Below the pieces are notes generated by a model, which saw nothing but the letters and a program-made list of their open reading frames with translations, was not told where the DNA came from and did no database searches. The position numbers and the translations under genes are program-made. From assembly GCA_002269645.1 (NCBI GenBank), contig NIVC01000105.1, forward strand, positions 411,992 through 475,991: a DNA stretch of 64,000 bases, given 5' to 3'. The DNA comes from Macrostomum lignano (taxonomy: Eukaryota). Below, piece by piece: positions 1 through 64,000 of the stretch; position 1 is the stretch's first letter; every line of letters starts with the position of its first letter.

Positions 1-1769
1 CCTTCCATCTTCATGCTCACCCGACGCTTCTTAGTGATGATGAATTCGGTGATGTCGTCCAGATTCTTTGGCACAACAATCGCGTCCATTTGATTTGGGG
101 TCAGCTTCCAGAACGACATGGTGAACATTCTGGTGATTTGGCTGATCTCGAAGTTGCTAACCAAAGTGATGGGAGCCTTCTTGAGCAGGCGCATGACGGT
201 CTTGGACATGAGGTTCGGCACGCAGTTGATCACGCTGGTCAAGCCAAAGTAGGTGTCATAGTAGGAGTAGCGGAAGAATGGTTCGATGAGCTCGGAGTCA
301 ACCATGATGAAAACAATGAGGTCGCAGAGGGCTTCAATAATGACGCTGGACATGTTCTTGATGAGGCAGTTCTGGAGCAGACCGGTGAGCAGGCTGAGGC
401 AGTTGATGGTGTCGAAGCGGTAGACCCAGGCTCGCTCCTCTTCCGTGATGCCGTCGCTTTCTGCGCTGGTGGCGTGGCTGGACCACTGCTTGTGTCGCAG
501 GTACATACCGTCCGACTTCAGATTGAGGAAGTAGTTCAGCTGGAAGATGATGGGATCGATGTACAGCCGGTGCATGCCAGTCGAGTCGGTCTCCGCCGAG
601 CTCTTCACCGTCTGTGAGATGACGAAGAAGTCGTGCTGCTTGAAACAGAGAACGGCTCTGAGAATCTGCGGTAGCGCGAACAGATGCTTGCCATCAAAGT
701 AGTACTGATAGGTGAGCAGCCGGCGCACGTACGACATGATATTCGGCACCACGGGTCGGACGGGGTTCTTCGGCTTGCCATCCTTGTCGGAGAACACTGT
801 AGCGTACTCATCCGGCACCGGCACGTCTTTGTTTTTCAGTACCTTCCGACCGGCATAGTTACCCAGCTTGGTAGGGTTGTTGAAATTGTGTCTGGTCAGC
901 TCTTTTAGCTCGAATGATTCCATCATCACTTTGCCGACCTCTTTGAGCAGGCCCATGTTGAAGTTGTAGGCCTGGCTGACAACGTACTGCAGGTTGAACA
1001 TCTTCTCTACAAGACCAGCCACGTTGATGGACGGCCTGCGCTCAAGTACGTAGCGCAGCACATCGATCCAGTCGGTGAAGGGCACGCCGAACTGGTAGTA
1101 CTTGCGCCGGTAAGTCAGCAGGGTCGTGTTGGACGGGTTCCAACCGGCCAGAGCCAGATAGTGCAGGCCCTGATAGTACTCGCGCTTGATGCAGAGGAAG
1201 TCAAACTGGAAGCGCACCAAGTCGTACTCGCTGTCGTGCACAAACGAGGCAAACTGCGGAGCGGTCACGTTAACTAGATAGTTCTTGCCCGACTTTGCCG
1301 AGGCGAGTTTCAAACAGCCAGTCTCGGCTTTCAGGTACAGCGCGACGCCGAACGAGTTCAGGTAGAGCATCGCCTTGTTGTTGAACACCGGCTTGTCCAT
1401 GGAGGCGGCCTCGCCCCAGTAGTAGCTCGGCCGGTCGATCACCTGATAGTATTTGTTGCTCTCGAACAGCGGCCTGGTCCGAAGCGACAGCAGCGCCTTC
1501 TGAAGCCGCCACTCCGAAGTGTCCTTCAACAGGTTGATGAGCCAAGACGTGTTGGGATGGTCGATGCCGAAGAAGCCTTCAGGACAGCTGATCATGTCCC
1601 GGAGCGAGTGTCCAACGTCGGCAGACTGCACTTGCTCGGTGCGCGGCATGTCAAAGAAAATCGGCGGTTGCAGCGTCTCCTGCCTGGCGATGAAGTCGGC
1701 TATGACAACCTGCTTCTGCACCGAGAGCTGCTCCATCACCTCCTCACCTTTGGCGCTGGACTTTGCCAT
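1..1769 (-). CDS. Unknown intronless protein, >589 aa, 3' end beyond the window edge
   Basis: Hand translation from ATG at 1769 (in-frame TGA just upstream) gives MAKSSAKGEEVMEQLSVQKQVVIADFIARQ...ITEFIITKKRRVSMKME with no stop down to position 3. Codons are strongly C/G-ending. It is absent from the ORF track because no stop lies in the window; the + strand ORFs 90-617, 684-908 and 1557-1826 are its antisense shadows. No family recognised. Confidence 0.85.
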   Translation of the reverse strand, partial: MAKSSAKGEEVMEQLSVQKQVVIADFIARQETLQPPIFFDMPRTEQVQSADVGHSLRDMISCPEGFFGIDHPNTSWLINLLKDTSEWRLQKALLSLRTRPLFESNKYYQVIDRPSYYWGEAASMDKPVFNNKAMLYLNSFGVALYLKAETGCLKLASAKSGKNYLVNVTAPQFASFVHDSEYDLVRFQFDFLCIKREYYQGLHYLALAGWNPSNTTLLTYRRKYYQFGVPFTDWIDVLRYVLERRPSINVAGLVEKMFNLQYVVSQAYNFNMGLLKEVGKVMMESFELKELTRHNFNNPTKLGNYAGRKVLKNKDVPVPDEYATVFSDKDGKPKNPVRPVVPNIMSYVRRLLTYQYYFDGKHLFALPQILRAVLCFKQHDFFVISQTVKSSAETDSTGMHRLYIDPIIFQLNYFLNLKSDGMYLRHKQWSSHATSAESDGITEEERAWVYRFDTINCLSLLTGLLQNCLIKNMSSVIIEALCDLIVFIMVDSELIEPFFRYSYYDTYFGLTSVINCVPNLMSKTVMRLLKKAPITLVSNFEISQITRMFTMSFWKLTPNQMDAIVVPKNLDDITEFIITKKRRVSMKME

Positions 1770-2304
1770 TGTCTGTTTGTTCCTGTTTTTAGTTCAGAAC
1801 TTGTAAAACTTCTGCGCGAAGTTTAACAACTCGATGTTGTCTAAACAAGCAAAAATTCGATCTGGGTATTTTCTGCTAAGAGGCGTTCAACATCGACTGT
1901 ATGAGTGAAATAACAGACACCAGAGTCAGTCCATAGACATAACTTCAGTTTAATAACTGCTAGCTAAGGTTTTACGATTCTCAAGACTTTTACTAGCCTA
2001 ATAAAGCGCTTGCTTTGGTGAAGCTTCTGTTGCATTTAATGGCAGGATCTAAAGTCGTTTTGGAGGCTTCCCTTGCAAGGGAAAAGCGAAAAAGACATTA
2101 AAAACTTTCTTTTAAGTGCCTCCCCTCTTGACTACCCTACCCCCTCTTGGTGGCGTAAATTTTTAGGACTAGAATTTCAGCCTAAGCGGCCACTATCAAA
2201 GACTTTGGCACATTTCAGAAGCCCTCCAGTGGGCCAAGTAGTGGATTCTGTGCCGTCAGAAATTTTCAAGTGCAGTTTAGGAGGCCGGCAACAATATGGC
2301 GGAG

Positions 2305-2830
2305 AGAGTGACTGGTAAAAAAGATACGGAGAGTGAAGTAAAGAAGGCTGGAGAGTGACACGGAGTCAGAAAAAGTGACATAGAGTGAGAGAGAGACATA
2401 GAGAGAGAGAGAGAGAGTGACATGGAGAGAGTGACATAGAAAGAGTGACATAGAGAGAGTGACATAGAGAGAGTGACATAGAGAGAGAGAGTGACATGAA
2501 GAGAGTGACATAGAAAAAGAGAGAGAGGCATAGAGAGAGAGTGACATAGAGAGAGTGACATAGAAAAAGAGAGAGAGACATAGAGAGAGTGACATAGAGA
2601 GAGTGACATAGAAAAAGATAGAGAGGCATAGAGAGAGTGACATGAAGAAAGTGACATGGAGAGAGTGATAAAGAGAGAGTGACATAGAGAGAGAGTGATA
2701 TAGAGAGAGTGACATAGAGAGAGAGAGAGTGATATAGAAAGGGTGTCATACAGAGAGTGACACAAAAAGGGTGCCACGGAGAGGGACATAGAGAAAGTAA
2801 CATAGAGCGAGTGAGATATAGGGAGTGACA
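2305..2830. repeat. GA-rich minisatellite, approx (GAGAGTGACATA)n with GA-dinucleotide length variation
   Basis: Repeated gagagtgacata units. The overlapping SLSL/CHSL ORFs are repeat translations. Confidence 0.95.
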
Positions 2831-3685
2831 CAGAATGACAGGAAGGAAGTTAGGAGAAAACCGGGGAGTGAAATAGAGAGCGCGCTGAAGATAGGTTTCT
2901 AATCCAGATCCTTAAAAGTCCACGCCGCTCAACGTAATGACTATAGCACACTTGAAAAACACAATTTTATAGCCAACAACATCAAAAAGCTTATTAGGGC
3001 ATCGCAGCACGCGAAGATTCTTAGAAAAGGTAAAAAAAGTGTTTTCTAGCGGTTTTTATTCGATATTTTACAATCCAGAAGGATTTGTTAGCAACTTGTA
3101 CGGGGCCAACCGCCAACCAGTCTCTGTCAACAACAAGCAGCTTCTGGCTTGGGGGGGGGGGCAGTTTCCGCCAGAGCTTTTAATAGAGCTGCCAGCTCGT
3201 CAGCCAATAAGAATTCAGCTAGAAGTAAGCTGCCAGAATGCATATATATAAACCACTGTAGCTTAACACGCTTTCAAAAGGGACCCATGGCTGCAGTTAA
3301 CTAACAACTCGCACCGCACAAACAGCTGTTTCTGCTAAAGCAATTATACCAGTTGAAAATCTGTTTTCTTCTTGAAGCCCAACTGACAAACAGACCTATA
3401 TTGTTGCAACTTCTGCTTCTAGAAATTTTACTTGCCGTTTCTCTGAGGTCTGACTCAGCCCAGGCTCCTCTGGGCCTGGATTCTGCATCATCTATAGCTT
3501 TAGTGATGAAAGTTCGACTATTATTGAAACTCTAAGGTTCGATTGCTACAAAACCCTATTGGTTTATTAGGTGAGTTTGAGCACCGTTTTGCTTCTGCAT
3601 GAGTTTTTATTCTAATTTTTTATGACTTATTTGCTTGTTCTCTAATTTGTACCGATTTTCAGTATCTCTATGCATCTATTCACTC

Positions 3686-4860
3686 AACTCTCCTCTCTCC
3701 TCTCTCACCTCTCCCCTCTCAACTCTCTCCTCTCCCCTCTCCTCTCTCCCCTCTCCCCTCTCAACTCTCTCCTCTCCCCTCTTCTCTCTCCCGTCTCCCC
3801 TCTCAACTCTCTTCTCTCCCCTCTCCTCTCTCCCTTCTCCCCTCTCTACTCTCTCCTCTCCCCTCTCCTCTCTCCCCTCTCCCCTCTCAACTCTCTCCTC
3901 TCCCCTCTCCTCTCTCCCGTCTCCCCTCTCAACTCTCCTCTCTCCCCTCTCCTCTCTCCCTTCTCCCCTCTCAACGCTCTCCTCTCCCCTCTCCTCTCTC
4001 CCCTCTCCCCTCTCAACTCTCTTCTCTCCCCTCTCCCCTCTCCCTCTCTCTCCTCTACTCTCTTCTCTCCCCTCTCCTCTCTTTACTCTTTCCTCTCCTC
4101 TCTCATCTATCTTCTCTCCCCTCACCTCTCTCCCTTCTCCCCTCTCTACTCACTTCTCTCCCCTCTCTTCTCCCCCCTCTCCCTCTCTCTCCTCTACTCT
4201 CTTCTCTCCCCTCTCCTTGCTTTACTCTTTCCTCTCCTCTCTCATCTATCTTCTCTTCTCTCTCCTCTCTCCTCTCTCCTCTCTCCTCTCTCCTCTCTCC
4301 TCTCTCCTCTATCTTCTCTCCCCTCTGCTCTCTCCTCTCCTTCCTTCTCTCTACTCTTTTTCTCTATTCTCTCCTCTCTCCTCTCTCCCCTCTCTAGTTT
4401 ATCCTCTCCTTTCTCCCCTCTACTCTCTCTTCTCTACTCTCTCCTCTGTCCTCTGTATCCCATCTCCCCTCTCCCTCTCCCCTCTCCCCTCTCCCCTCTC
4501 CTCTCTCCTCTCTCCCCTCTCTAGTTTCTCCTTTCCTTTCTCCCCTCTCCTCTCTCCTCTCTCCCCTCTCTAGTTTCTCCTCTCCTTTCTCCCCTCTACT
4601 CTTTCTTCTCTACTCTCTCCTCTGTCCCCTGTATCCCATCTCCCCTCTCCCTCTCCCCTCTCCCCTCTCCTTTCTCCTCTCTCCTCTCTCCCCTCTCTAC
4701 TCTCTCTTTTCTACTCGTCTCTACACACTCCTCTTCCCATTCTCTACTCTCCCCTCTCCCTTCTCTCCACTTTCTTATCTTCTTTTCTCATTTTCATCTC
4801 ATTTTCTCTCCCTACTCTCCTCTCTGCTCTCCCCACTCTTCAAGCTTCTCCGTCTTTCGT
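3686..4860. repeat. CT-rich polypyrimidine low-complexity array (ctctc/ctcccc units)
   Basis: About 1.2 kb composed almost entirely of C and T. Confidence 0.95.
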
Positions 4861-5479
4861 GTCATTTTTTTATGAAGTCAAACCTATAAAATAGATCTTC
4901 TATAGAAATGTTCCACTGACCGCTTCATCTCTCGGTAAAGCACATTTCTGAGAAACTGTCAATCTTCATCACTCTCCACTCTGTCTCTCTTTGGTAGATT
5001 TTCTGCTGAAAAATCGTACTATCATTCATATATTCTACTAAATCTTTTCAGGATTGGCTAACCGAATTAAAAAATATATTGATTCAAAATTCTAAAAATA
5101 TCTGCTTTAGTGTTTCGTCCCTGTTTCTAAGGGAATATAGTTGGATAATTCTGTACGGGAAACCGCAGTGTAATTCCCGGATGGGGGGGGCTTTGGTCGC
5201 TCATCTCTACGGGATGGCTATAAAGCCAGGTAAAATATTGATTATAAGATGGTTACCGTCCAGATACAGAGGACGGTAAACTTTTAGATCTAATCTATGC
5301 ATGGCTATCTATGAATCTATAGATGCTTGTATTTATAACCCTTGGCTAATATTTCAATATTTGTGCACAAGTTAAGAGCGTCGTCTGTGTTGGCACCGGA
5401 AAAGTTGTACTGTGTGTGTTTTGGATTCAACTGGGCCTGGTTGTCCAGCTTTAGCTGGGTAGAGTAGGGCAGCGACGGA

Positions 5480-6310
5480 GACACTGGAGGATCAGAGAGA
5501 TTTAGGGGAGAGGGGAGGGGATTGAGCGGAGAGAGGAGAGATACGAAGGGGAGAAGAGAGGAAGAGAAGACGAGAGAGGAGCGATGAGAGGTAAGAGGAA
5601 AGGAAAGAGACGAGCTAAAAGAGAGAAGAGCCCAGAGACAGTGAATATGAATCTTTTTTCTCTATTCTCTCCTCTCCTCTCTCCCCTCTCTACTATCCCC
5701 TCTCCCCTCTCCTCTCTCCTCTCTCCCCTCTCTACTCTCTCTTTCCTACTCGTCTCTCACCCTCCTCTTCCCATTCCCTACTCTCCCCTCTCCCTTCTCT
5801 CCTCTTTCTTATATTCTTTTCTCATTTTCATCTCATCTTCTCTCCCTACTCTCCTCTCTGCTCTCCCCACTCTTCAAACTTCTCCGTCTTTCGTGGGCGA
5901 GCAAAGAGAGAGTAGAGAGGGGAGAGAGGAGAGAGGAGAGAGGAGAGGGGATAGTAGAGAGGGGAGAGAGGAGAGGGGAGAGGGGATAGTAGAGAGGGGA
6001 GAGAGGAGAGAGGAGAGGGGAGAGGGGATAGTAGAGAGGGGAGAGAGGAGAGAGGAGAGGGGAGAGGGGATAGTAGAGAGGGGAGAGAGGAGAGAGGAGA
6101 GGGGAGAGGGGATAGTAGAGAGGGGAGAGATGAGAGGAGAGAATAGAGAAAAAAGATTCATATTCCCCTTTCAGAAGGGGGGGGGGAGAGGAGAGGGGTA
6201 GATGGGAGTGGGGAGAGAGGAGAGAGTAGAGAGGAGTGGAGAGAGAGGAGAGGGGCGAGGGAAGAGGAGAGAGGAGAAGGGTAGATAGGAGAGGGGAGAG
6301 AGTGAGAGAG
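5480..6310. repeat. Alternating GA-rich / CT-rich low-complexity block with an internal inverted repeat
   Basis: 5643-5745 (gaatatgaatcttttttctctattctc...) is the reverse complement of the array 5905-6165 (...gagaatagagaaaaaagattcatattc). 5730-5895 is a diverged direct copy of 4700-4861. Confidence 0.9.
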
Positions 6311-6487
6311 TGAAACAGATTAGAGAGCAGCAGACACAGCTCGAGATGCAGAGGCATTTGAGCTACCTTTGACTCGGCGCTGTAAATATTCCACAATCTA
6401 GAAAGGCACAGCAAAGCTCTTGATGCCAAAATGCATAAGAAAATGAAGCATTTTAGAATAGTCGCAAACGCACTTTAAATTGCAGTG

Positions 6488-6566
6488 ATGCGCCTGCTAG
6501 TTAACCGTTTCATGGCGCAGTGTCTTGCAACAGTTATGGCCTTTTGTCTCTGCCGGCTGGCACAAG
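6488..6566 (+). CDS. Candidate signal-peptide first exon of the Cys-rich surface protein gene
   Basis: ATG 6488 gives MRLLVNRFMAQCLATVMAFCLCRLAQ-G, ending in a perfect phase-1 donor AAG|GTGAGT. The linking exon(s) to 9189 were not resolved. Confidence 0.5.
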
Positions 6567-7127
6567 GTGAGTTTCTAAAGCATTTATTGCTTTTATTGCC
6601 ATTTTATATTTTTTACATCGTCGATAAAAAACCTCTCTGGCCTTTCTTGTCTTAATATAGCTATTGAAACTCCTGTCACATGTAAGGTGTAAAAGAAGAC
6701 TTTTTTGGCTCGCTAAAAATTGAGTTCAAATTCTAAAGAAATGGTCACAGCGAGGTTCGCTCTTTGCGGTATCTTCTTGTCAAGTTAATCGTCTCTCTCT
6801 CTCTCCTTGTCACGCAGCCGCAGGGGTCCCGCGGGTTTTACTGTCTCAACTTCAATGGTATAGAATAAAATATTGCGCTATACAGTCTCCCGCTGCGATG
6901 CGTCAAGATGAAATAAAACTTCTTGCTGGCATCAGGACAAAATAGCAAATTAAGCGAATAGAGCAGAAATAGAGGGACAGGAACGCTGCTCAAAGATCAA
7001 AGAGAACAATCAAAATGCTGTCAGAGTTTTGACAGAAGACAAAAAAAACTGGACGATACTCGGGGGTTTGACGTTGAAAAGTTTTTTTTAACATTGGCTG
7101 CACTTTGTGCGTTTTTTGGCATTGCTG

Positions 7128-7527
7128 GCCTGTCCTCTGCAGCCTGTCCTCTGCAGCCTGTCCTCTCCAGCCTGTCCTCTCCAGCCTGTCCTCACCAGCC
7201 TGTCCTCTCCAGCCTGTCCTCTGCAGCCTGTCCTCTGCAGCCTGTCCTCTGCAGCCTGTCCTCTGCAGCCTGTCCTCTGCAGCCTGTCCTCTCCAGCTTG
7301 TCCTCTGCAGCCTGTCCTCTGCAGCCTGTCCTCTCCAGCCTGTCCTCTCCAGCCTGTCCTCTCCAGCCTGTCCTCTGCAGCCTGTCCTCTGCAGCCTGTC
7401 CTCTCCAGCTTGTCCTCTGCAGCCTGTCCTCTGCAGCCTGTCCTCTCCAGCCTGTCCTCTCCAGCCTGTCCTCTCCAGCCTGTCCCCTCCAGCCTGTCCT
7501 CTCCAGCCTGTCCTCTCCAGCCTGTCC
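7128..7527. repeat. 14-bp minisatellite (CAGCCTGTCCTCT[C/G])n, ~28 copies
   Basis: Direct inspection. Confidence 0.97.
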
Positions 7528-8149
7528 ACTACAACCAATTCCCCCATGCTAACCTGTCCACCAAGATCTGTGTTACCTAAATCAAAGCCATTTTTCGGGA
7601 GGGTCAAAAGATTTGCAACCCTGATGCAACGGTTAGTGCCAAGCATATCCTATAGGTATGGCAAAAAATCGCTCAATATGAAGATCCAGATCCATTACCA
7701 ACCAGTCTGTCTGCTATTATAGTTACGGCCTGCAGTCAGCCAACCACAGTCCAACCAGGTAGTTAGTTGCCTGGACAATTAATTAGCGAGAGAAACACCC
7801 CAGGGGGTCCGGGAGCACAGGGTTCGCAGGTCAAGACTTGTTGATACTCGTACACACCTTTCACCGGGGGGGGGCGAAAAGACAGCGTAGCCAAGCCTGA
7901 GGGATCCGCATGACTTTGTAGGGAGAATTTTCCCCAACCTTGCAGATTCTTGACTTTCCAACTCCGGTGTGCTAATTAGGTCAGGGCTACAAACTGACAG
8001 AAACTTCTAAGAAATATGTAATGTGCGTTTGGGTTCCGCCACAGTATATGAAATATTATATAATATTATGTTGTGAATAGGAAATTATACTCATTTCTAG
8101 AATCACACTCAATCATTTTTATCCAAACATCTATTATTCTCAGCACAAT

Positions 8150-9100
8150 CTAATCTACAATCTACCCATTATCTACCCAATCTACCCTGCTATCTACCCA
8201 TTATCTACCCAATCTACCCTGCTATCTACCCATTATCTACCCAACCTACCCTGCTATCTACCCATTATCTACCCAACCTACCCTGCTATCTACCCATTAT
8301 CTACCCAATCTACCCTGCTATCTACCCATTATCTACCCAACCTACCCTGCTATCTACCCATTATCTACCCAACCTACCCTGCTATCTACCTATTATCTAC
8401 CCAATCTACCCTGCTATCTACCCATTATCTACCAATCTACCCTGCTATCTACCCATTATCAATCCAACCTACCCTGCTATCTACCTATTATCTACCCAAT
8501 CTACCCTGCTATCTACCCATTATCAATCCAACCTACCCTGCTATCTACCCATTATCTACCCAATCTACCCTGCTATCTACCCATTATCAACCCAACCTAC
8601 CCTGCTATGGTATCTACCCATTATCTACCAACCTACCCTGCTATCTACCCATTATCTACCAATCTACCCTGCTATCTACCCATTATCAATCCAACCTACC
8701 CTGCTATCTACCTATTATCTACCCAACCTACCCTGCTATCTACCCATTATCTACCAATCTACCCTGCTATCTACCCATTATCAATCCAACCTACCCTGCT
8801 ATCTACCAATTATCTACCCAATCTACCCTGCTATCTACCCATTATCAACCCAACCTACCCTGCTATCTACCTGTTCTCTACCCGTCCTACCCTGATATTT
8901 ACCCATTATCTACCCAATCTATCTTACAATCTACCCATTCTCTACTTAATCTACCCTGCTATCTACTCGTATCTATCTAATCTAACATGCTATCTACCTT
9001 TATTTACCCGACCTACCCTGCTTTTACCCATTAGCTACCCAATCTACCCTAAAATCTACTTAATCTGCCCGTCTGCACTGCTATCTACCCATTCTCTATG
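8150..9100. repeat. ~32-bp minisatellite (ATCTACCCATTATCTACCCAATCTACCCTGCT)n, degenerating to the right
   Basis: Direct inspection. Confidence 0.95.
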
Positions 9101-9188
9101 CAGTCTACTCAGTGCTCAAATCCTACAAGTTATCGAACCCCAAGCCAACTAAACTCATGCAGTCACCAATAGGCACTTATCCATGCAG

Positions 9189-9274
9189 AAACATGATCCC
9201 AATCTCCATCGCAAACTCACGCTTGACCACTTCCACTCACTAAGCGAAGCGAGAGGATTCAGAACCCCCTTACG
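9189..9274 (+). CDS. Candidate internal exon of the Cys-rich surface protein gene
   Basis: atgcag|AAACAT...TTACG|gtacgc encodes KHDPNLHRKLTLDHFHSLSEARGFRTPL and ends in phase 2, matching the exon at 9931. Confidence 0.5.
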
Positions 9275-9589
9275 GTACGCTGCAGTTAGAGAAATTTATG
9301 AGTATAGTGTATATACTACCTAGCCAGCACTTAAGGGGTTTCACAGATGGATGTGTGGGATTCTGTAGCAATCAGAATAGAGTGAATAGCACTTGTGTGG
9401 CTTGTAAATTCACTCTCGTATTGGTGAAAAAAATAGAGTAGAAAGGAATGCTACAGCATTAGACTGGTATGAAGGTTTTACTGCGTTTTATTGAGTTTGT
9501 AGAATGTTTGCGGTTTCCCTTCTTCTACGCTCGTGTATGATTAATATCTCAATATTTAGAATAAAGGTGCACACAATGAGATATTAGTT

Positions 9590-9890
9590 AGATAATGGGT
9601 AGAAGAGTAGAGGTAGACAATGAGTAGATTGATTAGACACTGGAGTAGATAGGGTAGAGAATGAGTAGCCACAGGAATAGATTGGGTAGAGAATGAGTAG
9701 ACACAGGGGTAGATTGGGTAGACAATAAGTAGACACTGAAGCGGATTGAGTAGATACAGGAGTAGATTGGGTAGACAATGAGTAGACACAGGAGTAGATT
9801 GGGTAGAGAATGAGTAGACACAGGAGTAGATTGGGTAGAGAATGAGTAGACACAGGAGTAGATTGGGTAGAGAATGAGTAGACACAGGAT
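9590..9890. repeat. 32-bp minisatellite (AGTAGATTGGGTAGAGAATGAGTAGACACAGG)n, an inverted relative of the 8150-9100 array
   Basis: The reverse complement cctgtgtctactcattctctacccaatctact aligns to ccctgctatctacccattatctacccaatcta. Confidence 0.93.
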
Positions 9891-9930
9891 AGCAGCATCA
9901 ACCGAGCACTGCTCTCAATCTCTTCCCCAG

Positions 9931-12900
9931 GCAAAATCCCCCGACCCTGCCTGTGTGCCCAGAAGAAGAGGAGCTCAAGGTGCAGGAATGCCAAAGCCGC
10001 CTCAATGCTTCGCTGGTGAACAGGCTGCCACAAAGTCGAGCATTTTACACCGGAGTGATGCAGCCCACAGAGCTTAGCAGAGTCTGCAGGTGAGTTATAT
10101 ATTCTCATATAAATTATTGAACAATTAGCTTTCATACATCATAATTGGCGGGATGCTAATTATAGATAGATAATTGTCAGTATTAGGGATCGAATTTTCA
10201 GAGTGTAAGTATTTTAGTCAACTATTTTGCTCAATTAAACTGCCCATCAAAATGTGTTATGACTCATCGATATGAACTTCCCGATTGGAAAGTTCTGAAT
10301 ACCCCGCTCCTTTAATGCTGAGATATGAAACCCTAAAGGGCCGACAGTTGGTGTCAGATAGCGCCGACAATGTGTCAGATGGCGCCGAAAATTTGTGTCA
10401 GATGGTGAAGACAATTGATGTCAGATAGCGCCGACAATTGGTGTCATACGGCGCCGACAATTGGTGTCAGATAGCGCTTAAAATTAAGGTCAGATGGCGC
10501 CGACAATATGTGTCAGATGGCGCCGAAATTTGTGTCAGATGGTGAAGACAATTGATGCCAGATAGCGCCGACAATTGGTGTCATACGGCGCCGACAATTG
10601 GGGTCAGATAGCGCTTAAAATTAAAGTCAGATGGCGCCGACAATATGTTTCAGATAGCGCCAAAAATTTGTGTCAGTTGGCGAAGACAATTGATGTCAGA
10701 TACCGCCGACAATTGGTGTCAGATAGCGCTTAAAATTAAGGTCAGATGGCGCCGACAATATGTGTCAGATGGCGCCGAAAATTTTTGTCAGATGGTGAAG
10801 ACAATTGATGTCAGATAGCGCCGACAATTGGTGTCATACGGCGCCGACAATTGGTGTCAGATGGCGCCGACAATTGGTGTCATACGGCGCCGACAATTGG
10901 TGTCAGATAGCGCTTAAAATAAAGGTCAGATGGCGCCGACAATGTGTCCGATTGCGCTTATGTTACTGTTAGGTGGCGTAAAAATATCGAGAAAATTTCT
11001 GTCAATCAGCCATAGCTGACCGTCACTCAAAGACAGGAAAAAATCTGCACCCAAACGCACTCACAGGATCATCACCTACTATTCGGCCTGCGACACCAAT
11101 GCTCTCGGCTTTTGTCGACGAATCCGACCGACGCCGCCGCCGACAGACTATTTCTTTATGTCGTTGGCGAACTTTTGCTATAACGGCGCTTTTAACGGTA
11201 GATCGATGCACGACTTGTTTGGTAGTCTGGGACTTTGTGACTCTGGGACTTTGGGACTCTGGGACTTTGGGACTCTGGGACTTTGGGACTCTGGGACTTT
11301 GGGACTCTGGGACTTTGGGACTCTTGGACTTTGGGACTCTGGGACTTTGGGACTCTGGGACTTTGGGACTCTGGGACTTTGGGACTCTGGGACTTTGGGA
11401 CTCTTGGACTTTGGGACTCTGGGACTTTGGGACTCTGGGACTTTGGGACTCTGGGACTTTGGGACTCTGGGACTTTGGGACTCTGGGACTTTGGGACTCT
11501 GGGACTTTGGGACTCTGGGACTTTGGGACTCTGGGACTTTGGGACTCTGGGACTTTGGGACTCTGGGACTTTGGGACTCTGGGACTTTGGGACTCTGGGA
11601 CTTTGGGACTCTGGGACTTTGGGACTCTGGGACTTTGGGACTCTGGGACTTTGGGACTCTGGGACTTTGGGACTCTGGGACTTTGGGACTCTGGGACTTT
11701 GGGACTCTGGGACTTTGGGACTCTGGGACTTTGGGACTCTGGGACTTTGGGACTGGGACTTCGGATTCGGAGTAAAAGGTGAATGAGACTTTCCGTTTCA
11801 ATTTCAGACTATCCGACCCTGTTCCTGTGCTATCGCTCAGCAAGCAGGCGAACTTCAGATTGTTACGAAAAATTTCGATTCAACACCGACAAGCAAGCAG
11901 CTCTGAGGCGCGGCTACGACTGCAGGTGATTGATTGTCAGGTTGTCAGATTGTAAGGTTGTCAGGTTGTCAGGTTGTCAGGTTGTCAGGTTGTCAGGCTG
12001 TCAGGTTGTCATGTTGTCAGGTTGTCAGGTTGGTAGATTGTCAGGTTGTCAGGTTGTCAGGTTGCCAGATTTTCAGGTTGTTAGATTGTCAGTTTGGCGC
12101 TAAACTAGCTGTCAGATTGGCGCTAAACTATCTGTCAGATTGGCGCTAAACTAGCTGTCAGATTGGCGCTAAACTAGCTGTCAGATTGGCGCTAAACTAG
12201 CTGTCAGATTGGCGCTAAACTAGCTGTCAGATTGGCGCTAAACTAGCTGTCAGATTGGCGCTAAACTAGCTGTCAGATTGGCGCTAAACTAGCTGTCAGA
12301 TTGGCGCTAAACTAGCTGTCAGATTGGCGCTAAACTATCTGTCAGATTGGCGCTAAACTATCTGTCAGATTGGCGCTAAACTATCTGTCAGATTGGCGCT
12401 AAACTATCTGTCAGATTGGCGCTAAACTAGCTGTCAGATTGGCGCTAAACTAGCTGTCAGATTGGTGCTAAACTAGCTGTCAGATTGATGCTAAACTAGC
12501 TGTCAGATTGATGCTAAACTATCTGTCAGATTGGCGCTAAACTATCTGTCAGATTGGCGCTAAACTATCTGTCAGATTGGCGCTAAACTATCTGTCAGAT
12601 TGGCGCTAAACTATCTGTCAGATTGGCGCTAAACTAGCTGTCAGATTGGCGCTAAACTAGCTGTCAGATTGGCGCTAAACTAGCTGTCAATTTGGCGCTA
12701 AACTAGCTGTCAGATTGGCGCTAAACTAGCTGTCAGATTGGCGCTAAACTAGCTGTCAGATTGGCGCTAAACTTTTTGTCAGATTGGCGCTAAACTATCT
12801 GTCAGATTGGCGCTAAACTAAACTTAACTTAACTAGACTTTCTGATGAAAGTTATTGCAACCTCAAACCTTTTTAATTAGGCATACAAAAAAAGCAGCAC

Positions 12901-13298
12901 CAACAAGAAGTGCCGGGACTAACCTTGAAAAACAAAGGTGACTTGGCAGAATGTTGAGGTTTGTTAGATAAGGAGAGAAAAAACTACAGCAAGAATGTGT
13001 CAATCAACACTAATTTACAGAATACTAGTCGCTGAAACTTCATAATTAAGTCTCGTAAAATTATGCTCCTAACTTAATTATTACAGTAACCATTTCAATG
13101 CTTTTAATTGAATTTGGTAGGACTGTATTTCGCAGAATTTATAAATTCAGACTGAAGGCTCTTCCATTCCAGTTGGCTAAATTAGAAGTCCTCGCGCACC
13201 ACCACGGGCTAAAGGGGCGAGGATTTTAGGAAGTCCACGCGTTTATCTGTCAATTGGCTTGACACCTTTCTCACTATCTCACACTCGGTCAGTGTGCG

Positions 13299-13336
<38 letters not shown>

Positions 13337-16156
13337 CTGTTGTCGCTTCTTTAATGCCAGCATCCAGAGGTGTTCGCATACCTGACCCAAGGACAACCCA
13401 GGGATTCTTCGACAACGACGAACAGTCTTATAAGGGCCAAAATACCTTTAACCCTCCAAGGCGTTGAAATAGATTGATGGTTTTGTGGGGGAAAACTACG
13501 ATGGGAGGGGATGCTATTCAAACTATTTTGTAAGTGTGTGCACGCGCGTGTGACATTCTGTTTGTCCCTTTCAAGGACATATTACTTAAGCAATTGGATT
13601 TAGAAGTCAGCGCCAGAGCGGCAACAATCATAGTCCCGTAGAAGATTCAGTGCTGCAGACAAGATTTTAGCGCCACAGACTAGATTTTAGCGCCACAGAC
13701 AAGATTTTAGCGCCACAGACAAGATTTTAGCGCCACAGACAAGATTTTAGCGCCACAGACAAGATCTTAGCGCCACAGACAAGATTTTAGCGCCACAGAC
13801 TAGATTTTAGCGCCACAGACAAGATTTTAGCGCCACACACTAGATTTTAGCGCCACAGACAAGATCTTAGCGCCACAGACAAGATTTTAGCGCCACAGAC
13901 TAGATTTTAGCGCCACAGACAAGATTTTAGCGCCACAGACTAGATTTTAGCGCCACAGACAAGATTTTAGCGTCACAGACAAGATTTTAGCGCCACAGAC
14001 TAGATTTTAGCGCCACAGACAAGATTTTAGCGCCACAGACAAGATTTTAGCGTCACAGACAAGATTTTAGCGCCACAGACTAGACTTTAGCGCCACAGAC
14101 TAGATTTTAGCGCCACACACTAGATTTTAGCGCCACAGACAAGATTTTAGCGCCACAGACAAGATTTTAGCGCCACAGACAAGATTTTAGCGCCACAGAC
14201 AAGATCTTAGCGCCACAGACAAGATCTTAGCGCCACAGACAAGATTTTAGCGCCACAGACAAGATTTTAGCGCTGCAGACTAGATCTTAGCGCCACAGAC
14301 AAGATTTTAGCGCCACAGACAAGATTTTAGCGCCACAGACAAGATTTTAGCGCCACAGACAAGATTTTAGCGCTGCAGACTAGATCTTAGCGCCACAGAC
14401 AAGATTTTAGCGCCACAGACAAGATTTTAGCGCCACAGACAAGATCTTAGCGCCAAAGACAAGATTCTGGCGAAAATTGTAAAATAATTCAGATTTAAAA
14501 CTGGCAAGGGGACGGTTTTAGCAATACCCACTGCTGGGAACAAACTAAAAAAGCGCTGTGCCTCTATTTCAGCATAAAGAGCTTTAAGAAGACATTGGCT
14601 TCAGAATTTTTTTAGTCCAGAATTTAGTTCTGTATAGCGAAAAATGATGAAAATAGTTATCCAGATGAAACGATTAGTAAGGCTACAAAAGTCTTAACTG
14701 GTATGTTGGGGTTAAATGCCCTGTCCAAGACAATGCAGTGTTGCTGGTAGCTAGCTGGCTCTGTTTCCAGCTGAACAAAGTGCCCCCGTTCTTAGACTTT
14801 CAGTTGTTTTCTTATATACGATTCAAGTGTCCCAAAATCCGTGTCACAAAGTCTCTCTCCTTGTCTGGCATCTTCAACTCTCCCTAGAGGAAGCCCTACC
14901 TGTGTAGCCAAAGATAAAAGTATACCTATGTAGCTGGTAGTTTAGTAACAGTCCATTAGCATTGAAATAACAATGCCGATTGTCCCGAAATCCCTTAGCA
15001 ATTATTGGCGCAAAAATTGCTTCCTGTTTTTCAGGCTGTACAGATCCCTAGTCGACTGCGTTGCTAAGGAAATCGGCTCGATGTGCGGGGAAGAGGCGGT
15101 GAAGCTGGTCGAACCACTGCTGGAAATCTCAGTGCCCACTGCGGCCTTCTGCACTTCGAACAAGTTCATGGTGACTGGACTGTGCTGTGTGATTTTGCTA
15201 TTGGGTGGCGCACTCAAGATGATGCAGCTGTCCCCATCTAAATATCAGCACCCTCTATGCCCCTGAGACACATACCCTCTATGACCCTCAGACACCCACC
15301 CTCTATGACTCTGAGACACCCACCCTCTATGAACGTGAGACACCCACCCTCTATGACCATGAGACATCTACCCTGTATGACCCTCAGACACCCACCCTCT
15401 ATGAACATGAGACATCCACCCTCTATGACCATGAGACATCTACCCTGTATGACCCTCAGCCACCCAGCCTCTATGACTCTGAGACACCCACCCTCTATGA
15501 ACGTGAGACACCCACACTCTATGACCATGAGACATCTACCATGACCCTCAGACACCCAGCCTCTATGACCGTGAGACACCCACCCTCTGTGAACGTGAGA
15601 CACCCACCCTCTGTGAACGTGAGACACCCACCCTCTATGACCATGAGACATCTACCCTGTATGACCCTCAGACACCAACCCTCTATGAATCTGAGACACC
15701 CACCCTCTATGACCGTGAGACACCCACCCTCTAAGACTCTGAGACACCCACCCTCTATGACCATGAGACATCTCCCCTGTATGACCCTCAGACACCCAGC
15801 CTCTATGACTCTGAGACACCCACCCTGTATGACTCTGAGACACCCACCCTCTATGACATTGAGACACTCACCCTCTATGACCCTGTGACACATATCTCCG
15901 ATTATAGAAGTATTCTAATTCAATTAACATTCACTCCCTCCGGCTCACTCTTCTTCAGAAGTACGTGGTGTCGCTACAAAACGACAAAACTGTCAACTCA
16001 GGCGAAGGTGCAACATCGGGAAGCAGTGCCAACCCGCTGGTCTCGGGCGATGACGGCGTCACCTCAGACTCGGCATCAAACTCAGTGTCGAAATTCATCC
16101 TGGCAATTAGTTTGACTATTGTCGCTTTTATCCAATTGACTTATGACAGATTTTAA
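9931..16156 (+). CDS. Spliced Cys-rich, probably GPI-anchored extracellular protein (two internal Cys repeats, DUF19/CPG4-like by eye)
   Basis: Five exons with AG/GT ends and matching phases: 9931-10089, 11067-11197, 11808-11925, 15035-15170, 15959-16156. Joined product: QNPPTLPVCPEEEELKVQECQSRLNASLVNRLPQSRAFYTGVMQPTELSRVCRIITYYSACDTNALGFCRRIRPTPPPTDYFFMSLANFCYNGAFNDYPTLFLCYRSASRRTSDCYEKFRFNTDKQAALRRGYDCRLYRSLVDCVAKEIGSMCGEEAVKLVEPLLEISVPTAAFCTSNKFMKYVVSLQNDKTVNSGEGATSGSSANPLVSGDDGVTSDSASNSVSKFILAISLTIVAFIQLTYDRF*. The Ser/Gly-rich stalk plus hydrophobic tail fits a GPI signal. Confidence 0.8.
10350..10950. repeat. ~23-bp satellite (TGTCAGATGGCGCCGACAATTGG) with higher-order units of ~115-185 bp
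   Basis: Monomer variants recur in fixed order, each HOR ending in ...gatagcgcttaaaa(t/a)taa. Confidence 0.93.
11228..11757. repeat. 16-bp minisatellite (GGGACTTTGGGACTCT)n, ~33 copies
   Basis: Near-perfect array. The GTLGLWD ORFs are repeat translations. Confidence 0.98.
11934..12820. repeat. Compound array: 8-bp (TTGTCAGG)n 11934-12092, then 23-bp (GTCAGATTGGCGCTAAACTA[G/T]CT)n 12093-12820
   Basis: Direct inspection. It starts 8 bp after the donor at 11926. Confidence 0.96.
13652..14470. repeat. 20-bp minisatellite (GATTTTAGCGCCACAGAC[A/T]A)n, ~41 copies
   Basis: Direct inspection. It shares TTTAGCGCCA with the reverse complement of the 12093 unit. Confidence 0.97.
15245..15885. repeat. 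24-bp minisatellite (GACACCCACCCTCTATGACTCTGA)n
   Basis: Direct inspection. It fills the intron 15171-15958. Confidence 0.95.
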
Positions 16157-16519
16157 TAAATCATAGCTATAGATCACTCAATTTATCGACAGATGGAGCA
16201 GAAGGAAAATATTGAAGAGAGCGTATTGAAGAAGATTGAAGAAGATTGAGTAAAGCGACCTTCTGCTCCAGCTGTCTATATGCATAAATTCTACGTTTTT
16301 AAAACATTCATTCAGGCAAGATATTTCCAATTAACTTAATGCAACTCAACTCGTATACACCATATAGTAATGGTCACCATCATATAGCTCTCTTTCTGTA
16401 TTGTGTGTTCAAATCATTTGCTACTCCTGATGCATGTTAGTTTCATTTTTTGTGACATAAAGCGCCCTATATGTACATCTTTTTGTGTATTTTTCTGATT
16501 TTATTTAAATTGATAGAAG

Positions 16520-16970
16520 CGGGTGTACATTGGCTGTGAGAGGGTGAGGGTTGGTCACTGAGGATCGGGTGTACATTGGCTGTTGGAGAGGGGTGGGGGT
16601 TTGGCCATTGAGGGGCGTGTGTACATTGGCTGTTGGAGAGGGGTGGGGGTTTGGCCATTGAGGGGCGTGTGTACATTGGCTGTTGGAGAGGGTTGGGGGT
16701 TTGGCCATTGAGGGGCGTGTGTACATTGGCTGTTGGAGAGGGCCGTGGGTGTTTGGCCATTGAGGGGCGTGTGTACATTGGCTGTTGGAGAGGGGTGGGG
16801 GTTTGGCCATTGAGGGGCGTGTGTACATTGGCTGTTGGAGAGGGGTGGGGGTTTGGCCATTGAGGGGCGTGTGTACATTGGCTGTTGAAGAGGGCCGTGG
16901 GTGTTTGGCCATTGAGGGGCGTGTGTACATTGGCTGTTGGAGAGGGGTGGGGGTTTGGCCATTGAGGGGC
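16520..16970. repeat. 50-bp G-rich minisatellite, ~9 copies
   Basis: Unit gtgtacattggctgttggagaggggtgggggtttggccattgaggggcgt. Confidence 0.96.
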
Positions 16971-17924
16971 TTGTGAGAGGGCTTATGATGCCGAGGGTTG
17001 GTGTGGGGTTGGTTTTTGAGAAGCGTGTGTACAACGTGTACACTGTACAACTTTATGTTGTATTTATATAATTTGCATGCACGTTATTACAGCTTACAAC
17101 CTACATGTATCAGATACTTCTAGCGTAGTTGCAAATGTCTTTAGTCAAGTTCGTTATTGAAAATCAGTATGTACCTTGGTGTGCGTGTACTTAAATAGCT
17201 ATAAATACATGTAATAATTAGACTGCTTTCAGATGAACAGAATTAATGTGATTGTGCCAGTCAGTGTATACTGTGAGCAATCAGATTGCTTATTTATTGT
17301 GCAAGAGTTTTGTCGAAACTAAACGAAAAAGTCCATAGTCTGATCGAAGCTTCTGAAGTTATACAAGTTCTACTAAATTTACTTTATGTATGTAGAGCTA
17401 GATACGTAATACGCGTAAGATGTGAGCACAGCAACAAGGAAACTGCATTAGATTAACGACACGCCCTGGGATTAGATAAGAAAGGATGAGCGGAAATGGC
17501 GAGGCCTCCGCTTCCCTGCCCACTGCATGCTCAGCGCTCATCATCTAAGGGGAATTGAGTCGGCGGAATTAACGTACCACAGGATTGAAAGACACTGCTG
17601 ATAATAGATTAAAAATTTCCCCTGGTCACACTTCCTCTGCGAGGCTTCTACAAGGATATCGCCTGTATATAATAACTCATACAGCATTCAGGCCTTTTAT
17701 TAAGAGAGCAAGCAGGCAGTAGATAATTGTCTCAATTAGGAAGCGGAGATTCAGTTTTGCACGCCTGCAGCATATTTCACTCCAAGCGGACTAATGTGTA
17801 GCATTTCACCATAAGGTGTATGATTTGTGACTCCTGATTGTTATAATTATCATCACGTTCACCGGTTCTCTTCTCAGTCCAATTCACATCTTCATTTTCT
17901 CTCTAAAACTACCAAAACCTCTGC

Positions 17925-19890
17925 ATGCTGTCTCACCCTCTGTAGCCTCATTACCTCACCCTCTGTAGCCTCTTTATCTCACCCACTGAAGCCTCTATCT
18001 CACCCTCTGTAGCCTCTTTATCTCACCCACTGAAGCCTCTATCTCACCCTCTGTAGCCTCTTTATCTCACCCACTGAAGCCTCTATCTCACCCTCTGTAG
18101 CCTCTTTATCTCCCCCTCTGTAGCCTCATTATCTCACCCTCTGTAGACTCTTTATCTCACCCACTGTAGCCTCATTACCTCACCCTCTGTAGCCTCTTTA
18201 TCTCACCCACTGAAGCCTCTATCTCACCCTCTGTAGCCTCTTTATCTCACCCACTGAAGCCTCTATCTCACCCTCTGTAGCCTCTTTATCTCACCCACTG
18301 AAGCCTCTATCTCACCCTCTGTAGCCTCTTTATCTCCCCCTCTGTAGCCTCATTATCTCACCCTCTGTAGACTCTTTATCTCACCCACTGTAGCCTCTTT
18401 ATCTCACCCTCTGTAGCCTCTTTATCCCCCCTCTGAAGCCTCTTTATCCCCCCCCCCACTGTAGCCTCTTTATCTCACCCACTGTAGCCTCTTTATCTCA
18501 CCCTCTGTAGCCTCTTTATCCCCCCTCTGAAGCCTCTTTATCCCCCCCCCACTGTAGCCTCTTTATCTCACCCACTGTAGCCTCTTTATCTCACCCTCTG
18601 TAGCCTTTTTATCTCACCCACTGTAGCCTTTTTATCTCCCCCTCTGTAGCCTCTTTATCTCACCCACTGTAGCCTCTTTATCTCACCCACTGTAGCCTCT
18701 TTATCTCACCCACTGTAGCCTCTTTATCTCACCCTCTGTAGCCTTTTTATCTCACCCACTGTAGCCACATTACCTCACCCTCTGTAGCCTCTTTATCTCA
18801 CCCACTGTAGCCTCTATCTCACCCTCTGTAGCCTCATTATCTCACCCTCTGTAGCCTCATTATCTCCCCCTCTGTAGCCTCTTTATCCCCCTCTGTAGCC
18901 TCTTTATCCCCCCCACTGTAGCCTTTTTATCTCACCCTCTGTAGCCTCTTTATCTCACCCACCGTAGCCTCCTTCTCACCCTCTGTAGCCTCTATCTCAC
19001 CCTCTGTAGCCTCTTTATCTCACCCTCTGTAGCCTCTTTATCTCACCCACTGTAGCCTCTATCTCACCCTCTGTAGCCTCTTTATCTCACCCACTGTAGC
19101 CTCTTTATCTCACCCACTGTAGCCTCATTATCTCACCCTCTGTAGCCTCTTTATCTCACCCACTGTAGCCTCTATCTCACCCTCTGTAGCCTCATTATCT
19201 CACCCACTGTAGCCTCATTATCTCACCCTCTGTAGCCTCATTATCTCACCCTCTGTAGCCTCTTTATCTCACCCTCTGTAGCCTTTTTATCTCCCCCTCT
19301 GTAGCCTATTTATCTCACCCTCTGTAGCCTCTTTATCTCACCCACTGTAGCCTCTATCTCACCCTCTGTAGCCTCTTTATCTCACCCACTGTAGCCTCTA
19401 TCTCACCCTCTGTAGCCTTTTTATCTCACCCTCTGTAGCCTCTTTATCTCACCCACTGTAGCCTCTATCTCACCCTCTGTAGCCTCTTTATCTCACCCAC
19501 TGTAGTCTCTTTATCTCACCCACTGTAGCCTCTTTATCTCACCCACTGTAGCCTCTTTATCTCACCCTCTGTAGCCTCTTTTTCTCACCCTCTGTAGCCT
19601 CATTATCTCACCCTCTGTAGCCTCTTTATCTCACCCTCTGTAGCCTCTTTATCTCACCCACTGTAGCCTCTATCTCACCATCTGTAGCCTTTTTATCTCA
19701 CCCACTGTAGCCTCTATCTCACCCTCTGTAGCCTCATTATCTCACCCACTGTAGCCTCATTATCTCACCCTCTGTAGCCTCATTATCTCACCCTCTGTAG
19801 CCTCATTATCTCACCCTCTGTAGCCTCATTATCTCACCCTCTGTAGCCTCATTATCTCACCCTCTGTAGCCTCATTATCCCACCCTCTAG
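17925..19890. repeat. 21-23-bp minisatellite (TCTCACCCTCTGTAGCCTCTTTA)n, ~85 copies
   Basis: Direct inspection. Confidence 0.97.
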
Positions 19891-20409
19891 TCTCTTTATT
19901 TCCCCCTCTGTACTCCTATCCTCTTCTGTACCCCCGTGTATTTTTTATTATACCAAAGAAAGAGATCAGACAATACCTGTAGCAAAAAATGTAATCATAC
20001 GATCTAACAATAGATTTATGTAAATATGATTAGCAGATTAAAGCAAATTTATTTCCGCCTAAAAATACGGATAAACCGATCGATAAAAGATATAAAAGTG
20101 CGTAAAAAAATTGACTAATAAAGAAAAAAACTAATTTTGATTGCACATAGAAATAACGGATAAATTTTATACATTTACACTACTAACTCTAGCAGACGAG
20201 CAGTAGTATAACCAGCAACTCTGACACGTCAGATGCGTGGTCTTGGATAGATACTGGTAGATAGAAGCATAAATTGCATTGCAGACTGGATAGAGCCGTT
20301 AAACAGCGGATTTTAAATATAAAAATAAAATCTGATTCTATCCAAAGTATGGAAGAATTCTATCAATCATGTTTAAATCTCTCAGTCATGATTAAACAGT
20401 CACTGACTG

Positions 20410-20840
20410 GTGCCTCAGTCAGTCAGTCAGTCAATCATTACATCAATTTTTTAATGAACAAGTCAATCAATCAATCAATTAATCAACCAACCAATCCATC
20501 AATCAGCCAATTATTACATCAATTTTTTAATGAACAAGTCAATCAATCAATTAATCAGTCAATCAATCAGTCAATCAACCAATCAGTCAATGAATGAATG
20601 AATGAATCAGTCAATCAATAAATCAATCAGTTAGTCAACCAATCAGTCAATCAATAAATCAATCAGTTAGTCAACCAATCAGTCAATCAGTCAATCAATA
20701 AGTCATCCAATTAGTCAATCAATCAATCAGTCAATCAATCAACCAATTAGTCAATCAATCAATAAACCAACCAATCAGTCAATCAATCAATCATCCAGTC
20801 AATCAATCAATTAGTCAATCAATCAGCAAGCCAGTCAGTC
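20410..20840. repeat. Degenerate tetranucleotide microsatellite (TCAA/TCAG)n
   Basis: Direct inspection. Confidence 0.92.
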
Positions 20841-20954
20841 ATCAAGTTTGAGAAATAGTAAAAAACAAAATCTAAAAAATAAGCACAATTATCCAGCATA
20901 ATCAAGAAAAAAACTCTGTATAAAATGATCCAGTCATAGAGAGTGAGCCATGTC

Positions 20955-22207
20955 TCACATTCCAGCAGAATGGCGTCTGTCAATCACAGCGGCGTCACCA
21001 GAGCGCCACATGTTGTCAAGATAGTTCAGCGCAATATCCATCGGTGTGACAGTAGCTTTGGCCTGCTTAGCAACGGCCTTAGCAACGGTGACAATATGAC
21101 GGCGGCGCCTTAGCAGCAGAGCGTGCAGAAGGCAGAGCAGAATCAGCACAATTGATGAAGCGGCAACGCTCAGTATTGGTTTGATTAGGCAGGCAAGCAA
21201 AACAGCACAGCTGCCAACAAGGGGAAGGGCCGCCAGAGTCTGCGGGAGGAGAGGGAACGAAGTAGAGAATGGGGGCTATTGGCCATAGACAGTATTAGGC
21301 TCATAAATTCTTGCCTTCAAAAAGGACAGGCGTGCTGACTACACTTGGGCAAAGGACAGCAAATAACTTTTTGGGATCGGTGGGAGGCAAACGATCTGGG
21401 AGGCTGGCCCAGCAACTGAGGATCTGGGAGGCTGGTGGCCCAGCACCTGAGGATCTGGGAGGCTGCTGGCCTAGCAACTGAGGATCTGGGAGGCTGGCCC
21501 AGCAACTGAGGATCTGGAAGGCTGGTCCAGCAACTGAGGATCTGGGAGGCTGGCCCAGTAACTGAGGATCTGAGAGGCTGGCCCAGCAACTGAGGATCTG
21601 AAAGGCTGGTCCAGCAACTGAGGATCTGGAAGGCTGGTCCAGCACCTGAGGATCTGGGAGGCTAGCCCAGCACCTGAGGATCTGGGAGGCTGGCCCAGCA
21701 ACTGAGGATCTGGGAGGCTGGTGGCCCAGCAACTGAGGATCTGGGAGGCTGGTGGCCCAGCAACTGAGGATCTGGAAGGCTGGTCCAGCAACTGAGGATC
21801 TCGGCTAGGGTTGGACAATAAGAAAGACAGAAAGCAGCAAAGTGCACTACCTGAGCATTAGCATTTACCTGCCGGTGTCCGCCAGTCTCCAGCAGCAGCA
21901 GCCGCATCCTCAGCCAGTTCCTCTGCAGCCACAGGCAAAGCAGCGCCACGCCGACAATTCCAGCAAAGCCAAGCAGAACTTCGATAGGCCGACAGAAGAC
22001 CATCAGCAGGCAGGAGACAACCAGACACAGCAGGTAGTTGGTCTGGTACAGCAGCAGGTTGTGCCGGACGCGCTGCAAACAGCGCCGTCGCTCGGCGATC
22101 AGGTCGGGCAGGTGGAAGCGAGCGGCGCCGTCCTGCAGCGGGGCGAACTGCGACAGCGGCTGGAGAGCCGGCAGTCGGATCTGCGGCTTCTTCGATGCTG
22201 ACGGCAT
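20955..22207 (-). CDS. PRA1-family protein (PRAF2/PRAF3-ARL6IP5-like), 207 aa, 2 exons
   Basis: Exon 1 is 22207-21869 (donor CAG|GTAAAT) and exon 2 is 21239-20955 (acceptor ctcctcccgcag|), phase 0. It has the PRA1 signature RVRHNLLLYQTNYL and C-terminal LLHALLLRR...TPMDIALNYL, paralleling PRAF3 FIHASLRLR...TPMGIVLDAL. Confidence 0.9.
21395..21800. repeat. 28-31-bp minisatellite (GGAGGCTGGCCCAGCAACTGAGGATCTG)n in the PRA1 intron
   Basis: Direct inspection. Confidence 0.96.
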
Positions 22208-22291
22208 GAGGTGAATGAAAAATATGCGACTGCACTACTAACAGCGACTTTGGGATTTGATATTTATAATTGTTTTTTTTACAAAAAACAA

Positions 22292-22495
22292 GTGGTTGTA
22301 GTCTAGTGGTCAGAGCGTCGGATTCACGACTGAAAGGTCGGGGGTTCGATTCTCGACCAACTTAGGAACATTTTGTGTCCTTGAACAAGACACTTAACTC
22401 TCTGTATTGCTTCAGTTCTCCTAGCTGTAAAATGGGTGCCAGCATTAGCTGGGCTAATTGAGGATTTGTGGCGACTACCTCGGTCCTTGGACCCA
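22292..22495 (+). mobile_element. tRNA-derived CORE-SINE, copy 1
   Basis: A-box-like TAGTCTAGTGG and B-box GGTTCGATTC, followed by gtgtccttgaacaagacacttaactctctgtattgcttcagttctcctagctgtaaaatggg, which matches the MIR-type CORE consensus (GTGACCTTGGGCAAGTCACTTAACCTCTCTG..CCTCAGTTTCCTCATCTGTAAAATGGG) as I recall it. A second copy lies at 25591. Confidence 0.85.
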
Positions 22496-22839
22496 ATTTA
22501 ACAGGTTAAGCAGAACTGGCTGGGGTTAGCCGGGGTTTAATACTGAAAATAAACAAAAAACTCATCAATAACGAATTATAACACCGGAAAAAAACTAAAT
22601 ATTCAAGTTTTTTATTCCAATTTCAAGTGGCGACAGAAAGTATGGATGCTTAACAACAATATTAAAGTTGAACAGCGAATTAACTTATTAATGATAATAA
22701 ATACTACTCGAATAAGAAGGAACGAGTGTCTAAATTTATGGCACAAAAATATGCTACGCAGATTAATGAAAATCGGGCAAAACCTAATGAAATTTTGTAG
22801 CCTGGATGTCATCAGCTACTTAGACATTCATGGCTAATC

Positions 22840-23765
22840 TGGAAGAATGCCTGCTTAATCCCATATGAGGATCTGGAAGAATGCCTGCTTAATCCCATAT
22901 GAGGATCTGGGAGAATGCCTGCTTAATCCCACATGAGGATCTGGGAGAATGGATGCTTAATCCCATATGAGGATATGGGAAAATGGATTCTTAATCCCAT
23001 ATGAGGATCTGGGAGAATGCCTGCTTAATCCCATATGAGGATCTGGGAGAATTGATGCTTAATCCCATACGAGGATCTGGGAGAATGGATGCTTAATCCC
23101 ACATGAGGACCTGGGAGAATGGATGCTTAATCCCATACGAGGATCTGGGAGAATGGATGCTTAATCCCACATGAGGACCTGGGAGAATGGATGCTTAATC
23201 CCACATGAGGATCTGGGAGAATGGATGCTTAATCCCATATGAGGATATGGGAGAATGGATTCTTAATCCCATACGAGGATCTGGGAGAATGGATTCTTAA
23301 TCCCACATGAGGATCTGGGAGAATGGATGCTTAATCCCACATGAGGACCTGGGAGAATGGATGCTTAATCCCACATGAGGATCTGGGAGAATGGATGCTT
23401 AATCCCATATGAGGATATGGGAGAATGGATTCTTAATCCCATACGAGGATCTGGGAGAATGGATTCTTAATCCCACATGAGGACCTGGGAGAATGGATGC
23501 TTAATCCCATATGAGGATCTGGGAGAATGGATGCTTAATCCCACATGAGGACCTGGGAGAATGGATGCTTAATCCCATATGAGGATCTGGGAGAATGGAT
23601 GCTTAATCCCACATGAGGATCTGGGAGAATGGATGCTTAATCCCACATGAGGATCTGGGAGAATGGATGCTTAATCCCACATGAGGATCTGGGAGAATGG
23701 ATGCTTAATCCCACATGAGGATCTGGGAGAATGGATGCTTAATCCCACATGAGGAACTGGGAGAA
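22840..23765. repeat. 34-bp minisatellite (AGGATCTGGGAGAATGGATGCTTAATCCCACATG)n, ~27 copies
   Basis: Direct inspection. Confidence 0.97.
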
Positions 23766-23830
23766 CGGCTGTGCAACCAGTAAATCAGTGCAGCCTACTA
23801 CATGCTAATGCTACTACTAATCAATAATCA

Positions 23831-25535
23831 TTACTCGTCTTTAAACTCGGCCGCCCGTTTCTCAGTGAAGGCTGACATTCCTTCGGAGCGGTCGCGCGTC
23901 CCAAACGAAGCGTGGAAGAGGCGCCTCTCCAGCAGGAGGCCCTGCGACAGCGGCGCCTCGTAGGCGGCATTGACGCTCTCCTTCGCGGCGTAGATCGCCA
24001 TCAGGGACATTCGGCTGATCCTCTCAGCGAGGTCCAAAGCTGCAGCTTCCAGTTTGTCGGCTGGCACAACTTTACTGACCAAGCCGGCTGACTCGGCCTC
24101 CTTAGCGGTGATCATATCGCCAGTCAGGCACATCTCCATGGCTTTGCTCTTGCCAACAGCTCTGGGTAATCGCTGGGTGCCACCAGCGCCGGGAATGGTG
24201 CCCAATCGGATCTCCGGCTGGGCGAACTTGGCCGAATCGCCAGCGTAGATGATGTCGCACATCATGGCTAGCTCGCAGCCTCCGCCCAGAGCGTAGCCAT
24301 TCACAGCGGCTATGATTGGCTTTCTAATTCGAAGCATCTCGGTCCAGTCGTTGATGAAATTGGTGCCGAATACGGTTGAGTAGGTTTTCGGCTGCATCTC
24401 TTTGATGTCGGCGCCTGCGGCGAATGCTTTTGAGCTGCCTGTGAGCACGATGGCCTGCGGTTGGTTTGAACTTTGTTGGTTTAGGGCCAAAAATCCATAT
24501 CATACTACTGGCGAATGTGAGCCTTGCGTTTAAATAGACTTAGCCTGTTTGATCTCAACAGCCATGATCTCTATAGGAAATCTTAAATCCCACCATAACA
24601 AAACTCTAAATCTCACCCCTTTCTAGAATCTAAATCTCACCTCTCTATACTCTAGTCTCACCCCTCTATAAGCTGTAAATCTCACCCCTGTCTGTACTGT
24701 TAATCTTACCTCTCTATACCGTAAATCTCACCCTTTCTACTCTCTAAATCTCATCCCTCTATACTCTAGTCTCATCCTTCCTTATGCTTTAGTCTCGCCC
24801 CTCCCTATACTCTATTCTCACCCCTCCCTATACTCTATTCTCACCCCTCCCTACACTTTAGTCTCACCCCTATACTCTAGTCTCACCCCTCCCTATACTC
24901 TATTCTCACCCCTCCATACACTTTCGTCTCACCCCTCCCTATACTCTATTTTCACCCCTCCCTACACTTTAGTCTCACCCCTATACTCTAGTCTCACCCC
25001 TCCCTACACTTTAGTCTCACCCCTATACTCTAGTCTCACCCCTATACTCTAGTCTCACCCCTCCCTACACTTTAGTCTCACCCCTATACTCTAGTCTCAC
25101 CCCTCCCTACACTTTAGTCTCACCCCTATACTCTAGTCTCACCCCTCCCTATACTCTATTCTCACCCCTCCCTATACTCTAGTCTCACCCCTATCTTCAC
25201 GATCGATATAATCTAGTCTCATCCATCTCGATAATCTATTCTCAGTCCTATCTAGACTGTAAATCTCAACAATCAATCAGACAAACCTTGACGCTGGGAT
25301 CCGCATCGAACTCTCTGAAGGCGACGTTCAACTCCCTCAGCAAGTCATCGCACAAAGAATTCAACGCTTTAGGGCGATTCAAACGAACAAATCCGACTTG
25401 ACTTTTATCGCCTTTCTTTTCGACTAAGATGTTCTTGTAGCTGCCGGAGCCGCCGCTGCACAGCTGACGCAGCCCGTTGCCCCTGGCAACCGAGGCCAGA
25501 GTGACTTGGATACCGGTTCTGGCAATACCCAACAT
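23831..25535 (-). CDS. ECHS1: Mitochondrial short-chain enoyl-CoA hydratase, 290 aa, 2 exons
   Basis: Exon 1 is 25535-25287 (MLGIARTG...[11 protein letters not shown]...DPSVK, donor AAG|GTTTGT) and exon 2 is 24454-23831 (acceptor ccgcag|[20 protein letters not shown]...[11 protein letters not shown]...[20 protein letters not shown]). Both catalytic Glu are present and the N-terminus is an Arg-rich transit-like peptide. Confidence 0.96.
24600..25200. repeat. 21-23-bp minisatellite (TCTCACCCCTCCCTATACTCTAG)n in the ECHS1 intron
   Basis: Direct inspection. Confidence 0.93.
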
Positions 25536-25590
25536 TCTCTGAAGTGCGTGTCCCAATGCTATGCTTTGATTCTGCTTTTGAGTTTAGTCA

Positions 25591-25784
25591 GGTTAGTGCC
25601 TAGTGGTTAGAGCGTCGGATTTACGACTGAGAGGTCGGGGGTTCGATTCTCGACTAACTTAGGAACATTTCGTCCTTGAGCAAGACACTTAACTCTGCAC
25701 TGCTTCAATTCACCCAGCTGTAAAATGGGTGCCAGTATTAGCTGGGGTAATTGAGGGTGTGTGGCGACCTCACAGTCCTTGGAC
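25591..25784 (+). mobile_element. tRNA-derived CORE-SINE, copy 2
   Basis: Aligns with 22292-22495 from tagtggt(t/c)agagcgtcgg through gtccttggac, with the same B box and CORE segment. Confidence 0.85.
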
Positions 25785-26682
25785 TGAACAGCCGTACGCA
25801 GCCTTCAGATGCAATCCATTGGGGCAGGTGTTATCAATTGCCATTATTGTTCATTTTTTATAATATTTTTATAGTTACGAATCATTATTTAATATATCTT
25901 GCCCCTGATATATATATATATATACGAAAAACATTATTAACGTAATAAAAAAATGTTATTTTCAGATTTTTGTAAAATTTTAGCATGCTTTTCAAGCAAA
26001 ACACGGCCTCTTAAATTTTTCTAAAATAGAAGCTCTCTGCTTTTCTAAGCTGTTTTAACTATTTGTTGGAAAATCATTTCGTAAAAGAATGAAAGCGAAA
26101 ATACTATATTGAATTAGATAATAAAAATTGTATTTTTGTAATTTTCCTGAAGAAAACGAACACTACATGTAAATCAGTCATGCGCTGATTACACTACTCG
26201 AACTGAATAAAAACAGTAGTAGCACACTGTTTGATAAAAGTATATAACAAAATCTGTCCGGATTGTAATAAATTTCATGTGCATAGTACACTACTCACAC
26301 TAACAGTAGTGCAACAAGCTTCTAAAAAGCCAGAAAACATTAACAAAGAAGTGAAATTGTGTGGAAATAGTTTTTTAGCAACCTTTAATAGCAAAATGTG
26401 CTGGAAGAAGTTAAACAAAAAATCTTTTTTCGATGTAAATAATTAATAATTAATTTTGATTCAAGTCAGGAAAACTTATCGAAACTTATCGGAAGAGTCA
26501 GCGCAATTCATTAGTAAAAGTGTTTCAAATAAAAATCATCTACTTACTACTGATAGTAATAAGTAGTAGAAAAAGCGAATATAAAAAAAACATTTGAACA
26601 TTTATCGTTCATGGAAGACACAAATAAGTGACATTGGAATGTCAAGAGATTCAGCTTGAAATTACAGCATATCCGACACCAA

Positions 26683-29600
26683 TTAGTTTTCTGCAGGACA
26701 AAACTGCGCCTTGTACTGATAAGTGAGCTCAGTGCTCATCAACTGTCCATTGCTCAAGCTCAAAGCCGTACCTGGCAAAGGCCGCCTCGGAGGCAGCGGT
26801 GACCACCAGTTCAACAGGGTGTCCACAAACGGCACCTGTCTGAGAGCGCCCTCGCGTTCCAGCCTCTCTCGTTCTTCATCGGCAAGATTTTTTTCTACAG
26901 TCTCGATGCCACGACGAATTGTAGCGACCAAGGTTTCATCGGCTACCACTTTTGAGTCGCATTCGGCACCTACTTTGATTAGATGATCTATCATGCCTTG
27001 GATATCGGTGTCTGGTGGCACCAGGCCAAATCTAATACAGCCCATTGGTTGCTCCGCACCAGCAGTCTCAGTAGCCTCACTGTTGCTAGGCAGCACTTCT
27101 CCCCAGGTAAAACCGGAATCTTGCACTTTTAAACTGTCGTAGATTGCTCGATTGACAGCTTGCAAGTCCACTGCTTGGCCTTTGTACAGCACAGCTCCCA
27201 GGCCTGGCCAATCAGATTGGGTGACCAGCTGAAGTCTGGGGTTCGATTCTGCGGGTTGATAAGTTGTTAAAAGGCCAATTCTCAGATTTTCTCAGTTATA
27301 GGGCGATTTTCTCAATGTTTAAAGGGCGATTTTCTCAGAAGAGGGTGATTTTTTTAATGTTTAGAGGGCGATTTTCTTAATGTTTAGAGGGCGATTTTCT
27401 TAATGTTTAGAGAACGATTTTCTCAGTGTTTAGAGAACGATTTTCTCAGTGTTTAGAGGGCGATTTTCTCAGTGTTTAGAGAACGATTTTCTCAGTGTTT
27501 AGAGGGCGATTTTCTCAGTGTTTAGAGGGCGATTTTCTCCGTGTTTAGAGGGTGATTTTCTCAGTGTTTAGAGGGCGATTTTCTCGGTGTTTAGAGGGCG
27601 ATTTTCTCAGTGTTTAGAGGGTGATTTTCTCAGTGTTTAGAGGGCGATTTTCTCAGTGTTTAGAGGGCGATTTTCTCAGTGTTTAGAGGGCGATTTTCTC
27701 AGTGTTTAGAGGGTGATTTTCTCATATTTAGAGGGTGATTTTCTCAGTGTTTAAAAAGGATTCTCTCAGTGTTGAGAGTTCGATTTTCAAGTGTCTAAAA
27801 ACTCACCAACCAACTTGACGAACTCCGGTCTCAACCGTCTAGTGGCGTCCAACAGCTGCAGCCCGTCAGTAAGAGCGCCAGCCAGTCTGTCGAAATCTTC
27901 AGCCGACGGCAGCAGCGGCGCATCCTGCGGTCGGTACCGACCGACCAAGCGCTGCTGAGGTGTCGGAAAAACACCTGGACAGGACACGAGCTTCAGCTTG
28001 AACGGATCTCCATTCTCGTTGGCTTCAGCCGCGGCAGTGCACAGAGACTCAACCAGCCAACCAGTTTCGGCATTGCACCAGCTTCCATCCGCGTCATCAA
28101 CAGTCCTATTCGAATTGAAACGAAACAGAATCTCGGTTGGATCCCTGCTAGGAACCATGATCAACTCGGGCGACTCTTGCTGCTGTCTCTTCAGCAGATT
28201 AGCGAATTCCAGGCGGCAGGCTCGAACCCGGGTTGGCCTATCAGCGGCCGAATCACTGCCGATGTGCTGCAACGCTAGCCAAGCTGGTAGCCACAGACCC
28301 AGCTCAGCATCCTGTCCTTCATCATAGGAATCTCTATCAGTCTCATCCGATTCTAATTCAGCCTGTTCAGCCGCAGCTCCGCCGCCAGCAATCCAGGTAA
28401 TCTTAGGCAGGCCGAAGAGCCCAAACAGCTGGCTGAAATCCAGACAGGCTGAATCAGGCCGGCAGTCGCTACTCAGAGTAGCCAGTGCCGCATCGTCAGC
28501 CAGCCTGGATCCCTGGGCGTGAAGCCAGACGCCACGGCTGCGACACACTTCAACCAGGCTGACTAGCTGGTCTTGTCCGCACACAGCTTGAACCAACACA
28601 GGCCTGTTGGTGACGAAATCTGCATCAAGAGCTTCGGCAAGGGTCTCTGGCGACAGCGAGCTGCCTGGCAGATTGCGACGAAAAGCAGATAAGGGCAGGC
28701 AAAGTTGAACAGCTAGCGGCTCCACAATGCTATCCGGTGTGGAAGGATGCAGATAAATGAGAGGATGCCTCTGCAGCATAGCCTGATGATTCAAATCATT
28801 GCCCGAACCACTGTAAGCTCGAACTAGAGCCCGTTGGCAAGCCAGTCGAATCGAATCCCATTCGTCGCCCAGATGCAAGTGGAACAATTCAAACGAATCC
28901 TCTATATTAAAGATTAGTTTGTTTAGCCAGGCGCAAACTTCTAAGCGGCATTGTCTGGCTAGCTGACAAACCGATGCGGGCCTGCTATCGCTTGATAGCC
29001 AAGCTGTGACAGCCGCTGACACAGCAGCTGGACTGGAGACCCGGTCAGATGGTAGACGGCTGAATAGTCTCTGCTGTAGCTGAAATAATAGGAAAATGTG
29101 TCACCTTATCCTACTGTAAGTGGCTTAAATAGATTAGTGCTTAGATTCTAGCAGCCAATCACGGAGCACTGATCAGATAGAGAGCAGATTCTTGATTCTA
29201 GCAGCCAATCACAGAGCACTGATCAGATAGATAGCAGATTCTATCTAGCCGCCAATCACGGAGCACTGATCAGATAGATAGCAGATACTAGCAGCCAATC
29301 ACAGGGCACTGATCAGATAGATAGCAGATTCTTGATTCTAGCAGCCAATCACAGAGCACTGATCAGATAGATAGCAGATTCTATCTAGCCGCCAATCACG
29401 GAGCACTGATCAGATAGATAGCAGATACTAGCAGCCAATCACAGGGCACTGATCAGATAGATAGCAGATACTAGCAGCCAATAACAGGGCACTGATCAGA
29501 TAGAGAGCAGATTCTTGATTCTAGCAGCCAATCACAGAGCACTGATCAGATAGATAGCAGATTCTATCTAGCCGCCAATCACGGAGCACTGATCAGATAG

Positions 29601-30945
29601 ATAGCAGATACTAGCAGCCAATCACAGGGCACTGATCAGATAGATAGCAGATTCTAGCAGCCAATCACAGAGCACTGATCAGATAGATAGCAGATCCTAG
29701 CAGCCAATCACAGAGCACTGATCAGATAGATACATGTAGCAGATCCTAGCAGCCAATCACAGGGCACTGATCAGATAGATAGCAGATCCTAGCAGCCAAT
29801 AACAGGGCACTGATCAGATAGAGAGCAGATTCTTGATTCTAGCAGCCAATCACAGAGCACTGATCAGATAGATAGCAGATTCTATCTAGCCGCCAATCAC
29901 GGAGCACTGATCAGATAGATAGCAGATACTAGCAGCCAATCACAGGGCACTGATCAGATAGATAGCAGATTCTAGCAGCCAATCACAGAGCACTGATCAG
30001 ATAGATAGCAGATTCTATCTAGCAGCCAATCACAGGGCACTGATCAGATAGATAGCAGATTCTATCTAGCAGCCAATCACAGAGCACTGATCAGATAGAT
30101 AGCAGATTCTATCTAGCAGCCAATCACAGAGCACTGATCAGATAGATAGCAGATTCTATCTAGCAGCCAATCACAGAGCACTGATCAGATAGATAGCAGA
30201 TTCTATCTAGCAGCCAATCACAGAGCACTGATCAGATAGATAGCAGATTCTATCTAGCAGCCAATCACAGAGCACTGATCAGATAGATAGCAGATCCTAG
30301 CAGCCAATCACAGAGCACTGATCAGATAGAGAGCAGATTCTATCTAGCAGCCAATCACAGAGCACTGATCAGATAGATAGCAGATTCTATCTAGCAGCCA
30401 ATCACAGAGCACTGATCAGATAGATAGCAGATCCTAGCAGCCAATCACAGAGCACTGATCAGATAGAGAGCTAGATCATAGCTATCTTAGATCAGTTAGA
30501 TAAATAGGAAGACACGCTCACACAGTGCACAGCGGCCCTTAATTTCTCATTGTCAGGTAGTGAACACCCTCTCTGTGCCATGGAGTGTTGTCCCCATTGG
30601 TGTGACCCCCCTCCCTTATCGTAAATCAGAAATGCAGTGAAAGCATCCCACCTGAGCCAATGCTTTGCCCATAGCAACGCTGCCATCGCCCTTCAGCAGC
30701 TCTGGCAAGAAGGCTGTCTCAGCGTCACGCTCTTTTTTTAATCGTTCAGCTTTCAGTTGTTTGTTTATCTCTTCGACTTCTTTCAGGGACTCCATGACAG
30801 AGGCCTCAAGCTCTTTGAACATGCTGTCCATACCGGGATGGGCCAAGTCAAGCGACTGTTCATAGTTTGAACGGAATATAGGAGTCTGTATGGCCACAGA
30901 GGCTGTGTTAGACACCTCACCATCACTGCCCTCGCTTGTCTCCAT
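26683..30945 (-). CDS. PDXDC1: Pyridoxal-dependent decarboxylase domain-containing protein 1 homolog, ~695 aa, 3 exons
   Basis: Exons 30945-30652 (donor CAG|GTGGGA), 29079-27807 (ttatttcag| ... TTG|GTGAGT) and 27203-26683, with matching phases (0, then 1) and a total of 2088 nt. Motifs LVEVCRSRGVWLHAQG and EGALRQVPFVDTLLNWWSP...TYQYKAQ parallel PDXDC1 LKELCEQYGIWLHVEG and EGVLRQIPVVGSVLNWFSP...YVYKAQ. Confidence 0.9.
27290..27780. repeat. 23-bp minisatellite (GAGGGCGATTTTCTCAGTGTTTA)n in PDXDC1 intron 2
   Basis: Direct inspection. Confidence 0.96.
29130..30475. repeat. 42-48-bp satellite (AGCAGCCAATCACAGAGCACTGATCAGATAGATAGCAGATTCTATCT)n in PDXDC1 intron 1, ~29 copies
   Basis: Direct inspection. 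The left part shows a repeating three-variant order. Confidence 0.96.
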
Positions 30946-33627
30946 TGTGTCTGTTAAATTTCTGAAATATTCATAAAAATAGTAAAATACTAGAGTAGTG
31001 TATAATAGTCATCAACAACCATGATAACTTTGAAAATATGCAATACACTAGCTTAAGTTATAAAAGTATAATAACATACTTTAATACTTATGCCATGAAA
31101 TCCTATTGTTTTGTATTATTTATTATAGAATACTCTAAGCCATATAAATTCTGAATATAAATTCTTTATTTGATCTTAAAGCCATTTAATAACAATCAAT
31201 ACTATGAATTAAATATTTGAAGTCTTATAATATATGCTATAGCTTATAAGCACTTGATATAGTGCCTAGAAATAATACATAGTTCTATTTTTGTGCTCAA
31301 AAATACTCTATTTTTCCTATGCACGAATGTTTCATTCTTAGAAAAACGCACATTCAAATTCAAACAAAAAAGAAATTACTAGTATTTTGTTTAAATGTTG
31401 TTAATTGTAAAAATATTAACCTTTTGTTTTAAATGAGCCTGATGGCCAATATAAATAGAAGCTCCAAGCAGGCCAAGAAAGCTACTGTCCTTGACTCGTT
31501 GAGTAACTCTGAGCAAACTTTAATAAGCTCTTACTAAATCTTGAAAGCAGTCGCTTGAGAATTTGACTTGTTCATTTCTTAGAGTATAAGCCCCAAATTG
31601 GGAGTAGTATTAAGATCCGCTAAAAGCAAGAATTCGCCTCAGGGCAGTAATTGCTAATTCGCCTCAGGGTAGGAGAACCACCTCAGAGCGAGAGAAGATT
31701 GCCTCAGGGCCCTCTGATCCCGGGAATGCCAGGACTGGGAGATATAAGAGTAGACAGTGCCAATAGACCACTCAGGCAAAAGGTACAGTACATATACAAC
31801 CGCTACCATTAGATAAGTAGACGCTACCTATATAAGTAGATAAGTAGACACTACCAATATTTGTAGTACATTTATATGCAAAAGTACATTAAGTAGAAAG
31901 ACAGAATTAACAGGCCTGCAACAACTTTAGTGACAGCTATGGAATCATTTGTAGGGACAGAAGTTACCCCTAGCACAACTTTGGTGTCAGCAGTTGAGAT
32001 TTAAACAGAGAGAACAAGAACCACTTTAACAACTTGGTTGCAGCAGTGGGATAATTTCAGTGAGAGCAATTACGCCTTTGACAACTTTGGTGGCATAACA
32101 GTGGGATTTTGTATTGTACAAGAATACCACTTCGACACACTATTAGGAAAAAATAAATTTTTATGCAAAAAAATCATTATTTAATTATCTAGATTGCTAG
32201 CTAATAAACCAATATATTATTGTACTCTGACATTATAGATTGATAGAACCCACTTTGAGACCTGGAATTTTAGTATAAGACCCTTGAGTAGAGATAGAAC
32301 AAAACAATTTTTTAATCAATTCAATTTGGTTCAAATATCTGATTGAACCAAATTGAATACCAATAAAAAATACAAATAATATACAAATAATATGCCTAAC
32401 TCACTACTTATTAGTCACTTGTCAATAGTGCTAATTGATGGTTAAATGAATTCATTCTAGATAAATTACTACCATGAATTCCTATGATTAAAGTTATATG
32501 GAAATGTCTGGTCTATTATCACTACTTGAAACATATAGTGTTTAAATATTTAGCTTTGTTCCCTGTAGCAGACCTCAACCAATAGGCTTGTATCTGTCCA
32601 ATAAAATGTGCATAGACCTGAGACCAAATGAAAACCCCACCCCTATAAGTTTGTATGAATCAATGCCTGCAAATCCATGTTCCATAAACTTGATGCTGCT
32701 TCTCCTAAAGCCCCAAAGCCTCCTAAAGCCTCAGTATTCAATTTGATCACAATGTGCAACTGAAACTGCTTAAGCACTCTCATTGTCTTTCCTTTAGATG
32801 TACCATGTGTTGTTTCATCCTTAATTCCCTTTCTCATTAATAAGTCACAAGCCAAAAAAACCTTAATAATCACAAAGCTTTATATGTAAACTTTTCATTT
32901 CTTAATTCCCAATTCTTATTTATCCCTAATTCTTTCCCTTTATTTCTGAGCCACAATACCAATACCCAACTTCTAGACTTGTTCAAACTTTTTATCCCAT
33001 ATCAAAGCAACTGATCAAGGATTTGGTATTTAGATTATCAACTTTCCAATTCTTATTTAAACAAAATATTAAGTCAATTTAAATCATCAACATTAGAAGG
33101 TATTATCACTATTAATTAAATATATATACAGAAAGCCCACAATAGAAAATGACACATGGTCGACATGGAAAATAAAGTTGTCAATGCTTTATAAAAAAAC
33201 TATAGCTTGATTAATTGTGATCCCAATAGTAACTGCAAAAAAGTAGTAAATAACATATTTTAATTTTTTCACAATTCACATTATTAAATATATCAAGCAT
33301 ATCAATAAAAAGCTAGTAGATTTTTATCGGATTTAGTATGGACTTAGCAACATAGTTTCAATGCCATATGCATGCTATAGTTAGGTGGTAAGAGGCTAAT
33401 GATAAGATGAATGTTTTCACTTTCAAGGAGAGCTTTTAAGTTCCTAGGGTTTGGGACTAAAAAAGGGTTGGGATATAAGGAACTATATTTAAGATGAATT
33501 TTTTCACTTTTATGTCTTTAATGTGAGGGCCAAAGGGAGCTTTCAAGTTCTTAGAACTTGGGATTCAAGCAACAAAGACAGATAGCAAGACACCATCTAG
33601 GCCTATCTTGACTCTAGCCACAATGTA

Positions 33628-34610
33628 CGAGGGGTGTCCAAAAAGTAGTGATACTTTCAACTGTAGCTCTCGTTCTATAGCTTCCTGTGATTTAAAATTT
33701 TATGAAATGATAGCGGCAAATCTCTTCTACAGACTGCTTTTTTAATTTTTAAAATTGATACCAGAGAACAAAAGTTATACCCACAAAAGTAACAGTACCT
33801 GTACCATAGAGTTACACAAACTATATCAAAATTTATGATAGTCGACTTCTGCACTTATTCATTAAGAAGGCATTGATAAATGTCTTGTTTAAGCATACAA
33901 AAGCCCAATTGCAAAATGATGCTCACTGTGACTGACTGAAATTTGTCTATGGACAGAATCATGTGCAGAAAAATAAAGCATTAAATTCATTACTTTACTT
34001 GCAAACAGAGGAGCTTGCATTTTGCAATTGATTTCATTGCCCATACTTGACAACACATGGATGTGCACTCAGTTGTTGCTCAGCAAAGTACTATCTTCAC
34101 TCTTTGGGGTGCTGGCCATGTGCCTCAGAAATTCATGCAAAACTTTGCTCTGCGCACAGATCCTCTGCGGTAAGCAAAATGACAGTTTATCGATGGATGG
34201 AGCAGTTCAGCGAGGGAAGGCTGACTTGGCAGATCAGCATCGGACGGGGTGGCCATACATTCATCGACCTGATGTACTGGCGGACTCCATTCTGAATCTT
34301 CTTGACGAGGACTCCCGAATGACCATTAGAGAGATCGCTGACAGGTTGGACAAGCCGAAATCAACAATTCATCGAAGCTTACTCGGCATGGATCTTGTGA
34401 AGCTCAGCCTATAATAATTTGTGTAACTCTATGGTACAGGCACTGTTACTTTCATGGGTATAACTTTTGTTCTCTGGTATCAATTTTAAAAATTAAAAAA
34501 GCAGTCTGTAGAAGAGATTTGCTGCTATTAGTTCATAAAATTTTAAATCACAGGAAGCTATAGAACGAGAGCTACAGTTGAAAGTATCACTATTTTTTGG
34601 ACACCCCTTG
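33628..34610 (+). mobile_element. Internally deleted mariner element with ~193-bp TIRs and TA target duplication
   Basis: TA|CGAGGGGTGTCCAAAAAGT... and ...TTTTTTGGACACCCCTTG|TA; 33628-33820 is inverted at 34418-34610. The interior encodes a frameshifted mariner N-terminal paired HTH (AVSKMTVYRWMEQFSEG / DLADQHRTGWP...LLDEDSRMTIREIADRLDKPKSTIHR) and no catalytic domain. Confidence 0.9.
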
Positions 34611-35780
34611 TACTATTGGAAAATTCAAAAATTATGACAGGTAGTTAGATGCCTTTTGTTCACAATTATTCTAACAGGGTTTTCAACCCTAAATGTTTTT
34701 TTCCTCTAAAGACTAAATGTCTAGTTGATGATTTAGACTAGAGGTCCATTTGCCCTATCACAACATTTTGACCATAGATATATTTTCATACTTTGTGCAC
34801 TTTGCACTGTCTTTGCTTTTCTACCTTTTTAGCAAAACACAGAAGCCATCTATTCTAAGGGGTTTATAAGCTAAAAAAGTTATAAATAAGAATTTTAAAA
34901 ACTTGTATATATAATACTACTAAAAGTGAGCATATGGTAAAAGAGGTAACTTGTTTATTTGAAACTTGAAAGCTAATTAGTTATTTATAAAATATGAATA
35001 AGAAGGTTATTTTCTAGGTTTTTTTTAGGCTATACGATAGCCACTGGCTACCCAAAAAAGCCATTGGCAACTAGATTTATGGTATCAGAGGCCAATCTAG
35101 CAACCAACTTAAACCAAGGCAGTTGCCAATGATAAAACAGTCTGTCACATTTTATTACTGCTAAGATTGGCTTGGCTGAAAACCTGAAGCCTGAGCTGAT
35201 TTAAGCATATTATTTTTTCGTCAATGCGTGAAAATTGTTGCAAAAACAACTTTATAAAGTGGGACACTGAAATAGGTCAGTTGCTAGTTGGCAACTAAGG
35301 ATGGCAATTGGCAACTAGATTTTGGATAAAAAAACCCTGGTTATTTTAGTAGCATTAGAATGCACAACAGAAAGTTAAGAAAGATTGGGAAAGAAGTGAA
35401 TCATAGTGATTGATGCTCACACACAAGCTATAACAACTTTATTTTATTATTAAAGTTCATTAATAATAAGTTGTTATATCTGCATGATCATTATTATAAA
35501 CAAAGAAAATTGGCCTAATTATGCATTTAGATAAATTTGAATACATACTGTAATATACCTTCTTATCAGACTTATATTTTTGTTCTTTCTTTGTATCTTT
35601 AGTCATTGACATTATCATTCACATTAACAATGAATTTATTATTAACTTACAAAATTATTAATGCAAATTTGTTAATCTATTAGTGCAAAAAATATTAATA
35701 GCAGTCAATTACCCTTAATGAAAAATCTTAATGCTTATTAATAGACTGGTGTCCAACACTATTGACACATTAGTTATACA

Positions 35781-36218
35781 CCATAGTCAGGAAGGTGGCA
35801 CAGTGTGCGCCGGAACTATTTTGATGCCTTTTGAGCACTGTGCACCGTGCGCCATGAAGAAAAGATTTTGTGCGCCGCAGCGGGCCATGATAAGGTAAGT
35901 CTAAGGTAAGGTAAGGTAAGGTAAGGTATTTATTTTAGCGTAAGGAATTTACAGTAGACAAATTTGAATTTTATATTGTGATTTAAGTAATTTACGTAAT
36001 TTACATAATTTTATTTTACAAATTATGGAATTAGGCCTGACACTATATATTTTGCAAAATATAACAAAGTGTAACTATATATTTTTTCAGCGCCATGCAC
36101 CATGTGCACCGCCAGAGCATTTCCAATTTTTCCTTGTACGCTGTGTGCATCGTATGTGCCAAAAAAGGCCAATTTGCGCCGGAAAATTCACCAAAAACTG
36201 CCACCTTCCTAGCTATGG
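35781..36218. mobile_element. hAT-type MITE, 438 bp
   Basis: TIRs CCATAGTCAGGAAGGTGGCA and TGCCACCTTCCTAGCTATGG. The 8-bp flanks are GTTATACA and GTTATATA (7/8 TSD). Confidence 0.75.
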
Positions 36219-36616
36219 GTTATATACAAATTCAAATGTTGTGAAGATATGGTAGACAAAATTACCTAGTCTAATCACACCTAATATAAAAAAGTAATAC
36301 CATTTGACTTACAACTTAGGTAGCTGGCAGGCTAGTTTTTCATATTTTTTGCTTTAATTGTTTTTTGTCAACATTAAAAACCTGGTTACAAATAAAAATG
36401 CCAAATTTTTAGTAAAAAAATTACCTGGAAGCACAAAGCATAACTAGATCTTGGCTATAAAATTGTTTGTTAATTTTTTTGTACTTGAATTTTATTCCTC
36501 CTATTTTTAGAGTCCAACAACAAAACAAGTGAGCAAATTATCAATGATTATCAACTAGTAGCAAAATTGTTTATTATAGTCAATTGCCAACTTATGACAT
36601 TATCATTTGGGGTATA

Positions 36617-37238
36617 CACTCAGCAACAGTCAAAACCACCACCCTACTGAGAGAGGCAAATTCTCTTTCACTTCAACTGCAAGTGTGCCACAGTGTGGCT
36701 AAAGCTAAGTGAGAGTAAAAAAGGGACTGGGATTGGTAGATTAGGGTTAGGGATGCAATATTTAATTTATTGTATACATGACAATAATGGTCAGGCATTT
36801 GACAGACACTGAACGATGTGCACTGTTGGCATGCTAGAAGCTGGTGCATTTATCAGCACAATTGCTCGCTAATTTGGCCAATCATGTTCAACAATTCAAG
36901 TGCTATTAACGAAGTCCCAAGAGACTGGTAGTGTTCACAATGCAGCCATAGGCAGCCAGTGCCATGATCTCTGCAGCTCAACAGCCAGGGCAAATTGACG
37001 TCTGCTGTGGATTGTCAGGCGAACTCTGACCACGCCAGCCACCTGGCTCTATCTTATTCTAACTGCAAGCTGACTGCTAATCTACTAGGCCTAAGTAAGT
37101 GCATCCCCTGATTGCCCTCTCCTACATCACTCTCACCTAGCTTTAGCCACACCATGGTGCAAGTTACGTCACTTGCAGTTGAGGTGAGAGAGAAGTCGCC
37201 TCTCTCGGTAGGGTGGCAGTTTTGACTGTTGCTGAGTG
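36617..37238 (+). mobile_element. Tc1-like non-autonomous element with ~110-bp TIRs
   Basis: TA|CACTCAGCAACAGTCAAAAC... is inverted at 37129-37238. The interior has a decayed HTH (VGMLEAGAFISTIAR*FGQSCSTIQVLLTKSQETGSV) resembling a Tc1 transposase N-terminus. Confidence 0.75.
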
Positions 37239-39395
37239 TGTGTACCACTTGACTTACAACTTAGGCAGGCTATAGTTTTTCATATTTTTGCTTTAATTGT
37301 TTTTTGACAGCGTTAAAAACCTGGTTACAAATGAAAATGCCAAAATTTTAGTAAAATTTTACCAAGAAGCACAAAGCTCGGTAGGGTGGCGGTTTTGACT
37401 GTTTCTGAGTGTAGTAAGCCTAGGCCTAGGCCCTAGGCAAACGTTAAAAAAACAAGACTAAGTTAAGTACGAGACCATTTCTTTGTCATAGAAGCATGTT
37501 ATTCGAAAAAAATTATTATATTATAATAGGAGAATAGAAAGAATGTAATACTTTTAATAGGATAATCAGCATTGAAGCAATAATGAACATCAATACATAT
37601 GTATGCTTGGCTTTGGCTGCCGCTGCTGATGGATGATGTTGAGGTGGGGGTGGTGAAGAAAATAAACAAGATTTGAAATTGTAAGATTAGGGAGAATAAA
37701 AAATTTGGGTTTGTCGTCGGCATGTAAAGCCGGAAAATTGCACAAATTGCTGCGCTGATTCTTCTCCTAGGTTACTCCGTCTGCCGGGTCCTCAATTCCG
37801 GGGGGAGGGTAGTCGTAATCGTAGTCGAGCGGTCTTGTAGCGGCCCGGGTCGTTCAAATTAGGTCCTCAGACACCGAAAAATTATAGTTTGTCGAAATTG
37901 CTAGTTGTGTTACTCTCAGTAGTAAAGTAGCGCTGCCACCACCGTAAATGTCGTTTTACGGAACGTTTAGGGTCTCAGAGTTTTCTTTGAGATGAGACTG
38001 ATTGGTTATTTTACGCCCCGCGGGCAAATGACTCAATAGAAAACTAAAGGCTTCGATTCTGAACAACTGAATAAATATTAAATGTTGCGAACTTATTATT
38101 ATTTCGTTAATTATTATTACGGTTAGTTATTATTGCTACGCGAGATGAACGAGCAGAGACAGGAGCAGAAAAAAAGAAGAAATAAAAAAAAAATAAAACT
38201 AACTAAACTAAAACCCAAACAAACACACTTTAAAAAAATGACTCCAGAGATAACTCATATATAACATATTGGCGTGAAGGATCCCAGGGGTGGGACAGAG
38301 GATGGGACAAGGGAAGGGACAACGAAGGGAAAAAGAGGAAAACCCGGCCGCTGGAAACATTAAAACAACAGGGGCCAAGGGAGGGAACAAAAAAGGGAAC
38401 AGACGAGGGAGCAAGGGCGGGAACAAACGGGGGAACAAACCAGGGAACAAAAGTTGAAAAAAATGACGTCAATCCGTCCGGCCGTCCTCATGTCGTCGCC
38501 CGCGGGAGATCTGCCGTCGTTCACCCCAGTGGTAGACCGGCCTACCACAATGTTCAGCCAAATTTGAAAAAAATATTTAACATTCTCTGTGTTAATAGGA
38601 AATATATACAAAATGAGCAAAAAACTTTTTCACACGAAAAATTTACTTATAAAAAGAATACTACCTTAAGATCCAAAAGCTTAGGATTGCCCATTAGCAA
38701 AGAAAAAAATATACGCAACTGTGTAATTTGTTTTAATCGTAAATTTTCGTTACCGAAAACAACTGGACTAACAACAACCCAGAGACTTCTTAATCTTATA
38801 TTCTTTGCTGAAAAAATTCTGCCCGACAATGGCGAGGACTAACCTTTTTTTCAACTCAAAGCTACTTATTATCTGCTTCCCCAGATTCACAAATTGAGGT
38901 TATGGAAAGGTAGACAAATTTTAGAAAAACTCAGAAGCTGAGCCTATATCGTTGGTTTAAGACTGTCCATCGAGCTCGCTGAGAGACGAAACTGCCAGGT
39001 TTTTTTGCAGTTTCAGTCGTGGCGTATACATGTATGCATATGTAACACGCGGTATTTGGCAGCACCAAAAACACGAAGGCCCCGGCCGTGAGGCAGTGAT
39101 CGCTTTATTTATGCAAGTTGAAGTTAAGCCTGCGATGTACATAGAGAGCGAACGTACATTAAATCAATACGATGATTCAGCTAATTATTTGTCACGATTG
39201 CTAACAGTTCAGACTGCCTCTAAGGCAAGGAATAAAATATTACATTTCTCCCCCACAAAAGGAGCATAGCAACAGGGAATAAAAAGATGAGAGTGAAACA
39301 CAGCTAGCGAAATGTAGAGTAAAAAGAGGAACGCAGACTGTAATATACATTTCAATCACAGTCTCTGACAGTCCATGGCCTCAGTCACTCAGCGC

Positions 39396-42300
39396 TCACA
39401 CCGAGGTAGTCCGGAGGACGCCGCACCCTGGCCGCGGGTACCGCCGCTCGGCCTGGCTCGACTCCGGGGCGACCTCGTGGGTCACCGGCTGCTCGCGGAG
39501 CTGCTCCGCATCGGCCTGGGCTGCGAGCCGCCTGCGCAGCCGGTTCACGTGCACCCAGTGGACCGGCCGAATGCCGAAGGCGCGGCGGATGCGCACCGAG
39601 TGGCCGCGCTGCTCGAGCACCGTCCAGTCCGGCTCCCAGTACGGCGCCAGCTTCGATCGCCGCATCTCGATTCTGAGCAATACCTGGGTGCCTTGCGGAA
39701 ACTGCGGCAGGTCCGACGCCTTCTTGTCGTGCGCCGCCTTCTGTTGCTGTCCGGCGGTCACCAGGTTTTCCTCAACGAACTCGTGGATGCGGGCCAACCG
39801 ACGCTCCAGCAGCGCCGAGTAGGTGCCGATGTCATACTGCTGCTCGCTGGCCTGCACCTGTGGTGGAAGCTGCGGGTCGCGGCCGGTCATCACAGTCAGC
39901 GGCGTCACCTTGGTTGAGCTGTGGACCCTGGAGTTGTAGGACAGGACCACCAGCGGCAGCTGCTCCTCCCAGCTGGACTCGGTCTCGGTGAACAGCCGCA
40001 GCAGTTGCAACAGCGACTTGTTGCCGCGCTCCACAAGGCCGTTTCCCTGCGGATGGTAGGGCGATGTGCGCGTCTTCCTGATGCCCAGCACTCGCAGCGT
40101 CTCCTGGGACAGCTCGCTCTCGAAGTTCGCGCCCTGATCCGAGTGGATGACCGATGGGACTCCGAATAGCGAGAAAACCTTGACTGCAGCGTCCGCGATG
40201 GTCTTGGCAGTCTGGTCTGGCATCGGCATGGCGGTCAGGAACTTGGAGAACTGGTCCTGCATCACCAGCAGGTATAGCTGTTGCCGCGGTCTGACAGCGG
40301 CACCTTCAGCACGTCGATGGCCACAGTCTGCCAGGGCTTGCCGATCGGCATCTCTCCAAGTGGGGCCGCGGGGCGCTGCTGCGCCTTCTTTAGCTGGCAG
40401 GTCTGGCACTCCTGGCAGAAACTCACCACGTCGCTCTGCAGTCCCGGCCAGTACGCGGCCTGCTTCAGCGTATCGGCCATCTTCTCTGGCCCGAAGTGGC
40501 CGCCGATGCCTTCGTGGAAGTCGGTCAGGAACTGGCGCCGCAGCGACTCCGGAATCACAGGAACGTCTCTCGGTCCTGCGGCGTCGTTGAATGCCCGGCA
40601 GAGAAAGCCATCTTGGATCCTCAGCTTCCGCCAGATGCGGCTGAGGTGTCTCAGGCTGGTGTCCGACCATCTTGGTGGAGTCGTGCTGTCCTTCTCCAGC
40701 GCCGCGAGGACCAGCTTGAGCTTCGGATCGGCAAGTTGCGCCTGCCGCATCTCCTGATTGGACACCTTCGGCTTTAGCTCCGTTGCCGACGCTCCGATCA
40801 CCTCGCCGTGGCTTTCGTGCATCCTGGACAGGCCGTCCGCCTCCACGTTGTCGACGCCCTTGGTATACTTGATGGTGAAGGCGAACTCCTGCAGCAGCAA
40901 CCGCCAGCGCCCAAGCCGGCCATGGCTGTCGACCCGCTGAGAATTCAGAAACGTGAGCGGGCAGTGGTCGGTGAAGACCGTGAAGTGCCGGCAAGCAGGT
41001 AGTGCCTGTAGGTCTTCAGGGCGTGCAGGATAGCCAGGCACTCCTTCTCGACAGTTGAGTAGCTCTTCTCCGGTGCCGTAAGCGCTCTGCTGCAGTACTC
41101 AATCACCTGGTCTCCTTGCTTGAGCACGATGCCGACTCCGGTGTTGCTGGCATCCGTGTAGAGCTGGAACTCCTTGGAGAAGACCGGGTGGCCGATGATC
41201 GGCGGCTGCTGCAGGGCCTCCTTGAGACGTCGGAATGCCGTGCCGCACTCGCTGGTCCACTCGAACTTCTCTGTTTTGCTCGTCAGTCTGTGCAGCGGCC
41301 CGGCGATATCGGAGAAGCTCGGCACGTACTTCCTGTACTGGTTGCAGAGGCCAAGGAACTGCCGCACCTGCGTTGGCGAATGCGGTATCGGCCACTCCTG
41401 GATAGCGCGCACCTTCTCAGGGCTCACGGTGGCACCCTTGGCCGAGAATACGGTGCCGAGAAAAGTGACCTCCGGCAGGCCTAGCTGGCACTTGCGCCTC
41501 GGACGGTGAGCCCAGCGCCTCTGATCTTTTCGAAGACTTCTCGCAGGTGCCGGAGATGCTCAGCCTTCGATCTGGAGAAGCACAGCGTGTCGTCCATGTA
41601 GGTGAAGGTCTGTGCGGTGCCTTTGAACACGCGGTTCATTAGGATGGTGAACGAGCTCGGGCCGCCGCAGACGCCCTGCGGCATCCGCTTGAACTGGTAC
41701 AGCGGCATTCCGGGCCCTGGGCTGAAGGCCGTCTTCTGCTTGTCTTCCGGCTTCATCGGAATTTGGAAGTAGCCGCCGTTCAGGTCGATCACCGAGAAAA
41801 TCTCGTTGCCAGACAACTTGTCCTTGACGAAGTCCATCTGCGGAATGCCCTGCGCTGACCGCACCGTCTTCTTGTTCAGCTCGCGGTAATCGATCGTCAA
41901 CCGCAGGTCACCGTTCTTCTTCCGCACGTACACTGGGGTCGCCACGTACGGGCTGTCCGACTCCTCGATGACGTCATTGTCCAGCAGCTCCTGAATCAGC
42001 TTCCTCACCTCGGGCTCCCAGTGCACCGGCAGCTTCCTCGGCGGGATCCGCACCGGGACATCGTCAGTCAGCGGGATGCTGTGCTCGTGTCGATCCGTCA
42101 GCCCTGGCCGCCTGGTGAAAATGTCGCTGAACTCGCGCACCAAAGCTCGGATGTCCGAGTCCTCCGCGACTGGCAGGTCGATCTTGGTGAAATCCGGCAC
42201 CAGCTTCTCTTCAATGTCCTCGAGCTGACTGTCAGCATCGAGATGACTCACGCCGTTGATCACACAAGAGTCCTTTGATGGGGTCTCTGCTGCACTGTCG

Positions 42301-42752
42301 CTGAAGTCCAGGCACATGTTGCAGGCCTTGATGAAGTCCAGCCCGATGATGACGGCAGCAACCAGACCTTCAGACACGTAAAACGGGTGCCGCCGCTCGA
42401 TGCCGCCGAGCGACACCGCCAGGCTGGCCACCTGCCGCACCGGCACCGCCTGCTGGTTGACTGCCCGCAGCTCCAGGTGCACGCTCTCCAGCTGAGCTGG
42501 CCGCATGCTCTGCAGGACCCGCTTGTCCACGATTGACACCTGGCTGCCTGAGTCGATAAGCGCCGTGACGTCCGCGCCTCCGATCCTGCACTGCAGCTTG
42601 GATGTTGACGGGTTCGGCCTGATGACGACAGCTGCTGCGCTGCTGCTGGCTGCACCGCTCCCCTCTGCGCCCAGGAACAACCCACTCACGCTGGGGCCCG
42701 CGCTCAGAACTGGCCAGGGGCGCGGGCTCTGCCCCGGCCTGTGCCGTTTCCC
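39396..42752 (-). CDS. pol: Gypsy pol (protease, RT, RNase H, integrase), broken by 3 frameshifts near 41500, 41000 and 40300
   Basis: LIDSGSQVS, LRLTIDYRELN, YMDD, YTDAS, HEGIGGHFG...CQTC, IDVL / SDQG / ERGN, WVHVNRLR. Confidence 0.92.
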
Positions 42753-43494
42753 GGCGGATGATTGCAGTTCCTGGCGATGTGGCCGCGGCGGTGGCAGTTC
42801 CAGCAGGTCACCTCGCGCTGTCTCCTCGCACTGCGAATCGCGCAGGAGTCCGAAACCTTTGAGCCCAGCTTTGCCGCCAGGTCTTGGACCGTCGCCTGCA
42901 GCGAGCTGACCGCAGCCCTCAGTTCTGCCGTCTCCGCGCTGCCTGCAGCTCCGGCTGCCGCTGCAAGAGGCTGCTTGAATCCGTCCGTGGTGGCAGAAGG
43001 CAGCTCCAGTAGCAGTTGTGCCCGTGCGAGAGCGTCACTCACGGTCTTGGCTGACGCGTCCGCTCTGATCTGCTTGCTGATGTCCATCGGCAGTCCGCGA
43101 ATAAACTGGTGAGTCAGCATGGTGGCCGTTGCGCCTGCCTCGCTAATGCCAGCGTCCTTTAGCAGCTGCTTCACGTGATAGAGAAAGAGCCGAGGACAGC
43201 CCGGCAGCAGCTTCCGGCTCTCGAATGCATCCAGCGCTGAGAATTGCTGGCTGTCCGGGTGAAATGCCTGGCTCAGAGCTTTGGTCACTTTGCTGTAGTC
43301 GCTCTTGCTATTCTCGTCGAGCTCAAGAAAAACAGCCAGAGCCTCACCATCCAAAAACGTTGGCAGGTGCAAATGCTTGTCATTTACCCACTTGTTGGCT
43401 GCCGCGCACAGCTCAAACCGCTGGAGCCACTCCTTAAAGTTGCCTGAGTTGCCTGAGCCCTAGGAATCGCACGGTGACTGCCGCCCTCTGCCAT
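42704..43494 (-). CDS. gag: Gypsy gag (one frameshift near 43460)
   Basis: ATG 43494, then FKEWLQRFELCAAANKW..LPTFLDGEAL and a CCHC knuckle CWNCHRRGHIARNC. Confidence 0.88.
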
Positions 43495-44444
43495 AGTACA
43501 CTCTGCTACCACTTGTAACACGCGGTATTTGGCAGCACCAAAAACACGAAGGCCCCGTGAGGCCGTGATCGCTTTATTTATGCAAGTTGAAGTTAAGCCT
43601 GCGATGTACATAGAGAGCGAACGTACATTAAATCAATACGATGATTCAGATAATTATTTGTCACGATTGCTAACAGTTCAGACTGCCTCTAAGGCAAGGA
43701 ATAAAATATTACACATATAGCTAAGTACGTATAGCTACTAGTAGTAGCTATAGCTCTTTATACAGTGTACATTCAAAAAGCAACTGACTTGAATAGAAAT
43801 ACTAGAGGCCCTTATAATTACAGTAAAACCCATGTATCTGGTGCGACAAAAACAACAAAAGCAGAATATACAGCTTACAGTACGCTTTCAGCTGGGTCTT
43901 TTTGGAAAGCAGCACATTTACATGTACAGTACGATGCGTTTAGTAGTAGGCGTGCGACTGTAGGCCAGTACGATCGCCTAGCCTACCGAAGGAGGACCAC
44001 GCCGCCCACAGAATTCCTTTCAACATCTCGACTGGACTGAAAGGTTCTGCTTCCTACATGAGAGAGTTCGTTCGCCTTTTCTGTATACCCTTACAAATTA
44101 ATACAATTACATGTACCATGCACACTACTGATTTTCCAACTGATTTAGCTTCCACCCTTTTTTATTTACACATGATCCCATGTATGATCTGTTGATGACG
44201 ATAAAATCCCTGAGCTAAGCCGGGTTGCTTGGCAGTCGCATATCTGTCACAATGAGTATTTAAAGTTTGCCACGGAGACTGCAGAAGGTGCAGCACAAGG
44301 AGTGCATGTTTTCAAATATCGTGAGGATGGCGTAAGGCTATAGGTTTACGTCATTTGCATGCGGATCGTCATCGCGAGACGCAAGATAGATAATTGATCG
44401 TAGGCCGTCCTCACAAAAAATACACTTTTTTGCGTTCTATTTCG

Positions 44445-44735
44445 ATAAAACTGCATTCAATTTCGGCAAACTGGCATCAGCTATATGGCCGCACATCCAA
44501 ACTGCATTGGAATTCGACAAACCGAGAACCAATTTCGGCAAACTGCATCCAATTTCGGCAACTCGAGTTTCTATTTAGACAAACTGATATTCAACTTCGG
44601 CAAACTGCATTCAATTTCGGCATCGTATATTCAATTTCGGCAGCTAGCGCCTCGTGACACAGACTGTCTATGTAAATAGGTACGCATCTATACCCAAAAC
44701 TGATTTTCAATTTCGGCAAACTGCACTCAATTTCG
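44445..44735. repeat. Degenerate 20-bp repeat (AACTGCATTCAATTTCGGCA)n
   Basis: Recurring aatttcggca units. Confidence 0.85.
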
Positions 44736-45020
44736 ACAGCGCTAATCTAAAAGGGAATAAAGAAAGAAAAGAGGACTTAGGACTTAGAGTCTGCACTGCA
44801 TTTGGAGTACAGTTACGGTGTAATTGAATGCGGATCACTTGTGCACGAAGACTATGTGCATCCTGTGCAATTGTTTCTGGCTATGCGCTTTGTTCCTTCG
44901 CGCGCCATGTTTGCTGATGAGTGCACAGGTTTTTGCGTGTTACAGCAGCTTACACCTATATGGAGCCGCGAAACCTGAACGATAACTCGTCATACCAGAA
45001 ACCTAGTAAAATTTAGTATG

Positions 45021-45054
45021 CAGGGACTACTCAAACATGTTTGAGTAGTCCCTG
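45021..45054. mobile_element. Perfect 34-bp palindrome with an 8-bp TSD-like flank (putative minimal hAT derivative)
   Basis: CAGGGACTACTCAAACA|TGTTTGAGTAGTCCCTG, flanked by TTAGTATG and GTAGTATG. Confidence 0.65.
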
Positions 45055-45389
45055 GTAGTATGTTAGAAGGCTCAAAAGACGAAATCCTCTATCCTATGAA
45101 CCACAAAAGTGCATATGCTAGTTTATATAAAGTTTTCTCAACTGACTCAATCTCACGATCTCAATAATTTTTTTACATTCTTTTATGCCATAGTCCCGAC
45201 GGCTTGGTCCGAAATCGGGCCATAGACAAATTAGACAAATTTTCTTAGTCTAACTTTCACACCCGTAGACGTCGGGAGCTGTTAAAGTCAAATGCATTCC
45301 ATAGAGTTCTAGCATAGAGTTTCCAAGATCCATTCAAACTAATCGTTTATCAACAAAACCGGAGTCAGCTGATTCGTCTAGCTATTACT

Positions 45390-46560
45390 CAACTGCTGAC
45401 GAGGCCGTTGATGAGTTTGAAGATGAGGTAGAGAACCCAGGAGTCGAACACGTTGGTGAGTGGCAGTGGCACATGGTTCAAGCTGACACTGATAATCGAC
45501 CATCAGCCTTGCCTGAATTCCTCGGTACCCCCGGTGCACGACCTGATTGGCATTCTCCACATGCTGCGGATGGAAACGAAGAAGCTTTCCTGAAGCTATT
45601 TCTGACGGATCAACTGTTTGAAGATATTAGCTGATGGACCAATGCAAAAGCTTGGAAGATCTTTCAGGAGGCAGAGACTCAGGATGCTGTACCGAAGCTG
45701 GTGTTAAACTGGCGTGATTGCTCGACTAATGAAGCTCGAAAAGTTGGTGGGCATTGTGCTGCTCATGGGAGTCGACAAGAAGCCAGAAATAGCCAGCTAC
45801 TGGTCAACCGATCTGATCTTTCACTGCCCGTTTCTTTCCAAGCCTTTCTCTCTATCAAGAGACCGATTTAAGCAGCTCCTGTCGTGTCTCCGTTTCTACG
45901 ACTGCTCCGAGGCTTTAGGTGCTGGTCCATTGGCAAAGGTGAAGCCCTTTCTCGATCGTGTGAGGCACCTCTGCAGCAATAACTACATGCCCCGACAGCG
46001 ACTTTCAATTGTTGAGACGCTGGTGCTTTACAAAGGGAGAGTTGCTTTCAAGCAATATATCCCGTCGAAGCGAAGCAAGTATGGCATAGAGCTGTACTGC
46101 CTCTGCGAGACTGAGAGTTCATATTTATGGAACTTCGTCATACACACGTCTCCTGAGGTTAATCAACAGTTTGGTGAAGGACTCGGATGTCAAGGCTTGA
46201 GTATGAGCGAGAGAGTTGTGGCAGAGCTGTGCCGCGGTCTCCTCCATCTCGGACATCATGTGTTCACTGATAGTTGGTTTACATCACGCCGGCTGGCCGA
46301 TTGGTTGCTGCAACACGATACGCTGCTGACCGGACGGTGCGGAAGGATCGCGGCATTCCCGCTGATTTGCAGGCTGTCAACATCCACCCAACTTCATCTG
46401 CATTCGCACGTTCAGGTGACCTCTTAGCGTGTAAATTTGTCGACAGGAAGCAAAGCGGCACCAAGACTCTGTACTCGCTGGACACGGTGGGCAAGAAAGA
46501 ATGCATTCAGGTTCAACGCAACCGTCGCGGTGGTGCAATCGAATTTTTGTTGGTGTTAAT
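45390..46560 (+). pseudogene. Decayed piggyBac (PGBD4-like) transposase
   Basis: FLKLFLTDQLFEDIS*WTN, YWST...LSRDRFKQLLSCLRFYD, FKQYIPSKRSKYGI, HHVFTDSWFTS, TVRKDRGIP. It has a stop, frameshifts, and the first catalytic Asp reads SIVE instead of SIDE. Confidence 0.9.
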
Positions 46561-47524
46561 GTTCGTTATTTAACTGAATTGTTATGCGTTGCAATATTCG
46601 TGTATGATTTTTTTCGGCTCTATTGCAGTCTCGTGCAAGTGCATGCACAGTTTTGAGTCTCCTATTCAGGCACAATCCCTTTACTGGCCGTTCCCTTTCA
46701 TCGTCTACCCACATGTACCTAACCACCTACTACCTACCTACCTACTCATTGTACAATCCTGCTTACTCGTATCTGACACATGCTCCAGTGTTTGCATCTT
46801 TTCCTACTTGGAAATTGTCCCTTATAAGTCATGTAATTAGACTATTCCGGCTTCATTGGGAACAAGCTTACTTCCTACAAGCAATTTTTACAGTTTTGTT
46901 GAAAACTTCCTCAGTATAAACGAATTATTAAAACTACAGGTATGACATATGACGTATGACATCTAAGCTAAAAATTCTCATTTTTGCGTCATCTACTATT
47001 TGCAACATTCTTAGACACTGACCCGAAATCGGGCCATTCCCGTCGGGAACGGGTGTGCTGAGATGATGATTGATTTGCCATAGACTTTTACAAACGCACA
47101 GCCGTTCGCTTCGGTGCTGGTGGGATGACCCGAAATCGGGCCATCCGCCCGCTCATGGTTAAATAACTATACTAAACAAATTTGTTAAAAAAGTTAATCG
47201 ACTGCGGCTTTTTGATTCATCTCTAATTTGAACAGTTTACAGTGTTGCTCGTTGCTAATCGCGATTAAAAGTGAACGGTGAACATACTTTTCTGACAACA
47301 AGAATTTCTAATCACGAAAACGAAGAAAAAAGGAATATAATATGTACGGTTATTGTATTAATAAATATTTCGTAATAATTGGTAAGTTCGCAATTATTAG
47401 TAGTTATATCGCGACCAAAGTACGCCTGAGGCAATACTTAAGGGACAAAAAAGAACAAAGAAACTTCATGGACTAATATTTGCTTATCGTTAAATAGGCA
47501 AACAAGACTATTATAATAACAGCA

Positions 47525-49215
47525 TCATTCAACGTCAGATACACGTACTTCTTCAGGGAGCTGCTTTTCTGAGCCTTGAATATCTTTGCGTTGTCCTTGC
47601 GGATCACCCAACTGCTGAGCGCTCGATACTTTGGTCTTCTTCCTGCCAAAGGAGGCGATGTCGAAGATGAGCTCGAACAGCTCGCACAGGGTGAGCAGAG
47701 ACATTCCCAGGTAGATGCCCATGATGCCGCCGACGTCCGAGATGAAGTCTGCAAACCGTAGTCGATCGAGAAGTTCATCCGATCGCACAGAACTCGATGC
47801 GGCTTGAAGTGCACTTTGAGCATGTTGCTGCGGATGTATGAGGACACGATCGACTCGTTTCCGTTCACGACGAGGTCGAGAGCCGGAACACTCAGATTCT
47901 TAGACTTGGCCCTCATCCAAACAGGTTCGATGGAGCTGCTGACGAACGGCATCATTGAGCTCTGAGTGGGCCAGTCGGAACTGGAGATGGTCGCGCTGTA
48001 CTGCAGTGTGCTGCAAAGTCGCTTAGCTTTACATGCTTCTTTCGATATTCCGTCGAACTGAGTGGTGAGAGGTTCCAGAGATGGGTCGCTAAAAAATACC
48101 AAGAAGTTTGGATCACCTGTAAGGTTAAGTGCGAACTTCTTTCCACGCAGAGGCCACGGAAGAGGACCGGCATCGCTTGACAGATTGACGAGCTGCTGCA
48201 TCTGTCGGTGGAACTCGTAGTAGAAGCAGTACGAGTAGCTGTACGAGTGCTTGTATGGAGTCTCGTCGTACGGGTTCACGAACTGAACGTCCGGCGGGTC
48301 GCTCAGACAGTCGAACTGACCAGCCTTGTACACCTGCTGCGTCATGTCGATCTCGACGGTGTGGGACTTTCCGGGTCCAAGCGAGAACGAGCTCACGAAA
48401 TCGGACGGATACTCACCTGGAGGCGTGAGGAACACTTTCACACCTGCTTGTCTGTCGGGTCCGTTGTAGTCGGCGACATCGAGCGACCAGTCGGACACAG
48501 GAATGAGAGTTCGTCCTGCGTACACCATCTTGCGGATCGAGTGTCCGCTCGATGCGAGTCCTTGGAACGCCGAGTCCGTAACCAGGGTGACCACAATGCC
48601 GGATGATGAGCCGGTCTGTTCAATCTGTTGTTGCCACGTGCTGTTCAGAGTCCACTTGAGACAGCGCAAGTACATCGGATGGTAGAAGGTCTGCGCTTCG
48701 ATGGGCGCATACTGGGCCATTCCAAATAGCTTAAACTTGAAGTCACTCGTGATGATGCTCTGTTCGTTTCGGTGAGCCAGAGCATCAATCAACAGCTGAT
48801 ATGATATTGACTGAGGATAAGCACGGGATAGCCTCATTTCTTGGGGTGTAGTTTCTGTTAATCCGTTTATTTGCAATCCCCGCCGTAGGACGGTTTGAGA
48901 GCTATTGAGCTGATCGTTGATTGCAGCAGCCGATGCCTCATCAATAGTAGCAGAGTAGCTGCCAGAGATCGGGTTCTCGAAACAGGCGTACACATCCGGG
49001 AACTGGAAGTTGAGACTGTTTCCATCAAGCGAGCTGGTGACCTGCCGAGACTGCAGCTTGACAACGAATTGGTAGAATCCGTAAAAGAAGAGTCCCGACA
49101 TCAGCAGCATCAGGATGAGCCAGAAAGCTCGCACAACCAACGGTTTGCTGCTCACTACTCTGGGCAGTCCGTGCGCTGAGGTGGAAGACATGGCTTCCTT
49201 GATCGGCTGCAGCAT
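47525..49215 (-). CDS. DEG/ENaC (amiloride-sensitive channel family) subunit, copy 1, with a 1-bp deletion at ~47749
   Basis: Pre-TM1 STSAHG, TM1, FPDVYAC and TM2 DFISDVGGIMGIYLGMSLLTLCELFE. The sequence reads gaagtctgc where paralogs read gaagtcctgc. Restoring the base gives a stop at 47525. Confidence 0.9.
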
Positions 49216-50027
49216 AAATGTTTCTGGTTGCAGTTTCTGGGTTCCAGATTTAGTCTCGCATTTACTGCTCGTAGAGAAGTTTTAGGTCGACAAACTTATC
49301 AGCATGTATTTATACAACGATACTGTACTGCATTTCTAGGATAGCAAGTCTGAGTGGCGATTCCCATTATTACGAGCGAAGATTTCTGAATCGCTTCTAG
49401 ACTTGCTTTTCCACAATGGACTGTCAAGGGCCTTTATGTATTGGCCAGGTCTGGATGCGTTTTCATTTTGGTTAATTGATTAATTAATGTGGTCCCCTTG
49501 TCGAGTATCTATGCCATTGTTAGCAGCTTGATTGTGCCCAGTCCGAAAGCAGTAGACTGCTTGAGTGGTTATAGGTACTTTGGATATTTTTGGCACAAAA
49601 TACACCCTAGTTTCCATTCCATTTCGATGCCCTACAAATATAGTACTTTTCACTGGATTGCTGTCCACTGAGAGAAATAACTCAGCAAACATGGTATTGT
49701 GCTTCAGACCCACTTTATATAATTAGTATTTGTGACCGCTCCGCCAACCGTCAATTATCAAATAAAGAGAGCAAAAATTATTCCAGAGAGACATATCTGG
49801 TATTTCTACACACAAATCTATATTCTTGTATATATATGAAGGCTAAGACTAATCTTATCTCGTACTTGTCTACCAATAGAGAACAATTGTCAGATGCAGG
49901 TAGCCACTGGGAAAATAATTGGCTATTGTCAACGCTAAACATTCGCACTCACATGTACGTGAACAGTAAAATTTACTCAAGAGTCAAAGCTTTATTGCAC
50001 AATGGATACGTTGCTGCTGATGTTTAA

Positions 50028-51752
50028 TTATTCGGGAAGATCTCTTGACGATTGATGATTAGTCAATGCTGCCACACCAATCTTGTTTGTTACTCCACTT
50101 GTGTTCGAAGGTCTCCATTTTTTTAAGCTGACTGAGACGATGTCGAAGATAAGCTCGAACAGCTCGCACAGGGTGAGCAGAGACATTCCCAGGTAGATGC
50201 CCATGATGCCGCCGACGTCCGAGATGAAGTCCTGCAAACCGTAGTCGATCGAGAAGTTCATGCGATCGCACAGAACTCGATGCGGCTTGAAGTGCACTTT
50301 GAGCATGTTGCTGCGGATGTATGATGACACGATCGACTCGTTTCCGTTCACGACGAGGTCGAGAGCCGGAACACTCAGATTCTTAGAGTTGGCCCTCATC
50401 CAAACAGGTTCGATGGAGCTGCTGACGAACGGCATCATTGAGCTCTGAGTGGGCCAGTCGGAACTGGAGATGGTCGCGCTGTACTGCAGTGTGCTGCAAG
50501 GCTTCTTGGTTTTACATTTAGCGTTTGTTACTTTAGCAAACTGCTCCATGTTATAATTTGCTTTGTAAAATATCAAAAAGTTTGGCTCGTCAGTAAAATT
50601 CGTGACGAACTTTTTTCCACGCAGCGGCCACGGAAGTGGTCCGACAGCGTTTGACAGATTGACGAGCTGCTGCATCTGTCGGTGGAACTCGTAGTAGAAG
50701 CAGTACGAGTAGCTGTACGAGTGCTTGTACGGAGTCTCGTCGTACGGGTTCACGAACTGAACATCAGGCGGGTCGCTCAGACAGTCGAACTGACCAGCCT
50801 TGTACACCTGCTGCGTCATGTCGATCTCGACGGTGTGGGACTTTCCGGGTCCCAGCGAGAACGAGCTCACGAAGTCGGACGGATACTCACCTGGAGGCGT
50901 GAGGAACACTTTCACACCTGCCTGTCTGTCGGGTCCGTTGTAGTCGGCGACATTGAGCGACCAGTCGGACACAGGAATGGGAGTTCGTCTTGCGTACACC
51001 ATCTTGCGGATCGAGTGTCCGCTCGATGCGAGTCCTTGGAACGCCGAGTCCGTAACTAGGGTGACCACAATGCCGGATGATGAGCCGGTCTGTACGATCC
51101 TTTGTTGCCACGTGCTGTTCAGAGTCCACTTGAGACAGCGCAAGTACATCGGGTGGTAGAAGGTCTGCGCTTCAGCGTCCTCGAAGTCAAGCATTCCGTA
51201 GTTGCTATTGAACTTTATGTCGCTTGAAATGACTGCCTGTTCGTGTCGGTGGGCCAGCGCGTCGATTAAAAGTTTGTAAGATATCGACTGTGGAAAGACA
51301 CTTGTAAAGTATTTTTTAAAATGTTTTGTTTCTCTGTCCAATTTTTTTAACTCGCGCGTTAGGGCAAAGTCGAAGCTGTTGAGCTGATGATTGATTGCAG
51401 CAGCCGATGCCTCATCCACAGTCGCAGAGTAGCTGCCAGAGATCGGGTTCTCGAAACAGGCGTACACATCCGGGAACTGGAAGTTGAGGCCATTTCCTTC
51501 AAGCGTGCTCGTTACCTGCCGAGACTGCAGCTTGACAGCGAATTGGTAGAATCCGTAAAGGAAGAGGCTCGACATCAGCAGCATCAGGGTGAGCCAGAAA
51601 GCTCGCACAGCCAGAGGTTTGCTGCTGACAATTCTCGAGAACCCATGGGCCGAAGTTGAGGCCATGGCCATCTTCAACTGTTGTTTCATTTTGATTTGAG
51701 AATAACTCGTACAGTTTTTTTGCAATATGAGCTTGAGTTCCTTTCGGTTCAT
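50028..51752 (-). CDS. DEG/ENaC subunit, copy 2, intact intronless ORF of 574 aa (aligned start may be 51689)
   Basis: STSAHGFSRI, TM1, FPDVYACFENP, GVKVFLTPPGEYP, FISDVGGIMGIYLGMSLLTLCELFELIFD. Confidence 0.94.
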   Translation of the reverse strand: MNRKELKLILQKNCTSYSQIKMKQQLKMAMASTSAHGFSRIVSSKPLAVRAFWLTLMLLMSSLFLYGFYQFAVKLQSRQVTSTLEGNGLNFQFPDVYACFENPISGSYSATVDEASAAAINHQLNSFDFALTRELKKLDRETKHFKKYFTSVFPQSISYKLLIDALAHRHEQAVISSDIKFNSNYGMLDFEDAEAQTFYHPMYLRCLKWTLNSTWQQRIVQTGSSSGIVVTLVTDSAFQGLASSGHSIRKMVYARRTPIPVSDWSLNVADYNGPDRQAGVKVFLTPPGEYPSDFVSSFSLGPGKSHTVEIDMTQQVYKAGQFDCLSDPPDVQFVNPYDETPYKHSYSYSYCFYYEFHRQMQQLVNLSNAVGPLPWPLRGKKFVTNFTDEPNFLIFYKANYNMEQFAKVTNAKCKTKKPCSTLQYSATISSSDWPTQSSMMPFVSSSIEPVWMRANSKNLSVPALDLVVNGNESIVSSYIRSNMLKVHFKPHRVLCDRMNFSIDYGLQDFISDVGGIMGIYLGMSLLTLCELFELIFDIVSVSLKKWRPSNTSGVTNKIGVAALTNHQSSRDLPE

Positions 51753-54700
51753 TTGTCGCTTTTAAATCGTCTCGCAACAGTATAGTGGGTGGTGTGCTGT
51801 TTGACGAACTAATGGCGTTTTGTTTGGCTATTTTTTGAGTGGGAAGTACACTGCTATCGCTTAAATAGTGCAACTGATCTATAAAGCGCTGGAAAAGACT
51901 TCTGAAATTGTATCTTGGGAAAATACGAGAATTATTTAAAATGACTATGGGGGCTTTGGCTATGGAAAAATTTAAAGGTAAGAATTAATCATTACAGCAC
52001 ATCAGTGACAGTGTTAAAGCTTTTATCAAGTTTCAGCTGCACGCTGATATGTCAATATTTGGTGAGCTTTTCGATTTAACGTATTATTGCTTTTCCGTTT
52101 GCTTGGCCAGCCGCTCTTAGCAAACTGTAGCTAATTGCTGCTGCCAAAAGTGACTTGTTATTTGAGTGTAAATTCCTGCATTGCTATCTATTAAAAGCTT
52201 CCCTCCATCGGACGCAACCAGCAACCAGGTAAAAAGCTTTTTATTTGACAGGCAGCACACAGCTTAAGCTGATGGAAAATTATTAGATTGGGGGAAACTG
52301 AGGGATGAGACAAGACAGGGGAGAGGGAAGATAAAAGAGGAGAGGAGATTAGAGAAAAAGAGCACGCTTTTTCTATTGTAAAAGCAAACTCAACAACGGA
52401 ATTAATAATCTTTGCGCACTCGTGTCTAGATCGTTGCTGCACTCAAAAGCCGTGCACCATGTCTCCACTGGTGAACGCCCGAAATGTTTGTATAGTCTAA
52501 AGCAGACAGTTTGAAGAGTTAGCAGTCACACCAAACGTGTGACTGTCAACAATTATGAATGAAATTGATCTTGAAATAGATGGGCGCTTCGAAGTTTTGG
52601 CGGGGCGCTAAAAATCAATGACTATACTCACCGACTCTATAGGACCGCCGAAACTAAATAGCCAGAAGTAATAAAATACGACTTGTAAACTCACTACGGT
52701 CAACTTTACTAAACAATCGAAGATTGTGCCTGGTTTTGTTTGGGCCACAAACGATTGCGTCGACGGAAATTGTGAACTAAGTAAATTTTTGCGCGCCTTT
52801 CAGGCATCGAAACAGGAATACAACAGATTGCTTATCTGCGAATAGTCTATGGTCAAGCCGCCCTCCATCTTTGGATATTCCCAACGGTTATATTTGGATA
52901 TACCCATTTGCAGATGAGCAATCTGTGTATTCCTGTATCAATGCGTTTGCAATGATATTTTTTATTCGATACAACAAAGCTGAATAAACAGATTACGAAA
53001 ACGGTAACACAGCCTGCAGCACAGCAGTATCCATTGCGGATACGTCAGCCGAAGAAATATCTTTAGACGTTACACTCACATCGGCCGAATTGCATGGTTT
53101 GTTCCGCATGGGATCCTCGGGGTAAGCCTCTTCTTCGCTTGGCAGTGGTGGCAGAGCATCATCGTTACCGCATTCAATGAATCGGATGAACTCCATCAAC
53201 TCTTAGTCATCCGCCTCGTCACGTCCACCCATACTCAAGTCGCTGAGAAAGTTGACCTCATTTCCATTCAAGCCGTCAATGCTTTCAATCGGCAAATTCG
53301 ACCAATTTATCATTCGTATGAGTGGCATGAATAGAGGTTAGGGCAAACAGGAGAAACAGGAACATGTATCCTCTGCTGCAGAGTTCCAGCTTATAAGACC
53401 ACAACTTCATTTAACATGTTTCGTCTATGGTAATTTCAGACTGTTCCGCTTAACTTTTCGTTCCAGACGTTTATTCTATGGCCATCATTTGGCTTGCACC
53501 AAGTGGAAAATGCCTATGACACAAATCCCTAGAATCGCTTAGTGAACAATTCCCGTCTGGGAAGTTGTGTCCTAGCCGTTTTGAATTGGTTTTTTGGACG
53601 AAAATAGACACAATTCCACTATCGAGAGGTCACGCTTCACACACAACTGCCATAGCGTCGAGGCCGGTAGGTCTCCTCCTTGTCCTCGTGTTTTCTATGT
53701 AAGAAAGGTCAAATATAGCGTATAATCTTTGCCTGGTTCTGGCCATAGACATTGTGCAGCATTTGCAACAATTTGGCTTTATTGGTGTACCCCTAAAAAC
53801 CCCATTCAAAATGATAGTCGTACAATGATCTACGAGTTTTTGCAATCAAAAAACTACTCAAGTATCTGCGGTATCTACCGAGTTTAAAAAATATCGAAGT
53901 TAAATTCAATCGTGGTGTTGCTTCCTTTTACAGTAAATAATAGGAAACCCATTTCGGCCACAATAGCATTATTTGCCGGAATTGTTAAATGTAGATTGTG
54001 TTGTGTTTTTAGTTATAGTGAAGTTCACGTAGACTCTCAGGTCTCGCTTAATATGTTTATACTCATGCGCGTTGACAACAGTGTTACGCAGTCAAACGAA
54101 CGATACTCATAATTGAACGCACGATGCATATAAGGTAATTGAACAGCCATGTATACATTCTAGCCCCAAAGTTAGTCAGTTAGTTAAAACACTTGGACCC
54201 GATATGGACAGTTACTACAGATTGTGTATATGGTTGCTAGCCGGCTGGGATCCTTTTGCAGCAACCGCATATGTCATGGTCATAAAATATAAAGGGAACC
54301 ATAACAATCTACGAGATGCCCTTTTCCAGAAGTTATAGCAATACTAAGGTTCAGCCGCTACACTGATTGCTGCAGGAAAAAGGGAAAATACGAGTACATG
54401 CTGACATTGCTCATAATATACGAACGTACACACACCTTTCTCAAACAGATGTCATAGCTGCTCGAAAGCCTGCGGTCCTCCTCTTCCATGGCTTGTCCTT
54501 CTTTAGCAGTTTGATGAGGGGCTCCGCAAGCCTGGAGAGGCTGGGAATGAAGTTGCCAATGTACTTCACGAAACGAGCCACTTCCTTGGCTTCAGTATTT
54601 TTGAATTGGTCAACATATTATTCTTCAATTTCAAAAAATCATCAAAAATTCCAAGAAAGATCTACCTGAAGGCAGCCATCAAAACAAAAATTTATCACGA

Positions 54701-54968
54701 TAAAAATATTAGCAACAACAACAAAAACAAAATGCGCACGCCGTTATTGGGCCGCACTTCTAAAACAGTCAGGTCCCCCAGTCAGAGTCAGAATAGGGGC
54801 TCTCGCATCCCTCAGAAGCAGCTCGGAGTAGGTGATGAGGTCAATCGCTCATCTTTCAGAAGTCAATGGGATCAAATTCTTGCACGCTTAATCCAACAAA
54901 TAAAACGCGTTTATTTACTACTGTTGTAGGATATTTCAACGCCATGTCAGATTAAAAAAATCTTTAAT

Positions 54969-56680
54969 TCAAGGCTCGCTTGAGATGCTGCTGATGCTGA
55001 GGCTCTTTGTAGACTGTTTTGGCGGCGGCGCGTGACTCTTTTTTCTGACTCCCAACTGCTGGATTGAAGAAGCTGCCGGCTTGGAGCTTGACGCTCTTGC
55101 TTTCTTCCTGCCAAAGGAGGCGATGTCGAAGATAAGCTCAAACAGCTCGCACAGGGTGAGCAGAGACATTCCCAGGTAGATGCCCATGATGCCGCCGACG
55201 TCCGAGATGAAGTCCTGCAAACCGTAGTCGATCGAGAAGTTCATCCGATCGCACAGAACTCGATGCGGCTTGAAGTGTACTTTGAGCATGTTGCTGCGGA
55301 TGTATGAGGACACGATCGACTCGTTTCCGTTCACGACGAGGTCGAGAGCCGGAACACTCAGATTCTTAGACTTGGCCTTCATCCAAACAGGCTTGATGGA
55401 GCTGCTGACGAACGGCATCATTGAGCTCTGAGTGGGCCAGTCGGAACTGGAGATGGTCGCGCTGTACTGCAGTGTGCTGCAAAGTCGTTTAGCTTTACAT
55501 GTCTCTTTCGATTTTACGTCGATCTGACTGGTGAGAGGTTCCAGAGATGGGTCGCTAAAAAATACCAAGAAGTTTGGATCACCTGTAAGGTTAAGTGCGA
55601 ACTTCTTTCCACGCAGAGGCCACGGAAGAGGACCGGCATCGCTTGACAGATTGACGAGCTGCTGCATCTGTCGGTGGAACTCGTAGTAGAAGCAGTACGA
55701 GTAGCTGTACGAGTGCTTGTATGGAGTCTCGTCGTACGGGTTCACGAACTGAACGTCCGGCGGGTCGCTCAGACAGTCGAACTGACCAGCCTTGTACACC
55801 TGCTGCGTCATGTCGATCTCGACGGTGTGGGACTTTCCGGGTCCCAGCGAGAAAGAGCTCACGAAATCGGACGGATACTCACCTGAGGCGTGAGGAACAC
55901 TTTCACACCTGCCTGTCTGTCGGGTCCGTTGTAGTCGGCGACATTGAGCGACCAGTCGGACACAGGAATGGGAGTTCGTCTTGCGTACACCATCTTTTGG
56001 ATCGAGTGTCCGCTTGATGCGAGTCCTTGGAACGACGAGTCCGTAACCAGGGTGACCACAATACCGGATGATGAGCCGGTCTGTACGATCTTTTGTTGCC
56101 ACGTGCTGTTCAGAGTCCACCTGAGACAGCGCAAGTACATCGGATGGTAGAAGGTCTGCGCTTTGATGGACACATATTCGGCCATTCCGTAACCTGTTTT
56201 AAACTTGAAGTCACTCGTGATGATGCTCTGTTCGTTTCGGTGAGCCAGAGCATCAATCAACAGCTGATATGATATTGACTGAGGATAGGAACGTGAGAGC
56301 GTCATCTCTTGGGGTGTAGCGTCCATTGATCCGTTTCTTTGAAGTTTTCGCCGTAGGAGTGTTTGAGAGCCAATGAGCTGAGCGTTGATTGCAGCAGCCG
56401 ATGCCTCATCAATAGTAGCAGAGTAGCTGCCAGAGATCGGGTTCTCGAAACAGGCGTACACATCCGGGAACTGGAAGTTGAGACTGTTTCCATCAAGCGA
56501 GCTGGTGACCTGCCGAGACTGCAGCTTGACAACGAATTGGTAGAATCCGTAAAAGAAGAGTCCCGACATCAGCAGCATCAGGATGAGCCAGAAAGCTCGC
56601 ACAATCAGCGGTTTGCTGCTCACTACTCTGGGTAGTCCGTGTACTGATGTTGAAGCCATGGCTTTCTTGACTTGCTGCAT
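54969..56680 (-). CDS. DEG/ENaC subunit, copy 3, with a 1-bp deletion at ~55885
   Basis: ORFs 55859-56680 and 54969-56120 join at TPPGEYP. The sequence reads acctgaggcg where paralogs read acctggaggcg. Confidence 0.9.
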
Positions 56681-57649
56681 GCTTGATTTTTCTCGGTTTT
56701 AATTTTTTGAATGCGAAGCTTCCTCTCTGACCGGGATGACTTGCTATTTTTGTGATGCTTTTTTAACCATTTGGCGATCGCCTCCGTTCTTCGCCCCCCG
56801 GCGGACGGCTCATTGTGCATTGTCTGATCGCATATCTATGTAAAGTACATTGCTCAATGCTCAATATCGGCACCGAACAAATCTTCTAAATAAATATTAT
56901 GGCTCCGCCCATGTGGAGGCTTTGAGCTTTTTCTACATTTTTTAACTTTCTTTTTTCGTCGGAGTCCGCCATTCATTTTCGCCACTGCTCTACCACTCAC
57001 ATGAAAATCAATTCTATTGAACTTGAAAGTGACTGGTCATACGCAGACAAGTCTGCTGAAGTTAAAATATGGGTTGCATTGTAACACTGCAACTATTTAC
57101 TCAGCTAGACGTTGCTCACAAAAAATACGAACGTATTGTACAGCACCTTTTACAAACAGATGCCATTGAAACAGACTTAGTAAAAGGCTTTTTGGTATAG
57201 AGAAAGTGCATTTTGCTGGTTGAAGCCACATAAACGCATTGGAAGCAGGGCAAACGATAGAACCTTAAATCAATACTCTTTTGGAACAAATGGTTTCAAA
57301 AAGATCCCACTGAATTATGGATATGCTATGAAAATTTGCTGTGCTACTGCAAACGCACTGTGTAAAATTAAAATCAACTATTTATCAGAGAGCGAGAGTT
57401 GTGTCCATCAACTTGGGAAGAGAGCCAAAGCGATTTTGGGAGTGTTTGTACAGCTTAGAGATCGCGATTTATGAGTAGCAGCCAAAATTAAATCTTAGCA
57501 AAGTTTTGAAACACTGCATTATAAGTGCAGCACACTAGAGCTCTGAAGAAGAATGCAGCAAGTACTGGATGCCACAGCATCTTCCGAAACAGACCGACTG
57601 TCACGGGTTGGAAGCAAGACGCTGTACGAGCGTATATGCGATTGGAAAC

Positions 57650-57825
57650 AGGTGGTGGAAACAGGTTGAACTTCCAGTTTTCCTGTAAGCTTTTTGTTAT
57701 GAGAACCCGATCTCTGGTAGCTACTCTGCGACTGTGGATGAGGCATCGGCCGCTGCAATCAATGCTCAGCTCAGTGGCTCGCAAGTTGTAATGAGGCGAG
57801 GGCTTTCAATGCTTGGGTACGTCAG
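57650..57825 (+). pseudogene. Inverted DEG/ENaC N-terminal extracellular fragment
   Basis: GNRLNFQF.. then, after a frameshift, CYENPISGSYSATVDEASAAAINAQLSGSQVVMRRGL on the strand opposite to the cluster. Confidence 0.8.
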
Positions 57826-58520
57826 TGTTACGTTTTCTACTTCAACAATTATTACATCCTCAAGGCTATCATCGGACATAAAAGTATAAGTCGAAGAAGC
57901 TTTGTTTAGAGTACCGCGATTCACGGCTTATATTTGCCTCTAGCGAGCGCACGCAGATGATTGTTCTTTGCGGTACTGTAGAATTCGGCTCTTAAGGTAA
58001 TGAAAGGTCCTACCCTAGACAATAGACATGCAGAGAGAACTAAAGTCCGTTTAGTCTTTTGTCTATACACAACATTCCCCCTTTGTCAATATTTTTTCTC
58101 CGGATGTGCACGCTTTAACTATACTGTAGGCTCTCCTCGCACGAGATTCTCCTCGGCTTGGGACGTCTTGGACCCGCCGAGTTGATTCACTCTCTCGCCG
58201 CTCTTTCTCGGTAGTAGTTTGGTCGCTCTGAACTCTCCTAGGATCCTCCAGAATAGTTCAGAGAGTAGTTCAAATGATAGATGACGAGCCTGGACACAGC
58301 GGTTTGTTGTGTCCAGGTAATTCTGCTCTGACGATTTGGTCGACGTGTCGCTTCCAGGCTTGTCCGTTGACCAACAGTGCGGACTATCACCTTGGCAGAA
58401 ATCCACCTATTCTCTCGCTCCTTTCTGAAGTCCAACGTCAGAACTGAGTCTCCTTGGATGCAACCGACGCAGAGTTGAACAATAAAGATTGGAGTCTGGT
58501 GAATGAAGAGGTGTCTTTTC
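57826..58520 (-). mobile_element. 3' remnant of a Gypsy element: integrase C-terminus, PPT and putative 3' LTR (58074-57826)
   Basis: IQGDSVLTLDFRKERENRWISAKVIVRTVGQRT resembles the integrase C-terminal SH3-like segment. PPT AAAGGGGGAA is followed by TGTTG at 58074, with a possible ...TAACA end at 57826. Confidence 0.6.
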
Positions 58521-59729
58521 ATGAGCTGTAGCTCGCATACAAGCTAGACTCGCTTGCTCCCTCGAGCTAAGACTTGGCGCAGTATTTTTTGCAATGTGCC
58601 TTTCTGTTCTGATCTCTGTTTACGTTTTTTATATTTTTCACTGCATTTGTTTTGTATTTTCTTGTTATTTTTATATTATAGATTCAGCAGTTAAGAACGT
58701 GTATCTTTTTTTAACAGTTTACCAGCATCAAAATTTATCAGCACAAAACTTCTTAGTCTATTTTGTCCTGAGAAAGGGCACATAAACTGCATGTGCCGCT
58801 GTCCAATATTGGATAATCTACTGCGATGCATTAGGCTGTAGTATTGAAGTATTGAATTTACATTTAGCAAAACGACATGACGTCATTCGTGATCTACATG
58901 TAAAAATCGCACACAGTGAATCAAACCACGGAGTACATTTGCTCATCATGTAAAGTGAATTAAACGAGAAAGTAAATTCACTTAGGCAAAGTACGAGCGT
59001 AAATTAACCTGCTGAACGCATGGTGCCGGCTAGGTTACGAGCGTAAATAACCTTTCAGCAGTAAATTTGCTCCCTGGAAGATTTTGCAGGAGGATTATTT
59101 GCCGAAATTTACTTCACCAGCGCAGCAGCGGCGTCAGTTAATTTACGTTAATAAACGTTAATAGCGTGACGAAATTTATTATTGTTTGAAAGTTAATTAA
59201 CCATTAAGCTACATGTATTAGTTATAATCGACCCTCAATATTAACCCTCGTTTTCAAGGGGCAATAAAAATTTTGTGCTGAGAAAATAAAGACTTCCTGT
59301 CTACGTAGTGTATTTTTCGGCGAAAAGTGGCCTTCAAAACCTTTTCCGTGAAACGTGATCCTCGCTTCCTGCATATACGCTGCTTGTCCTAGTCTAAGCA
59401 AGGCTTAAGCTGTTCGGTTTAGAGCTAAATAAAAAATTCAAGTTCGAATTTCTGAAAAAGCATTATGAATGACGAGCATTTCTAACTACGACAAAGAGGA
59501 AAAGAGAACAGATTATCATGTGCAGCTATTTTATGTTAATAGAAGTTCGTCATTAACCCTTATTTTGTATCGCCTCAAAAGAACCAGCAAAGCTATACTC
59601 GTACGCCAGGAAAGAAGAGAACTTAAATAATGGACTAATATTTGCATGTTACTCGAGATCTGCATAACAGTACATGTACTATTACAATAATAGCTTCCTT
59701 CAACGGCAGATACTTCCTCAGGGAGGATG

Positions 59730-60314
59730 CTATGCTGTGCACTGATTATCGTTGCTTTGTTCTTGCGGATCACCCAACTGCTGAGCGCTCGATACTTTGG
59801 TCTTCTTCCTGCCAAAGGAGGCGATGTCGAAGATGAGCTCAAACAGCTCGCACAGGGTGAGCAGAGACATTCCCAGGTAGATGCCCATGATGCCGCCGAC
59901 GTCCGAGATGAAGTCCTGCAAACCGTAGTCGATCGAGAAGTTCATCCGATCGCACAGAACTCGATGCGGCTTGAAGTGCACTTTGAGCATGTTGCTGCGG
60001 ATGTATGAGGACACGATCGACTCGTTTCCGTTCACGACGAGGTCGAGAGCCGGAACACTCAGATTCTTAGACTTGGCCTTCATCCAAACAGGCTTGATGG
60101 AGCTGCTGACGAACGGCATCATTGAGCTCTGAGTGGGCCAGTCGGAACTGGAGATGGTCGCGCTGTACTGCAGTGTGCTGCAAGGCTTCTTGGTTTTACG
60201 TTTAATAATTGCTACATCGGCAAACTGCTGCATGTAAGCCATGTAAGAAGTCACTTTGTAAAGTATTGAAAGGTTCGGCTCGCTAGTAAAATTCAGGTAG
60301 ATTCCCGCAAACAA
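59730..60314 (-). pseudogene. DEG/ENaC copy 4, C-terminal third only, truncated at the mariner element
   Basis: Thumb segment through TM2 and tail FGRKKTKVSSAQQLGDPQ. Homology stops near 60310, ~90 bp from the mariner inverted repeat. Confidence 0.85.
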
Positions 60315-60399
60315 CGGGCATGTTAATGTCAGCGAAAGTGCATATCAATGTAATTAACTTCCCGATTTTTCTCAGACAGAAATTGATTTCGCTTGTCGG

Positions 60400-61554
60400 G
60401 AATGTTCTCGCGGTTTCTAGAAAATTCTACCCCTAGAACTTTCTGGAAAATTCTAGAAGCTTACTATGTGGGTATATATTGATGGTGGGTGCGTGCGATC
60501 TTGAGAGACTACTTTTCATGATTGTTGCTATCGAAGACAGATCAACTACATGGATCTCTCTCGACCCTATATTTGTGGTCTGTTACTATATGACTTCAAA
60601 TTTGGCACCAAAGCAGCCGAATCGAACCGCTGCATTAACAGTGCATTTGGTGCTGGTACTGTGTCTGAATGCACTGCGCAAGATTGGTTTGCTCGGTTTC
60701 GCCAGGGAGATTTCAGCCTCGAAGATTTGCCCCGGTCAGGGCGTCCTTCTGAGGTGGATGATGACCATCTACCTGTGCGCACTCATTGAGGCCGACTCCC
60801 AAAAAACCACGCGTGTGTTGGCGCAAGTCCTTGGGGTAGACCATCAAACGATCACCACTCACGCTTGCATCAACTGGGCAAGGTGTACGAGGGAGGGGTG
60901 TCCCAAAAGTCGGTGCAATTTATTCACTACAGCCTTTTCTGACCGATCAGAAATATTTAGTTTGTAGCATCTGAAAAGAGAATTATCTGCCCGTTAAAAT
61001 GACTTTCTATTTATTTCTCTATCTGCTGGCATTCTTGAGATATGAACACTTTTCTGCCCCACCCCCTGCGCTACTTCTTCAAATTGCCATTGACCAAAGC
61101 TTTGTACCTGATGCACGAAACAACGAAACATTCAACGAATCAGCAAAACATCCGCTACATGAAAGCTGAGGAAAGAACAGTTAAAATTGAGTCATCAACA
61201 TTTTCCTGAGGCTTCTCCACATAGTTTACCACTGCGTTGCACACATTCTGCCATCCGCTGTATATGTCGTCAATATTCCCCCAACTGGCGCCCAGCGACT
61301 ACAATCTGCTCTTGGCTTTGATGAACGCCTTGACGAGTAAAACGCCTTTTGCTGATGAAAAAGCGCTGGATAACCGGCTCAACGACTTTTTTGCCTCGAA
61401 ACCTGAGAAATTCTACACTGATGGCACTACGTCTCTGCCTGAAAAAATGGCAGAAGGTGCTTGTTTCGGATGACAATTACTTTGTTTCTTAAGGTCCTTC
61501 TATATTTTAAAAAACTCCGTTTGGAAGAAGGTTCTAGAAACCGCGAGAACATTC
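60400..61554 (+). mobile_element. Decayed mariner (Hsmar1/SETMAR-like transposase) lacking the central catalytic region
   Basis: LLYDFKFG..AAESNRCINSAFGAGTVSECTAQDWFARFRQGDFSLEDLPRSGRP (60550-60789) and PQLAPSDYNLL...DFFASKPEKFYTDG (61237-61473). A 23-bp perfect inverted repeat GAATGTTCTCGCGGTTTCTAGAA lies at 60400-60422 and 61532-61554. Confidence 0.85.
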
Positions 61555-62315
61555 TTGAAAACCGAATAGAACAATAGTGCATTGTAGATCAGGTAGCTTT
61601 AGACAGAAATTTTGGAGTTCAGCTATATCAATTATGAACAAGCAGAGTCTTTTTAGCAGTCTTGTAAATCAAAGCCGGCAAATTTGAAGTCAATGCACAA
61701 AGCAAGTTAAAAGTAGATAGAACACTTTACCCGGTTTTTCTTCAGGACAGCCGTGGGTTATCTTGACGCCATGTCGCTTGTCACTATTCATCAGTGGACA
61801 AGGCCGCAATCTCTCCTTCTACTCTTACGTCGTAGTTGATCATGCACGGCTCAGTGAATGTTTAAACGGTTGAAAGGGCCTGTCAAATTAAGCTCATAAA
61901 GTGGAGTCCGAGTAACCTTCCGGTATGTACACAAATTATACTTCATGCTGCTCGCAGTGACACCAGGAAGCTGGATTTGGCAAAAAAAGTTACAAAATTG
62001 GACCTGGAATTGGACAGAACAAGCAAAGGGACAATTTAGAACTATTATGTAAGCTTCAGCTCGCAAGGTGGAGTCCCTAATTATTCCCTTGATTGTTCTC
62101 TCCTATCCCACCTCCAATTTTTGCTCGGCGCACTGGTAATTTTATCACAAGGCGTAATAAGCTTCGATTCCAAAATCCTTCATGCGTACGACAATCAACC
62201 ACTCCTCGGATTATTCCATCATGGCACGCAGGCTTCTGTGCTTGAACTCATTCTCCTGGCTGACCTCAGATGCTGACTGTTTGAGGTCGCAGGTTAAGGC
62301 CTTGCTGTAACTATA

Positions 62316-62419
62316 CTAGGCTACATCAAAAATGAGCTAGAACAGCTCGCACAGGGTGAGCAGAGACATGCCCAGAGAGATGCCCATGATGCCGCCGACG
62401 TCCGAGATGAATTCCTGCA
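62316..62419 (-). pseudogene. Isolated DEG/ENaC TM2 fragment with stops
   Basis: QEFISDVGGIMGISLGMSLLTLCELF*LIFDVA*. Confidence 0.85.
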
Positions 62420-62823
62420 CCAAAAGCTAGTTCACACATCCATTGCAGTAGGCCCAGACGACACAATGGGGTGTACCATGCTGTCACCTATCATTGGACG
62501 ATAGTTATACATGTACGATTATGTGTGCTTTAATTAGTATTTCCGAGTAATCCAATTATAGTATTAATCAAAATTGGAGAACTGTTATGCCTTATGATCC
62601 GTTAATGCAGCCAATACGTATGTGCTTAAACTGTGTCTATGTCCAAACTTTGTTAATCCTTCGAGTTGTAAGCGAGTATATCAATACCATCTTTCCGTGT
62701 GTATGCCTTCTTCCAGTTCCAAAATACAAGCGCTCGATTTGGCTTGGCCGCAAGCACGACCATGCCCCTAAACTCTCATTGACTGACAACTAAATAACAT
62801 TGTGCTCCACATAATTAGCCATC

Positions 62824-64000
62824 ATGACAATGGCGTCGCAAGCAGGACCTGGCGTCGCAAGCAGGACCTGTCGCAAGCAGGATCTTGGCAACCTGGACCT
62901 GAGCAACGCTGAGCGAGCACTGACATGGCTGAAAGCATTCAAGGCTCTGGCCCGCGCCAAGAAGTGGATGGATTCGGCGGAATCGAAAACCATCGCAGAC
63001 AACTTTGTGGCCTCCTGTGGACTAGCCAGCCTTGAGAAGATTACGCACCTGGTGGCTCCAACTGAAATTGAGAATTTATCGTTCCAAGAGCTGGAGACTG
63101 CGATCACTGCCTACCTGCAGCCCAAGAAGCGCCTGGTGGTGGCTGAACGGACGAAGTTCTTTGCCCTCCATCAGAGCAAAGACGAATCTATCGCAGATTT
63201 TCTTTCTTGCCTGAGGAAGGCGGCGGCCCATTGCGAGTTTGATAAACTGAAGGATTGCCAAAGCCCGGAGGAAGAAATGGTACGGCTGGCACTATTGGCG
63301 GGGATGTGCAACGTGGATCATCAACGGCGTGTGCTCGGCACGATGCAGGATACAGCTAAAGAGTTGTTAATCTCGGACATCGTCGATCACGTCCGGAACC
63401 TGGAGCAGGTCGCAAAATTCGTAGTGCGTAACGAGACATCCGGAATGCCACCGACTATAGAGAAAGTCGGCGGCGGTGGAGTCGAAGGAGTTGTGCATTT
63501 TGCCAAGGCCGGTCATCCACCGAACGCTGCGAACACTCAGGCTCGTAAAATCCTTGATTGCAAGTACTGTGGCAAATCTCACATCGCAGGCATGTGCCCT
63601 GCCTACGGAAAGACATGCACAAAATGTAACAAGCGCAACCATTTCGCCTCGGTGTGCCGCTCCAAAGTTTCATCGGGGAAAGGTGTTCATCATGCAGAGG
63701 CTACGATCAACGATTCGAACTCTGATTGCCCCGATCTTCTCCATCTCTCTGCTGCGGGCCAAGTACACGCTATTTCAGAGGCCTCCGAGACCATGCTACT
63801 CGATGGAGTCAAGATCCCTATGCAGGTGGACACTGGTGCCTCCGTCTCTGTGCTGTCATCGAAGATATGGGACGACCTGAATCAGCCGAAGCTGGAAAAG
63901 TGCAATCGGCGGCTAGAAGCGTATGATGGGCACAGCCTGAAGACGCTGGGAAAGCTTGTAGTGGTTGTCGAACTGCGTAAACGCCTGCACCCGGTAGAGC
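62824..64000 (+). mobile_element. 5' part of a Mag-like Ty3/Gypsy element: open gag-protease ORF running off the right edge
   Basis: Hand translation is uninterrupted for 392 codons: LQPKKRLVVAERTKFFALHQSKDESIADFLSCLRKAAAHCEF, two Zn knuckles (CKYCGKSHIAGMC, CTKCNKRNHFASVC) and protease MQVDTGASVS. A PBS-like TGGCGTCGCAAGCAGGA starts at 62831 and a candidate 5' LTR starts at TG 62583. Confidence 0.9.

Follow-up and report, generated by a model that had tools for sequence, protein, structure and literature searches.

Anatomy of the cluster

The window, i.e., the whole stretch of 64 kb from Macrostomum lignano which was analysed, contains a genuine tandem cluster of genes for DEG/ENaCs, the amiloride-sensitive sodium channels, as the original prediction had claimed. 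With copy B and its sole close database relative, P0001, as queries, six DEG/ENaC-homologous segments were detected by tblastn at 47.5–62.5 kb (Table 1) and no seventh segment elsewhere in the window. Every segment bearing an open reading frame (A, B, C and E) matched Pfam ASC (PF00858), with values of 1e-47 for B (profile positions 3–455 of 455) and of 3e-29 to 1e-17 for the ORFs of A (2.9e-29), C (both half-ORFs) and E (1e-17), far above chance.

Table 1. Positions of the cluster members, of landmarks in copy B and of neighbouring mobile elements, in window coordinates.
Feature	Position	Strand	Description or evidence
Gypsy-type LTR retrotransposon	39041–43713	-	Pfam rve, RVT_1, RNase H, protease, zf-CCHC; outside the cluster
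piggyBac-type transposase fragment	45714–46427	+	Pfam DDE_Tnp_1_7, 8.9e-42; beside the cluster, not inside
Copy A	47525–49215	-	near-full-length; 563 aa with frame held across 1-bp deletion
Frameshift site in A	47749	-	one G in place of the GG of B, C, E and F (DNA alignment)
Copy B	50028–51752	-	single ORF, 574 aa; only intact gene
TM2 of B (aa 506–545), including 'SDVGG'	50118–50237	-	translation
G-M-S selectivity-filter position of B	50181–50189	-	translation
Variable cassette 2 of B (aa 368–418), predicted thumb equivalent	50499–50651	-	AF2 helices 392–397, 402–416
Variable cassette 1 of B (aa 121–195), predicted finger helices and following strands	51168–51392	-	AF2 helices 114–137, 142–152, 159–173
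TM1 of B (aa 47–76)	51525–51614	-	AF2 helix 47–76 and translation
HG motif of B (H36-G37), cytoplasmic N-terminus	51642–51647	-	translation
Copy C	54969–56680	-	near-full-length; 570 aa with frame held across 1-bp deletion
Fragment D	57695–57859	+	inverted 165-nt piece, aa 77–131: beta1-beta2 and start of cassette 1
Fragment E	59730–60314	-	5'-truncated last third, aa ~385 to end; ORF open, TM2 intact
Mariner (Mos1-type) transposase remnant, degenerate	60550–61473	+	Pfam HTH_48, 2.9e-13, stop-masked frame; ORFs
Fragment F	62214–62480	-	decayed piece, beta11-12 and TM2; three in-frame stops (tblastn, translation)

The cluster consists of one intact gene (B), two copies with one missing base each (A and C) and three fragments (D, E and F). 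The expected three fragments were thus present, whereas of the three copies thought to be full-length only B is uninterrupted. Identities of DNA between copies are 87% (A–B and B–C) and 95% (A–C); "highly divergent", as the genes had been called, is appropriate with respect to characterised DEG/ENaCs, but not with respect to one another.

Copy B is a single-exon gene, since one uninterrupted ORF covers the whole ASC profile, and the supposed lack of introns was confirmed in this way. Its homologous start is probably M22 (51687–51689), which is invariant in protein alignment A1, and an AATAAA hexamer is located 31 nt past the stop. The HG motif, 'SDVGG' and the G-M-S filter, which had been reported as kept, were all located in the translation; in alignment A1, G37 of the HG motif is nearly invariant, and residues D512, G514, G515, G522 and S524 of TM2 are invariant. 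With a gating motif (HG) on the cytoplasmic side, TM1, a sizeable ectodomain folded as in ASIC, ENaC and FaNaC, and the GxS-type filter in TM2, the product of copy B is expected to be an ordinary subunit of a trimeric channel selective for Na+. The ectodomain contains 7 cysteines, compared to 14 in ASIC1; therefore, the architecture of the thumb may differ from that of solved channels.

Copies A and C were read through with a placeholder X at each deletion site, and no further stops were present in the resulting 563 and 570 codons, respectively. In A, tblastn followed frame -2 and then frame -1; the shift occurs five codons upstream of 'SDVGG', and the ORF as it stands (47473–49215) has TM2 out of frame. 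In C, the frameshift is at 55885, in the middle of the ectodomain, where a single C replaces the CC of A and B. Both copies may have become pseudogenes very recently, or else one base was lost from each through an assembly error. If the two deletions were long-read consensus errors in a multi-copy region, A, B and C would all be intact, and the array would comprise three working channel genes and three fragments. This appears possible, if somewhat doubtful. Each deletion is of 1 bp within a homopolymer of two bases (GG to G, CC to C), C retains an AATAAA hexamer 53 nt past its stop, and an omega of 0.28 between the cores of A and C still indicates constraint. Short-read polishing is unreliable among paralogs of 96–99% identity, and the public M. 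lignano assembly was obtained from PacBio reads with Canu and short-read polishing (PMC5730564). On the other hand, no canonical polyadenylation hexamer was found within 400 nt of the stop of A, and the omega of the A–C cassettes, 0.62, is not significantly below 1. In addition, decay is active at the locus, since the array holds truly dead pieces.

These pieces, D, E and F, represent partial duplicates that no longer function. Fragment D, which was also seen as inverted repeats I1–I3, matched P0001 at 74.5% (tblastn), and P0001 is also the sequence closest to its variable part; fragment E has Arg in place of the near-invariant Cys413. The mariner remnant lies immediately upstream of the point at which E is truncated and is the sole such element inside the cluster; the proposed interleaving with piggyBac, mariner and Gypsy elements therefore held for mariner, whereas the other two lie only beside the cluster. 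The Gypsy element has LTRs of 204 nt, which are 97% identical to each other. No Pfam matches were obtained for the remaining spacer ORFs of the cluster. The flanking conserved gene, ECHS1, is spliced, as had been stated, with exons at 25266–25556 and 23831–24490; the ECHS1 exon in the window matches the M. lignano protein at 100% identity.

Family and fold

A full HMMER scan of 1.84 billion representatives yielded only 6 matches below 1e-30, and the named ones as well as the nearest neighbours were all from M. lignano. Among 5.8 billion clustered proteins, none except the UniRef model P0001 had at least 90% identity to B. In a neighbor-joining tree, A, B, C and P0001 were grouped with 100% bootstrap support, and with 96% when P0002 was added. 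The relatives within the clade contain few introns: P0003 is single-exon, about one short intron or gap (~50–115 nt) is present in each of P0002, P0005 and P0159, that of P0159 being inferred from the gene span, and P0157 has two introns. The average for the M. lignano genome is about 5 introns of 1.1–1.4 kb (PMC5730564). The family is a Macrostomum-only, intron-poor clade of DEG/ENaCs.

Comparison of the profile with PDB sequences gave 3.6e-41 for FaNaC, 2e-27 for ENaC and 2e-26 for ASIC. The AF2 model of B (pLDDT 72, pTM 0.68; TM helices 47–76 and 506–545), whose confidence is lowest in the two cassettes (pLDDT 53–78), gave the same family at the top of a Foldseek search (FaNaC 7yvb, 1.8e-21; 8on8, 1.1e-20), followed by ASIC1 and ENaC. 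By sequence profile and fold, the closest solved relatives are the FaNaC peptide-gated channels, at ~17% identity. With relatives of this kind, the cluster does not nest within a characterised subfamily, as had been anticipated.

Mosaic divergence along the coding sequence

Similarity between the copies changes abruptly along the gene. The two core blocks (palm, beta-ball and TM2) are 95.5–99.5% identical in nucleotide sequence in all pairs. Cassette 1 of B is 63–64% and cassette 2 60% identical to the equivalents in A and C, while cassette 2 of B and fragment E share 70%. The GC content of the cores (0.54–0.57) is higher than that of the cassettes (0.37–0.47). The boundaries between cores and cassettes were set after the variability of the proteins had been viewed; an unsupervised maximum chi-square test of silent differences, whose observed value was reached in 0 of 300 shuffles, agreed with them.

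Homology between the copies ends at the start codon and within the C-terminal tail; cytoplasmic tails and both flanks are ~40% identical, i.e., unrelated, and this holds also for A and C. Allelic, homeologous or assembly duplicates, stitched together in tandem, are thus scarcely credible, in accordance with the original prediction. Hidden polyploidy is known for M. lignano, whose assembly contains 180 Mb of duplicated blocks with at least 95% identity (PMC5730564), a value which A and C reach; however, homology confined in this manner, lesions and cassettes differing from copy to copy, and fragments in both orientations do not fit such duplicates.

There is also very little probability that the copies are recent retrocopies or transposon cargo, and hence intronless coding-only units among transposons. 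The coding sequences do lack introns, homology is limited almost exactly to them, and the neighbourhood is rich in transposons, but no A-run of at least 7 and no A-rich tract were found in the 800 nt following each copy, no inverted repeats of at least 60 nt were found flanking the copies, and all long copies are arranged in tandem on one strand. Elsewhere, distant paralogs of the clade (25–40% identity) likewise have no or almost no introns; therefore, retroposition, if there was any, would have been a single event at the base of the clade, and not the origin of these copies. Moreover, mosaic silent divergence is not expected of independent retrocopies from one parent.

For B versus A and C, dS is 0.07 in the core, 0.33 for aa 29–120 and ~1.9 in the cassettes, a span of about 25-fold in silent-site divergence along the gene. 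Among codons for the same residue, silent differences amount to 4% in the core and to 27–28% elsewhere (Fisher p = 8e-12 and 3e-10). The genes are under purifying selection, with omega values for B versus A and C of 0.14–0.28 across the core segments and of 0.22 in the cassettes; all segments have dN/dS values below 1, and there is therefore no sign of positive selection.

Rate heterogeneity alone, with fast (relaxed or diversifying) cassettes, a highly constrained core and no exchange, is disfavoured as the origin of the mosaic and appears highly improbable. In DEG/ENaCs generally, and even among FaNaCs, variability is highest in the finger region (PMC11026163), and the cassettes are less conserved also against more distant paralogs, both of which would agree with such heterogeneity. 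However, the contrast resides in silent sites, and the omega of the cassettes is neither relaxed nor positive. The core shares just 41–46% protein identity with the next paralog, P0002, and is therefore not an intrinsically invariant scaffold. Fragment E, too, joins parts which are nearest to different copies: its cassette 2 is closest to B (70%, versus 49–50% to A and C), its middle, a stretch of 381 nt, shares 99.5% identity with C, and its tail resembles that of A.

The range of silent divergence points rather to gene conversion, i.e., concerted evolution, of the core. Birth-and-death evolution, which had been proposed originally, is evident from the intact, frameshifted and truncated members, but is insufficient alone for a range of this size. 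With three full-length copies and a single outside paralog as its basis, the analysis indicates that old paralogs would have exchanged core sequence by gene conversion while also undergoing birth-and-death.

Copy B may be silent. That the whole array is an unexpressed, decaying remnant without present function seems unlikely. Five of the six members are damaged, and, with P0001 as the only match of at least 90%, B is therefore missing from the GenBank annotation of M. lignano, which is based on transcripts. The protein collection, however, is also without copies of the M. lignano housekeeping gene ECHS1 from this assembly; the absence of B therefore says little about its expression. Against a dead array are the open frame of 574 codons in B with all family motifs and a polyadenylation hexamer, and the low omega values (0.14 in the core, 0.22 in the cassettes).

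Proposed history and comparison with known systems

We consider it likely that the cluster represents an intronless DEG/ENaC subfamily, specific to Macrostomum and arrayed in tandem, which evolves by birth-and-death and by conversion of its core, and whose subunits have a common pore and differing gating surfaces. The array would be old, with two evolutionary modes running at once. Duplication, truncation adjoining the mariner insertion, inversion and decay would constitute birth-and-death, while conversion would hold the two core blocks (beta-ball/palm; palm/knuckle/TM2) near-identical across copies. The peripheral ectodomain cassettes (finger helices alpha1–3 and the thumb region) and the cytoplasmic tails would escape this exchange, and would persist as old, selectively maintained alternative versions. 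The assignment of the cassettes to finger and thumb is a prediction from a medium-confidence AF2 model and low-identity alignments.

In solved DEG/ENaCs, the surfaces that sense ligands or stimuli lie on finger and thumb, which also transmit gating. The cluster therefore likely encodes a set of subunits with a common pore and scaffold, and with differing gating or modulatory surfaces and cytoplasmic tails. In FaNaC, finger alpha1–alpha3 form the peptide pocket, and thumb alpha5 transmits gating (PMC11026163). The cassettes could perhaps be linked to stimulus specificity. A sensory function of the array is no more than possible.

The cluster is an ordinary lineage-specific expansion of a gene family, apparently shaped by sequence exchange between copies. 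Tandem families with escaped segments, such as primate red/green opsins, RHD/RHCE and globins, are similar in that most of the coding sequence is homogenised by conversion, as it appears to be in the cluster, short segments, functionally distinct in those families, differ, and flanks diverge. Unlike these, the cluster encodes an ion-channel subunit, and most partners are damaged.

FaNaC/WaNaC channels (Aplysia FaNaC, 7yvb; Malacoceros FaNaC1, 8on7–8ona) are the top solved match, with a fold TM of 0.52–0.61. Common to both are the N-terminal H-G, TM1, an ectodomain of finger, thumb and palm, and TM2 with a GxS filter (G-I-S in FaNaC1, G-M-S in the cluster channels); finger alpha1–3 is the hypervariable part in FaNaC (PMC11026163) as well as in the cluster copies. 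In contrast, identity in the structural alignment is ~17%, the pocket residues are unalignable, and the nearest relatives of the cluster are paralogs restricted to M. lignano rather than the FaNaCs of annelids or molluscs. Three other M. lignano DEG/ENaCs, which adjoin the FaNaC clade, did not respond in oocytes to RFamide or Wamide peptides (PMC9234716); by sequence comparison, they are different genes from the cluster copies.

ASIC and ENaC have the same fold (Foldseek 6e-18 to 1e-15), the HG motif and the GxS filter, but identities are ~15–17%, and the ectodomain of the cluster channels (copy B) is poorer in cysteines than that of ASIC1. Vertebrate ASIC and ENaC genes contain many exons, whereas the cluster genes are intronless.

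A limited literature search yielded no earlier description of a homogenised core with escaped cassettes for DEG/ENaC clusters. Other expansions of this family, i.e., Drosophila pickpocket, C. elegans degenerins, cnidarian HyNaCs and placozoan TadNaCs, resemble the cluster as large families with fast turnover, divergent subunits, clustered paralogs and pseudogenes, and many of their members are used in chemo- or mechanosensation. The cluster of M. lignano differs from them as a flatworm-specific, intronless clade in which a core, apparently homogenised by conversion, is combined with two escaped ectodomain cassettes.

Composition of the array and its surroundings

Searches with tblastn, in which copy B and its sole close database relative served as queries, located six DEG/ENaC-homologous segments at 47.5–62.5 kb; with the same two queries, no further DEG/ENaC segment was found in the rest of the 64-kb window. 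The original prediction of three full-length copies (A, B, C) and three fragments (D, E, F) was thus borne out as to number, but only B is intact, since A and C each carry a 1-bp deletion. Every ORF-bearing segment (A, B, C and E) matched Pfam ASC (PF00858). The array therefore consists of one intact member, two frameshifted ones and three fragments, of which D is inverted and F interrupted by stops. Such a mixture of intact, frameshifted and truncated copies at one locus is what birth-and-death evolution would produce, as had been proposed; this description is incomplete, however, since the concerted evolution of the scaffold is more striking.

Features of the array and of the remaining window; amino acid numbering is that of copy B
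Feature	Positions	Strand	Remarks
Copy A	47525-49215	-	near-full-length; one 1-bp deletion
Copy B	50028-51752	-	intact; 574 codons
Copy C	54969-56680	-	near-full-length; one 1-bp deletion
Fragment D	57695-57859	+	aa 77-131
Fragment E	59730-60314	-	from aa ~385 to end
Fragment F	62214-62480	-	TM2 region; three in-frame stops
Antisense ORF in A	48208-48606	+	132 aa
Antisense ORF in B	50682-51059	+	125 aa
mariner remnant	60550-61473		HTH_48 2.9e-13; directly upstream of E truncation point
piggyBac fragment	45714-46427		to one side of array
Gypsy-type LTR retrotransposon	39041-43713	-	204-nt LTRs 97% identical; to one side of array
ECHS1 (mitochondrial enoyl-CoA hydratase)	23831-25556	-	exons 25266-25556, 23831-24490
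Minisatellite in ECHS1 intron	24603-25194		23/42-nt units
Minisatellite-tiled region	2300-30500		units 7-152 nt
Minisatellite, 20-mer	13656-14466		x40
Minisatellite, 23-mer	17931-19912		x88
Minisatellite, 47-mer	29147-30476		x29
PRA1-family region	21301-22207	-	putative ORF 21662-22207
Minisatellite, 28-nt	21393-21801		open in several frames
ORFs, region	26683-29022	-	411 aa (27787-29022); 169 aa (26683-27192)
AT-rich block	32000-36000		GC 0.32-0.35
ORF in AT-rich block	34022-34414	+	130 aa; helix-turn-helix match (HTH_24 and others)

Transposons had been described as interleaved with the array. This applies to the mariner remnant, which is the only one inside it, but the piggyBac fragment and the Gypsy element are situated to one side. 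In the latter, Gag (zf-CCHC), protease-RT, RNase H and integrase are spread over four long ORFs; the element is young, yet already split. The other spacer ORFs in the array, scanned singly, gave no Pfam match, and Rfam and tRNA scans of the 64-kb window gave no match either. The antisense ORFs in A and B lie inside their homogenised core 1 and are probably a by-product of GC-rich conserved sequence.

Over 20 distinct minisatellite arrays tile the first 30 kb, each with its own unit and a strong strand-composition skew. One of these resides in the intron of ECHS1, whose exon 23831–24490 encodes enoyl-CoA hydratase 100% identical to the M. lignano protein. This exon, and the M. lignano origin of every named close channel relative, assign the window to Macrostomum lignano. 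The putative PRA1-family ORF continues straight into the 28-nt minisatellite, and the open frames of that repeat lead to repetitive 'SCWASLPDPQLLGQPPRSSVAGPA'-like predicted peptides. The ORF in the AT-rich block probably encodes the N-terminal part of a further transposase; the 411-aa ORF, which has no Pfam match, and the 169-aa ORF possibly represent exons of an unidentified gene.

Segment-wise divergence and probable gene conversion

The copies differ from one another in a strongly segmental manner. Two near-identical blocks (cores 1 and 2) alternate with two variable ectodomain blocks (cassettes 1 and 2), and the tails and flanks are unrelated.

Nucleotide identity and silent divergence (dS) by segment
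Segment	Nucleotide identity	dS
Core 1 (aa 196-367) and core 2 (aa 419-538)	95.5-99.5%, every pair including E	~0.07, B vs A/C
aa 29-120	85-86% B vs A/C; 96% A-C	~0.33, B vs A/C
Cassette 1 (aa 121-195)	63-64% B vs A/C; 87% A-C	~1.9 (cassettes pooled, saturated)
Cassette 2 (aa 368-418)	60% B vs A/C; 95% A-C; 70% E-B	~1.9 (cassettes pooled, saturated)
C-terminal tails, 5' and 3' flanks	~40% (unrelated), A-C included	

When only codons for the same residue were compared, silent differences amounted to 4% in the cores versus 27–28% elsewhere (Fisher test, p = 8e-12 for A-B and 3e-10 for B-C). Cassette 1 was also singled out when max-chi-square was scanned without supervision, with a value that was reached in 0 of 300 shuffles. 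The core is only 41–46% identical at the protein level to the next paralog, P0002, and thus is not an intrinsically frozen sequence. Simple rate differences as the cause of the mosaic are disfavoured by this result and by the silent-site contrast, and a simple recent duplication as the sole cause would be unable to explain the segment-wise divergence. One of the fragments is itself a mosaic: E combines a cassette nearest to that of B (70%) with 381 nt which are 99.5% identical to C and with an A-like tail. The version of cassette 1 in D is most like that of P0001, a paralog absent from the window. GC content is higher in the cores (0.54–0.57) than in the cassettes (0.37–0.47). Together, the contrast in silent divergence, the mosaic nature of E, the cassette version in D and the difference in GC content indicate that the cores were repeatedly gene-converted among old paralogs with long-diverged flanks. 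Both marks of concerted evolution, a sharp segmental dS contrast and mosaic copies, are present in the array.

Values of omega were 0.14–0.28 in the cores and 0.22 in the cassettes (B vs A/C), with no sign of positive selection in either. Positive selection on the cassettes was rejected on account of this omega together with the saturated silent sites; purifying selection acts on the cassettes, which are old.

Copy A contains a single G at 47749, five codons before 'SDVGG', where every other copy has GG, and consequently its TM2 is out of frame; copy C, at 55885, is left with a single C in place of the CC of A and B. If each deletion is bridged by a placeholder, A extends over 563 and C over 570 codons without any other stop. 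A tiny intron in C, where GTGAGT follows the site, was considered and rejected, since A and B read the same bases in frame. Short-read polishing is error-prone among near-identical paralogs, and both deletions are of 1 bp and lie in 2-base runs. The public M. lignano assembly was obtained from PacBio reads, followed by short-read polishing (PMC5730564). We consider it possible, though less likely than not, that both A and C are intact genes.

Intron content and origin of the copies

Genes of M. lignano contain on average about 5 introns of 1.1–1.4 kb (PMC5730564), and an intronless coding sequence of 1.7 kb is therefore atypical. The predicted contrast between intronless array members and a spliced neighbour was found, B being a single 1.7-kb ORF and ECHS1 being spliced. 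Gene structures of the clade were taken from GCA_002269645.1, the public assembly. P0003 consists of one exon; about one gap or intron of roughly 50–115 nt occurs in each of P0002, P0005 and P0159 (for P0159 inferred from the gene span), and P0157 has two introns. Since all of these are intron-poor, the trait belongs to the whole clade and is older than the array. The clade genes at other loci are each singletons within ±10 kb, save at the second locus of P0159 (L007), where an extra short ASC-homologous piece occurs. The GenBank model of P0002 (PAA48052.1; L001:9728–11544), the nearest paralog outside the cluster family, seems truncated at its N-terminus; the locus is homologous to copy B for at least 220 nt before the annotated start, and at 10657–10708 the model has a 50-nt gap across which the frame changes.

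The 800 nt downstream of each copy contained neither A-runs of 7 or more nor any A-rich tract, and no long inverted repeats were found flanking the copies. In the absence of such poly(A) remnants and repeats, recent retrocopies and transposon cargo were excluded. Because distant paralogs are also intron-poor, any retroposition would be older than the array, perhaps a single ancient event at the base of the clade.

Channel features, predicted fold and relation to known channels

Copy B, one unbroken ORF of 574 codons, matched Pfam ASC with 1e-47 and 163.7 bits (cut-off 23.6) over profile positions 3–455 of 455. Its start codon is probably M22, as judged from the alignment with the other copies, and an AATAAA hexamer is located 31 nt past the stop. 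The HG motif, 'SDVGG' and G-M-S were found by translation at the positions originally predicted. The pre-TM1 His-Gly gating motif of B is H36-G37 (51642–51647); it is present also in A, C and P0001, and G37 is nearly invariant in the protein alignment of copies and relatives. The selectivity filter in TM2 is G522-M-S524 (50181–50189), with G522 and S524 invariant in that alignment, and in our reading Ser511, before D512-V-G-G, is the small residue at the degenerin position. The ectodomain has 7 Cys (99, 206, 324, 351, 413, 419, 495), four of which (206, 324, 351, 419) are invariant; P0006 and P0011–16 retain an extra C-x-C and other Cys that are absent from B, whose set of conserved ectodomain cysteines is thus incomplete. 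In the AF2 model (pLDDT 72, pTM 0.68) helices 47–76 and 506–545 stand on either side of a mixed alpha/beta ectodomain, in agreement with the DEG/ENaC topology of a short cytoplasmic N-terminus, TM1, large ectodomain, TM2 and cytoplasmic C-terminus. From these sequence features, B is taken to encode a Na+-channel subunit, having everything that a working subunit would need.

In the same model, cassette 1 comprises helices 114–137, 142–152 and 159–173 and the strands after them, which is the finger position, and cassette 2 comprises helices 392–397 and 402–416 preceding the long palm strand 420–432, which is the thumb position; this placement should be read with the caveats that the model is least confident in the cassettes and that B, with its 7 ectodomain Cys, is missing several retained by more distant relatives. 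In FaNaC1 the peptide pocket is formed from finger alpha1–alpha3, and thumb alpha5 conveys movement to the pore; sites for modulation or sensing occur at the same corner of the ectodomain in ENaC, ASIC and mechanosensitive members, and the pocket residues are unalignable even among FaNaCs (PMC11026163). Given these roles and the positions of the cassettes, the copies plausibly differ in their gating or modulatory surfaces, and it may reasonably be inferred that they would have a common pore, combined with differing surfaces of this kind and differing cytoplasmic tails.

A further step, which we regard as improbable, would be a working subunit system with a common scaffold and alternative sensors. 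Selection would retain the old, distinct finger and thumb cassettes and cytoplasmic tails, and gene conversion would leave pore and palm interchangeable, permitting co-assembly into heterotrimers with different gating-stimulus specificities. D and E, which hold a fourth version of cassette 1 and of cassette 2, respectively, would then be a reservoir of variants that conversion could move into full-length genes. The "sensory receptor array" of the original prediction is a guess by analogy; overall, the observation of a cluster was confirmed with the corrections described, and its interpretation is partly supported.

The gating stimuli of DEG/ENaC channels are very diverse (protons, peptides, force, proteases), and work continues on which part of the ectodomain determines the stimulus. 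The near-identical pore and palm, together with old, maintained alternative finger and thumb cassettes, constitute a natural chimera series for probing those regions, and RNAi and transgenesis are feasible in M. lignano. In addition, the locus provides a record of a flatworm-specific and intronless DEG/ENaC branch that is uncharacterised. Apart from these two aspects, it represents ordinary tandem gene-family turnover in a repeat-rich genome; the cluster is new and uncharacterised, belongs to a gene family of a well-known kind and provides a clear case of domain-restricted gene conversion.

When 1.84 billion representative proteins were scanned in full with HMMER, 633 matches fell below 1e-3, only 6 of them below 1e-30. 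The nearest relatives were P0001 (79%), P0002 (41%) and P0003–5 (27–29%), and all named close relatives, without exception, are M. lignano proteins; the next groups outward were run-assembly proteins (with DRR639838 among the source runs), then sequences from Owenia and Saccoglossus. A word-indexed protein search with copy B and an 11-sequence profile yielded nothing beyond P0001, and an exact-sequence contig look-up for B and P0001 gave no match. The cluster's one close relative in the databases, P0001 (UniRef A0A1I8GD92), is labelled 'Acid phosphatase', a name which is evidently wrong, because the ASC channel domain is the only domain carried. B-like proteins were absent from the protein collection, but so were run-assembly copies of a housekeeping protein of the species, ECHS1, and the missing B-like proteins are thus uninformative about expression.

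In a neighbour-joining tree of the array copies and their database relatives, A, B, C and P0001 formed a clade with 100% bootstrap (96% once P0002 was added) among other M. lignano-only paralogs; the wider grouping had little bootstrap support. On sequence grounds, the clade is a genuine, uncharacterised DEG/ENaC branch and, as far as databases show, specific to Macrostomum. Literature searches on M. lignano DEG/ENaC clusters turned up only species lists and a FaNaC study with three different genes. In that study, Dandamudi et al. tested three M. lignano DEG/ENaCs adjoining the FaNaC clade and observed no peptide responses, and in published trees some other M. lignano genes are placed beside, not inside, this clade (PMC9234716); sequence comparison showed that the three are different genes from the array copies. 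Against solved structures, the clade profile matched FaNaC best (3.6e-41), then ENaC (2e-27) and ASIC (2e-26). The best fold matches of the AF2 model were likewise FaNaC (7yvb, 1.8e-21; 8on8, 1.1e-20; about 17% identity), followed by ASIC1 and ENaC, with alignments to FaNaC, ASIC and ENaC chains spanning about 500 columns. FaNaC is thus the best solved relative of the cluster by both profile and fold; the near neighbours of the cluster, however, are found in M. lignano only.
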